NCBI GenBank assembly: GCA_020137815.1
Contig: CM035361.1
Span: forward strand, 3,100,001 to 3,164,000
Length of the DNA: 64,000 nt
Source: Hormiphora californensis
Lineage: Eukaryota; Animalia; Ctenophora
Direction of reading: 5' to 3'
Under the pieces are notes generated by a model. The model was given only the letters and a program-made list of their open reading frames with translations. It made no database searches and was not told where the DNA came from. Position numbers and translations under genes: made by a program. Positions 1-64,000 of this stretch are shown one piece after another (positions within the stretch are counted from its first letter, which is position 1; the number at the start of each line of letters is the position of its first letter).

Positions 1-466
1 CCCAATCTGATCTAGACCAGTCTCCCCATAAAAGAGGTTGCTATCTTAGCTAGATCTAAACCCCCTTCTAAACAGTGTCGTAAAGATTTTCCCTTTTTAA
101 AAATAGACTAATTCTTGGACCCTGTCTAAACAAAGCAGCTGATGTAAAGGGTCATCTGCTCTTGCTCTTTCTCACTACATGTTAAAACAGATCAGAGATG
201 GGAGAGAGAGAGAGAGAGAGAGAGGAAGTTTTAAAGTACACTTTGTAGTTTGTACGTGCACGTCATGACGTTTTATGACGTTATGTCTAGTGATCAAGTA
301 AAAAAAATTTATTCAGGACATGAGCGGGTAGCTACACTTACTGTCCCTGGTGTAACTCTAAAGGGGGGATTTCTAGTTTTTTTGGGGTTTCTTTTAAAAT
401 ATAAACCCTACAAAGATTTGTGCTATTTATTGCAAACCATCACCCGGGTCTGCAGGGTTGTACAGA

Positions 467-564
467 CCGGGATCCGACCAAAACAATAACAACCAATCAG
501 AACTGTATTTAGGTCACGTGACGGTTTTCAGGGACCAGTATTTCCTGATTGGGTGGGTTTCCTG
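467..564 (+). mobile_element. hAT-like MITE family copy (degenerate)
   Basis: CCAATCAGAAC..GGTCACGTGAC..GGGACCAGTATTTCCTG core shared with the other copies. Confidence 0.7.
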
Positions 565-1675
565 TACAGAGATATATGAAGGATGGCGGATAAAAGCTGA
601 ACTGTTTTTTCCAACTTTGCTATGGAAACTGCAGAAAACCTATTTAAACTTTGGGGAACTTTTATTTGTGTTAAAACCGTTATGACACCCTTTCACAGCC
701 TCCCCCAAGTCCCTTTAAAACATATTTTACAGAAAGGGCCCGAGAAATAGGGGGCGGTGTTTTTTATACACCCCCTTTTCCTGTATTGGCTATGATCGGA
801 GAAAAACTATCACGTCCCTGTGCGATAGGCTGGTTCTCTCCCCGTCCTTTCTTTTATAAAAATTTTCTTCTTTCCTCTATAAACTTTCTCTCCCTCTTCC
901 CCTTTCTTCTCCTCTCTCTCTCTCTCTTCCCTCTCTCTCTTTTCCCCCCTTTTCTTTTTTTTTTTTTTCTTTTTCTTTTCTTAATACTCGGCATAACTCC
1001 CACTTACTTATACTCTCCCATTTATAATTAGAGATTGGTTGTTCATGCTTGGTAACCATAGCAACCTTCCAAACATAAATTTATATTCCATCACCCTCCA
1101 TCTCTATTCCACGCTAAAATAATATACTTTTTATACCACTTCCAAAATGTACTGAAAAGAAGACAGAATTATTGCAGTCAATGATCAGTAATCTACTTCA
1201 ATAAATCCGTCTATTCATCTTACATTATATACGCACACAGATGTGTATTATAGTGTAGGTAGTACTGGTACAGATTATTGTGCATTACACTGCACTGCAA
1301 CTTCATATTGCACAACTTCATTACACCGTGACGTGTTGTAATAGGGGGGGGGGGCATGACGTGATATAGAGGGGGGGGGGGGGGCATGATACCAATACCT
1401 AATATTGAACACATGTACACTATAATTCCATTATTATACCCAACCCTATATCCAATCCTTTATTAGAATATTAGGTTTACTGCACAGTGCACACTGCAGC
1501 TGTAAGCACGTAAAATCTATAACTCGACACATGATATTCACAATCACATTTTATGTGCTCTGAAGTTTGTGACAAATTTCCAGAAATAAAGACTCATCAG
1601 TTAAATAGAGGAAGTATGAAAAATCTACAGATATACAGAGAGGTAACAAAGCTGCAACAAAAATCATCTGATATA

Positions 1676-1797
1676 CAGTTGGACCCCGACTTACCACTTA
1701 CCAGGCCCCGATTTACTGGACCCCAATTTACCGAAAGGATAAACATCCACCACTTAACGCTGTCCCCCGAGCATCCCAGTAAATCTGGGTCCGACTG
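1676..1797. mobile_element. CAGTCGGACCCC-family MITE
   Basis: Slightly decayed TIRs, TA flanks. Confidence 0.75.
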
Positions 1798-2060
1798 TAT
1801 AATATACATATCTATACAGTAGTCTACAGGTTCTAAATAACAATAAGATCAACAAAAATATCTGTCAAAACTGTCTATCATAGCTGAGAAACATACTTTG
1901 ATCTATGCCAGTTTTGGTTTTTTATCCAGGCGATTTAAGGCAGTACTATATATTCGACCGCTGGTACTAAACTGAGACGGTGATATGTAGTACAGCTGCC
2001 ATTTTCCTCGCCCCTTATTTTGATGGTTTTTCATCCTCAAAGTTCATTTTCTTTACTTAC

Positions 2061-2591
2061 AAACATAATCATTGCCGAGGAATATTGAAAGTATACTTAA
2101 CGCTACACAAACCAATAACACCAATAACTTTGTGTCCTGTGATGTCTCCTTTGCCAAACAGTAAAACAAGATCCCCACAAGGAGAGAAAGAAAGGAGAAG
2201 ATGAAGTATTTCAGGCTCCGAGAGAGGGTGAAACCGAGGGAGGGGGTACATGAACGTTTTTTTCCCACTTCTTCATCTTCATCCCTGATAGTAGAGAAAA
2301 ATTCATGAAATCGAGGGTAGGTATGTATCCTAAAAAGCCACCAAAATGATTACATGTTCCTAAAATAATAAATGAAATAAATAAATAAAATAATATTTTA
2401 CTCATATTAGATATCATATCAGTATTACACGTGTCTTATGTCAGTGGTGATTTGCTTGACAAATGAACGAAGAATAAAATGTACTCTCTTAGTTTGTTCA
2501 TTTCTCGAGATTATTTGTCGTTGGCATAAGAAATAGAGAAGAGGAAGAAATAGAGAGGGAGGGAGGGAGAGAGAGCGAGAAAAAGATAGAT

Positions 2592-2639
<48 letters not shown>

Positions 2640-4429
2640 TCTCCTATCGCTCTCTCGCTGCGAGCGATCATATCTCTCTCTCTCTCTCTCGTCTCTCGTC
2701 TATCTGCCTCGGCTTCTATCTCGTCGCTCTCTCCTCATGCTCTATCTCTTCTCTCGCGTCTCTCTCGCTCCTTCCTCTATCGCTCTTCTCTCTCGCTCTC
2801 TCTCTCTCTCGCTCGCTGTCTCTCTCATCTCCGAGGTCGATAGAGCACTTCTGTGGAAGCTATCCTGTAACATGCACTGCAGCTGCCACCACATAATATT
2901 CTCAGAATATGTGAATCATTCTGCAGAATCAACATGTTCAGTTTTTTGACGAATCAGTGACAGACATGAAATGTGTGCAATGTGTATGTGAGTAAAATGG
3001 CCTGGCAAAGGTCGTGAATTTTCAAACTATCTTGAATAACTATAGTAGGGAGGATATGGCAGGTCTTCTAAAGCTGATAAAGGTAAAATGAGACGATAAT
3101 TCACATACCTTATGCACTTTACTTGGTCCCCATAGTTTGTCCCTCTATTGTTGGCACTGGATTTACTTGCTGGAATTGCAAACTTTATCTTTTGACCTGG
3201 AGAAAAGTGAGTATAAAGGAGTTGATCATGTCGAGTCCTTCCTAACCTCAAAATTTGAAGTTTCTATTCTTTACGTCTGTGAGAGTGGAAAACCTGAATA
3301 TATGTCACAGGAAACAATATTAAACATCAATGAATGAGATCTGTTCAGGATTAACTATGTGTGAGAGAGAAAGTGAGATTAGCAGCCAGAGAAGATATTA
3401 AGAATCTTGTTCCAGAAACAATGTTTAGGTCTTTCGAACTAGGATCTTAGGATTAAAACTGTTCCTGACTTGGTAGTGAGAACCCAACAATTGTTTTTCT
3501 ACTGTGTAGAAGAAACTCCTAACTTCCCTTATATTTCTACAATCTAATTGTACGTGAGGAGGAAAGTGAGAAACTCTCCCTCCCAGTTACTAACATGTAT
3601 CATCTCGTGCAAGAGATGTTGTGATGCAGAGAAAAAGCTTTATTGTGGGGGGATTAGTAAAAGTTTTCACATGCTTGTTCCAACACACACACATTGTGAT
3701 ACAAAATATATAACCGCAATTAATTGAAAAAGTATGATCGATCATATTATCATTGATCATATTCTATAACTCGGCTGTTCCAGTCAATCAAGCGATCACT
3801 GTTAAAACTAAGTGAATTGAAAGGACTTTGATCCAGGATCTTACATGATATATGCAGCACCTCACTGAATATTAACTTTGTATATATGTATGTCACCTGT
3901 GTAACATAATCACCACAGTTACGTACCACGGTTACCATGGCTACCATGGTTACCATGGTTACCATGGTTACTAATTCTAAATTCCACGTACCGTTTGGTA
4001 GGGTTAGGAAGGTGTGAGGGGCATTGGTTGGTGTTCGTTTTGGGGTTTGTGGTATTAAAGAAACAACCGATGTCGAGTCCTCGAGTTTGCAGGGGTGTTC
4101 GGAGTCACTCGCTCCTCCCACTTTTTCTGTTACATTTGGGGTGGAATACACTGGCTCGGGGTCCGCTGTGGGAAAATGCAGTGGTTACATTAGAGACATA
4201 AATATTGTAAATCCAGTTTTCATAGCAATATTTTTCACTAGTAATGAAGGCTATTATTTACTTCCCAGCCGATTTCATTAGAACACTTCCCACCTGGTTT
4301 CACAACGATTCTTGTGGAGCTACTAGACGACGTAGGAGCGTTGTTTTCTTCCTGGTCCTCTACTCGTATCGGTTCTTCAACGTCTGGTCTAGAGTTCTCA
4401 AAGACTAGTGATCCTTCAATGTCTGTCAT
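2061..4429 (-). CDS. Probable multi-exon gene for an unknown membrane protein (exons 4429-4294, 4165-3992, 3196-3109, 2284-2061; 3' part unresolved)
   Basis: GT-AG introns with matching phases (1,1,2,1); a disordered acidic/Ser-Pro-Thr N-terminus is followed by two hydrophobic helices (YFIFSFLSLLVGILFYCL; LLVLLVCVALSILSIFLG). No family recognised. Confidence 0.55.
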
Positions 4430-4767
4430 CTCATTGTGTCATGCTGTCACGGGGAGCTTTTTTCTTTTGAAAATTGAAAAATTTTGCAAATGAACACAAC
4501 TTGTGTTAGGGTCGGCCGCGGCACACACCTACGGCAAACTTGCTTTGGGCTCGTTGGAAAGAGGGCATCGAGTTTTCAGTTTGTTCTGAAAAGCCCAAGA
4601 AACTTGAAATCGGTGCAAAATGTGCGTTTTAAAATCTTAAAAGCTGAGCTTAGACAAAGTTTTACTGTCTACTAGACCCCTTTTGATACAATCACATTAA
4701 ATTTCGAAAATTCAACCGCTGCCATGTTATATATAAAATTTCCGAGTTTAATTCCGAGTTAAATTTC

Positions 4768-5511
4768 GGGCGCGATTATAATCTGGGTGCCTTGCAGCCT
4801 GTTTACAGGTGCGCGCTACCAAAAGAGTATACTTAGACCGACTTTTTTCAAACGGCTATAGCCATGGAACCACATGGCCGATTTTAGTAAACTAAACGGT
4901 TATGGCGGCGCATTGACGCAAAATCAAAAAAGTAAAAAACGTAAAAAAAAATAAAAAACGTGTTTCAAAAAACATGTTTTTAAAAAAATATGTTTTCGAA
5001 AATTTTGATTTTGCGTCAATGCGCCACGTAAGCCGGCTCAATGACGCAAAATCATTTTTCGAAAAATTTGATTTTGCGTCAATGCGCCACGTCGCCGGCT
5101 CAATGACGCAAAATCAACATTTTCGAAAACATGTTTTTTTTTCCCAAAATTTTGATTTTGCGTCAATGCGCCGTCCACGTGGCGCATTGACGCAAAATAA
5201 AAATTTTCGAAAACATGATTTTGCGTCATTGAGCCGGCTTACGTGGCGCATTGACGCAAAATCAAAATTTTCGAAAACATGTTTTTTTAAAAACATGTTT
5301 TTTGAAACACGTTTTTTTTTTTTCATGTTTTTATTTTTTTTATTTTGCGTCAATGCGCCGCCATAAACGGTATCAGTTAGAGAATCGATAGCCCTAACCG
5401 ATAACCCCAAACCAAACCCTAACCAGACCCTAACGGATAGCCCTAACCCGTCGCGCGCGCCAAAACTACGAATTGTTAGCAATGAAAGGCACCCAGATTT
5501 TAACGTTTTCC
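4768..5511. mobile_element. Non-autonomous TIR element with a 9-bp TSD (MULE/Merlin-like), hosting a nested foldback
   Basis: TTAAATTTC direct repeat at 4759-4767 and 5512-5520; GG..CC termini; subterminal inverted repeat AATCTGGGTGCCTT / AAGGCACCCAGATT. Confidence 0.7.
4901..5365. mobile_element. Palindromic foldback element built of TTTTGCGTCAATGCGCC repeats
   Basis: TATGGCGGCGCATTGACGCAAAA terminal inverted repeats flanked by an AACGGT direct repeat. Confidence 0.8.
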
Positions 5512-7307
5512 TTAAATTTCCGAGTTGGGCTTTTTAAAATATGAAAAAATAAAATTGAAACAAAAAAAAATCGAAACTTCGAATAACTGCATTATGTTTC
5601 ATAATGCTAATAATTTCCCCGCCAACCTTTATTCTCATAACCATCTGGTAAACGCACACAAAAGACCTTACCCGTCTTCGTGTTATTAGCCATGATGCGC
5701 CACCCTGTATCCCCACCCAGTTTTGTCCAGTGTGGCTGGTTTTCTTGACATTATATGATTTATTGCGGCGCAAGCCACTGCCAGCGGCAGTTTTGATTGA
5801 TTGATTGATTGATTGATCTAATGTGAAGGCGGGACAGACATTTCCGATCATTTATGAATCACTCAAACCGTGTAGAACAAATCATTGTGTTTTAGTAGCA
5901 CTAAATTGCGCGCCACATTGCGTGGCTCATATCTCCTGAAAAGTGACAACGTGCCATTGAAGTATTTGATGAAGGAGCAACACCGTTGTCCCTCGCAACT
6001 AATCGGGTTACGTCACGGGACAAAAAAAGCGTGACACTTCACTAGTATGTAAACTTGTCGAATTCTTAACCCCTATGCCTTTTTGCAAAAGGCATCCGGG
6101 TGAATGCCTTCGGCATTCACCCGGGCGGGGAAAAAATAAAATTGAAACAAAAAAAAATCGAAACTTCGAAATAAAAAAAGCGCGAGCGACGCGACGCGCG
6201 GTCAGATTTCGCAGCGCTAAAACGAATAGATTCGCGCCCTCCGCAAAACCAAATTACTTATTTTTATTTTCGAAATCAAAACTTAACCGCGATTTCAAAA
6301 AATATAAATTCAAAATTTAAAATGAGGGTTTTCTGAAAATAAAAGTTTCCTGAAAATGACCAGTTGGCAGTTCCTGTTGAAAAGCGCTGCCTTATCCCGG
6401 GCCAGCAGCGTTTGCCAACAGTTTCTGATGAGACTTCATCCTGATTCCTAGGGATTGGGATTCCTGACGGATTCAACCTGCCAGTCTGCCAATCAGTGCG
6501 AATATTAAAGCTGAAACACTAATGGACATGTTCTGTCCTGGCTTATGATCTGAACTCTGACATACATGTAGTATGGATGTTCAGGTGTTTCATGCAAACG
6601 CCCCATCGCACTTTTGACTTGTGACTTGAAGGTGCCAACTGGCAAGTGGCAACTGCCAATAACTGTGTGTATGTGAAGCCTGAAGGGTACAAGAAGTGAA
6701 GCAGGGGTCCTTCACGCCGTTGGTATTATCCATATTAATATCCACATCATGTGGACCACATGATGTGGACCACATCGTCCATCCATTTCATCGTCACCTC
6801 TCCGTTTCACTTGAGAGGTGTCAGGTGTGCAAGGTTTTGGAGTGGCCGGCCCAGGAAGCTCTGTTGAAAGCACATTGAATATATTACGCCAAAACCATGT
6901 CCTTCATGGAAGGATAAAGATCCAGTTTAGCCTGCCCAGATCAACATTTGTTGCACTTCGCGTCCGGAGAAGAGTGATTCCTTTCAGGATAGAAGATGTA
7001 GACATTACAAACACGTGAAGGAGTTTTATAATTTGCTGTCTTTTTGTAAAGTCCAGTTTTTAAAGTTGCTTTGGGACATATCGAAGGCTGTGTAGTTTGC
7101 AAAGATACGGTGCCACACTCCATCTTCTTCTGAAAAAAGTTGAGTTCATTTTTATTCAACTGTTCAGGCCTCAACTCGTGCGATATTTTAATTTACTCTG
7201 CGCACACATGTGATAGACGCACAAAACGATTCCGTGCATGACTTTGGGGGTGAACAGTTGAAAAAAGGACTTTATGCAGGTTCGAGGACGAAACGGTAAA
7301 ACAAGTA

Positions 7308-8600
7308 GGGGAGCCACAGGTAATATGGGATACCTAACAACTTTTGGCCATAATTTTTTTTCAGATGACAATAAAGTCACGCCGTCTTCATAGGTGTGTC
7401 TTATCTGGACCAAGCTAACACATTACCACCAAAATTACCCCAACGAATGCTCCATAACGGAGATCTGGCACTATCCCATATTACCTTGAAAATTTGCAGT
7501 GGAATTTTAGTTTGGTGAAATGGGATACCCATTTTTAACGAAAATGGGATATCCCATTTTATCAAAAAATTGGTATCCCATTTTATCAAAATTATTTTTT
7601 CGTCAGAATATGGTAACCTTATTGCACTTTGCTTGGATTAAACTAGTTTGTAATGGTATTTAAGTTTTGTTTATAATTAGTAAGTGGTCTGAAGACTCCC
7701 GCTATAGCCGACAGCCGTGAAATCATGAAAAGTTAGGAACAATCTACCTAATTTATTCACCAACGGGTGGCTAAAGCCTCATTTAACACTACTAATTTCA
7801 ACAGAAGGGGTAAAAGCGTGAACAGGTTCATTTCCTAGCGCGGTGCTACCTGTATAATAATTCCAGACAGGTCCAAAGTTTAGAAATTCTCTAAAAATTG
7901 CTAAAGAATTGGGGACCAAAGAGTTGATCGTTAACACATAAATGTGGATAATATTTAGTAATTTTGCTAAACTAAGAAAGCTACACGGATACCAGAAACC
8001 TTTTGGTGTCTATAATAGAAGATTAGATAAATGAGAATTGAATAATTATACCCATATGTGTAGTCGTATTCCGCAGTTGTCACTCGGTGCATTTTTTTCA
8101 GAGAATACAAGTTTTTTCGAGTTACGAGCGAAAATAAGCTTTATTAATAATCGTAAAGTTAGTTCTGAGAAATTTGCGTTTGAAATGGCCGTTTAAACAG
8201 CCAAAATTTCAGTATCCCATTTTTCCAAAACATGTTTTGGAAAAATGGGATAGTGAAATTTTGGTAAAATGGGGTATCCCATTTCAGTAAAATAAAAGTA
8301 TCCCATTATACCAAAATCATGAGTTTCTATAATTAGCTAATTATAATTAGACACGTTCATTCTGATGCTCTGATCTCTTCAGGTATCGCTAATAAATATC
8401 TTGCTCATAAACTAAGCCGATCGATAGGTTCTCAAGGAAACAGAGACGTGTGTACCAAATGAAAAAAGTGGCCTGATTTTTTACTATCCGTATTTTAAGA
8501 TGACGAGGGTGCTACTGTACCATGTAAACATATCCCACCAAGGCTATAAACGGTTTCAGAACTAATCTAAGATCACTAATAAGAGTTATTAACTATTGGG
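7308..8600. mobile_element. Non-autonomous relative of the 49259-52241 pogo element (right end lost in the low-quality block)
   Basis: TA plus an identical TIR at 7308; 7308-7590 matches 49259-49545 and about 8230-8520 matches about 51795-52085; no transposase between them. The end coordinate is approximate. Confidence 0.85.
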
Positions 8601-11600
8601 TGGAAAAAATTTTTTAAAAAATTTTTTTTTGGGAAAAAAAATTTTTTTTTTTGGGGGTTTTTAAAAAAAAAAAAATTTTTTTTAAAAATTTTGGGGGGGG
8701 AAAAAAAAGGGGGGGAAAAAAAATTTTAAAAAAAACCCCCTTTTAAAAAAAAGGGGGGTTTTTTTTTTTAAAAAAATTTTTTAAAAGGGGTTTTTTTTCC
8801 CTAAAAATTTTTTTTAAAACCCCCCAAATTTTCCCCGGGAAAAAATTTAAAAAAAAATTTTTTTTTTTTTTAAAAAAAAAAGGGGGGAAAAAAAAAATTT
8901 TTAAAAAAACAAAAAAAAAACCCCCCCCCTTTTTTTTTAAAAAAAAATTTTTTTAAAAAAAAATTTTTTCCAATTTTAAAAAAATTTTTTTTTAAAAAAT
9001 TTTTTTTTTTTAAAAAAATTTTTTAAAAAAAAAAATTTTAAAAGGGGGGGGGGGAAAAATTTTTGGAAAAAAAAAACCCCCCAAAAATTTTTTTAAAAAA
9101 AAAAAGGGGGGAAAAAAAAGGGGGGGGGGGGGGGAAAAAAAAAAAAAAAAAAAAAAAAAAAGGGGGGAAAAAAAGGGGGGGGAAAAAAAGGGGAAAAGGG
9201 GGGGGAAAAAACCCAGAAAAAAAGGGGGGGGAAAAGGGAAAAGAAAAGGGAAAGGAAAAAAAAAAAAGGGGGAAAAGAAAAAGGGGGGGCAAAAAAGGGG
9301 GGGGGGAAAAATTTTTAAAAAAAAAAATAAAAAAAAAAGGGAAAGGGGGAAAAAAAAAAAAATTTTTCCATTTGCCCCTTTTTAAATTTTTTCCCCCCTT
9401 TCCCCTTTTTTTCCTTTTTTTTTCCCTTTTTTTTTTTTTTTTAAATTTCCCCCTTTTTTTTTTTTTTTTTTTTCCCCCCCTTTTTTTAAACCCCCTTTTT
9501 TCCCCCTTTTTTTTTTTTTTTTTCCCCCCTTTTTTTTAATTTTTAAAAAGGCCCATTTTTTTGGTTTTTTTTTTTAACCTTTTTTTTCCCCCCCCTTCTA
9601 TTTTTTTTTTTCCCCCCCCCCTTTTTGGGGGGCCCCCCCCAAAAAAAAAAAAAAAAATTTTTTTTTTTTAAAAAAACCTTTTAAATTCCCCCTTTTTAAA
9701 AAAAAAATTTTTTTTTTTTTTCCCCCCAAAGGTTTTTTTTTTTTTTTGGGGGGTTTTTTTGGCCCCCCCCAAAAAATTTTTTTCCCCCGGGGGAAAAAAA
9801 AAAAGGGAATTGGGGGGGAAAAAACCCCTTTTTTCCCGGGAAACCCCCCAAAAAAACCCCCAAAAACCCCCAAAACCCCTTTAAACCCCCCCCCTTTCCC
9901 CTTTTCCCCCCCTTTTTCCCCCTTTTTTTTTTTTCCCCCCGGCCCCCCGGGGGAAAAAAAAGGGGGGAAAAAAAAAAAAAAAAAAAATTTTGGGCCGGGG
10001 CCGGAAAGGGGGGGGGTTTTTTCCCCCCCCCCCGGTTTTCCCCCCCAAAAAAGGGGTTTTTTTTTTCCCCCTTTTTTGGGTTTTCCCTTTTCCCCCCGGG
10101 GCCCCCCCCCCCCCCCCCGGGGGACCCCCAAAAACCCCAATTTTTTTTTTTTCCCCCTTTTTTCGGGGGAACTTTTTTTTCCCCCCGGGGAATTTTTAAA
10201 TTCACCCTTTTTTTTTTTTTCCCCCCAAATTTTTTTTTTAAAAATTTTTTGGGGTTTTTGTTTTTTAAGGGGGCCCCCCAATTGTTTATTTTTTTTTTTG
10301 GGCCTTTTTTGGGAATTTTTTTTTTTTTTAAAGGGGGGGCCCCCCGGGGGGGAGGGGGGGTTTTTTTTTTTAAAAAAGGAAAAAAAAGGAGAAAAAAAAA
10401 AAAAAACCCCAAAAAATTTAAAAAAACTTCCCCCGGGGTTTTTTTTGGGTTTCCCTTTTTTTAAATTTTTTCCCCTTTTTAAAATTTTTGGGGGTTGGGG
10501 GGGTTTTTTTTTTTTTTGGGGGCCCCCTTTTAAACCCCTTTTTTTTGGGAACCGGGTTTTCCCCCCCTTTTTTTTTTTTTTTTTTTGGGCCCCTTTTCCC
10601 CCCTTTTGGGGGAAAAACCCCCCCCGGGCCCCTTTTTTTAAAAAAAAGGGGGGGGGCCCCGCCCCCCCCCCCCGGGGGGGGGGCCCCGGGGAAAAAAATT
10701 TTTTTTTTTTTAAAAAAAAATTTTTTTGGGGGGGGGAAAAAAAAAGGGGGGGGTTTAAAAAAATTTTTTTGGGGGGGGGGAAAAAAAAAAAAAAGGGGTT
10801 TAAAAAAAAAAAGGGGGGTTTTGGGGGAAAAAAAAACCCCCCCCAAAAGAAAAAATTTTTTTTTTTTCCCCCCCCCTTTTTTCCCCCTCTTCCTTTTTTT
10901 TCCCCCCCCCCCCAAAAAATTTTTTTCCCTTTTTTTTTAACCCAAATTTTTCTTTTTTTTTGGTTTTTTAGTTTTTTTTGTTTTTTTGGAATTTTAAGGG
11001 AACCCCTTGGGGAAAAAACCCCCCCCTCTTTTTTAAAACTTACTTTTTTTTTTTTAAATTTTAAACCTTCCCATGCTTTTTTAAAAAAAAAAAAATTTTT
11101 TTCCCCCCCCCCCTTTTTTAAAAAAAAAATTTCCCCAAAAAAATCGGGGGGGGGTTTACAGGGGAAAAGAAAAATTTAAAAAAAAAAAAGAAAATAAATT
11201 TTGGGGGGGGGTTTTTTTGGGGGGGGGGAAAAAATTTGGGAAGGGGAATATAAACCCCCCCTTAATTTTTTCTTTTTTAAATTTTTTATTCCAGGTTTTT
11301 TCAATTTTTTTTTTTTTGTTTTTTTTCCTTGGGGCCTCCCCTTTTTTTCATTGTGGTTACCTTTTAGGGGGTTAAAAAGGGAAAAAAAAAATAAAAAAAT
11401 ATAAAAAAAAAGGAAAAAAAGGGGAAAAAGGGGAGAAAAAAGGGGAAAGGGGGGCAAGTTAAAAGGGGGGAAAAAAAAAAAAGGTTTTTAAAAAGGGGGG
11501 GGGAAAAAAGGGGGGGGGAAAAAGGTTAAATGTTTCCCCCCTTTTTCAAAAAAATTTTTGGGGCCCTTTACCCCCCCCAAAAGTGAAAAAAAAAAAAAAA

Positions 11601-11940
11601 AACCCAAAAAACCGGGAAAAAAACAAAAAAACCCCCCCGGGAGGGGAAAATAAAAAAAAAAAAAAAAGGGGGGAGAGGGGAAGGGAAAAAAAAGGGGAGA
11701 GGGGGGAAGAAAAGGGGACGAGGAGAGGAGAAGGAGGGAAGGAAAAAGGAGGGGGAGAGAGAAAGAGAGAAAAAGGAGAGAGGGGGGAAAAGGGGAGGGG
11801 GGAGAAGGGGGGAGGGGATTTTGGGGAAAAAAAAAAGGCCCCCAAAGGGGGGGGGGGGGTTTTTTTTTTTTTCCCCCCCCCTTTTTTTCCCCCAATCAGT
11901 AAAAGAAAATAGGAAGGTGGCCCCCAAAAACCCAAAATTC
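8600..11940. other. Low-quality homopolymer-run block, probably a sequencing or assembly artefact
   Basis: Made almost entirely of A/C/G/T runs with no periodicity; it starts inside a transposon copy and fades back to normal sequence. Confidence 0.85.
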
Positions 11941-14900
11941 CCTCATTTATCTATCAAGTACATTCTACGACACTGTTTTTCAGAAACCCTGGTCACTAGA
12001 AGTTGAGATTTGGGTCAACAACAAAGGGAGTTATAAAAATTTCCCGCGAAAATTGATCTACCAATTTTTGATTTAAAACTTTATGCTTCTGAGGATAAAA
12101 AACTCATTGATGATTCAGTACACCTTTGGGGACCCCTATCGTGTCCAGCCCAGGAAGGATACGAGATGCAATACCCTCCCGGGTTTTGAGCTTAAATAGT
12201 AGTAGCTCTGTGAAGTACCGCCCGGTCGAGATCGATTCTACCCCGTTTAGATATGTGAAGTTCTCCTGCATGATCACACGACCACACGTGTACATAATAT
12301 TGTTTGGGTGATGGACTTTCCATTAAAACGGAATTCCAGCTCTAAATACTCTTACTAATTATCTCGACCAAAACGCGGAGTTTTTACGTCAGCCGACCCG
12401 AAACCGGGTTAAATTTGGCCACCCGCTGGTCTCAGGGCCTCAAAATATGTCAAAATATGTTTAAATTATCATTTCGGGTCATTTAGACCTTTTAATTACA
12501 TGTAATTACCCTCTAATTACATGTAATTACCCTTTAATTACATGTAATTACATTTTAATTACATGTAATTACTTCCAATTACATTCCAATTACTTCAGCA
12601 CCTCGAGAGCTTTCGAACGCACCATAGAACACCTTTCTACTCCTTCTAATTGCCGAGTTCTGTATACCCCTTATTTTCACTGTTTTTCGCGTCCTACCCC
12701 TTATAGGTTTGGGCACACCCATCGCCACACCCCCTATACGTCGCGGGACCTCGAGACCTTTCCAACGAGCCATAGAACACCTCTCTACTACTTCAGGGGG
12801 CTTCAAAACTTTCACTCTAAAAATATCTATGGTTTATGGTTATGGTTATGGTTTTTTTTTCATCTGGTATTAAGGGCCTGTCGGCTCGGCCCCGTTGTTT
12901 TAGTTTTAGGGGGGATGTTTTAGGGGGGATGGGTTGTGTTTGGGTTATATTCGGGTCGGGGGGCCTTGCCAGGCCCCGAACATAGATGTTAGAGTTATTG
13001 AAAAATAATTTCCATCTAGACTCCCCGAGCCTATCGTCCGCTTTGATCATCACACACGTTCACTATAATGATAGTGGTTGATTGATTAGTACACTAATTT
13101 CAATCAGCTAGCAACAATACTGATTTCTTTCGAACATGTGATCACGGTCGACATGAACTCCGACAGGAAATAGTAATTATCTGGCTCCCATGTTGATATT
13201 CCTACGAATAGTAAAGTGAATAATTAAGATTTAATAGAAGTATTTGTTTTAAAATCTGTAAATTGTGGTTGGTAATTGCCATTACTTTTATTGCAATAAT
13301 TTGCTTAATTTCTTCTTATTGACTCTTTCTTTCTTTCTATCTTTTTGATATCGCAGTAATCTTTTTTGTTTACGAAAGCTATTTTTGATATATCTATGAT
13401 CTATCAACAGCGACCATTGTTTCTTGATATATCTCATCGGTACGTTTCATCATTTCTTCTTCTCCCAAAATCATCCGATCTACTCTATAGGGAGGAAGAG
13501 AGGGAGAGAGGGGGGATTTACGTCTTACGATAGATACATAAGATTTGTGCCGGGAGAGAAAGAGAGAAAGATTGGTGGTTTGGCTCCCGGAAATTAGATA
13601 TCCCATAGTACCCCCGCAGCTCCCCCATAATTAAAGCACTGTAAATCGGGTCCCCTTTAAATCTGGTGCCCCGCTCTGTTGCAGGATTTCCTATTAGTTA
13701 CTATACAGCACTAATTTTACTGTATCTTGGTATCTTTACGTTTAACAACATAATAGTCGCTCCTACACTTGGGCACCTCACGCCCCTGTTCTCCTACATA
13801 CACATACATGTTGAACGACGGGGCATATAAATTGGGACTGGATCAATGATAGAGGCCTGAGGCACTTTGAATGGTGATGAGTTGACTCTGTCATTGTGTC
13901 AGGCCAATGATCGCTCTGACCACTGTAATTCTCACGAACTCTCAGTAGCGATCCCTCGTAAACAAATTGATGGTTTAAAGGTTGTTTTTTCAAATATCTG
14001 AATAACTATATGGCTTAGAGCTCTGAAACTTTGACCACTTGGTCTCCACTCTCCTTGATTGATGGTTTTTTAAATTCATTCATTCATTGATCACCAACCA
14101 TTATTTCCTACGACACTATTGACTTAGTTGATATTATTAACATTAACATTAATACAATCGACAGTTATAGCTTGCATCAACCATCCCTTCAACAATACAA
14201 TTGTACAGGTACACCCTGATTAGGTATACCATGTGATCACTGGTATAGTGGATTAGGAGGGGGGGTCCACTGCAGCATAGTGCTGCATGTTATACACATT
14301 AGTTGTCATTCATGCAGCTCATGTGTATATGCACATCCTGAGAGTTTCGCCTCTCACACTGAATCTGATCGTTGTAGTCCAAGAACCTGCACCTAAACCT
14401 GCACCTAAAACGTGGAAGCTGAAGAGGCTTGCTCTGTTATATGCTAGAATCGTGAGGAGAAGTGTTAATGTTTGAGTTTATTCTCACTTTGAGAATAAAC
14501 TCAAACAGTACTAGTCTCAAAGGCTACTGGTTATTATATAACGCCAGTTTTAAAGTGGCTCGATCCTTCTTTCTCTGGCCTGAATGAGCTTAAAGGGATA
14601 CTGACATATTCAAAAATGTTTGACTTTTTCAACGATCCTGGGTGTGGTAACTGGTTGGGAGATAAAAATACGATGAGTCGAAGTGCGAACTCTCTACTCC
14701 CTCTCGTTCTCAAGATACAGGGCCCCACCTTTTATCACTTCTTAATTGGTTTGGGTATAGAGGGAGAGCCGTATTGCAAATTACATGTAAACATGAGTAT
14801 GTTTATCTATCAATATCTCAACTTTCACATGCACGATTTTGATCGGATTTTTTTCTGAAAGTTACATCATGTGTACATGAAAAAACTCAGCGTGTATAAC

Positions 14901-15518
14901 ACTTTTGCAAACCCCACCAGGCATTCCCTATACTAGACATTGCGTTTCTTTGATGTGTTGCGACTCAGGTTTTGCGTGGGATGTACCAACATAGTCAATT
15001 TGGCGAATTGGTGGATGTACAATGTATTAGCATTCATAATGTACAATCAGTTGCAACTAGTTATTGAGTTCAGATATTTCCTTTGATCGATGTCCGGATG
15101 CATCGAAATGTAATGACCGTTTGGCGTCTGCAGTCTTTTTGTGATCAATGAGTTGCGGGGAGTGATCATTTCGTATGTAACTCATTGGCTAAGTTTTAGG
15201 TTAACAAAAACCCATACCCTAATTAGTCATGATATGTATGCAATATATTCGCTTACATATTTACCCGACCATCCCGGTAAATCGGGGTCCGAATAGCTGT
15301 ACTGCAATAAATGGAACATTGCACGTGTATTACATACTGTATACATGTTGAGCTCTTTTGTTCTCCAGGATTCTATGTGTATAAGCATGGTTCTACCTAA
15401 TGCCATATATAATATATGTGTGATTCTCTGTATGCATACGATCAGCATACTGTGCCTGTAACACCCTCTCATTCTCCTTCAATAGAGTGTTCGTTGTGAA
15501 ACACTGTGTCCGAACTTA

Positions 15519-15781
15519 CGCGGCGTCATACACATTTTCATTTGGAATTTTCACTTGGAATTTTCATTTGAAAACCATCCACACGCATGCACGTGCAAGC
15601 TTCAAACACAAGTTAGAACCATGGGACCTTCACTAAAGTGATCCTTGGATCAAAACAAATAAGTTAGTGAAGGTCCCGTGCTTCTAACTTGTGTTTGAAG
15701 CTTGCACGTGCATGCGTGTGGATGGTTTTCAAATGAAAATTCCAAATGAAAATTCCAAATAAAAATGTGTATGACGGACTG
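15519..15781. mobile_element. Palindromic MITE (PIF/Harbinger-like, possible TTA TSD)
   Basis: Near-perfect inverted arms of about 110 bp (CGTCATACACATTTT...AAAATGTGTATGACG). Confidence 0.75.
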
Positions 15782-16293
15782 TTAGAACTAAACAATTTAA
15801 TGAAACATTGTGCGAGTGGGTGTGATGCTACAACTGACTTTCAGCAACCATGCCAGCAACTTATGTATGTTTGGTATGTGTCTTTGCTACATGCAATGAG
15901 AGTCATTGTTTTAGAGGTTGTTTTACAAGAAACAGTGAGTGTCAATTTCCCTGGATAAAGTTGATGTAAGATCCTTGGAGTGTAGCAATATTTCACAATT
16001 TTCACATCTATGCTGCATTTTCAACTATAATGGGTAATTCTTTGTATTCAGACAGGATTGAGTCGGGTTGTTCGCAAAAGACTGGGACTTGATGAGAGAG
16101 AACGAGCCAAGTTACATTTAACCAAAAATGTATGGTCTACCTATCTACCAAAACGTACCATGTTACGTTCAAAGACACTCTGGCAGAGCATTGGCCTGAA
16201 AAAAGACACTTTATTGTGTTCATGCATCAAATGTTGACCAGAACCATCCATCCACCTTTTCATTTTATGTGCACATCTTTCTTTCTCTCTCTT

Positions 16294-16449
<156 letters not shown>

Positions 16450-19400
16450 ATCTCTCTTCTCCCTCTCTCTGTTTTTAGCCATGTCGGCAGGTTCATTATT
16501 GAATTTGTTTGCATAAGTTTTGCTGTGTATCTCGCACACCCATTCGCGAGCCCCGTGGTGCCTGCAGCTTTATATTGACCCTCTCTCCCTACTTTTGAAC
16601 TACCCGAGGCAACGTGTCTTAATATTATGCATTTTGGCCATAAATTATAGTACATATTATGAGAATGTTAAATAGCGGTTGACCCTTTCCAGTTTCCATG
16701 CGGTTTTGATATTTATCCCCGAGAATAATGTAACTGTATTGATGCTGCATTCACGTTCTTTATGTTTAAATAAATTTGGATGTGGTCTCCCCCGATGCGT
16801 TCCATTGCCTTACTCGACTCAATTTACATTAATACTAGGGGAGTCATTATGGGGTATTCCTCAAGTAAAGGCCAAGGGGTTTTCTTCGGAAGGGCGAATA
16901 ATGAATATAATATAATATGCTATTCACATTCATCATGCTATTCACGGCTATTCACGGCTATTCAACTTGTTTACATATCTATTAATGCATCTCCTCAACT
17001 TGTCCTCAACAGTGTCCTTAGCGATATTACTATAGATAATGCCTGCAGGTTTACATACAGTGTCCTTTGCGAGAATGAGAGAAAGTTGAGAGAGTTAGAA
17101 TATGCAGATGATGGTATGTATCCGGCTTTAACGGCATCAAGTCGCTGAGAAACCTCAATGTCTTATATCACGTGCCATTTGTCAATGATTTATTAAGTTT
17201 TCCTGTTTTGTAGCTATTATATTGTGTCTTCCGATTGTTTATGTCAATCCATGCATCTAAACTGTTATCGTATTATCTAACTTATAAATACAACTGCACA
17301 TGTCAGTTATTCTTTAAGTGGCAGAGAATAGAAGGAATCGTCTTAAGAAACTGATTGCACAATTATCCCGGCGATGAATAACGAAAGCTTGTTTTAAAAA
17401 CGCGAGATACTAATAATATATATTGTGTCGTTGACACAAGAGATACAATCTCAGAGTGCAGGAATATCAACAAACTTTTTAAAGACGATTCCTGTTATTA
17501 AATTGTCTCTCTCGAGTCTTTAAAAAATGCTTTAATATATAAACTTTATCATACATCATCGTACAAAGTATTAAAGTACTTGTGTGTGTGTATGTGTCCC
17601 TATTTGTGTCCCTCTCTGTGTGTCTGTGTGTCCCTCTGTGTGTCTGTGTGTCCCTCTGTGTGTATGTGTGTCCCTCTGTGTGTGTGTGTTGAAGATTTGG
17701 TAGTCTCTGATTGTATTACATATGGCATGTAATAATAATGACAAGCATTTACACACAGACAGACAGTACACCTCGAAGCTGCATTATATCGCCTGATTAT
17801 AATATTGGTGATCTGGTAACTCTATAATTCAGTCTGAGAGTCTCTCTCTAATCTCTTGGTGACGCGGCCACCCCTACACTAGCCGCGCGCAGCACGGCTA
17901 AACGAAGCCTGCGATGGCATCACCAAACTAATCTCTGTTACCCTAGAGTCTGACACGGTGATCTATCTTTGTGTCACACAAATTGTGTGTTTCATTTTGA
18001 TTAACACACAACTTTGCATTTGATTCTCATCATAATTACACTAATTATGAAATTAGACTAATGGCTGGCGCCTGGCCCACGCACTAAGTATTAAAACATG
18101 ATGAGCTATTAGAGAATCTGCCCCACGTCGTTTAGCTTCTCCCTAATCTCTTTCTTTCATTAGATATTGAAATTTTGTTATCTGGCACACAGATCATGCA
18201 TATTCTATGTAAAACGTAGTATGGTCATGCAGACACTCTTGGTGTTAGGCGGTTTTAGTTGTGGTTGCATAATTGCATATAGGTTTCGAGGTTTGGTGGG
18301 ACGTTGTTGGTTGATGTTGGGTTTGGTTGGTGTTGCAGGGTTTGTATCGGTCCTTTGGGTTTGGTCTGGCAGCATGTTTCATGTTCTCAACATACTTTAA
18401 ATACCCTGTAACTAAAGTGGCAGCTAATTCTTTTTTGTTTGGTGCATGTGACGCAGTAAACTTGTTTCAACTCTTTGATCACATTGTAACTATAGTTTTC
18501 TTTAAACGTACTTCTTAGCAAGTATTTAGTATAGTTAATTTTTTCTAGCAGCTCCCTGCTACATGGTAATTTTGGGTGAGTTTTATTGCAACTCCGTACG
18601 TGACAGTTTGTTTCTAAAAATTTGTTCGAAAAGTAAAACTAAATGACACGGGATACGAATTGGATAATCTCTGTTATACCGAGATCTCGCTGAGCCTTCT
18701 CGGACTAAGATTTTCGCATGCACTTAGTGGTTTGATCATGCATAATTGATCAAAGTTTATCAACTCATTGCGTTTGGTACTTTAAAAGGTTTCGTATAAT
18801 ACTCCATGTGGCGAAAACAAATTATATGAAAAAGGAAAAGCAGTTATTGGCTCCATGTTACACATATATGTACACCCTACTTATACATAGCAACAGGGGG
18901 CCAGAATAATCTGCCTTTTACTGCAGCTGCTGCTGCTGTAGGTTTCGCCTGTTGGGTCAACTTCTCGGTGCTACGAGTCGGACCCTAAATTGGCCTTTCC
19001 TGCAATTGCCTCTCTGTACCCCTGGAAGGTGTCGCGGAGAGAGAGTTTGGTAAGAGACATTGAAAGAGAAGGATAGAGAGTGGGATAGAGAGAACGAAAG
19101 ATGTAGAGAGAGAGAGAGGGACAAAGAAGGATAGAATAAGAGAATGAGAGAGGGGGAGAGACATTGAGAAAGGGGATGGATAGTGGTGAAGTGAGTAGAA
19201 GTAAAGGAGGCATAATCTAGCGTACTAATTAAAAATATATACGTCCCCCTTCCTGGGGGGGCTAGAGGATAGGAAACGGGTCGAGTTTAGAAATAACGAT
19301 GGAGAGATAGTAGTAACAGATTGGAACTAATATATACGTGTTCCTTAGAAAGCATTATCTCTTTAAGTACTTGGTCGTTTTCTTGGAATATATTGGCTAA

Positions 19401-21299
19401 AGAAAGAGCGACAAAGGGCCGCTGTATTTGTAGCTTCCTGCCAACGATTTAGCTGTTTTATGGCTTAGAGTTCATACGAATTAAACTGCAAATTTGTACA
19501 ACCAATTTCGTATAATTTTCTGAACATCGCTCACGTGGTAAGGATCTTGGCCACTTTGACTCAATATAGTAACCTGGTGATGGGGCCTATCCCGACTAAT
19601 CCAGTTTACTATGCACTATTTCCGCTCTTGGTCCATGATCAGTCTGATCTTTCCCATGGTTATTATCGTGAACCCCTAATGCTAGATTTCCGTTATGTCC
19701 GTGACGCATCAGGAAATTCGAATTAAGGGCACATGCACGAGAGAGGCTCACATACATGTTCTCTCATCACATTGCTCGAGAGATGCGTGTGCCTATTTCT
19801 GAGTTCGTTCAGTATCCTAATTATCTGCTAATTATCTTTTGCTTCCTGCTGATTTCCCACCTTGCCTTCTTTTTATCCACACGTGTTGATGATGATCACA
19901 GTCATGTTGCTTCTGGTTTTGTCCATATATTTCCTTGGCATACGATGCAGTCCCCTGTTTAAAACGTGTGCACTGCCAGCGCATGCCAACATATTTCCTT
20001 TCTCCGTAATTCACAATGCGAATTTCACATCTTCTTCAGTTTACTCCATATACTAATTCGATGACACTTTCGATTTCATCCACTTTCTTTCACACACCTA
20101 GTCTTTCTAAAGACTAGGTGTGTTCTATAATATTACGAAATTTAGTAAATCATGTCAGTTATAATAATATCTTCTAATGAATGCTTTGATTAATGCTGTA
20201 AGGTGTAAATCTGGGCGTTTTCCGTTTGTAAACCCGCTAACACAATTTGCAAACGTTTAACTAGCGTGCCAAGTAGTAGTCAGACTATTTATCGTATCAT
20301 ACTGCGGCAATTCAGTTATAAGCTTTCTGCTGACTTGAATAGGTCTATTTAAATAGCCGTTTCAAAAGCATATTTTCTAAAATACACCTGCTGAATTAAA
20401 TGCAACATGTTTGTATTTCCCTTTGTCAATCGCCCCTTTCAGCATGGTGCTCCATTTGAAATTTCAAAACAAGCATCACCCCAGTTCAACTAGTGTATTC
20501 TCAGGCCTGTTAACCCTTTGAGGACCACAGGCCATATATGACCCATTGCACTAAAGACTGATTTCTCAGCTTCAGGATTAACTTTTGAGCCCAAACTAAA
20601 GCCTAAATCATAGTTTAGACATTTCTCTACCTAAAAATCCAATTTTCATGCGCAATCATTGATGTTAAGGCTTAGATAATTGGGTCCAAATGATGTTCAT
20701 TTTGGTCATTTTTTAACTTTTGATGCCATTTCTAAACGCCTCCTACGAATTTTCTATAATTTTAAACACTTTAGAAGAAGACCAACTAGAACTGCAAGAA
20801 AAAAGCCGCATCAAAAAATGTTAAAAATTGACTGAGCTATAGCGATTTCAAAAATTGGGTCATATATGACCCAGTGGTACTTATATGGTACAAAAAGGTT
20901 AGAGACGTCCTGTGTGAGCTATACTGTTATCAGGGACATAAAAACCGGCTCATTGGTGTACTAGAGGCATGACTAAACTGTTACAACCGGAATATTACGT
21001 CTCAGACGGTTTTTTACCTGATTTGGGTCATATATGACCCAGTGGGCCGTTTGGGAAAATTTCAATGATATTGCCGAAAACTAATGAGTTTCGCTATTTC
21101 AACACAAAATAAGCATTTGAAAGTTATTAATATGCTATAAAATGATTGTTTAACCATTCAAATTAGATATTATGGGAATATTTACTAGATTTGGGTCATA
21201 TATGACCCAGTGGGTCGTATAGGAAAAAAACATATACTTCGAATTCAAAAACTCAAATTTCGGTCTTTATTTGATGTACAACCAATTACTCGTATCAAT

Positions 21300-22040
21300 A
21301 CAAATCCAATCAATAATAGTCCAATCATTCTAACTGATGGTGATGATAAAAACAGTTTCGCTTTTGAGTCAGACAGAACCCCCTCCATTTACAACCACTC
21401 TTTCGAAGTTTCAGTTTTATTTGGATGGATGGCCTGGTAAGCTATTCGTGAGTTTATGAGTGATTGATCCATAATATTAAACACTAGTCTGAGATAGGAC
21501 ATGTGTTTCGACCTCCTATTAGTTCCGCAAGTAATAGACAGTCTGTCGTGCAAGTCAACTCCCCCCATATAGGCATTGTAGGACTTGATCACTTCTGGGC
21601 ATGGAAAGGACGACTTTGTTGCCTTCCCCTTCACTCTTCTCTGGACTGTTTCGACTTTTCCCAGCTATTGGCGCTTGTAATGACATGAACAGCCTTGTTG
21701 TCGATCCATTTTACCACGTTTATTGTCGTAGATGCTACTGCAGATGCGGTAGGTGACCGGAATATCTTCATCTTTCCACGTGACATGTCCTTATCTGCAG
21801 GAAACGATGGCTTCTTTTCGACCTGCTGAAACTACCCCGGTATAATAGATACCATTCTCGAGAAGATTGAGGACTAGGGCGGGGGTTGAGAAGTAGTTGT
21901 CGGCGTACACGTTGACCCAGGTGTCCTACAGAGATTCTGTGAGACTAACAACAACAGATTCGCCTAGCCCCAGCTCAGGTGATTCTTTCCGTCCCGTGTA
22001 TAAGGCAAATTGATATTTGATAAAGGCAACCATTTTTACT
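21300..22040 (-). pseudogene. piggyBac transposase remnant, inverted copy
   Basis: LGLGESVVVSLTESL*..VYADNYFSTPAL and YNAYMGGVDLHDRL on the minus strand; carries a deletion relative to the + strand copy. Confidence 0.8.
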
Positions 22041-22041
22041 C

Positions 22042-22800
22042 TTGCATCTTCTCGAGAATGGTATCTATTATTATACCGGGGTAGTTTCAGCAGGTCGAAA
22101 AGGAATGCCATCGTTTCCTGCAGATAAGGACATGTCACGTGGAGAGATGAAGATATTCCGGTCACCTGCCGCATCTGCAGTAGCATCTACGGCAACAAAC
22201 GTGGTAAAATGGATCGACAATAAGCCTGTTCATGTCATTACAAGCGCCAATAGCTGTGAAAAAGTCGAAACAGTCCTGAGAAGAGTGAAGGGGAAGGCAA
22301 CAAAGACGTCCTTTCCATGCCCAGAAGTGATCAAGTCCTACAATGCCTATATAATGGGGGAGTCGACTTGCACGACAGACTGTCTATTACTTGTGGAACT
22401 GATAGGAGGTCGAAAGTCGAAACACAGGTACTATCTCAGACTAGTGTTTAATATTATGGATCAATCACTCATGAACTCACGAATAGCTTACCAGGCCATC
22501 CATCCGAACAAAACTGAAACTTCGAAAGAGTTTCGTTTGGCAGTTTGTAGAGGTATAGTTGAGGACTTTAGTTGTATAGAACGGGCATTCCCATTGCAAT
22601 AGGTTAAGAAAGACGGATCATCTGCTCCAGCTCTTTCTGGGAGCCATCTTCCAGTTTACGTCGATCAGAGGCGTAAGTGTAATGTTTACAAATCGGACAA
22701 GAAAACCTATATTGGTTGTTCGGCTAGTGGTTGTAAAGGGAGGGGTTGAGGGTTCTGTCTGACTCAAAAGCGAAACTGTTTTTATCATCACCATCAGTTA
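22042..22800 (+). pseudogene. piggyBac transposase C-terminal remnant (frameshifted)
   Basis: KWIDNKPVHVITS, CPEVIKSYNAY, frameshift at the GGVD motif, decayed Cys-rich tail. Confidence 0.8.
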
Positions 22801-23651
22801 GAATGATTGGACTATTATTGATTGGATTTGTATTGATACGAGTAATTGGTTGTACATCAAATAAGGATTGAAATTTGAGTTTTTAAATTCGAAGTATGTT
22901 TTTTTCCTATACGACCCACTGGGTCATATATGACCCAAATCTAGTAAATATTCCCATAATATCTAATTTGAATGGTTAAACAATCATTATATAGCATATT
23001 AATAACTTTCAAATGCTTATTTTGTGTTGAAATAGCGAATCTCATTAGTTTTCGGCAATATCATTTAAATTTTCCCAAACGGCCCACTGGGTCATATATG
23101 ACCCAAATCAGGTAAAAAAACCGTCTGAGACGTAATATTCCGGTTGTAACAGTTTAGTCATGTCTCTAGTACACCAATGAGCCGGTTTTTATGTCCCTGA
23201 TAACAGTATAGCTCACACAGGACGTCTCGAACCTTTTTGTACCATATAAGTACCACTGGGTCATATATGACCCATGCCATAACACAAAAAGTAAAAACCC
23301 GATTTCAGTAAACCCTTTTCGTATAATCTTAGACTATTCTCCTGACCTTCTCCACAAAAAATTAGAAAATTCTGTTCGGCCAATCGTTATGGTCCTCAAA
23401 GGGTTAATTAGCAGGAAGACCCTTGTCTCTTGGCTCTCAGCAGTAATAACCATTGATACAGGCCGCTCCAGGAACATCCATTCGAATATATAGCTCATTC
23501 CACTCCTATGAACATTGAACAATGCCAACTTCTTTCCTGTTGCATCAACTGTTCTGTTATTACCGACAATATCCGTGTCTCCACGGTCCCCGATTTTCTT
23601 GGGCCAAGTGACCACGGGGGGAGGAACAAAGAGCTGGGAGCCGGAAGGGAG

Positions 23652-23727
<76 letters not shown>

Positions 23728-24235
23728 GAGAGAGGAGAGAGTGTATTGACTTCTATTTGCAGCAGTTATATCCAACGTTATGCTAACAGTATTGTTGTTG
23801 GGTATTATAATTAGCGAGTCTTTCCGTGTGGCCTTCCTTGTTGATTCCTATAATGATCCCCAATATATATGTGTAAACATCCCAAAATCTTACATTCATT
23901 CTCATCCTTTTTTCTGCAGTTTCTGCTTATTTGGTGTTTTTGTTTTTTTTAAATCATTTTCACCTGGTTGAGCTACTTCTTAGATGTTTCCAGGCTACCT
24001 GAATTTTGTTGTACGACTTGTATAATAATCAGTACTGAGTTGAATGACTGCATGTGATTTGTTTTGTTTCCTTTTCTTTTGTCACTTTTGTATTCTCTCG
24101 AAGGTCGAAAATAGATTTATATTTTGACATCGGTTGAAAAGCTTTGTTTCAAAATAAAGATTGGATAAAATGTATCTTGTATTTGATCAAAGTTCTAGTC
24201 TAGTTCATACCTTCTATCTATTTCATTCCCTGCAG

Positions 24236-24344
24236 CATGAACCGACCGAATCAGGAAATACTGGTCCCTGATAGGCTGATAACCAGTCACGTGACCTAAA
24301 TAACGAGTTCTGATTGGTTGTTTACTTGGTTCGGTCGGTTCCTG
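24236..24344 (-). mobile_element. hAT-like 109-bp MITE
   Basis: TIR CAGGAACCGACCGAA; 8-bp TSD CCCTGCAG. Confidence 0.88.
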
Positions 24345-26045
24345 CCCTGCAGCAACACCAAGTCTGTGTTAAATGATGAATACCCTCTCCATAAGCTCAA
24401 CTTGCCGAATTGTTCGACCGGCCTCTCTCTCTCACATAGCAACCCTCCTCAACATGAGCTGCAGCGAGACTTTCATCACCTTTAAGCTTTGTCTTGTTAA
24501 TTGTTTCCTACTGTGGAATTTGTCTCTTGGTTGAAGTAGGTCCTAGTACTGTAGAAGTTAGAACACATGTGTGGGTATCGGCCTTTTCGTCACCATTTCA
24601 GGAAATAAGAGCTCTAGTATTATAGGTCGACAAAGATCAGTTCTTGTTTTTATTCTTTGATATATATAAAGGAAGATTACCTGTCCAACATTATAATAGT
24701 TGGTGCATAAGCTATCATCGAGTCCAAAACTATCACCACCTTCCGAAAAGAATTTGTCAAAGGCTGCTTCTTCAGTTTTTTTGACCAAAAAGTTCATTTT
24801 TCAAAGTTTCACTTATAACTGCACTGTATTGAGTATTTGAGCCAGCGGGCGGGTAAATAACATTCGACTTCATGTCAGAGTTGACTATTTTGTTGGAAGA
24901 TAATGAATTCACTGATCTGAGTCATTTTGTACCTATATCCTTGGTCTTCTACAGCTGTTTGGTAATGAAATTATCCCTCCACGCGAGCGCCCCGGTGGGC
25001 GCGAGCTATATGAAATATTAGGGGTGACTTCGTAACCAATACAGCTGTATGTGTCAACTTTATCAAAGGTGGCTTCATTAAAATTCATTTCCCCTTAAAA
25101 TGCACAGTGACCTGGACCAAGCGATCATGAATAATCACTTACAGATCAGGAGACTTGCTCCCATACTCAGTGCAAGTGGTGGCCCTTAATCCACACCAAG
25201 GGCCAAAGATAGTTTTTAAAAGCTTAAAATTCATCAAAAACAAAAATTTTCCGGAGGCTTCGTCTCCTAACCCACGCCAAGGACTGAAAATCATTTGAAA
25301 AAGTTTTTTATCAAAAATAAAAATCATCTGTCACCTCAGTCGCTAGGTTTGAGGTTGAAGTGTGGCCTTTGGGTCCTCCAGTAAGAGATCATTACCCGAC
25401 CGTATGTTGTATCCCACAATACAGCGAAAAGTAGAATAATTGGTAACTGGTATGTAGATTATGGTAAATCGGGGTCCAACTGTTATGGTTAATGGTAGAT
25501 AATATTAGCAGCTTCATGGAGCGTTGAATTTGTTTATATATTATTCAAGCTCATTCAACCATTTATTCCTCCGATTCTATATCGAGCCTTCTCCTTTTTC
25601 CTTTTTTTTTCTCTCTCTAAAATCTCCATTTCCTCCCATATAACAGTCTCACAGTCATTCGGCATTTAACTTTTTGACAAAAAATTACAGCCAAGTTGGC
25701 TCTGTGCATCGACTACTGTGGTTTGCCATTATCCGTTTGTGTGCCCTGTAAAGATCAAAATGTTTGCTTCCTTTTGAAGAAACCGACTGTAATATATCTT
25801 GCATCAGTTGTCATATAATATTGGTGTTGCACAATGTTGGATTTACATCAAATTCCGGAACGTGTGACCGTTGAACTTTGTCTGAACTAGCAATTATTGT
25901 GTGATGTAATCCCCTTCTAAGACAGAGTTGGTTATATTTGTGAAATAGCAATCAGTCTCGCGAGGTTTAAAATTATTCTTGGCGAGCAGTGAATCAGGTA
26001 GATTTAGGCTAATCAATTTCTGCCTGCGTTTACAGCCTACATTGT

Positions 26046-26131
<86 letters not shown>

Positions 26132-27226
26132 AACAGAAGAGAAAGAGAGAGAAAGGGGGAAGCAGAGAAAAAGAAAGAGAGGAGGGAAGAGAGAAAAGGA
26201 GAGGGGAGAGAAACAGAGCTAGAGAATACATTAAATGGAATCCGTTTTCTCATCGAGTCTTTTTGATTGCCGCTAGAAATGAGTGCCATTATGCCGTACG
26301 CCGTTCATAAAAGCAATCAAATACGAAACTATAGTATTTCAAACTTGTATTATATGCTACCTTTTTGAGGCATTTCAATATAATCAGGGTCTTGCAATAA
26401 TTGTCAGTGATAGAAAATAAATATAGAAGCTGATCTGTAAGTTTCCTAGTGATAATATTGTGTTCCCAGCAACTCCTATGTATGTTGTTGTGTCTACTGC
26501 AGTATGTAGCAAGTTATAACTGGAGATTATGGAAGTCGGCCAAGCGACGGTTCAGCGAGGATAGTTAGCGATAGATAGATAGAACGAGATAGAGAGAGAT
26601 ATATAGATAGAACGAGATAGAGGGAGAGAGAAAGAGAGAGCACGGCACACGCATGCAGGCATAGTCGTAGAGAGATCAAAGATAGAACGAGATAAAGTCA
26701 CAGAGAGAGAGAAGAGAAAGTTAGAGAGAGAAGGGAGAGGAGAGAAGGGAAAGAAGATATAAGAGAGCGAAGAAAGAGAGATTGACATCTAGGTAGATAC
26801 AGAATGAGGTTGATGTTGTTTAGAGAGAGAGGGAGAGAGAGAGGGAGAGAGAGCGAGAGAAAGAGAGAGAGGGAGAGAGGTAGAGCTAAGAGATGTAGTT
26901 GTAGTATCTAAAATAGATCCGAAGCGCCTTAACGGCTTATCGTTACACCACACGTCTACTGCTGCAGTGCAGATATCTTTTTCTTGATATTGAGTTGTCT
27001 GGTACCGCCAGCCCGTCTTGATTCCTATATATAGGATTATATATAATCTCAAGCGACTCAAGCCCCACAGCCCTAGTACGGGAAGTAGCTAGTTTGCCTT
27101 GTTATTGACGTCATATAACCTGTTACAGTGTTACACCGCGTGTTGATTGCTATCTTACTTCATAGCAAGACATGGTACTCCTAATTGTTTGAATGTTTGG
27201 GATGAGATCAATCGATTTTGAAGTTA

Positions 27227-27377
27227 CAGTCAAACATCGGCCTTCGATTTACTTATGTTCTAACCCTCCTTTACATTTGTGGGCGCACGATAACCGGGCC
27301 TTTAAACATCGGCCGGAGTCCGGTAATCGGGCCTCAAAAAGCCCTTCCCTCGGTCGGGTAAAAGCGAGGTTTGACTG
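27227..27377. mobile_element. Related pogo-type MITE (CAGTCAAAC termini)
   Basis: TA|CAGTCAAAC...GTTTGACTG|TA. Confidence 0.7.
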
Positions 27378-27875
27378 TATGTTTTAGTATAATTTATAAA
27401 ATCTTCCTGTATTCTAGCACGTCAGGGTTCACTAATTCTTAACATTTCTGCTCGGGTTTTCTAGCATGTTTAGCACAATATGTACTTGGCATGCAATGCT
27501 CTGAATGTGTGTGTGTGTTATTGTGTGTGCAAATAATAGTCAATTCGTCTCTTTGTCTTACTATCTTCGTAGTTCAATTCGTCTTGAGAAATCAATGTTT
27601 TACGCGTACGACTGTATGCAGCTTTGCTAACTACTTAACACCAAAATTTGATCAGTATTTGGTGGAGAAAATGTTTTATTTTCTTACCTCCTGCAACCAC
27701 AGTGCTCCACCAGTGCTTTTACACTGCAGGATGTGTTTAATAAAACATCCCAAATGTGACCAATGTGATGTGGAGCTGCAGTGATAGATAAACATCCTTT
27801 GAGAGTCCATCATGGTTGTATGATTTGTGGTTCCCCGGGAAAGAATAACAAACTCATCTCTCTTATGTCTTTCTA

Positions 27876-27956
<81 letters not shown>

Positions 27957-28441
27957 TACTTTATCTCTCTCTATCTATCTCTCTCACTCTCTCTCTTTTA
28001 TTTTATCCCTCTCTTTCTATATTTCCTCGATCATGCCGTTACTTTGTGAGTGATTGCGATGCATACCTATAATTATATATTTGTTTTTATGACCGACCAC
28101 AGACCATACATTTTATCGAAAATATGATTATTATTATTTTAACGTATACATGTAAACAAAGATAATGTCGGATTTTTTGAAGTTTTCACCCCCAAATGCA
28201 AGCGCATGTGAAGTTTATCAATTTTGAGCTGAGTTAACTTGTGATGTGACGCACAAAAACATTCCGCGTACGAGAAGGGGGGGGGGGGTGACAACTTCAA
28301 AGTTCCGATGGATTTGGATTTTAGGCAGTTGTTTATCCCACCCTTTTTCTTGTCCGTTTACTTTTCTCGTTTTATTCTTTGGTTTTCTTTCCTTCTCTTT
28401 GTATAATTCGTCTGTCTCTTTCTTTCTTTCTTTATCTCTCT

Positions 28442-28520
<79 letters not shown>

Positions 28521-29251
28521 TCTTCCCATTTAAAATAGACAGGAAGGGCAATCTTTGCCGTTTAGTGTTTACACTAATACACACTAACCTGCAGCAGGCA
28601 GAGAGCACATACCCGCGTTGTTCTCATGACAATTACCATTCACTATATAGTAATTGATCAATTACCATTTCTGCTTTATATATATTAGTTCTTGGTTCTA
28701 ATGATGAATATTGCTAGTGTACTATACCATTAGCTGGGGTTATCATGGCTGCATATGTAGTTCAACATACAAAAGCTGTTCCGGGATTTGGAAATTAGCT
28801 GAATATACATTGTGGGAGATGGTTCGACCAAGGCAAACCTTTATTTTAACCCTTCGCGGTGAGAGATGGTTCGACCAAGGCAAACCTTATGTTTTTACCC
28901 TTCGCGATGAGAGAAGGACGAGCAATTGGCAAACCTTGTGTTTTAACCCTTTGCGGTGAGCAAGGCAAACCAAATGCGGTCTGACATATATTTCTTAGAT
29001 CCGGGTGTTCATTAAAATGGAGTGCAGCTAGCCCTAAAATGGGGTTTATTCCTAAATTATTTAATTTGGCGTCTTCCGCCTTTGCATAATTTGTCTAACA
29101 TATCCCGTGATGAGAGGAGGGTTGCAATGAATGTTTAATAAATTTAGCTAAGTGGACCGCAAGCCTTTTTAGCCTTAGGGTCAGCACACACCAACGTTAA
29201 AATTAAAATTAAAATTTTGATTTTAACCTTGGTGTGTGCTCATCCTAACTA

Positions 29252-29392
29252 CAGTCGGACCCTGATTTAACGGCATCATAATCTTCCCCCGATATAGAAA
29301 ATTAACAGTATTTGACCCCGATTTAGCGGACACCCCGATTTACCGGGCAAAACCCTTTCCCCCGAGCATCCCGGTAAATCGGGGTTCGACTG
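29252..29392. mobile_element. CAGTCGGACCCC-family MITE
   Basis: TIRs, TA flanks, internal CCCCGATTTA repeats. Confidence 0.8.
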
Positions 29393-29610
29393 TATGTCAG
29401 CTAGTTTTTGCTATTCTGTATTTTATTGATGATAACTCGAGACATATGTTTCTAGTATATAAAGTTTTACCATTAGCCACATGCAGCAGTAATGCTAGTG
29501 TTAATGGTGTGTGATATTTTTCGGTCCTCGTTTTTTATAGTTCTCTCTCACTATCCCCCTCTATCTCACTTGCTATCGTTTCATCTGTCTTACTCTCCCT
29601 GCCTCCCAAT

Positions 29611-29719
29611 CAGGAACCGACCGATACGAGTAAACAACCAATCAGAACTCTTTATTGAGGTCACGTGACTGGTTATCAGCCAATAAGGGACCAGTATTTC
29701 CTGATTCGGTCGGTCTCTG
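29611..29719 (+). mobile_element. hAT-like 109-bp MITE
   Basis: Same family; 8-bp TSD CTCCCAAT. Confidence 0.88.
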
Positions 29720-30062
29720 CTCCCAATAATCTAACTTGTCCTCCCATAAACACCTTTAATATTATCTGCCATGCGCCGGGCAACTCTTTTGATATAAATA
29801 ACATTGACTTTAACATTATTATTTCAAGTTATTCGTTATCTTTCTTCATAGTCTGAGAATATAATGATCAACTCTGTTTTTTTATCCGCATAGTGAGAAA
29901 TTTAGTCGTTTCCTTGATCCCCCAGTTTACTAACTATGTTGAAATTAGAGTCTATAAAAACTATCAGATTATCCTATCCTGATACATTTTCTGCAGACCC
30001 CTCAATATTTCATTTCCCTAATCTAGCGCCCCCTGGATATGATTTGCTGAGTTATACAAGTT

Positions 30063-30125
30063 ATGAGCGCTGAGCATATGATATGTGGCGTCTCAAATGC
30101 GACATTGCAGAAACACTGTTCAGAG
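30063..30125 (+). CDS. Slo distal N-terminal module, exon A1 (MSAEHMICGVSNATLQKHCSE)
   Basis: ATG preceded by an in-frame TGA (30048-30050); strong donor GAG|gtgagt; N-glycosylation sequon NAT and two Cys, as expected for an extracellular BK N-terminus. Confidence 0.72.
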
Positions 30126-30129
30126 GTGA

Positions 30130-30240
30130 GTTGTTTGTTTGTTTGTTTGTTTGTTTCCCTGTTTGTTTCCCTGTTTGTTTCCCTGTTTGTTTCCCTGTTT
30201 GTTTCCCTGTTTGTTTCCCTGTTTGTTTGTTTGTATGTCT
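30130..30240 (+). repeat. (GTTTGTTTCCCT)n repeat filling the A1-A2 intron
   Basis: Tandem 12-bp units. Confidence 0.9.
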
Positions 30241-30265
30241 GTTTATCCATCCCCTCTCTAATCAG

Positions 30266-30373
30266 GACAATAACGGAAGATGGTATTTGTTTCTGGCAAC
30301 GTCTGCAACTATTCTTTTTGGCGGAGGATTAATCATTCACATTTATCAACTTCTCTACGACAGATGGAACAAG
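30266..30373 (+). CDS. Slo distal N-terminal module, exon A2 (S0 helix: DNNGRWYLFLATSATILFGGGLIIHIYQLLYDRWNK)
   Basis: Polypyrimidine tract plus CAG acceptor, AAG|gttggt donor, phase 0-0; aligns with the BK S0 motif [24 protein letters not shown]. Confidence 0.8.
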
Positions 30374-31465
30374 GTTGGTAGAATTATATTTCTTGTATTT
30401 TTGTTTTGCAGTGAAATAAAATACTTTTCAGGACAGCTTGGCATATATCATATAATTCGACATTCAACTCATATATCAACTGGATTAGTATCTATCGCTC
30501 TATTCATTTCCGGCCGTAGTTAGCTAAGACATTAGCCGATCTAGTTCTATATTAGTTACTGTGGTACTATAATAGGGGGAACTCCCTGTTGTAGAAATAT
30601 ATATTATATATGGCCTACTAAAAAGTTTTTCTTCTCCTTCCATCACCATATCATCCTATTCATCTCTGTTTCAAAGCGTCTGTAAGTCTGACTGCCTCTA
30701 AATACACACGTCCATTTCCCTAAATGCGTCCATGATCTGCTGTAATGTTTACACGTTTCATCTCTCTGTCCTGGCCTGTTCCTGTCTGTTTCTGCAGAAT
30801 ACTAGTGAAATAGTTGGACCCCGATTTACCGGGTATAACTGCAGTCGGACCCCGATTTACCGGGATCATGCTCGGGGAAATAGATTTCGCCCGGTAAATA
30901 GTGGTCCGAGATATATTCTGTCCTAGTTAGTAAGTAGTAGTGGTAGTTAGCACATTAGTTATGTAGACAACAAGGACAGCGTGTTGCTCATTCACTTGCT
31001 ACAACAGTGAGTAGAATTGTGGGAGAATTACTGCCATAATAGTTTAGTTACGGTATGTCAAATTGGTCAAATCACTCGACTGTTTACTGTTAGTGTGTAC
31101 CTATTATAATACACACTCGATATTACACTGAGCTGCGGTAGAATGATCACCGTATCATACTTTGCCCAAAACAATAGATCTGCTAACATCGAGTGTAGTA
31201 TAGCCACTCACATGACTCAGTAGATTAATTCAACACCCATCTTCTTGTTCCTTGAACTATCTAACATATATCCCCCTCCAGCCGGCAGCTCCTTGATTAA
31301 ACACCTTATCCAATTATCTGATTGATCCCCCTATATTCTCTCCAATTACTATTATGATTGATCACTCTCCAATTATCTGATTGATCCCTCTCAACACCCC
31401 CTCTCCAATTATCTGATTATCAATGATCCCTCCCCAATTATCTGTTTGATCCCTCTCAATTACAG

Positions 31466-31603
31466 GCCAAGATAGCAGAATGCTTCAACGTCTCGAACCA
31501 CTACGACAGAGATAAGGTAGAGGATGTTGAACTCCACAACAGACTGAGACACTACATAGTCAATGAAGTTATCAGCCTGCAGACCAACAAGGGCATGGTC
31601 ATG
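31466..31603 (+). CDS. Slo distal N-terminal module, exon A3 (S0-S1 linker ending ISLQTNKGMVM)
   Basis: TACAG acceptor, ATG|gtaagt donor, 46 open codons; the end matches BK ISAQTLTGRVL just before S1; phase 0. Confidence 0.8.
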
Positions 31604-32428
31604 GTAAGTAGGGACTTATGGGAATTATTGGTTGGGTGAAAATGGGACAGATGGGGGATTGGGGGAAATTATTCAAAAGTCTGGCCAAAATAAAAGCTCC
31701 GGTTTCTGCGATTAAAGAAAACAACAATTGTGAATCGTATGGCAATAGATCTGAGATATGACCATTGCGCCCAGCAGTATCGAGGCGGTTCGAGGAAAGA
31801 TTGAGCCGTTACATGAACGTAGCGCGCGGGATCACCCACCAGTCGAAAGTTGTTTGATCTGTATCTGCCACTTTTTTGAGCGCGCACTTGGGGCTGGTAA
31901 GGGATGTGCGCGCGGCGTCAATTGCACGTGCATCAGAATGATGGATCGGTAGGATTTTTGGTCAGGGCTCAAGTTTGGCAGGTGTGGCTTGATGACTGTA
32001 CATCGTGCACCCCGCAAGTACTACTCGCAAGTACTCTTCCCTTCGGCCCGGTGCAAAGAGGACGGTCTTATATGAGACAAGCAGCCACAATTAGTGTATC
32101 AACTATGGATTAGGGATTTTCCAGTTGCTATCACACTCTATGGCCGGAAATCAGGGTCGTCAACGGCTATCACTGTTCACTCTCTAATTTTACAATTAGG
32201 CCAAGTACGTGCCGAGAATAAATTAAATCCATGCTAATTCTTATGACCTAAAGACTAAAACAGCGACCTTCCAATTTTACTTTTTAGTGATCTCAGTCCA
32301 TTTCTGTCGTACTGTATTCTAAAATGTATTGCGGCTAATTGGTACGTCGTTAATTTAATGATTCTCATGTCGACATATTGTCTCTCATCTATTATACTTG
32401 TGGATCAAGGGATATGATGGGCATTGCT

Positions 32429-32537
32429 CAAGAACCGACCGAAGCAAGTAAACAACCAACCAGAAATCGTTATTTAGGTAACGTGACTGGTTATCAGCCA
32501 ATCGGGGACCAGTATTTCCTGATTCGGTCGGTTCCTG
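32429..32537 (+). mobile_element. hAT-like 109-bp MITE
   Basis: Same family; 8-bp TSD GCATTGCT. Confidence 0.88.
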
Positions 32538-33264
32538 GCATTGCTCAAGGGGATGTTTGATCCTGGCACCAATTGGAATAAACCCTTGTCTGGTGACAGC
32601 AAGTTGCTTCTCAATTGCCCCGGGCCCCCCACACACCCCAGTTGCTCCTCTCAAGGACTACAAGGATATTTCCATAGTAACCCTCCTGATGATGATGATC
32701 TAAAACTCTTCTTCTTCCCACATGACACTGTGGATCAGTTTCATATTGCTGTGTGGTGTAACCCATCCCACTGTTAAGACCCCTGCCCCCTGCCCCCCGA
32801 TCAGCTGTGAAAGGGGCACTATTGTCAAGACACCACCTGCGTCCAGTGAGCTGCAGTTCTTTCATAAATCTTTTTCGTGGGCGGTCCTGCACCCATCTCT
32901 TAGTTTAGTCTTTTTATGTCCCTGAATATAGCTTCCTCTAGTAGTATTAGATCTCTCTTTCCTCTTTCTGTCTTCTCTCTTTTTCTATCTGTCTTCTCTT
33001 TCTCTCTCTCTCTCTCGCTCTCTCTATCTCTCTCGCCCTGTCTTATCGATTAAGTTGTTGTTGCAGTAATTATATGTGCACCACCGCCGATTAACTGAGT
33101 GGCACGTGACCCTAATATGCAGTCACGTGATCTTTTTGCTGCTTTTGTTGTTGTCCCGTCCAGGTCCTTCTTTGTTGGCCCCCGAGCACGCACTTACAGC
33201 ATGATGATGAAAGAGTTTTCCGGGCCAGTGAGAGGGGAGAGAGAGAGAGTGAGAGAGAGAGATG

Positions 33265-33354
<90 letters not shown>

Positions 33355-34219
33355 TAGAGGATACATTGTTCTTTGTTATGCCCGTGACCCAATTATTTAC
33401 TGCAAAACTAGCTCTTGCATTGTTCGGCTGGCACGAGCCATAAAACTCCTTTATAATGCGGAGGGCGCACTTGATATTATAATGGCCAGGCCGTTATATA
33501 TTTTGTATTGTTTAGCCGACCCTCAACTCTAGTTTGTCATCATAGTCGCTGCTGCATCGTCCGTAATTGTTTGGAGAACAAACGAGTCTGACCAGTTACC
33601 GGCCATGTCGGACTTGCCTAGCTAGAACATAACAATGTCGGACTTGTTTAGCGGTTCTTAGCTAATTGTGGTCTAACTTGTCTCAACTGCAGTGATAGGT
33701 AACAGCTCTTATATAAAGCCTTTTTCCGGCGTCCCCCTTTTCTTTTAGAGGTTTTTTAGAGGTCAAAGCTAACGGAATCAAAGTGAATGACAGCACTTAT
33801 ACACGGTGATTTTATAAACTTATCATACATTTGATTATTGTAGTCTAATTCTATTTGATCTGATCAAATCAGTAAATCACTAAATTTTTTAGTCACGGAC
33901 AAATTTTTGGCCTAAATTTTAATATCTCCTCAAATAGTCGATCTCTCTATGACATGGTTTAGTGTTAATGGCCCCTTTTCATCCTTCCCCGCCTCCTCCT
34001 CCTCCTCCTCGTGAGAGCTGCACTGGAGTGAGTTTGCTTGAGATTCGATGGTTAGGTCTGTAATAATCTGTCTGTGTCAAGATTAGTAGTGACAACTCTC
34101 TCTCTCTCTCGACTTTTCCCTCTCTTTCCCCTAACTCTTCTCGGCTCTGTATGTATTTGGCCGTATACTTCCGTTTAGACTTTCTGCATGGCTGCCCACC
34201 ATCAGCGCGGGTGCCTCCC

Positions 34220-34287
<68 letters not shown>

Positions 34288-34575
34288 AAGAGAGAGTGAG
34301 AGACCAAATTGCATACATAATTCAATATGCCTCCTCTCCTATTTTCTCTTACACTTGTCGCTATACGGGCTAGACAGAATTGAGTCAAAAAGTGAGACAT
34401 ATTTTGATCTCTAATATAGGCTGCGGTTGCTTGTGAGCATTTATGCATCTAGATATTACCTATATTTTGTATAATATATGCCAATTGTTCGACCCTCCCT
34501 CCCCGAAACCCCCAAAAAGGGTTTGAACAAAACAATATAATACATGCATCCTTATTTTTATATACAATATATATA

Positions 34576-34747
34576 CAGTCGGACCCCGATTTAACGGCAC
34601 CCTCGGGGGAAAGGGTTTTGTCCGTTAAATCGGGGTGTCCGCTAAATCGGGGTCAAATACTGTTGATTTTTAATGTCGGGGGAAGATTATCCTGCCGTTA
34701 AATCGGGGTGCCGTTAAATCGGGGGCCGTTAAATCGGGGTCCGACTG
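34576..34747. mobile_element. CAGTCGGACCCC-family MITE
   Basis: Perfect TIRs, TA flanks; ends match 61158-61898. Confidence 0.85.
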
Positions 34748-36744
34748 TAATATATTCTTCATTTTTTCCCTGCCCGGGTGGATGCCCGAAGGGCATCCAC
34801 CCGGATGATCGTTTTAGCACGTGTGCTAAAAAGATCATAAAGGGTTTAGAAATCTCGGATTTGAAATAGTAACTCGAGCGTGGTCAAAATCGCGTGTGTC
34901 ACGGTAGCAGCATAGTAACTGCTCCTTCATAAAATCAAATAACTGTTTTGATGAAATATGATGTCAGGACGCTTATTTTTCAAAGCTGTGCGCGGCGCTC
35001 ACAACACTGTTGCTGAAGGGGTGAGGGTAGAGTAAAACAGCTGTGTAACTGCATATACATACAGGACGCATGCATCTCACATTGTGACCAAGCCTTGATA
35101 TTGTGATACTGATAGTTTGATACTGATCCTGTCGACGGAGGGCAGGGAAACACCGCATTATGAATACATAATGCAATAATTCTTGTTATTAAGTAAGTTT
35201 TGTAAGTAAGTTTTGCCGTGTGTAAGAACTAAGATAGGTGTAATTTATGCCAATTTCAATCTTCCTATTAATTACACTCAATATTTTCTATACACACCAA
35301 AGATCAATTTAGCTCCTCGGTCAGGCAGTATACTATTTTCTGTCTATGTCTCTTTTGATTTCTCCATCTCTCTATCTCTATCTCTATCTCTGTAGAATGG
35401 TCAATATCTAATTTCTATCTTTGGCCAAAAATTAGAATAGATTCCGTGTATGTACGCTGCTCATCTTTACTAACGTTCCAGGGGCTCTTCGACGAAACTT
35501 TAAGCACACTTAAAAACGTTGGCCTCATTCATACATTTTTTTCGGGAATTTTATAAGTCAGTCACAAATGTATTTGTTGAGTAAAAAATCTAATTTTGTA
35601 ATTTTTATATACGGTGATAAGAGGTTCAGTTCGGAATCCTTAGTCCGACAAAGTTGACTGTTCAGTGCCGATGTGCAGTAGGACCGTAAATGTCCATTTT
35701 CTGCGTAACTTTGAGACTGTGTAGTTCATTCAGGCGATAATTTTGGAACTGTAGGATGAACCAAGAACATGTCCAATATAATATGTATTTCGAAAACTTC
35801 CTGTGGGAAAAATTTATTTTGGTGCACAAAACACACTTTCATCCTTAGGCCTTGCTAGACAGTAGACCCTCTCTCAACAGAAGCTGGAGGGTTACAACAT
35901 GAAACAATTATATTATTTGGGCGAAGCAGGGTTCTCTTTGACACTGTGTGTGTGAACAATAATTTAAGGTTCTCTCTATGTGCAGCTCACAATGCATTTT
36001 ATTTCTGTGAGGGTTCGGAGCTGCAGAGCAGCTAGGTTAGCTTTGTACCTCATGGCAGACCGGTAGTGTAGCTAGAAAATCGGATAGACATGGAGACATT
36101 GAGAGAGGGAGAGAGAGGGAGAGGGAGAGAGAATCATTGATGCGCCTAAGGTGGAAAGCAGCCTTTCGAAGGAACATGCACGGAACTGTAGGTTTTAAAT
36201 TTACAATACACACTCTCTTTGGTTTAACGGTGACCCTCTTTGTGACCCTGAGGGCTACAGAACGCATCGACATCGAGGACGCAGAGGCAGCAGCGCTCGA
36301 GATTCCTCTCGCTTCTCTCTGCTCTTTACTCTCTTCTACATTCTCTCTCTTTTCTCCTCATCTCTCTCTCCTCTCTCCTACGCTTTGTCTTTCTCGATTG
36401 CTTATCTACAGTTCACTGATCTCAACTCCACATTTATGTCAGTGGACGTACAGCCAAACACGACCGTATAAAGCAAAAGTCCAAACTTATCTTTTTCCGT
36501 GCTTTCACGTGCTTACCTTAACTTGCTGTCCCTCTTCTTTTCCATACGACTTAAGTTCTACAAGCTAACGCAGTTTCAAGCTATCAGTCATCGAAAAAAG
36601 TAGCGTACCAAGAGTAAAGAGCTCTAAGGTACAGGGTCCTAACTGCTCAGGCCGTTAAGAAGCGCATGCTGATCAAACAAAAGTAAGAGGTAATAGGTAC
36701 AGAAGCTCTGGAAGGTGACAGGGTTAAAAGATCTCCCCAGCTTG

Positions 36745-36844
36745 NNNNNNNNNNNNNNNNNNNNNNNNNNNNNNNNNNNNNNNNNNNNNNNNNNNNNNNN
36801 NNNNNNNNNNNNNNNNNNNNNNNNNNNNNNNNNNNNNNNNNNNN
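36745..36844. other. Assembly gap (100 N)
   Basis: Run of N. Confidence 1.
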
Positions 36845-37423
36845 CCCCCGAACGTTAAATTAATCATGGAGGTATTAGAATATAAAACGATATAAAAATT
36901 CTCGGGCCGTATGAACCATAATTTTTTCATCTTTGACCTTCTTTACCGGGGCGGTAGATCAGACCGATCAGGCGAGCAGGTACACTTTCAAGACTATAAC
37001 CCGAAAATACTACGGGAGATTCATGGTATACGTACATTGCAAATTGTCATCGAACCATCATTATATTTCCCTGTTTCGCAAAATTGATTTTTGGCCTCGG
37101 CCTTTAAACATTGACTTCATACTTATCTTCTACCCTTCTATCTATCTTTATCTATCATCTTTATTTTATCCTATCTATTATCACTATTTCTATCTTTTCG
37201 ATTGGTATCGGTTGTGTGTGATCCTCAATTGGTGTAAGTACGCAATTTTAATGGGCTAATCTACTCTTCTAACATCTTGAATATTACAAATCGCTTCTCT
37301 ATCTTCTTCGATCTCTTACCCCAAATCTCTTTCTTTACCTCTTTTCCTTTATCTTTCTCATCTTCTCTTCTTGCAATATTCTAATCCTCTCTCTCTCTTC
37401 TCTCTTCAAAATAAAAACCCGTT

Positions 37424-37504
<81 letters not shown>

Positions 37505-38901
37505 TGCTGCTCTGTTGCGTCTAGGAGGTGGTGATGTTCTTAAATCGTACTATTTCTGGAGTTACCGTCTGTAGCTGGACATATACGAGCAACTGTTGAA
37601 AAGATTTGTTGTAGATATATCTGTCCTTGATAATTGTCGATTGAATGCATAATATATTTATTAGTTGAGCTGCTGTATAAGTGTTTCGAATAACAATAAA
37701 TTCTTGGAATAATGGTTAAAAATATTCGTGCATTTTTAGAAATGAATTACATAATTTGTTTGGCTAGAAGCTTTTATTTAACTCTATTATTTGATGTTAT
37801 CTTCACCAGTGTCACGGATGTTCAACCTGATAAAAACAAGAACTGATAAAAACAAGAACTGATAAAAACAAGAACTATCCAATAAAACTACATTTTGTTT
37901 TTCATGTTGCATTTAATTATCATTTGGGTAACATGTTTCTTCCTTGTGCGATAAGAAAATTGAAATTTTGTAGGGTGCCCTGTGATTTTAGGCATTCAAT
38001 TGGAAAGTATCCAACCCTTTTCCGGATGTACGGTAATTAGTATTGAAATGCTAGGTCTTCATTATATTAATTACTCCTTTATAAATACAACCTATAGTAC
38101 CTTGTTGCTCCTTCATAAAACCATATATTGAAGACAACAAGCTTGCTTATATGAAGTGTTTTGCTTACATTCGGTCAAGTATCTCGCAATCATACTATGG
38201 CATATATATGTTATGTACATATTTGCATAAAATACAGATATCTAACGGTCAAAGTGTAAACGTATATCATATTGCTTGTGGTACCGCTGCATTTTTTACA
38301 CACACGTGTGCACTTTCACATGATTGACTCGCTGCTAATTTTCGTTTGATTTCACCTATAGATACCGAAACATTATATACCAAATTTGGGCTATTTGCAT
38401 AAGTTCATTCTAATAATACAACTTCTTACATACATTATATTATATTTTTATGCTTGTCTTCATTTTGTCTCAAGTCTGCTATACACATACGATATTTTGT
38501 GTGTGAGACGTTTCGACTACATATTGATTGATTACTTGATAATCGACGTTTGGACATTAATAATGTATGTAATTCAATAGTTGATAATCTACTCAAGATC
38601 ATTTTAGAAATATTTTTGAAACATTCCAATCCTTTGATTCTTTCATTTTGTTGAAAACTCCTAACATCCATGACTTATGTTATGAAGACTATTTATATAA
38701 ACTGCTCTAAATCTCTGCATCAACCGATGCCTGCTTTTATGTTCGTATATATGCGTGTAATGAGGAGTGCGACGAATACTTGGTCTGACAGTTATTATAC
38801 TGACAGGTGTGTTATAGGACCTGTCAAGCTGAGTCAGTGAGTCATGAATATAGAGGATCAGTAACTGGTAGGGATATGGTTGAGCGAGTGAGAGAGGGAG
38901 G

Positions 38902-38933
<32 letters not shown>

Positions 38934-40619
38934 GAGAGTGTGTGTGAGAGAGATACAATAAGAGATATATAATGTGATACACAAAGGAACACAGTGCGGT
39001 AGCTATGCGACCAAGGTGTGAACTGTGAACATGGTATATATCACAATTGCATGTTTAGTCAAATGCTTGAGCTTATGTGTGATGGAAGAACGACAGGTAC
39101 ATAATGGTGATTGGGAGTCGAGCTTCACAGATAAATCAGTCTAGACACACGCACCGGACCGAGTGAGAGGAGTGAGAGAATGAGAGGGGGAGTGAGGGAG
39201 TGAGAGAGTGAGAGAGTGAGTGAGTGAGAGGGGGAGGGAGGGAGTGAGAGAGAGAGAGAGGGTGAGGGAGTAAGAGAGAGAGAGAGTGAGAGAGAGAGGG
39301 GGAGTAATATATCAATCCATGAGTTGTTTTTGCTAATGACGACGCCCCCTTTGTGTGATCGGATGTGTGTTTTTGTTGGCCGTTGGGTGTATTGTCGTAG
39401 TAGATCAGGAGATATAATGGAGATAGAGTGAGAGAGAGAGAGAGATAGAGAGAGAGAGATAGAGAGAGAGAGAAAGAGAGAGAGAGATGGAGAGATATGA
39501 AGATTGATGACTCCCATACATTAGCTTAATTAAAACTGTAGACCAAATTCGATTTCAAGCCTTCCTCTATTCTTCATTCTATAGAGATATGTATTCCTTT
39601 TGAGATATATCTAGTATGTTTTGTTGTCTAGCTTCAACTGCAGTTGCATGTATATCATCTAAAGCAGCAATTTATGCTAAATCGGCTTCCGTCTAGCTGT
39701 ATTCTAGCGCTACTAGAAAGCAGCTATAGCGTTATCGGCTCTTCATGTCGAGGTTATAAAACATGGCAATATGTATGTCTCGAAGCTAAACAGCTATACC
39801 GGGAAATTGGACTAGTGTTTTCAAGATGAAACATCTCATTCTCCACTTTCTCCCTCCCTTTGTTGCCTTTTCTCATCATGAGTACTCAAGTTGCATTTTT
39901 ATCGTTTCCATAGAAACTAAACGGTTTTCAAGTTGAGGTACATTAAAACCTACTAACGTTGACAGAGAGAAGGAAAGAGAGAGAGAAGGAGTGAGAGAGA
40001 GAGAGAGAGAGAGAAGGAGTGAGAGAAAGAGAGCGACAGAGAGAGAGAGATAGAGATAGAGAGAGAGAGAAATGAGTTGTTTAACAAATCCTGCGCGAGA
40101 CAGCAATATGAAATATATCCATCGCTCAACATACATAAAATGATTATTATCTTGTTGAGCTCTGATAGATCGATCAGATGGATCTATTGACCCAACCCAC
40201 TTTAGTATATTTAGTGTATTGAGAGATTGTTACTTTAACTAGGGGAGAGGAAGAGAGATTGTTACTGCTCTAGCTTTGACCCAACCCGCTTTATATATTT
40301 ATTTAGTGCAGTGCATTGTGTGCTTGTTTTTTCCAACAACTTCCCTCTCCGGATTTGAGACATTCTACTTTCACGCTACTATGTATAGCCCCCCCCCTCC
40401 GCCTTTATATCCGGCTGCAGTACAGCGACCACTAGTCCGAGTCGGCAAGTCGCTGTATAACAGCTCTTTATCAGACAAGCTATTTGTAGAGACAATGCTA
40501 TGCTAAGCAGCCCTCCTTTTATGTGAACCGTCTGTCACTAATACCGTTACTTGTTATCTTGCAATATTATATAATCTTCATCCCTATATCTATCTACGGA
40601 TCTCAGCTAGTCTGCCATA

Positions 40620-40800
40620 CTTCCTTCTCCCTCTTCCGTCTCCCCGTGCACTAGTTGTTCCTCCTCCCTCTTCCTTCTCTCCGTGCACTAGTTGTTCCTT
40701 CTCCCTCTTCCTTCTCTCCGTGCACTAGTTGTTCCTTCTCCCTCTTCCTTCACTCCGTGCACTAGTTGTTCCTTCTCCCTCTTCCTTCTCTGATCCGTGC
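40620..40800 (+). repeat. Minisatellite of about 34 bp (TTCCTTCTCCCTCTTCCTTCTCTCCGTGCACTAGTTG)
   Basis: About five tandem units. Confidence 0.85.
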
Positions 40801-41356
40801 ATTAGCGGATGTCCAGACTTATTGGTGATTATCGGATGATTATTAGGGAGGTAGATTTGCATTTGACACACTCTGTGACTACTACTTACTACCGCGGCAC
40901 ATTCGAGGCAGAGATCTCACTGATCATCACCATCCTACGTGTCACATATTATACTGTCATGATGAACCAGCAGCATGTGTTTATATCATGCATCTCATTG
41001 ACAGCAAGATGACATGAGAGATTGTCCGTATTATATGCCCCCATTATAAATGTTCGAATTGTCTATGGAATCGGTTCAGTCTCACTCTAGCGATGTAGAA
41101 ATATATATCTGTTAAAAATCTATAATAATCGCTTGCACGCTATAAACTGGATGATCAATTGTTCCAGATTGCCCTAAATTTTAAATATATTACTCTCTTC
41201 TTATTCATTGTCCTCTATCATAATACGTGCCCTCTTTTTGCAGCTCCCATAGTTACACGTCGGTGTGAGCTGTGCAGAAACTATAGGGGCCCCACGGAGT
41301 TATAAAGTTACATCATTACTTCCGCTGCCCAGCATGAAACCTTATCTATCTATCTT

Positions 41357-41449
<93 letters not shown>

Positions 41450-42043
41450 CCCCTCTCTCTCTCCCTCCCTCTCTCTCCCTCTACGGTTGACTAGTCATTG
41501 TTTCCTTACGCTTTGCAGTTTTGCACAATGCGTAGAAGAACTTTTGTGTCACTCCTTCCGGTACCACATTGTCTTTGTACCCTTGTAGCATGCCTATTAT
41601 ACTAGCTATTATATATTTCACGGGGGTCGAAACTGGCCTACCCTTGTATTATTATACTAGTGCAGGTTTTACTAGTTCCATTCCTGAAATAGGTTCCTAA
41701 TTTTTTGTTTTTTTTTGTTGTTGCATTTTCCCATCCTGAAATAGTGCAGGTTCCTGATTTCTCCTTTTTTGTTGTTGCAAAAGTCCCATTTTGTTTTAAA
41801 TTCAAGCTTTACCGATACTACCACAACACACATAGGTCCGGTAAACAGATCTCAACAAGCTGATGTGAAAGAGTTGAAAGGTTAAAGAAGCTCAGAGCTG
41901 TTGATACATAAACTGAAACCCGTGGAGCTACTACTATATCAGATCGAGAGAGAGAATATATATATATATCCGATCAATAACTGAGATCAAGCTGCACGAG
42001 AATGATCGAACCAGGTTGAACAGGTGCTAGCTCAGTGAGAGAT

Positions 42044-42135
42044 ATGTCAAGTAACAACGGGAGTACTGCACTATGCTACGCTACAATAAAACAGTACAAC
42101 ACCCCAGAGATGTGTGGAGGTCGCTATTGGGGCTG
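42044..42135 (+). CDS. Slo proximal N-terminal exon B1 ([30 protein letters not shown])
   Basis: ATG, NGS sequon, two Cys; the phase-2 TG|gtaagt donor joins the next exon to complete a Trp codon. Confidence 0.8.
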
Positions 42136-45100
42136 GTAAGTCAAGATCATCACTGGGAACCGACCGAAACAAGTATACAACCAATCAGAACTCGTCATTT
42201 AGGTCACGTGATTGGTTATCAGCCAATCAAGGACCAGTATTTCCTGATTCGGTCGGTTCCTGATCATCACTCGTCACGCCCTTCATTAATGAGATGTCTC
42301 AACTTTTGGGTGTCTCAAGACCCCGCATTATCTTATCGTAGTGATCAAAATGTCCCGACAATCATCTTCTTTTAAGCCTCATCCTACTGCAGGGGATGGC
42401 CAATTCGACCACCCTTTCTAATGGAAATGTATTAGGACATGTGATCCCTCAGTGCAGTAGGATGAGTGTTAACCATCCTAAAATTACTGCACGTTGCTAG
42501 AGTTCATGATTTTAAATTACCAGGTTCCTGCTGAGTGGTGTGGTGAGTTACATGGTCGGCCTCACCATCCTCCTCACATGCCGTACCTTCTACGCCTTCT
42601 GGGTTCGCAAGGTTTATGAGCGGAGACCACAAAGTAACTACGCCAATGAGCTGTATGATTCACCCTTTCTAACACCGGAGCGAGTTGATAAGTTTCAGCA
42701 TCGGGTCTTTGATCACTTTCTCTCGGTCCAAACTGCCTCTGGGAAATGTACTGTAAGTGACGATAGTGAATACAGGGTGACGCCTGTTTTATTGCGCGTA
42801 CCACGCTAATGCCCCTACTTGAACTTTCGGTCTGCATTGTATCCTTTGCGGCGCGTGTTAAGCAAAATTTTAACGAACTTTCTGGGGTTGTGGGTTGGGG
42901 GAAATCGTTTTTATGGATTTTTAGGGTTAAATGACTATGTATTTCATTTCAGGCGATCCTCTACTTTTTGTTCAATGTAATATCCGTCACCCTTTACATT
43001 CGCCAATCGGACCAGTGAGTAGAAAGCAAAAGAAAAACATCAATATATCTTGGTTTATCATTGTGCATCATGGTTTATTGTCAATAAATTATTGACACAA
43101 CTTTCTTCTTGAACTTTGTTAATCTTGAAGCACTTGAAAGTTAATTATTTTTTAGGCCGCTGGAGCAGTGTGAACAGGTGTTGGATTACTGTAACTGGGC
43201 TCTTTACGCTGATATTGGTTTAAATATTTTCTTTTTATTTCACTTCATTCTAAGGGTAAGTGGTGTATTTCTAAAATGTTAATTAGCTGATCAACAATTA
43301 ATTAATCAATTATTACTCGACTCTAGATTCTAAATATCATCTATTTTTCAGTTGATAGCGGCCCCAAATAGGTTAAAGTTTTGGTTTCAATTGGGTTCAA
43401 TCGTTGATTTCTGCACCATTCCCCCATGTGGTCTGGCACTCGTTCTCAAGCGAAACTGGCTTGGTAGGTGAAATCACATGTTCTTTCAGGATAATCATAA
43501 ACCAGCCATTTTTCATTATACATTGTTAATCTTGTTCATGTCTTTAACTAACTCTGTTCATGTTGGTAATGTTTTTAACTCTGTTCATATTTTTCATATT
43601 TTTAACTCTGTTCATGTTAACATATTGTTCATGTTAACACCTGCATTTCCCAGGTATGCGGTTCATGAGGGCCCTTCGATTCATGCAGATGGGTGAAATC
43701 CTCATGACATTTAATAGTACTGGAACGTAAGTATATCTCACCCCATCATATCACATACCCCCCTTTTATTAATTGGCCTCTGATCCCTTTATTTTACTTA
43801 CAAAACATTGATAACTCTCCCTATACATTTAGACACATATGTTTTCCCTCCTAATTGTGTTCCCCTATATAATGCATCATAACCATGCACAAAACTAAAT
43901 ATATAAAAACCTTCTCTCGTGGAATGTATTGATTAAACATATTGTGTGTTATCCATGTAAATTCTTAGTGTACAAACACATAGTAATATAACATTGAATA
44001 TATGCTTGTATCCGTTATAAAAAAGCCTCCCGTGCATTCCAAAAAAACACTAAACTTTAATCGTATCTTTATGTGTTCGTTAGCTAATATGTCCGTTACC
44101 CGTGTGTATTCGATCAATCGTTGTGTGATTTGTGTGTCAAAGCATTGACATTTATACCAAGAGCTGTGTGTTTAGTAAAACTGGAAAGTTATTTTCGTGT
44201 AATTTTCTAATCATTTGATTTCGTTGTTTTTGAAACTCAACCCCTTCGGTCGTATCGTTCTTTGCTTTGTTGTAAATTTAGTTTTTTGTTGTACTTTTCT
44301 CTACAAAACTCCAACTTTTGTTGTCAATTTCAATATCTGCCCCCCCTTGATTTGTAACCATATATGGTCATATCACGTGGTATATTTGTATTGATGAAGG
44401 AGCAATGTCGTCATGGCGTACTTGATGTCCCCACTCTCCATCTCTCCTCTCTCTCTGAATGACCGTTGTCGACATATAACATCCAAAGCACAGCTCCTTC
44501 GGCGGTAGCAGTGGAGGAGGAGGAGGTGGTGGGGGTGGAGGGGGTGGAGGAAGCCCTAAACGGAGGACGTGGAACAAACCGTTCAGCGGGGCCGGCCAGA
44601 GTGGTCCTGGAGGTGGAGGTGATGGTGGTGGTCCTGGAGAGATGGGCAGGGGACACAGCAGAAGGTGCCCGCAGCTCTGCAGCCGAGTGTGAAATGAAAA
44701 TTTTCTTTCTCGCTCCCTCTCTTTGTATTTTGGAAGAAGAGGGAGACGGGTGAAAAATGTCTTTTTCGCATGTTTGTATATCGTTTGGTTTGTGTGTGTA
44801 CCTTTTCGGGATTTTGCTTGCATGAGAGTGTGTGTTGAATTTGTCTCATTTGTCTAGTAACCATAGGGACTGAAATCTATTAACAACCCCTTATATGGGC
44901 ATGACTTTCTTAACACGAAGAAGGAACGTTTGATGTTTTTCGTTGCATGCCTATAATATCGTACTTTATCTCTAAAGGCACAAGGGTTAACTAATTGTGG
45001 TTGTTACAATTCATGTGTTTTTGAAATGTCACCTGTCGATATTTAAAACACTTGTGATTTGTCTTCTGTCAATTGATGTATGTACAATTAGTTGATTAAT

Positions 45101-48100
45101 TGATTAATTAATTAATTGATAATTGATTAATTAATCAATTAATTAATTGATTAATTAATGAAAGATATGTGAAAACTCTCGTTTTTAAAACCTCGCTATC
45201 TATCTCTCTAGAATTCCATCCTTTACAAAGCAATGCGTCTTTCCTCTTTTTCCGCGTGAATTCTCACTTCCACCCCCTTGTTACACGCAGCTCGCCGGAT
45301 GTGAAAGCGCCCAGTAAACCCTCCAAATCAACGCTATTCAAGAAGAAAGTGAAGAGCCAGCTGGACGATAACGGTGTAGTTAACGAGAAACACGAGTGGG
45401 ATAAAACGGTGATCTCCCGTGGTAATAATGTTGGAGCTGGTAGTGATAAGAAAATCAAGACGAAGATGGCCCAAAAAGCGGAGAGTTTTCGGAAGAGTTC
45501 CGGGTCTGGAGATGCGGTTGCTAAGCGACCAGCTTATGGGCAACAGGAGGATGCAGGGTACATGATGCCGCTGTGAAGACTGACCACCACCATGATACTA
45601 TCCACCATGGAGAGAGCTTATCAGCTGACATACATTAATTGCAGGAGAAGTCGCTCTAAAGCAGATACAAATATTCCTCCTTCAACAGCGGAAAGAGCAC
45701 ATACCAGCAGCAGTTTCTGAAATATATGAGCACGTGATGCCCAAATATGGTCAACACGTGATATGATGACGCTTCAGAGCATTTCATTTGGGAACGCCAC
45801 GAGGGGAAGCAGAACCTATACAGCAACATGATACCCAAAAGCCCTCCAATTGCAGCAGGCGGGACTCATGCATGAATCTCTCACTATTTAAACTCCAGCC
45901 AAAGCAAAGAGCAGTTAAAAAAATCAACAAAATTCTGTGGGTGAAAATACAAAACTAAAGTAAAATGCATGCTCTCTCTCTCTACTAAATTAACATAGCA
46001 CCCTTCTATACTCCAGCTCCGATATAGTACTGTGTCCATACTATAATAGCTATGCTATACCTTAAATAATACTATATCCCTAGTTGTCCCCTCCCGCCCC
46101 CCTCCACTTCTAGACGAAACGATAGAAATCCCTTCGAAATCTAAACAAGAATCCCCGATTATATAATCCACCTATTATAGCCACTAAACCATCCCTCATT
46201 ACCCCCCTCTCGTTATCTATACATCTTATTGCAATATGTTGCTTTGTTATTATCAGGGAGGAAGACCAGCGGGCGGAGAAACGGAAGTATGTGCATGTTG
46301 AAACCCACCGCGTATATTAAATATTAGTTTTATATACTCTTATTCTATTACTCTGGTGATAGTTGGTCGAAATAGCTTCTGGTTTAAATTTAACGGGAGT
46401 ATTATATCTCACGCGATATATTTGTCACGCGTGAGATATAAAATATCACGCGTGAGATATAAAATATCACGCGTGAGTGAATATTACACACCAATTCCAA
46501 ATGAGATATATATTCGTTATCTTTTAACCAGGCTATTTTGATCATCTCTCTTATCTAGCATGTGCAGCAGAAAACCTCTAATCGTGAATTCGTCCCCTTG
46601 CTATGCTTTTTTTGTTATTCAATATACCAGACCCATTAATTTTTGGTAGCATCTTACAATGTGCTACCCTTTGTGCTTTCTACTTCTATGCTACTCTTCT
46701 CTTTCTATTTATCACTGCTAGGCACCCTTCGAACAATTGTTCCCAAGGGTGTCTAGGTGACACAAAACAATAAATTCTTTTCCATATTTGAAACTTTTTT
46801 ATAACTCAGTTTTTTTTTCCGCTACTATCATTCTACTTGAAATGAAATGATTTTGATTGCCTTGCTCCCATTTTTTAATCCCTTCATGTCAACTGTATGC
46901 TAGTGTGATGTGTCACCATGTAACAAGTACTGCAACTGAGAGAGAGAGAGAGAGGGTGCAGTTCACTAAAATGAAATCATTTCCGCTTCCAGAACAAGCC
47001 CCTCTCTCTCTCTTTCTAATCAATAGTTGTAATAGCCAGATCGAGCTTCATGTACAGTTATCAGTTACTGATGTACTGTACATGATCTCAGCGAGATCTA
47101 CAATAACAATATTCAGTGTGTTCGAAATGTGATGTGTCTGTGATATATATAATCTTGCCAGAGCTAAAGCATGTGAAGCCCGCTGAGTACATCTCTCTTA
47201 CCTGCACCCCGCTATATCTTCTCTTATACCACACATTGACATTAAACACATTGACACATAACATTTAAACACGACAGTGCAACTTGAACAACCGACCTGG
47301 ACACTTACATGACAATTGAACAGTCGGGCCCCCATTTACCGGGGTCCGACTGTACAATACTACTGCTGACATTACTCTTCTTTCGACTGACATAGTGATC
47401 ACAGACACCACAAGGCAACAGACACGACAAGACAGAACGGGAAACCGCTCACTAAATCCGTTAACCGGAGGACCTATATCCAATTCAGGTCCATTGTGCA
47501 ACTTCTCGTTATCATGCTAGAATTCGTGTCCATCTGGTTATCTGCCTCTGGGTTTATTCACCTGGTAAGTTGATATGTAATCTCCAGCAGGAACCGACCG
47601 AATCAGGAAATACTGGTCCCTGATTGGCCGATAACCAGTCACGTGACCTAAATAACGAGTTCTGATTGGTTGTTTACTTGTTTCGGTCGGTTCCTGCCAT
47701 GAAGATATTAGATATTGAGGGGTTATAACTAAACCTAGGTCCTTCTGTGGCATGCCCAAAAGCTGACGTGATTTTCTGCTTAAAAGACGCCCTATACGGC
47801 CATTATAATAGAGATATATCTAGGGTCAAGCAGTTTTTAGGGAATGTGAGAGTTGATCGTGTACATATTTCCCAGCTCTAAGTATACAACCCTTTGGTGA
47901 CATAGATACCTGGCGTGTGTGAGCTCAATCTCGGTCGCGCCAGGTGTCTATGTCACCAATACAACCCTCTCTCTCCCACACAATTCAGGTTGAAAACTCG
48001 GGTGATCCCTGGGAGAACTACAGCAATGCCCGAACGAGTCCGTTTAGTTATTTCGACTCTGTCTGGCTCACCATGGTAACCATGTCAACTGTGGGTTATG

Positions 48101-51100
48101 GAGACACATATCCTACCACGGGTACGTACAGCAACATGTAATGGGTTATGTAGAGATATATTACAGTCGGACCCCGATTTAGTGGCATCCTCGGGGGATG
48201 TTAATTTCTTATATCGGGGGAAAAAATCCTGCCACTAAATCGGGGGGCCACTAAATCGGGTCCGACTGTACTTAATAATAATAGATCCAACATTATACGA
48301 GCTGATTCCACTTAATATCTAACTGATACTTTAATATATTTAATGGATATTTAATGGATCCCGTTCTCCTGATTTTGTAGCTAATTTATGAACAATGATA
48401 TTGGGATATTATATTTCTTTTTTTTCAGGTATTGGCAGATCTTTCATGATGATCTACATTGTGTGTGGTCTTGCTATGTTCGCCACCTACACTCCTTACC
48501 TATATGAGTTTTATAGGAGCCGATCTCCCTACGCGGGCCGATATGAGCGGGCTGATAGCAAAAAGTAGGTTCTGCCAAATAATGGCCTGTTTAGTTCGAT
48601 ATTATATATCCGGCTGATATACAGCGGGCCGATAGCAAAAAGTAGGTTCTGCCAAATAATGGCCTGTTTAGTTCGATATATCCGGCTGATATATATATTA
48701 GGGGAACGGATGGTTTTTTAACGCAATGATCACATAGATTCAGTTATTTCAATCGATGGCACTAATTATCCAATTAATGGCACTAATTATAATCCCCTCT
48801 CTCTTCAGATACGTTGTGGTATGTGGACACATCACGTACAACAATGTGAAATCCTTTTTAGCTGACTTCCTACACCCTGACAGGGGGGACAGGACAAGTC
48901 GGGTACTCTTTTTAGACAAGTAAGCAATCCTTTAGATTTGATAGGGGGGGGACAGGACAAGTCGTGTACTCTTTTTAGACAATTAAGTAATAGTGATCTT
49001 TGGCTTTATTCAGTACAACGATCTTTCTAAATTGGCTTGTTGTTTATCTGTCAGGCCAATGCTCTGACTTCTGTTCTCGCGAGCTCCGCCAATGCTCTGA
49101 CAAATTACTTATTGTCGTCATTTTCATCCAGTAACCAAATGTTTCCTAGTAAGCGGCCAGAGCCGGAATTGACGGGGTTGATAAAGCGTTATTTTTTAAG
49201 TGTGCAATATTTTGAGGGCTCTGCTCTCAATCACAATGATCTCAGACGTGTTCAGGTAGGGGAGCCACAGGTAATATGGGATACCTAACAACTTTTCGTC
49301 ATATTTTTTTTTCAGATGGCAAAAAATTCACGCCGTCTTCATAGGTCTGTCTTATTTGGACCAAGGTAACACATTACCACCAAAACTAACCCAACGAATG
49401 CTCCATAACGGAGATCTGGCACTATCCCATATTACCTTGAAAATTTGCAGTGGAATTTTATTTTGGTGATATGGGATACCCATTTTTTACGAAAACGGGA
49501 TATCCCATATTATCAAAATAATAGATATCCCATTTTACCAAACCTTTAATTTTGCCATCCGATGGAAGCTAAAATACACATCATATGAGTTAAACTGGTT
49601 TTAAAACGTATTTAAAGTGATTAGTAAATGGGATTGAATTTTTCAAGGCGGTTGTCTTCAAATTCCAGGGTTGAAGCCAGTCTCCTGCTCTTCGGCCGGT
49701 CCGACTCAACAGTAGGTTTCTGTTGGAATACCAAAACTATATCCTCGGGTTTCACCGCACTAATATCGTCTCTTTCCGGATATTGAAACCGGATCTTGGT
49801 AGTTGAAGGTATCTTGCTGGGCACACGGCGTAGAAATCGAATTTCATAATCGTTGTCCACCTTGTCACCGGTAACATAGCCAGCATAGAACTGCACTGTT
49901 CCACGGTAACTGAACCTTACGAGTACAAATGTCCCAGGTACAATATCCTCCTGTTCAATTTCATGTGGAGTCTGGTCCTCTTGCTGATTAGTGGAAGAGG
50001 CCGGTGCTACTGGAACAGGAGAAGCAGTAGATGGGAACAGTTCTTTCTTCACCTTAGTAGGAATTGTCTTTCGTTTCTTGCTGATCTTCTTCACGGCACC
50101 AATCCTAATCACCCCATCTTTATCTGCCACAGTTGCACCACACTTTCTCTTCAATGACTTGTTCTCCCTTCTGATCTCCTTTAGCTGCTCCTTCAAAAGC
50201 TTGTTCTCCTCCTGGAGAGCTATCTCCTTCACGTATGGGCTGGAGGTGATCAGGGCTGTTTTCCCCTGCCGCTTGGAGTTGGTATTTTTCTTCAATGCGT
50301 ACTCAATCTTGGGAAGAGGTATAACATGTTCAGGCAGAGTCATGGTTGAAATGTCGGAATCAGTTGACGAAATAGAGCTGTTGGAGTGGTCTGGGAGAGG
50401 CTGGTGGCCGCACGTGGCACACGCAGGGCGTGTGATGGTCGCTTGATCAGGTTGATCACCACTTGCTTGGTCTTCACCATTATCTCCGTCATCATTTACT
50501 ACTGCACCTAGCTGCTGATGTGCGGTAACAAAGGCTCCGTCAAAGATAGAAGCATCAACTGGCCAGATTCCACACTTCTTAAAGCCTGACTCGAGGCTAT
50601 CAGAGTGTACCACCTTGGTGAATGCTTTCTCGAATAGTTCTGCGATGAAGTTGAGGGTAAGAGGTCTACCGGGGTTATTTCTGAGCCACTCTTGCACCTC
50701 CTTACTGTAATAAATCTCAAGTGGCCCCATGGCGGTAACATCCAGGGGTTGCATACGATGGGTACAATGAGGAGGAAGGCAAATCATCTCCAGGCCATTA
50801 TCACGGGCTAAGTAGAGAACATCGAGAGATTTTACATGGCTCACATGTCCATCCAAGATCAAGAGAGCTGGCCGTTCTTTACTGCAACCTATGTGGTCGA
50901 TGAAATGTTGCAACCACACCAAGAAGCTCTCGCTAGTCATCCACCCCGATGGCTGGTTGGCGGAGATGCTTCCAACTGGCGCACCACGAAGGTAATCTGG
51001 ATTATTCTTCTTCCTAGGAAAAACAAACATGGGAGGCACCCACTCCCCAACCGCATTGCCACAGAGAAGAACAGTAACATTTGTCCCTCGCTCAGCAGAG

Positions 51101-54100
51101 CTCATTGCCCCGATCTGTTTCTTTCCGGATCTCCCGAGTATCTTAGGGGGCGCATTCGGGACAGTACTCACTCCTTTTTCGTCACAATTAAAGATTCGGT
51201 GAGGAGGGTATGGATGTTTCTCCATCACCTTTGTGTAGAGATTGAAGAAAGATTCAACATTTCCCTTGTTAAAAGAGCGGGATCGGGCAAGGGAGGTATT
51301 CTCTGGCTTTCTCAGAGATATTTCAGGGTAACGTGCTAGAAACCGATATAGCCAGTGATAGCCCGCCTTCTCACCTTTAAAAGGGCTTCTCAGACCGTTT
51401 CTTGCTGCAAGTTGGAAAGCCATTTTGCGTACATCCGTGCATGTTAGCCCGAACAATGCCTCCTCCATTGATAGGATATGGTCTCTGAGCATGTCTTCGA
51501 GGTGGAGAGGTAGGACCGTGGATCCAACACCAAGCTTCTTATAGCATTCAGTTGCCACCTTGTTTCCGCCCTTCACCCTTCTCTCTAATGTTGATTTGGG
51601 CACTGAGAAGAACGAAGATGCTTTGAGATAGCCCATGGTCTTGTTCCGCACTGCTTCGATTGCCTTCTTCATATTGTCAGCATCCCAGAATTGCCTGGTG
51701 GTCTTGCGAGTGTAGATATAGCTAGATCCAGATGGTTTCTTAGATCTTGTTGGTGCCATGATAGAGCTACGCTATGAAAAGAGAGAAATGTGAATGATTT
51801 TGGAAAAATGGGATAGTGAAAATTTGGTAAATTGGGATATCCCATTTCAGTAAAATAAAAGTATCCCATTATACCAAAATGGTATAATTATACAATTAGC
51901 TAATTAGCAATCAGATAAGGTTGTTCTGATCATTAAGACTTTCTATATTTGCTTAAAAATATCTAGCCTATTGACATGGATGATCAGTGGTCTCCCGAGA
52001 CAACAGAGACGCGTGTTTGGAAAGAAAGAAGTGGACTGAACTTTCCCTTTCCATTATTTTATAAGAAGGGTGTGGTAGTGTACCATTTTAACATAACAGA
52101 TAACGGCAGTTATCGGTCTAGGAATCACTTTAAGATAATAAAATATGTTCCCCATCTGTTAGTGAGGTTATAGTGTGGCTTATCTTTTCAATACACCGAT
52201 TTCCCATTTTCCCAAATTTCCCATATTACCTGTGGCTCCCCTAATTAATTAACGTGTAACTAACTTGTTAATTAACTTGTTAATTCACAGTTAGGGTCGG
52301 ATTTTTTAATCTCCGTTATTAGATGAATTTTATACATTACAATTTACCTGTTTGAGCTTGTTATAGCTCTAAACACACTTCCCTCCACACGATAGTTAAA
52401 ACACGCGGATGCAGTGATACTGCTATGCAACAAAGATTCAGATGATACAAAATCAGAGGATGCTGCGACCATCCTTCGGGCGGTGAGTGCTGCTGCAGGG
52501 GGGGTGTTGATTGCAGGGGGAGGGAGGGAGCGGTGAGTGCTGCTGCAGGGGGGGGGGGGAGGTGTTGATTGCTGCAGCAGGGGGAGGGAGGGGGCGGTGA
52601 GTGCTGCAGGGGAGTTCTGAAGAGTGGGGGTGGTGAGTGCAGCAGGGCCAGGGGAAGGGAGTGGTGAGTACAGAGGGAAGGAGGGAGAGAGGGGGTGGTG
52701 AGTGCAGAGGGAGGGAGGGAGAGAGGGGGTGGTGAGTGCAGAGGGAGGGAGGGAGAGAGGGGTGGTGAGTGCAGAGGGAGGGAGGGAGAGAGGGGGTGGT
52801 GAGTGCAGGGGAAGGGAGTGGTGGTTCGAAGAGGGGGTCTGGAGATGTGAGTGATGGTGGGGGTTCGGGGTGTTTGGAGTTGTGACTGTGTGGAGTCGAT
52901 CAGTCGAGTCACTGGTCCCTCTCTGAACCTATTATTTTAGTTGTTAATAATATTAACTCATTCCCCCTCCCAGATTTCCGTCAAGAATTACGACAGGGAG
53001 GCCCGGTTGATAATGCAACTACTAAACTATAAATCCAAGTCCTTTCTACAGACAATACCCAACTGGGACCCAATCAACTTTCGTGATGAGAATATTTGCA
53101 TCAGTGAGGTTAGTTATTATCAGGAACCGACCGAATCAGGAAATAGTGGTCCCTGATTGGCTGATAACCAGTCACGTGACCTAAATAACGAGTTCTGATT
53201 GGTTGTTTACTTGTTTCGGTTGGTTCCTGGTTATTATAGGGGGATGTTAGACCAGTCAGACGGACCCCGATTTACCGGGTAAAACCCTTCCCCGAAGAAT
53301 CCCGGAAAATCGGGGTCCGACTTTAGCTACAAATACAATACAAACTGTATGACTAATTTTGAATTTTATCACACGTCACACTGGTATTCAACATCAACAT
53401 CATTATTTCAGTTCATGTATGGGTTGGTGGCCCAGAGTTGTTTGTGTCCCGGATTCTCCACCCTCATGATCAATCTGATCTCAACCCGGTCCTATATACC
53501 TGGGACAGGGGAGGAAACAGACTGGAAGAGTGACTACGCTTATGGGTGTGATCATGAAATCTACACTGTCATGATTTCTAGTGACTTCACTGATATGACA
53601 TTCCCTGAAGCTGCTGAGTAAGTCGTTATTATTTGTGCTTTCCAATTCCAACCCTCTCAGCTTAGACTTTTGGGCAGATAATCTACTTTAACTGAACCAC
53701 ACCAAATATTATCAGCTTCTATATACCCCCCTCCAGACCGCACCCAGGATATGTTTTATTAACACCCCCACATGATCTGTTTTATTTACACCCCCCCCCC
53801 CACTCCCACCGAATCTGTTTTATTTACCCCCCCCCCCCCCCCCCCCCCCCCGAGCGTCGTCCAGTTCCACCGAATCTGTTTTATTTACTCCCCCCACTCC
53901 CACCGAATCTGTTTTATTTACCCCCACTCTCAGGATATGTTACACCCAACTGAACCTGCTTCTGATCGCGGTGGAGAACTTCGATAACTCTGGGTTAGCT
54001 ATAAACCCGCTTCCCGACCAATTCACAATACGAAGGGAGTGTCTAGGTTACTTCATTGCCTCGTCCTACAAAGATGTTTGCAAGTGAGTGGAGTTTTCTT

Positions 54101-57006
54101 TTCCATACAGGGTGTCCCATATATTCTGTGGGTCGGTTGGCGAGCTGTCACGCAAAAACGGTGATAGTTGTGTGAAAACAAACTACGGGAGTGTGCTGGA
54201 TTAATTCCTTCCTAACTGATGGCTTTGTTTTTAAATTAAATTTCAAAAGTTCATTTTTCATGAATGAACATTCCTGTCATTCATTCGTGAATTCTGAAAT
54301 ATTGTTTACCTTGAGTAAAAAACTTTTCTTTGGCTCGAAATTATCTTTCCAATGAGCACCATAAAAAATCAAATTGAAGCACCGGATCGCATGGCAGGTG
54401 AGAAAATGCAAATGCATGATTTTGGCCATTCCTGCGACTTTCAATCAGCTGTATCACCGCTACTTTCAGTTCAATCCTTTTAAAAGTTTGGGTGAACATT
54501 GGTGAAGATAAGATCTTTGCTCACAAGAAAAATCAAGGTCAAAACTCAAAGTTCATTTTTCATTTTTGGTAGTTCATTCCACTCATTCAGGAACAAACAT
54601 CCCTAAAGTGACGAAAAGGTTTGGGTTTTGTTTGGCCCATGTCCTGAAACGACAGAGAGGTGTAAAAACGTGTTTCCGGGCTAGTTAGTGGGTGTCCATG
54701 TGATCATTATGATATCTGACACCTTTGCTGAGCCATAATTAAGAGATTTTCTCAAATTCAAACATGGGATACGAGTATTCTGCGATTGGTATCGTGCACC
54801 AATAACAAGAGATCCCATAGCACCTCAAAAATTATGATTAGCTAAAAATGAGTTGATTTACGATTGAAAAGATTAAAACCAATGTAAATTCGGACTAAAC
54901 GAACATTTTCAAGCGTGAATCAACTCATTTCATTTAGCTAATCATAATTTTTGAGGTGCTATGGGATCTCTTGTTATTGGTGCACGATACCAATCGCAGA
55001 ATACTCGTATCCCATGTTTGAATTTGAGAAAATCTCTTAATTATGGCTCAGCACAGGTGTCAGATATCATAATGATCACATGGACACCCACTAACTAGCC
55101 CGGAAACACGTTTTTACACCTCTCTGTCGTTTCAGGACATGGGCCAAACAAAACCCAAACCTTTTCGTCACTTTAGGGATGTTTGTTCCTGAATGAGTGG
55201 AATGAACTACCAAAAATGAAAAATGAACTTTGAGTTTTGACCTTGATTTTTCTTGTGAGCAAAGATCTTATCTTCACCAATGTTCACCCAAACTTTTAAA
55301 AGGATTGAACTGAAAGTAGCGGTGATACAGCTGATTGAAAGTCGCAGGAATGGCCAAAATCATGCATTTGCATTTTCTCACCTGCCATGCGATCCGGTGC
55401 TTCAATTTGATTTTTATGGTGCTCATTGGAAAGATAATTTCGAGCCAAAGAAAAGTTTTTTACTCAAGGTAAACAATATTTCAGAATTCACGAATGAATG
55501 ACAGGAATGTTCATTCATGAAAAATGAACTTTTGAAATTTAATTTAAAAACAAAGCCATCAGTTAGGAAGGAATTAATCCAGCACACTCCCGTAGTTTGT
55601 TTTCACACAACTATCACCGTTTTTGCGTGACAGCTCGCCAACCGACCCACAGAATATATGGGACACCCTGTATATGGTCAATTGGTGACATGACATGACC
55701 AAATATGGTGTATACCGAGTATATCACCCGGGTATTATAGAACTGATAAAATATATGAAGGGATTTATTTATCAAAACTAACTATTTTACAGAGCTCGGT
55801 TTTACTGTCGGTGGTGTTTTAACCGAGGAGAACCTATTGGATTTAAACCCTGTCGGTGCCGGTTAGAGGCTGCCCGAGTAAAATCACGATCAGGTAACAT
55901 TGCACATCATTTCTACTGTCGTGACCCATTTTATACACCTCGAATCATGTATGTTAAGTCCTTTTTTTAACAGTAAATGGGGGGTGAACAGTTGAAAAAA
56001 GGACTTTAGTACCCAGACCTTGTCCTGCATGTACCCCGACCCCCTGCAGCAGTTTCATGCAATCCTGCTTGTACCAATCCTTGCATCCACTCGGCATCAG
56101 CAGAGCTGTGTCTATACTATTACAATATGATGTGTGTACTGTGTATACAATTACATGACCGGGTCATCAGATTCACCTAATCCAATCTTCCAATCGTAGC
56201 TATATTGCTGCACTTCTTGCTCAACACCGCCATCTTGATAGGTTATTGTATATGACTGCCACACTATAGGTACGGGGGCTGGGTATTAGGAGCCTGTTAT
56301 TATAACATGTTAGAGTCCCCTGATCCCTTTTCCCTAATACCTCGTTATGCAAGGCCACAATATTGTACACCCTGCCCTCCCGTCATTCCATGCTCTGCAT
56401 GCTACCACATACCACCCGCCATTCCCCCCCCCCGCCATTCCCCCACCCGCCATTCCTGTTCTGCATGACCCCGTCCTGCCTCCCCCGTCCTCCCCCCGTC
56501 CTGCATGCTACCACCTGCTCACCACACTAGGTGGGGGGCTAGGTGTTAGGAGCCCCGGTACCGCTGAACTGATCCAAATGTCAGAACAAGGTCTCGGCCA
56601 ACCTGGTCATGGAGGGAAGACCTCCCCGGGAGATGGACGTGTTGCTAGTACTGACAGTAAAACGAGTGGGCTCGCTCCTGTGGATCAGAATCCGTTGAGG
56701 ACTGTTCGACATCTTTTCCATCAATATTCGGTGAGTTGTAAGGAATGGAGTTGGAAAAGGATAAATTATAATTTGGAGGAAAGAAGATTTAGAAAGATCG
56801 GGAGATGCATGGAATCTAATTATTAGTACTGACCCCCTGAAGGCTGCTACTTTACAGGTTAAATCTGCTGACTATCGATCCGCAATGAGTGGGAATCAGA
56901 GCGGTGGTGTGGCTAGCACATTCGACCCAACGGGGAACTATCATTGGTGCCCGGAGAAGAAGTTCGAGGAAGTCGACCTGGTAAGAGAGAGGGAGAGAGA
57001 GAAAGG

Positions 57007-57057
<51 letters not shown>

Positions 57058-60000
57058 AGGGAGAGAGAGAGAGAGAGAGGGAGAGAAAGGGAGAGAGAGG
57101 GAAAGAGAAAGAGAAAGAGAAAGAGAAAGAGAAAGAGAAAGAGAAAGAGAAAGAGAAAGAGAAAGAGAAAGAGAAAGAGAAAGAGAAAGAGAAAGAGAAA
57201 GAGAAAGATGCATGATTCAGCTAAAAGTATGTTGCATGACTCGCATTTCTGTATCATCTCTGCAAATTGGGACCTGCACAGCAGCAACTGGCCCAACAAC
57301 ATCAGATATCAACCTGCAACAGATATCAAAACCAGTTGTATCGTGTCGAACCCCGATTTACCGGGCTTTTACCCGGTAAATCAGGGTTCGACTGTATATC
57401 GAGTCGAACCCTGATTTACCGGGATGCCATGCTGTGTCGAACTGTAACTTTCCCACAACTTCCACAAACCACACACGGGCAGTGATTGCCCCTCACACGA
57501 TTTACATGTACGTGATTTTTGTGTCGTGATCTTTTCAATACATATATCTGGGGGGATGAAATGATGGAGGTGCCTAGCAGATCTTTCTCTCTTCACACAC
57601 AGCACTTCTCCATCTTTCTCCCCTCATCAGGTTTACCCGGGTCTCTCACTCCAGGGATTTCTCTAGCAACTCCCCCCGGGTAAACCTGATCTACAGCTCG
57701 TGTATTCTGTCTATGATTATGTAATGTCACAATGTTATAACACACATACGTCAGGCCAACTACTTAACTAAAGAGTGTTCCTTCCGTAACGACGATCCAG
57801 ACGGAGTTAACAAGAGGGTCGTCTGCAAGTACCGGCTTGACGATGAGGTAGGTAGTTTCACACACTTTCCACACTCCTTACATTTCACAGTCATTAAACT
57901 TTTCACTGTCCTTACATTTGATTATCCTTACATTCTTCACTTTTTCATGTGTTTCATACTTCATTTCCACAGTCCTAACTTTTTCATTACCCACATTTCA
58001 CAGTCCTTACTTTTCAAATTCATCCCATATAAAAACTTCAATCACATCTTTCGTCGTATTGTGAATTATTTGTAAAATGTACTGGATTTCTGGTTTCCCT
58101 CGCTCGACGTCCCTTCGTATCGCGTGTTGGTATCTCTGGTTATAGCAGACTCGCTGGGTAACGCACACCCGTCAGACGGTAAAATTAATTTGAACAACAC
58201 CGTATTAATTAAAACAGATGAGCATCGAGAAAAAAACTATTTTCTAGTTCTTAATTATTAAAACCGTTTGTTCAAACGCTAACCCGGTAATGAGCTATGC
58301 ATTTTCAAGGGATAAATGCTCCCGGCCTATTATTGCATGCAACATCCAATGCTAATCACCACGCAGTTACGTTTTATTCGCATTTTCAGGGTAACTTAGT
58401 TAATTAATTAATTACTAATCCTTCGCGTTTAACGAATTAATTACTTAGATATAGAGCATGGCGGCGGAGCTTGCATGACTGATGACACCACAATATAGAT
58501 TACATAGATAAACTGACATGTCCTTTCTCCCCACTCAGAAAGATCACGAGTTAAATAACCACATTGTCATCTGTGCTTTTGGCGATGATAAAACACCAAT
58601 TTCTGGGTTGTCGAGTTTGGTGAAACCCCTCCGAGCGAGTAACCTTCCTTATAAGGTAATTGCCATGATTATGGGCAGATCTGTAATTACCATATCTGGG
58701 CATCAACCAGGGAGATGAGCCTTGCAGAATTATCTAAAGTTGTCTGATATCCTGATTCCCTCTCTCAGAAATTAAAAGTTGTTTTATTGCTTGCGGAAAA
58801 AGAGTTTCTAATGAAAGCCTGGAAAGAACTTCGGCATTTCCCTAAAATCCGAGTACTTTGCGTAAGTATTTAATCGAAATGTGTTCTAGAGGTCTATAAA
58901 TGTTGGAAAAATGAAGACCGCTAATTGCCTATGCATGAAGATTTTGTCCATAACTGTTTTCAGGTTGTATGTTTTTAGGTGAGCGTGTCTGACAGAATAT
59001 GAAAATCAATGCTCATTTTAGGGTTCAGCGTTAGACAGGCGGAAGTTGAAACGAGCTTTTGTAAATCGAGCCAGTATGGTGGTTATTTTGTCGAATTATG
59101 GCAAAAGGATAGCATACAAGGATCCTTTCTTGTTAGACAAGGTTTGTGAAGAGTCACGTGACACTCCAAATATGGACATCATATTGTGAGAAAACCAATC
59201 CATATTTGGACATGATCTCTCCATCCCATCTCTCCGTATCAGGAACCGATCCTGGCATGTTTGAATCTGCCACAAGTAGTTGGATCAAGTAAAGTGGATC
59301 CAAAACCCGTGGAGTTCATCGCAGAGCTGGTGAACGATTCAAATGTTCATTTCCTTGACCAGGTACTGTTTATTTGTTTGATGTTAGGGTAAACTCTAAC
59401 TGAATGGCATCCCATTAATGGGATCCCATCAACAGTAAAACTCTAACTGATAATACAGAGAAAGAACTATAGGGCATGCCCGGGCACGGGCGCGCACACA
59501 GAGAGAATACAGAGAAAGAACCATCACTGTGGTCCATTATCAGTTAGAGTTTTACTGTTGATGGGATCCCATTAATGGGATGCCATTCAGTTAGAGTTTC
59601 CCCTAACCCTCAAATTACCTCATTAGTTTATACATAATATATCCCTTCCTGAACACCTCCTCCCGGTCTCATATAACAGAACATCTGCCTGACAGGTCTC
59701 CTAATACCCAGTTTTCAACACCCCACAACCACCTCTCCCCCAGTCTCTAACACCACACCACCACCACCTCTCCCCAAGGACAATGAAGACGAGCCTGATA
59801 TTGAGCTGCATTTGACAATGAAGTTCGCCCAAGGGAGCTGTATCACCGCTACTGCCCTTGATACACTCATGAGTGAGGCTTACTACAACGATGAGGTTTG
59901 TTTTTTCCCTAAAATATATTATCCTGAGAGTGGGGAAGTTGCTTTGCTCGGATTTCACAATCCTCACATTTCACATTTCACAGTCCTCACATTTCACAGT

Positions 60001-62673
60001 CCTCACATTCCACAGTCCTCACATTTCACAGTCCTCACATTTCACAGTCCTCACATTTCACATTTCACAGTCCTCACATTCCACAGTCCTCACATTTCAC
60101 AGTCCTCACATTTCACAGTCCTCACATTTCACAGTCCTCACATTTCACATTTCACATTTCACAGTCCTTACATTCCCCTGCCCAGGTGATGACGTTAGTC
60201 CGTGCCCTCATAGCCGGAGCTAATGTACCTGAATATGACTACGATGAAGAAGACCACGCTGGACCTCTCAATATACCTCCCAACGCTTTGTGTGGTTCAC
60301 AATGCAGGGTAAATGATCCAGATTTAATTAGTTTAGTTAAATTATTTTATTTTAACCATCAATTGAACTTCCAAATGTTGATATCACCCTCTCTCTCAAT
60401 AGGTGATACGAATCAAGGCAGAGGAGCCTAGTTTGTCAGAACATATAAAGGGCAAGGCCTATAAGAATGTCTTTATCGAACTCCTTCAGAAGTTTAATCT
60501 TTTATCACTTGGTAGGTTAACTATCACTGTTCTTTATTCTACCAGGAACCGACCGGACCAAGTAAACAACCAATCAGAGCTCGTTATTTAGGTCACGTGA
60601 CTGGTTATCAGCCAATCAGGGACCAGTATTTCCTGATTCGGTCGGTTCCTGCCGCAGAAAGAATATAAGTTAAAATCTCCAGTTTGGCAAGTCCCCTTCT
60701 ATCTCGAGCGAGGGGATTAATACCAGGAGATTTTTGAGAACTCTCAAACCTTGCTATGACCCAAACCCAAATTATATACCGAACAACACCTCCAGGATTG
60801 CATAGGTCGATAAAGTGGCACGACGAGGGTACCACATCCCCCTCTGTCCACCACAAGAGATTCGTGTACATTAACCCGCCCGGTGATACGAAGATTGTTG
60901 CCAGTGACTACCTTTATGTCATAGTCCAGACCAGCAAACTACAGCCACCAACCGATGTCATGCTCCAAAAGATAAAGGTATATTTTAGCATTTTTCTAAT
61001 TTTCTTCTCTGTTTATTCCTGAATCTTGATCAGTTGATTGAATTCACAATAGCAATGAATAGCAATGCAGCAAATATCCGATAACACATTCCAAACCGTG
61101 TTTGCCTAAATCAGGGGGGGGTCAAAAATCCAAAACCGCCCTGAAATAAAGCTTATACAGTCGGACCCCGATTTAACGGCACCCTCGGGGGAAAGGGTTT
61201 TGTCCGTTAAATCGGGGTGTCCGTTAAATCGGGGTAGAGCATATTTGGCCCATAAAACCCTATTTTTGTCCAAAATACTATACTAAAACACCTCTAAGTA
61301 AATGCAATGTCCCTGTTTTGATTACATGATCATTTCTGATTAGAAAAAGAAAATAATTTAAAAAATTTTATAAAAAGTTATAAAAATTTTCTAAGGTACG
61401 TGTACTGGTATATCAACCACGTCCGAATTGTATATCGAATCAGTGCATCTTATCGCATGTCTTGCTGCTAATTAGACGGTTCGAAACGAACCGATACGTG
61501 ATACTATGCCGAATCGGGGCACTTTAAGCGGGGTGAGGAAGAATTTGAATTTCAAAATATCTTTTTCTCTGAAAATTCATGGGGAGCACCGATCAAAGCA
61601 TTGCCAATCATTCTGTAAAATTTTGCAAAAAAAAGTTATGAAAATTTTTCAAAGGTATATCAACCACGTCCGAATCGTGTTTCGAATCAGTACATCTTAT
61701 CGCACGTCCTGTCGCTAATTAGACGGTTCGAAACGAACCGATACGTGATCCCCATGGAGCCAGTTTAACAAGTGTCAAAATTGCGATTCGATTTCAAAAA
61801 ATTTTCAAAAAAAATTTTCAAAAATTTTGGGGGAAATTTATCCTGCCGTTAAATCGGGGTGCCGCTAAATCGGGGGCCGTTAAATCGGGGTCCGACTGTA
61901 TTGTGAATTATAGAAACTTGACACGAACCAGATTCCTTTTTTCCAGGAAACGATATCTAAAAAGGATGGTCCCCCTCTAGCTGATTCAAAGTTGACCCGG
62001 CAAACAAACATAGATGGAGACCAAGGTATGTCTATTTGATCTCTAAATATCTCTCTCTCTCTCTCTCTCTATCCTGAAGCCGTTTTGTGGTCTTATTATG
62101 TATCACGCCAAACCTCGATTTACCGGTGCAATATAATCCTTCCCCAGAGGAGCTCGGTAAATCGAGGTTTGCTGGTTTGATATTACCGTCAGTATAATAT
62201 ATTCTTGCTGTCGAATAGCAGATATATCAGGAACCGACCGGAACAAGTAAACAACCAATCAGAACTCGTTATTTAGGTCACGTGACTGGTTATCAGCCAA
62301 TCAGGGACCAGTGTTTCTTGTTTCGGTCGGTTCCTGGCAGATACATTGTTTTGTTGTCTTGAACTGTATTGGCTGTCTCAGCATCCTTTTAACTAAGCAC
62401 ACACACAAAACGAATAATAGTTAGTCAAGCATTCAATGATATTCTAACTGAGAGCACATACAAAATGTGATACTGGGCCCAACATGATCTCAATAAGCTT
62501 TTATCCCTTTTATCCTAATCCACGTCATCATTCGTTTTGCAACAACAATTTCACCAGCTCCTAAAACTTTTCATATAGCGGGGCCAGCACTAGAAGATGT
62601 TGATGAGAGATCATTGGAAGACTCTCAACCATTAGTCTCTGAATCGGTGAATAGTACAACACATGCTTTGTAA
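42044..62673 (+). CDS. KCNMA1: Slo1/BK-type Ca2+- and voltage-gated K+ channel alpha subunit (whole gene, proximal N-terminus isoform; 29 coding exons, about 1166 aa)
   Basis: Hand-spliced join of 42044-42135, 42524-42752, 42953-43014, 43156-43255, 43352-43463, 43654-43726, 47489-47564, 47989-48121, 48429-48564, 48809-48919, 49150-49255, 52396-52482, 52974-53108, 53412-53617, 53934-54083, 55793-55893, 56531-56730, 56858-56980, 57755-57847, 58539-58655, 58769-58861, 59022-59141, 59243-59362, 59779-59895, 60186-60308, 60403-60511, 60796-60977, 61947-62025, 62558-62673. All introns are GT-AG and phases are consistent (3501 nt). Motifs: S4 [62 protein letters not shown]. The symbol denotes family likeness; orthology is untested. 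Confidence 0.93.
42154..42262 (+). mobile_element. hAT-like 109-bp MITE
   Basis: Same family; 8-bp TSD ATCATCAC. Confidence 0.88.
42524..42752 (+). CDS. Slo proximal exon B2 (S0 helix and S0-S1 linker ending [11 protein letters not shown])
   Basis: CAG acceptor, gtaagt donor; (W)[17 protein letters not shown] resembles S0. Confidence 0.88.
42953..43726 (+). CDS. Slo voltage-sensor exons S1-S4 (42953-43014, 43156-43255, 43352-43463, 43654-43726)
   Basis: [15 protein letters not shown]; [21 protein letters not shown]; [30 protein letters not shown]; [16 protein letters not shown]. The BK sensor residues (S2 Asp/Arg, S3 Asp, three S4 Arg) are retained. Confidence 0.93.
44494..44664 (+). CDS. 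Putative alternative exon in the Slo S4-S5 intron (Gly-rich, 57 codons, phase 2-2)
   Basis: CACAG acceptor. The frame SFGGSSG(n)[37 protein letters not shown] has an upstream in-frame TAA and no upstream ATG, so it needs splicing. The donor AAG|gtgccc is weak; the phase matches the S4 exon end. Confidence 0.5.
45291..45576 (+). CDS. Putative alternative terminal exon in the Slo S4-S5 intron ([12 protein letters not shown]...GYMMPL*)
   Basis: Long polypyrimidine tract plus GCAG acceptor, phase 2, 94 open codons of coding-like composition within an AT-rich intron; possible internal donor GG|gtacat at 45557. Confidence 0.58.
47489..48564 (+). CDS. Slo pore-domain exons S5, P-loop, S6 (47489-47564, 47989-48121, 48429-48564)
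   Basis: [12 protein letters not shown]|VENSGDPW...[16 protein letters not shown]|[23 protein letters not shown]. Confidence 0.96.
47588..47696 (-). mobile_element. hAT-like 109-bp MITE
   Basis: Perfect TIRs; TSD not evident. Confidence 0.85.
48164..48268. mobile_element. CAGTCGGACCCC-family MITE
   Basis: TIRs, TA flanks. Confidence 0.8.
48809..54083 (+). CDS. Slo RCK1 exons (48809-48919, 49150-49255, 52396-52482, 52974-53108, 53412-53617, 53934-54083)
   Basis: [16 protein letters not shown]; [14 protein letters not shown]; [19 protein letters not shown]; ISVKNY..IPNW; [16 protein letters not shown]; LLLIAVE..INP..GYFIA. Confidence 0.93.
49259..52241 (-). mobile_element. Full-length pogo-superfamily DNA transposon in a Slo intron
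   Basis: Perfect 23-bp TIRs GGGGAGCCACAGGTAATATGGGA, TA target duplication on both sides, internal intact transposase ORF. Confidence 0.95.
49621..51759 (-). CDS. pogo-type DDE_1 transposase, 712 aa (HTH_psq + CENP-B-type HTH + DDD catalytic domain)
   Basis: Uninterrupted ORF; [19 protein letters not shown] (psq HTH); IFNCDE, LLILDGH, QPLD (36 residues between the second and third Asp by my count). Confidence 0.95.
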   Translation of the reverse strand: MAPTRSKKPSGSSYIYTRKTTRQFWDADNMKKAIEAVRNKTMGYLKASSFFSVPKSTLERRVKGGNKVATECYKKLGVGSTVLPLHLEDMLRDHILSMEEALFGLTCTDVRKMAFQLAARNGLRSPFKGEKAGYHWLYRFLARYPEISLRKPENTSLARSRSFNKGNVESFFNLYTKVMEKHPYPPHRIFNCDEKGVSTVPNAPPKILGRSGKKQIGAMSSAERGTNVTVLLCGNAVGEWVPPMFVFPRKKNNPDYLRGAPVGSISANQPSGWMTSESFLVWLQHFIDHIGCSKERPALLILDGHVSHVKSLDVLYLARDNGLEMICLPPHCTHRMQPLDVTAMGPLEIYYSKEVQEWLRNNPGRPLTLNFIAELFEKAFTKVVHSDSLESGFKKCGIWPVDASIFDGAFVTAHQQLGAVVNDDGDNGEDQASGDQPDQATITRPACATCGHQPLPDHSNSSISSTDSDISTMTLPEHVIPLPKIEYALKKNTNSKRQGKTALITSSPYVKEIALQEENKLLKEQLKEIRRENKSLKRKCGATVADKDGVIRIGAVKKISKKRKTIPTKVKKELFPSTASPVPVAPASSTNQQEDQTPHEIEQEDIVPGTFVLVRFSYRGTVQFYAGYVTGDKVDNDYEIRFLRRVPSKIPSTTKIRFQYPERDDISAVKPEDIVLVFQQKPTVESDRPKSRRLASTLEFEDNRLEKFNPIY
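52482..52850 (+). repeat. G-rich minisatellite containing repeated GGTGAGTGC donor-like motifs
   Basis: About nine GGTGAGT(G/A)C units beginning at the true donor of exon 52396-52482. Confidence 0.8.
53121..53229 (-). mobile_element. hAT-like 109-bp MITE
   Basis: Same family; 8-bp TSD GTTATTAT. Confidence 0.88.
54108..55670. mobile_element. Foldback Tc1/mariner-type non-autonomous element (arms of about 760 bp, spacer of about 35 bp)
   Basis: TA|CAGGGTGTCCCA ... TGGGACACCCTG|TA; the arms are near-perfect reverse complements. Confidence 0.9.
55793..57847 (+). CDS. Slo RCK1-RCK2 linker exons (55793-55893, 56531-56730, 56858-56980, 57755-57847)
   Basis: [12 protein letters not shown] matches BK AFFYCKACH..CGC and [11 protein letters not shown] matches YDSTGMFHWC. 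The second and fourth exons rest only on splice sites, phase and open frame. Confidence 0.8.
56984..57207 (+). repeat. (GA)n plus (GAGAAA)n microsatellite
   Basis: Direct reading; one of many AG/CT tracts (e.g. 16280-16470, 23654-23740, 26045-26230, 27880-27950, 28440-28525, 33235-33360, 34222-34300, 37425-37500, 41355-41480). Confidence 0.95.
58539..60977 (+). CDS. Slo RCK2 and calcium-bowl exons (58539-58655, 58769-58861, 59022-59141, 59243-59362, 59779-59895, 60186-60308, 60403-60511, 60796-60977)
   Basis: [15 protein letters not shown]; HFPKI; MVVILS..DK; [13 protein letters not shown]|[23 protein letters not shown]; KRFVYINPP. Confidence 0.93.
59387..59603. mobile_element. Palindromic MITE in the intron that splits the calcium bowl
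   Basis: Inverted arms of about 65 bp (AAACTCTAACTGAATGGCATCCCATTAATGGGATCC), GGG..CCC ends, TA flanks. Confidence 0.75.
59953..60175 (+). repeat. 16-bp minisatellite (TTTCACAGTCCTCACA)n; decayed relative at about 57860-58020
   Basis: Direct tandem units. Confidence 0.9.
60543..60651 (+). mobile_element. hAT-like 109-bp MITE
   Basis: TIRs and family core; TSD not evident. Confidence 0.85.
61158..61898. mobile_element. Longest member of the Tc1/pogo-type CAGTCGGACCCCGATTTA MITE family
   Basis: TA|CAGTCGGACCCCGATTTAACGG ... CCGTTAAATCGGGGTCCGACTG|TA; internal direct repeat; no ORF. Confidence 0.85.
61947..62673 (+). CDS. Slo C-terminal tail exons (61947-62025, 62558-62673, stop TAA)
   Basis: ttccag acceptor, G|gtatgt donor, phase-1 join to an open frame ending STTHAL*; no homology support. 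Confidence 0.6.
62228..62336 (+). mobile_element. hAT-like 109-bp MITE
   Basis: TIRs and family core; imperfect flanking repeat GCAGATA. Confidence 0.85.
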
Positions 62674-62715
62674 ACCGTGGCAATTAGTACTTTGTGAATC
62701 GTGGCAATTATAGTA

Positions 62716-62813
62716 CAGTCGGACCCCGATTTAGTGGCACCCTCGGGGGAAGGGTTTTGTCCACTAAATCGGGGTGCCACTAAATCGGGGGCCACTAAAT
62801 CGGGGTCCGACTG
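62716..62813. mobile_element. CAGTCGGACCCC-family MITE just downstream of the predicted Slo stop codon
   Basis: Perfect TIRs, TA flanks. Confidence 0.82.
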
Positions 62814-63654
62814 TACTTTGTGAATCGTGGCATTTAGTATAGTGTACTTTGTGAATCGTGGCAATTATAGTATAGTGTACCTTGTGAATCGTTTTGGATG
62901 GCAACATGTCATCCTATCTTGACTGCTTTATAGTGTACCGTCCCATGCCTGTGTTGTGAACTTGATGTTTATATTGCGTGACGTCACAACTGTAATTCGT
63001 GACGTCACGATTGTAATTATTTCGTGAAGGGTGCAGCGTATTTGTTTGCTTCAGTCTCTCCGTGATATAGCTCTAATACATAATCTTTATTTTCTCCAAA
63101 GTGCAATCGGACCCCGATTTGTCGGGTAAAACCCCCTATTGATCCCAGAAAAATCGGGGTCCGACTTCACCCTCCTTTACTGTACTATATACCCTGCTAA
63201 CTTAAATAATGCGCCAGTGGCGAGAAGTCCCACTAGCGCGCTCTCGATAACCAGCCAGTCCAGCGGCAGATTATTTCCCACTGGCAGGTTATTTATTTTT
63301 AACTCCTATGTTACATTCAAAGTGTGTGTAAATGATCAGTTCTTACTGAAATACAGAGGGAACACTGTTTGGAAGAGTTACACACTAAATTGGAGAGAAA
63401 GAAACAACACATTCCGTCAATTACTCTCTCTTTATCTTCCCTTTTGTTTCACTATCTCAATTCCTCTGTGTTATGTCTGGCATGCCCCATATCTTGTTAT
63501 TTTTTTCTCTCTCTCCTTAGTAACTGTTACCAAACAATGTACACTCAATTGAGAGATGTTTTTGACTGTTTCTCAGTTCTCTTTGTGTGTTTTGATTAGT
63601 GTTCTCTCTCTTGTTAGTGTGTAATACTTGTAACAAACAACTAAAGCAGGGTAT

Positions 63655-63848
63655 ATAACCTATAAACTCTTGCCACAGACGCGTTATAGGTTTAAACCCC
63701 TCCGCCTCTCCCTCGGCTACGCCTCGGGATCGTCGTCGTGATTTAAACCAGTTTATCCGCCAGTGGCGGATAAACTACAGCTACCTTCTCCCAGCGGCGC
63801 GCTGGGAGAAAGGTATCTGAAATAACGCGCCACTGGCAAGAGTTTATG
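63655..63848. mobile_element. Small hairpin-rich non-autonomous element, unclassified
   Basis: ATAAACTCTTGCCA / TGGCAAGAGTTTAT inverted repeat enclosing several GC-rich stem-loops. Confidence 0.5.
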
Positions 63849-64000
63849 CCTCATATATCTCTCTCTCCAAAGTGCTCTATATCTCCCGACTTCACCCTCC
63901 TTTACTGTACACTATATCTCTCTCCAAAGTGCTCTATATATCTCCCCGTTGCAGCGACATCTGGGAACCATCCTTTAAAACTCGATTCCACCTCCCTGAC

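Follow-up and report, generated by a model that had tools for sequence, protein, structure and literature searches.

The window, that is, the entire 64,000-nucleotide stretch of Hormiphora californensis DNA analysed here, contains on its forward strand a gene that sequence comparison identifies as a ctenophore Slo1 (BK) channel. The shared channel body begins with four exons encoding S1-S4 (42953-43014, 43156-43255, 43352-43463 and 43654-43726), with RNA-contig splices between them, and continues over 47489-62671 (the 3' end being approximate) with the exons for S5-pore-S6, RCK1, RCK2 with the Ca bowl, and the C-terminus. From S1 to RCK1, the 495 aa are free of stops and 91-92% identical to the lobate proteins. 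In the orthologues, the Pfam domains Ion_trans, Slo-like_RCK, BK_channel_a and Slowpoke_C all score above cut-off, the best solved-structure matches of both isoform types discussed below are Slo1 (E about 1e-212 and 1e-216), and S0-S6, two RCK domains and a Ca bowl are features in common with Slo1/KCNMA1 of Aplysia (5TJ6) and human (6V22). The top Foldseek matches are also Slo1; as their rmsd is high, at about 22 A, they speak to family identity only. The S4 arginines are retained, and the Ca-bowl motif, split over the exon ending at 59362 and the exon starting at 59779, aligns to the Aplysia bowl. An interdomain Mg2+ site is common in the studied Slo1 channels and does not define the family. 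Its ligands aD86, aN161, aE363 and aE388 (positions from PMC5677106) are replaced, as read by eye, by H, P, R and Q, so that the site is not preserved. A module-specific difference at this site was considered and rejected, the acidic residue being absent from both N-terminal modules. In Mnemiopsis muscle, Ca-sensitive outward currents have been described and not assigned to a single gene (PMC13749725).

Upstream of S1 lie two divergent N-terminal modules, both on the forward strand. Module A consists of A1 (30063-30125), the first coding exon, preceded by an in-frame stop and encoding the extracellular N-terminus with a Cys pair spaced as in Mnemiopsis A; A2 (30266-30373), which encodes the S0 helix, is 62% identical to lobate A isoforms and has its splice to A3 documented by one RNA contig; and A3 (31466-31603), which encodes the S0-S1 linker and pre-S1 helix, ends in a phase-0 donor and is 86% identical over 36 aa to those lobate isoforms in which the A3 counterpart joins S1. 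An assembly frameshift suspected at the start of A3, which differs from the lobates, was rejected given an RNA contig that runs without an indel over 31464-31565. Module B comprises B1 (41910-42135), based on an RNA contig over 41910-42134 spliced to B2, with a 5' UTR extending at least from 41910 and an ATG at 42044 opening the first coding exon, and B2 (42524-42752), which encodes the S0 helix, linker and pre-S1 helix, ends in a phase-0 donor and is 67% identical to lobate B isoforms. As the initial annotation proposed, module A and the coding part of module B (from 42044) translate into 103 and 107 aa, respectively, without stops, with AG/GT sites and a phase-0 end, and both are in frame with S1 at 42953, the A-to-S1 and B-to-S1 frames staying open through S4. 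Of the features noted in each module, the N-glycosylation sequon is not conserved, being missing from the N-terminus of A in Bolinopsis and of B in Mnemiopsis, and the Cys immediately preceding S0 occurs in 25 of 25 aligned Slo N-termini (read by eye), which makes it a feature of the family rather than of the modules. A- and B-type modules both align to the Aplysia S0, with a hydropathy peak of 1.9-2.4, and for A and B isoforms of Mnemiopsis alike AlphaFold predicts an S0 helix, with a pLDDT of about 90, as well as a pre-S1 helix. Searches of six-frame pieces with a module profile found no third module in the window. Pfam yielded nothing meaningful on the isolated module or cassette exons; one UL41A match of 18 bits, below the cut-off of 30, was taken as chance.

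Modules A and B share 22-29% identity overall (24% in the window), and the local alignment score of the window pair was equalled by 3 of 1000 shuffles, that of each lobate pair by 0 of 1000. Given that each module is 58-60% identical to its own counterparts in Mnemiopsis leidyi and Bolinopsis microptera, the duplication appears to be older than the Hormiphora/lobate split, in agreement with the old duplication originally suggested. In a module tree of the three species, the A group (99/99) and the B group (99/96) are both recovered, and A and B as sister groups receive a p-AU of 0.37 in this tree of long branches and 121 columns. The differing intron positions of A and B, which had also been read as a sign of age, do exist in the window but carry little weight for dating, since in a genomic A2 piece (P0182) the intron apparently lies elsewhere, as judged from the protein alone. 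Probably, a tandem duplication of ancestral N-terminal exons gave rise to A and B before the Hormiphora/lobate split, and both were retained under selection.

Evidence that the two modules lead to a single body comes from the lobates. Among the proteins of the Mnemiopsis leidyi gene ACHWQZ_G000808, a locus tag that our literature search found in no paper, 10 of the 24 examined are A-type, 12 are B-type and 2 are without S1; in Bolinopsis microptera, 12 of 15 isoforms are A-type and 3 are B-type. None of the 39 lobate isoform proteins, which are database models, contains both modules. In all of ten chosen lobate A/B pairs, the partners show no difference in the first 115 residues counted from S1, and in six pairs they remain identical up to the C-terminus. 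Together with the open frames and the module tree, these isoforms support the variable-plus-constant design, with both modules joined to one S1, that had been put forward for this gene. With respect to transcripts, an assembled contig from a relative (L001; 4341 nt, intronless ORF) reads from B into S1, and a metagenome scan yielded one locus, of B type, and no A^S1 transcript; nor did a short-protein search supply an annotation-independent one, its 5 matches all being genomic exon pieces. The RNA contigs come from four of 5 runs (word shares 0.15, 0.11, 0.10 and 0.06; X5, with 0.00, was left out), all from one seawater study, and may include DNA. Near-identical contigs contain A2^A3 in one of the four runs and B1^B2 in two, run X1 having both; thus, in low-depth contigs of a single study, modules A and B are each transcribed and spliced in H. 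californensis. The junctions 31603^42953 and 42752^42953 are absent from these contigs, which leave both joins uncovered (depth 2-7, two separate stretches, among the loose ends listed), as they do A1 and the cassette joins, and uncovered does not equate to absent. One RNA contig apparently starts exactly at 42953 (92 + 62 = 154 letters), as a fork at this point predicts; this is weak evidence, because unspliced DNA or RNA forks too. Altogether, we consider it probable that this is a Slo1 gene with divergent A and B front ends that are likely alternatively spliced to the shared body, most likely from separate promoters. A transcript starting upstream of A1 would splice 31603 to 42953 across an 11.3-kb intron containing B, and a leader-capped transcript from upstream of B1 would be joined to S1 across a 200-nt intron.

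As for the origin of the 5' ends, B mRNA likely bears a trans-spliced leader. The B1^B2 contig carries a 24-letter loose 5' end that, compared by eye, is the reverse complement of positions 7-30 of the ctenophore spliced-leader sequence printed in PMC8527503, and window positions 41910-41914 extend this complement; such an end is what self-primed fold-back cDNA of a leader-capped B mRNA would be expected to produce. A leader on B mRNA would render RACE or CAGE blind to the B promoter and makes alternative trans-splicing a rival to a second promoter: the same two products could arise from one promoter upstream of A, with the A exons discarded as the outron of a long pre-mRNA and B mRNA made by leader trans-splicing upstream of 41910. 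The loose end with its continuation at 41910-41914 fits this scheme, as does the report that 56% of the Iso-Seq reads from Hormiphora carry the leader (PMC8527503). We nevertheless regard a single promoter as unlikely: the end occurs in one contig only, possibly a chimera of two molecules, a leader would be expected equally with an own B promoter and a short outron, and the 95-nt 5' end of L001 is without leader.

A second variable region follows S4. The initial annotation saw here a switch that, combined with the A/B choice, would give a 2 x 2 set of channel and sensor products; this proposal is poorly supported. The donors of the exons after S4 are in frame, and these exons match linker cassettes that are internal in the Mnemiopsis and Bolinopsis isoforms. 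A better reading of the switch is a set of three cassette exons, of 10, 57 and 89 codons, that preserve the frame and lengthen the S4-S5 linker, all on the forward strand. The Gly-rich cassette of 57 codons (44494-44664; in-frame GT donor, acceptor uncertain) has a core 64% identical to a lobate cassette of 43 aa (E 4e-16); the long Lys-rich cassette of 89 codons (45291-45557; in-frame GT donor) equals the Mnemiopsis cassette in length, with an alignment score matched by 3 of 1000 shuffles; and the microexon of 10 codons (46257-46286), also found in L001, agrees with lobate isoforms in 10 of 10 residues. A direct S4^S5 splice (43726^47489) is present in one RNA contig. The spacing from S4 to a point past S5 is 45 residues in 36 of the 38 non-ctenophore matches, out of 145, in which it was measurable, against 44, 54, 87 or 133 residues in ctenophore isoforms. 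We propose that zero or one of the three cassettes enters each S4-S5 linker independently of the A/B choice, so that as many as 2 x 4 full-length channels would result from the two choices.

There is little support for a sensor-only product. Deliberate production of an S0-S4 protein as well would be compatible with A and B front ends on a shared body, yet appears rather improbable. Read-through of the S4 donor or of any cassette donor meets a stop within 1-11 codons, spliced S3^S4 contigs in two of the four runs continue into the following intron for 22 and 38 nt, two RNA contigs lie over 45855-46095, and there is one poly(A)-type hexamer at 43932. However, intron read-in is expected from rRNA-depleted RNA or DNA, no such hexamer follows the Gly-rich or the long cassette, and all three exons, with their in-frame donors, are internal linker inserts in lobate isoforms; moreover, no such protein appeared in 5 matches from 279 candidates of 30-612 aa, a weak point against it.

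The stretch between the modules bears on whether A belongs to this gene at all. It includes an assembly gap (36745-36844), which reads as 100 N and has an undefined true size. A constant-channel profile run over 3193 six-frame pieces gave best matches in 31604-42043 with E 1.4 and 8.5, and the earlier statement that no S1-S6 exons lie between A3 and B1 thus stands, with no credible S1-to-C-terminus exon in 31604-42043 outside the gap. That A is a separate Slo paralog or a misjoin, with its own S1-S6 exons hidden in the gap, is highly improbable: the undefined gap size, the unpolished assembly stretches (about 8600-11900) and the lack of an observed A3^S1 read are compatible with it, whereas in the genomes of two other ctenophores a single gene has both the A- and the B-type start and the protein downstream of them is identical, the representative search returned a single full-length ctenophore match of high identity, and the gap flanks are devoid of channel exons. 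It is equally improbable that A and B are used together, with two S0 helices per chain, or that A makes a small one-pass protein only. In favour, 2 of 35 AG sites in 41700-42130 would keep A3-B1-B2-S4 open, and read-through of A3 reaches a stop after 11 codons. Against this, both of these sites lie inside the B1 coding part, A3 joined to B2 stops at codon 135, the 39 lobate isoforms never combine the modules, and A3 ends in residues that align to a pre-S1 motif invariant among Slo channels.

If A and B front ends alternate on a shared body, functional consequences can be predicted. S0 is located by S3-S4 (PMC2391248), and the S0-S1 loop and S4-S5 linker contact RCK1 (PMC5677106). With S0 packed on S3-S4 and the S0-S1 loop directed toward the gating ring, the prediction is that channels with A and channels with B, while sharing the pore and Ca bowl, have different voltage ranges, kinetics or trafficking. 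The differences may be small, given that in mouse Slo1 deletion of the extracellular N-terminus leaves alpha-alone gating unchanged and the native Cys14-Cys141 bond is without effect on measured properties (PMC2391248); the argument from auxiliary-subunit modulation rests on mammalian beta subunits (PMC3328208). We tentatively entertain the possibility, on balance a doubtful one, that cell types select, from one BK gene, between two ancient S0 modules and among four S4-S5 linkers. The BK voltage sensor would then be rebuilt on both of its sides from a single gene, with S0 possibly chosen by alternative leader trans-splicing and the linkers adding 0, 10, about 50 or 89 residues; with the long ones, sensor-to-pore coupling would become looser or be re-routed in a channel whose short linker is otherwise fixed, and exon choice would supply the gating range that vertebrates get from beta/gamma subunits.

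S0 and the short S4-S5 linker distinguish the BK voltage sensor, and their roles have been deduced mostly from engineered mutants. The present gene provides naturally occurring exchanges of both, conserved over long periods, while the pore and gating ring stay identical, and one gene would likely yield channels that differ in the surroundings of the voltage sensor. Ctenophores are likely the sister group of other animals, and these findings bear on how their excitability diversified from apparently one Slo1 gene. The isoforms are already public, unremarked in NCBI annotations, and can be directly expressed and compared. Our searches of paper listings turned up no paper describing the A/B isoforms; the BK-splicing survey of Fodor and Aldrich (2009) may mention S0 variants. 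Seven small outgroup Slo1 clusters contained no alternative S0 sequence, two isoforms being simply without S0.

The closest precedents are Slack-A/B and the Drosophila slo promoters. With the C0, C1 and C2 promoters of Drosophila slowpoke, one S0 is common to the products and the variation lies in the UTR or the very N-terminus. Duplicated variable exons are joined to constant exons in the clustered protocadherins and UGT1A, and mutually exclusive exons swap membrane segments in Cav/Nav channels; in contrast to these systems, the ctenophore gene encodes a K+ channel, has only two modules, each of several exons and both 5', and belongs to an animal that trans-splices a leader onto its mRNAs. 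Known Slo1 splicing mostly affects the C-terminal domain (PMC8567177). Slack-A and Slack-B (KCNT1, Slo2.2) come from a Slo-family gene in which independent promoters place alternative N-termini on a constant channel, and they differ in kinetics and assembly (PMC3850776). However, the difference between Slack-A and Slack-B is confined to the cytoplasmic N-terminus, whereas the swap predicted for the ctenophore gene encompasses the extracellular N-terminus, a membrane helix and the intracellular linker.

Two divergent sets of forward-strand 5′ exons, module A (A1–A3: 30063..30125, 30266..30373 and 31466..31603) and module B (B1, at least 41910..42135 with its ATG at 42044, and B2, 42524..42752), each encode an N-terminus, a predicted S0 helix and an S0-S1 linker. 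The coordinates in the initial annotation agree with our analysis: A comprises 103 residues and B 107, the splice sites are canonical, both donors are in phase 0, and the shared S1 exon (42953-43014) can be joined by either module with the frame open into S4. The two modules share 24% identity, with a local score equalled by 3 of 1000 shuffles. Profile searches over 3193 six-frame pieces of the window detected neither a third module nor, as previously claimed, any channel exon in the A3-B1 interval, where the 100-N gap (36745-36844) is unreadable. The cysteine preceding S0 is family-wide in Slo N-termini and, by analogy with Cys14-Cys141 in mouse, likely pairs with the S1-S2 loop; the N-glycosylation sequon of the modules is not conserved. 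In lobate A isoforms, A2 and A3 can be separated by a microexon that is not always included (12 residues long in Mnemiopsis and 7 in Bolinopsis); no counterpart of it was found in the window (30374-31465), and an RNA contig has A2 joined directly to A3. The first ten residues of A3 (31466-31495) are unlike those of lobates, resembling a short compensated frameshift; the RNA matches the window sequence.

The downstream exons make up an intact Slo1. From S1 to RCK1, they encode 495 residues without a stop, every intron being GT-AG, with 91-92% identity to the proteins of Mnemiopsis leidyi and Bolinopsis microptera, followed by RCK2 and the Ca bowl. The best structure matches of the orthologues are Aplysia and human Slo1, and the Slo Pfam domains are present in the orthologues; the Mg2+ site is substituted with either module. 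The RCK1-RCK2 linker and the C-terminus also contain exons that are optional or alternative (57755-57847 and 61947-62671) and correspond to variable segments of lobate isoforms.

In the intron after exon 49150-49255, a ~3-kb insertion (about 49260-52240) has mutually matching ends and, on the minus strand, a long reading frame (about 49610-51760); by eye, it looks like a DNA transposon. Similar ends occur at about 7310-8600. Also by eye, long inverted arms flank degenerate transposase-like sequence at about 20510-23410, and short exon-like pieces on the minus strand (about 3950-4440) belong to an unrelated gene directed away from the channel gene. A ~110-bp interspersed repeat occupies many introns (29610-29720, 42150-42260, 47590-47700, 53130-53230, 60540-60630 and others) and is abundant in the RNA runs, and a second, short palindromic family recurs (e.g., 34575-34750 and 61160-61900). 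The ~3.3 kb of homopolymer runs at about 8600-11900 looks like unpolished long-read output rather than real DNA.

The two-start arrangement is real and conserved. Searches with A3 alone (10 proteins, including eight isoforms of full length) and with B2 alone (12 proteins, 11 full-length) converge on the same Mnemiopsis gene, ACHWQZ_G000808, and on one Bolinopsis isoform series. Among the database models examined, the 24 Mnemiopsis proteins comprise 10 A-type, 12 B-type and two without S1, and the 15 Bolinopsis proteins 12 A-type and three B-type; none contains both modules. In 10 chosen A/B isoform pairs, the first 115 residues from S1 agree in every case and agreement extends to the end in six. 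Given that A-type and B-type starts are annotated in one gene in each lobate and precede the same downstream protein, a hidden paralog or a misjoin is unlikely. A and B are very probably alternative starts of one channel.

Identity across species is 59-80% between A modules and 58-98% between B modules, compared with 22-29% between A and B. The old duplication proposed initially is borne out by the module tree, which groups modules by type and not by species (support 99/99 for A and 99/96 for B), so that the duplication is older than the split of Hormiphora from the lobates. With 19 outgroup Slo N-termini included, A and B as sisters yield a p-AU of 0.37, on long branches. Three records (P0103, P0174 and P0182) supply more A-type pieces, and no alternative S0 was found in a small sample of seven small outgroup clusters.

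RNA evidence comes from four seawater runs of one study, with 6-15% of sampled words present in them. The B1^B2 splice occurs in contigs of two runs and A2^A3, without an indel, in a contig of one, both modules being present in a single run; contigs also splice the S1-S4 exons, S4 directly to S5, and later exons. Among the loose ends listed for the contigs of the four runs (depth 2-7, two stretches mapped separately), no join of A or B to S1 was seen; one contig appears to start precisely at 42953, which hints weakly at a fork there. In an intronless 4341-nt contig assembled from a relative, B runs straight into S1 and the 10-residue linker exon is included; neither a metagenome scan nor a short-protein search yielded an annotation-independent A^S1 transcript.

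Separate promoters probably choose between A and B. Alternatively, B could be made without a promoter of its own, by alternative trans-splicing of one long pre-mRNA, as the 5′ end of a B1^B2 contig, from the run in which both modules occur, might suggest: it begins at 41910 with 24 loose letters that by eye are the reverse complement of spliced-leader positions 7-30 as printed in the accessible part of PMC8527503, and the complement of the leader extends through the next five window bases. This end, seen in one contig, likely arose when the cDNA of a leader-capped B mRNA folded back and primed itself, in which case RACE or CAGE would likely miss the promoter of B.

Module choice was initially combined with a post-S4 switch into a 2 x 2 set of channel and sensor products, of which the sensor-only part is poorly supported. 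Three exons located between S4 and S5, 44494-44664 (acceptor uncertain), 45291-45557 and 46257-46286, are symmetric and in frame, and lobate isoforms, with A and B starts alike, carry there either no insert or a single one, of 10, 43 or 89 residues; thus, linker cassettes are the best reading of the switch. The 46257-46286 exon matches a lobate insert at 10/10 residues, 44494-44664 at 64% over the core, and 45291-45557 equals its counterpart in length but matches weakly (score equalled by 3/1000 shuffles); the two longer cassettes are based on annotation and conservation only. A sensor-only product in addition is improbable, even though read-through past the S4 or cassette donors would stop within 1-11 codons and some RNA contigs extend into the intron after S4. 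The cassettes may be even more unexpected than the exchange of S0. S4-to-post-S5 spacing is otherwise nearly invariant in Slo1: 45 residues in 36 of the 38 measurable other matches (of 145), the exceptions being one of 44 and a truncated model, as against 44, 54, 87 or 133 in ctenophore isoforms. The cassette-free ctenophore linker is still one residue shorter than in those 36.

In AlphaFold models of Mnemiopsis isoforms, the A type has an S0 helix at residues 29-64 and a pre-S1 helix at 69-92, and the B type has them at 26-60 and 78-93; confidence is low for the extracellular ends. According to the available portions of the sources, S0 of mammalian Slo1 adjoins S3-S4 (PMC2391248) and plays an important part in the effects of beta subunits (PMC3328208), and the S0-S1 loop and short S4-S5 linker contact the RCK1 N-lobe (PMC5677106). 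From these relationships, it can be predicted that module and cassette choice would tune voltage coupling, kinetics or trafficking, with pore and Ca bowl constant. Large effects of the extracellular part are countered by mouse data, in which its deletion left alpha-alone gating unaltered (PMC2391248). Mnemiopsis muscle shows Ca-sensitive outward currents to which no gene is assigned in the accessible text of PMC13749725.

In the literature searched, outside which lie most subscription papers (e.g., Fodor and Aldrich 2009), we found no description of ctenophore Slo1 isoforms, nor in the accessible part of bioRxiv 10.1101/2025.02.15.638427; the locus tag ACHWQZ_G000808 appears in no paper searched, nor in the portion of PMC11797021 available. 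As far as the accessible texts describe them, Slack-A/B (PMC3850776) and Drosophila slo, the promoters of which are tissue-specific (PMC2020501), resemble the ctenophore arrangement in mode of working. In contrast to both, the variable part in ctenophores includes a membrane helix and its linker. Furthermore, whereas known Slo1 splicing is, in the part of PMC8567177 available, mostly C-terminal, the ctenophore modules are N-terminal.
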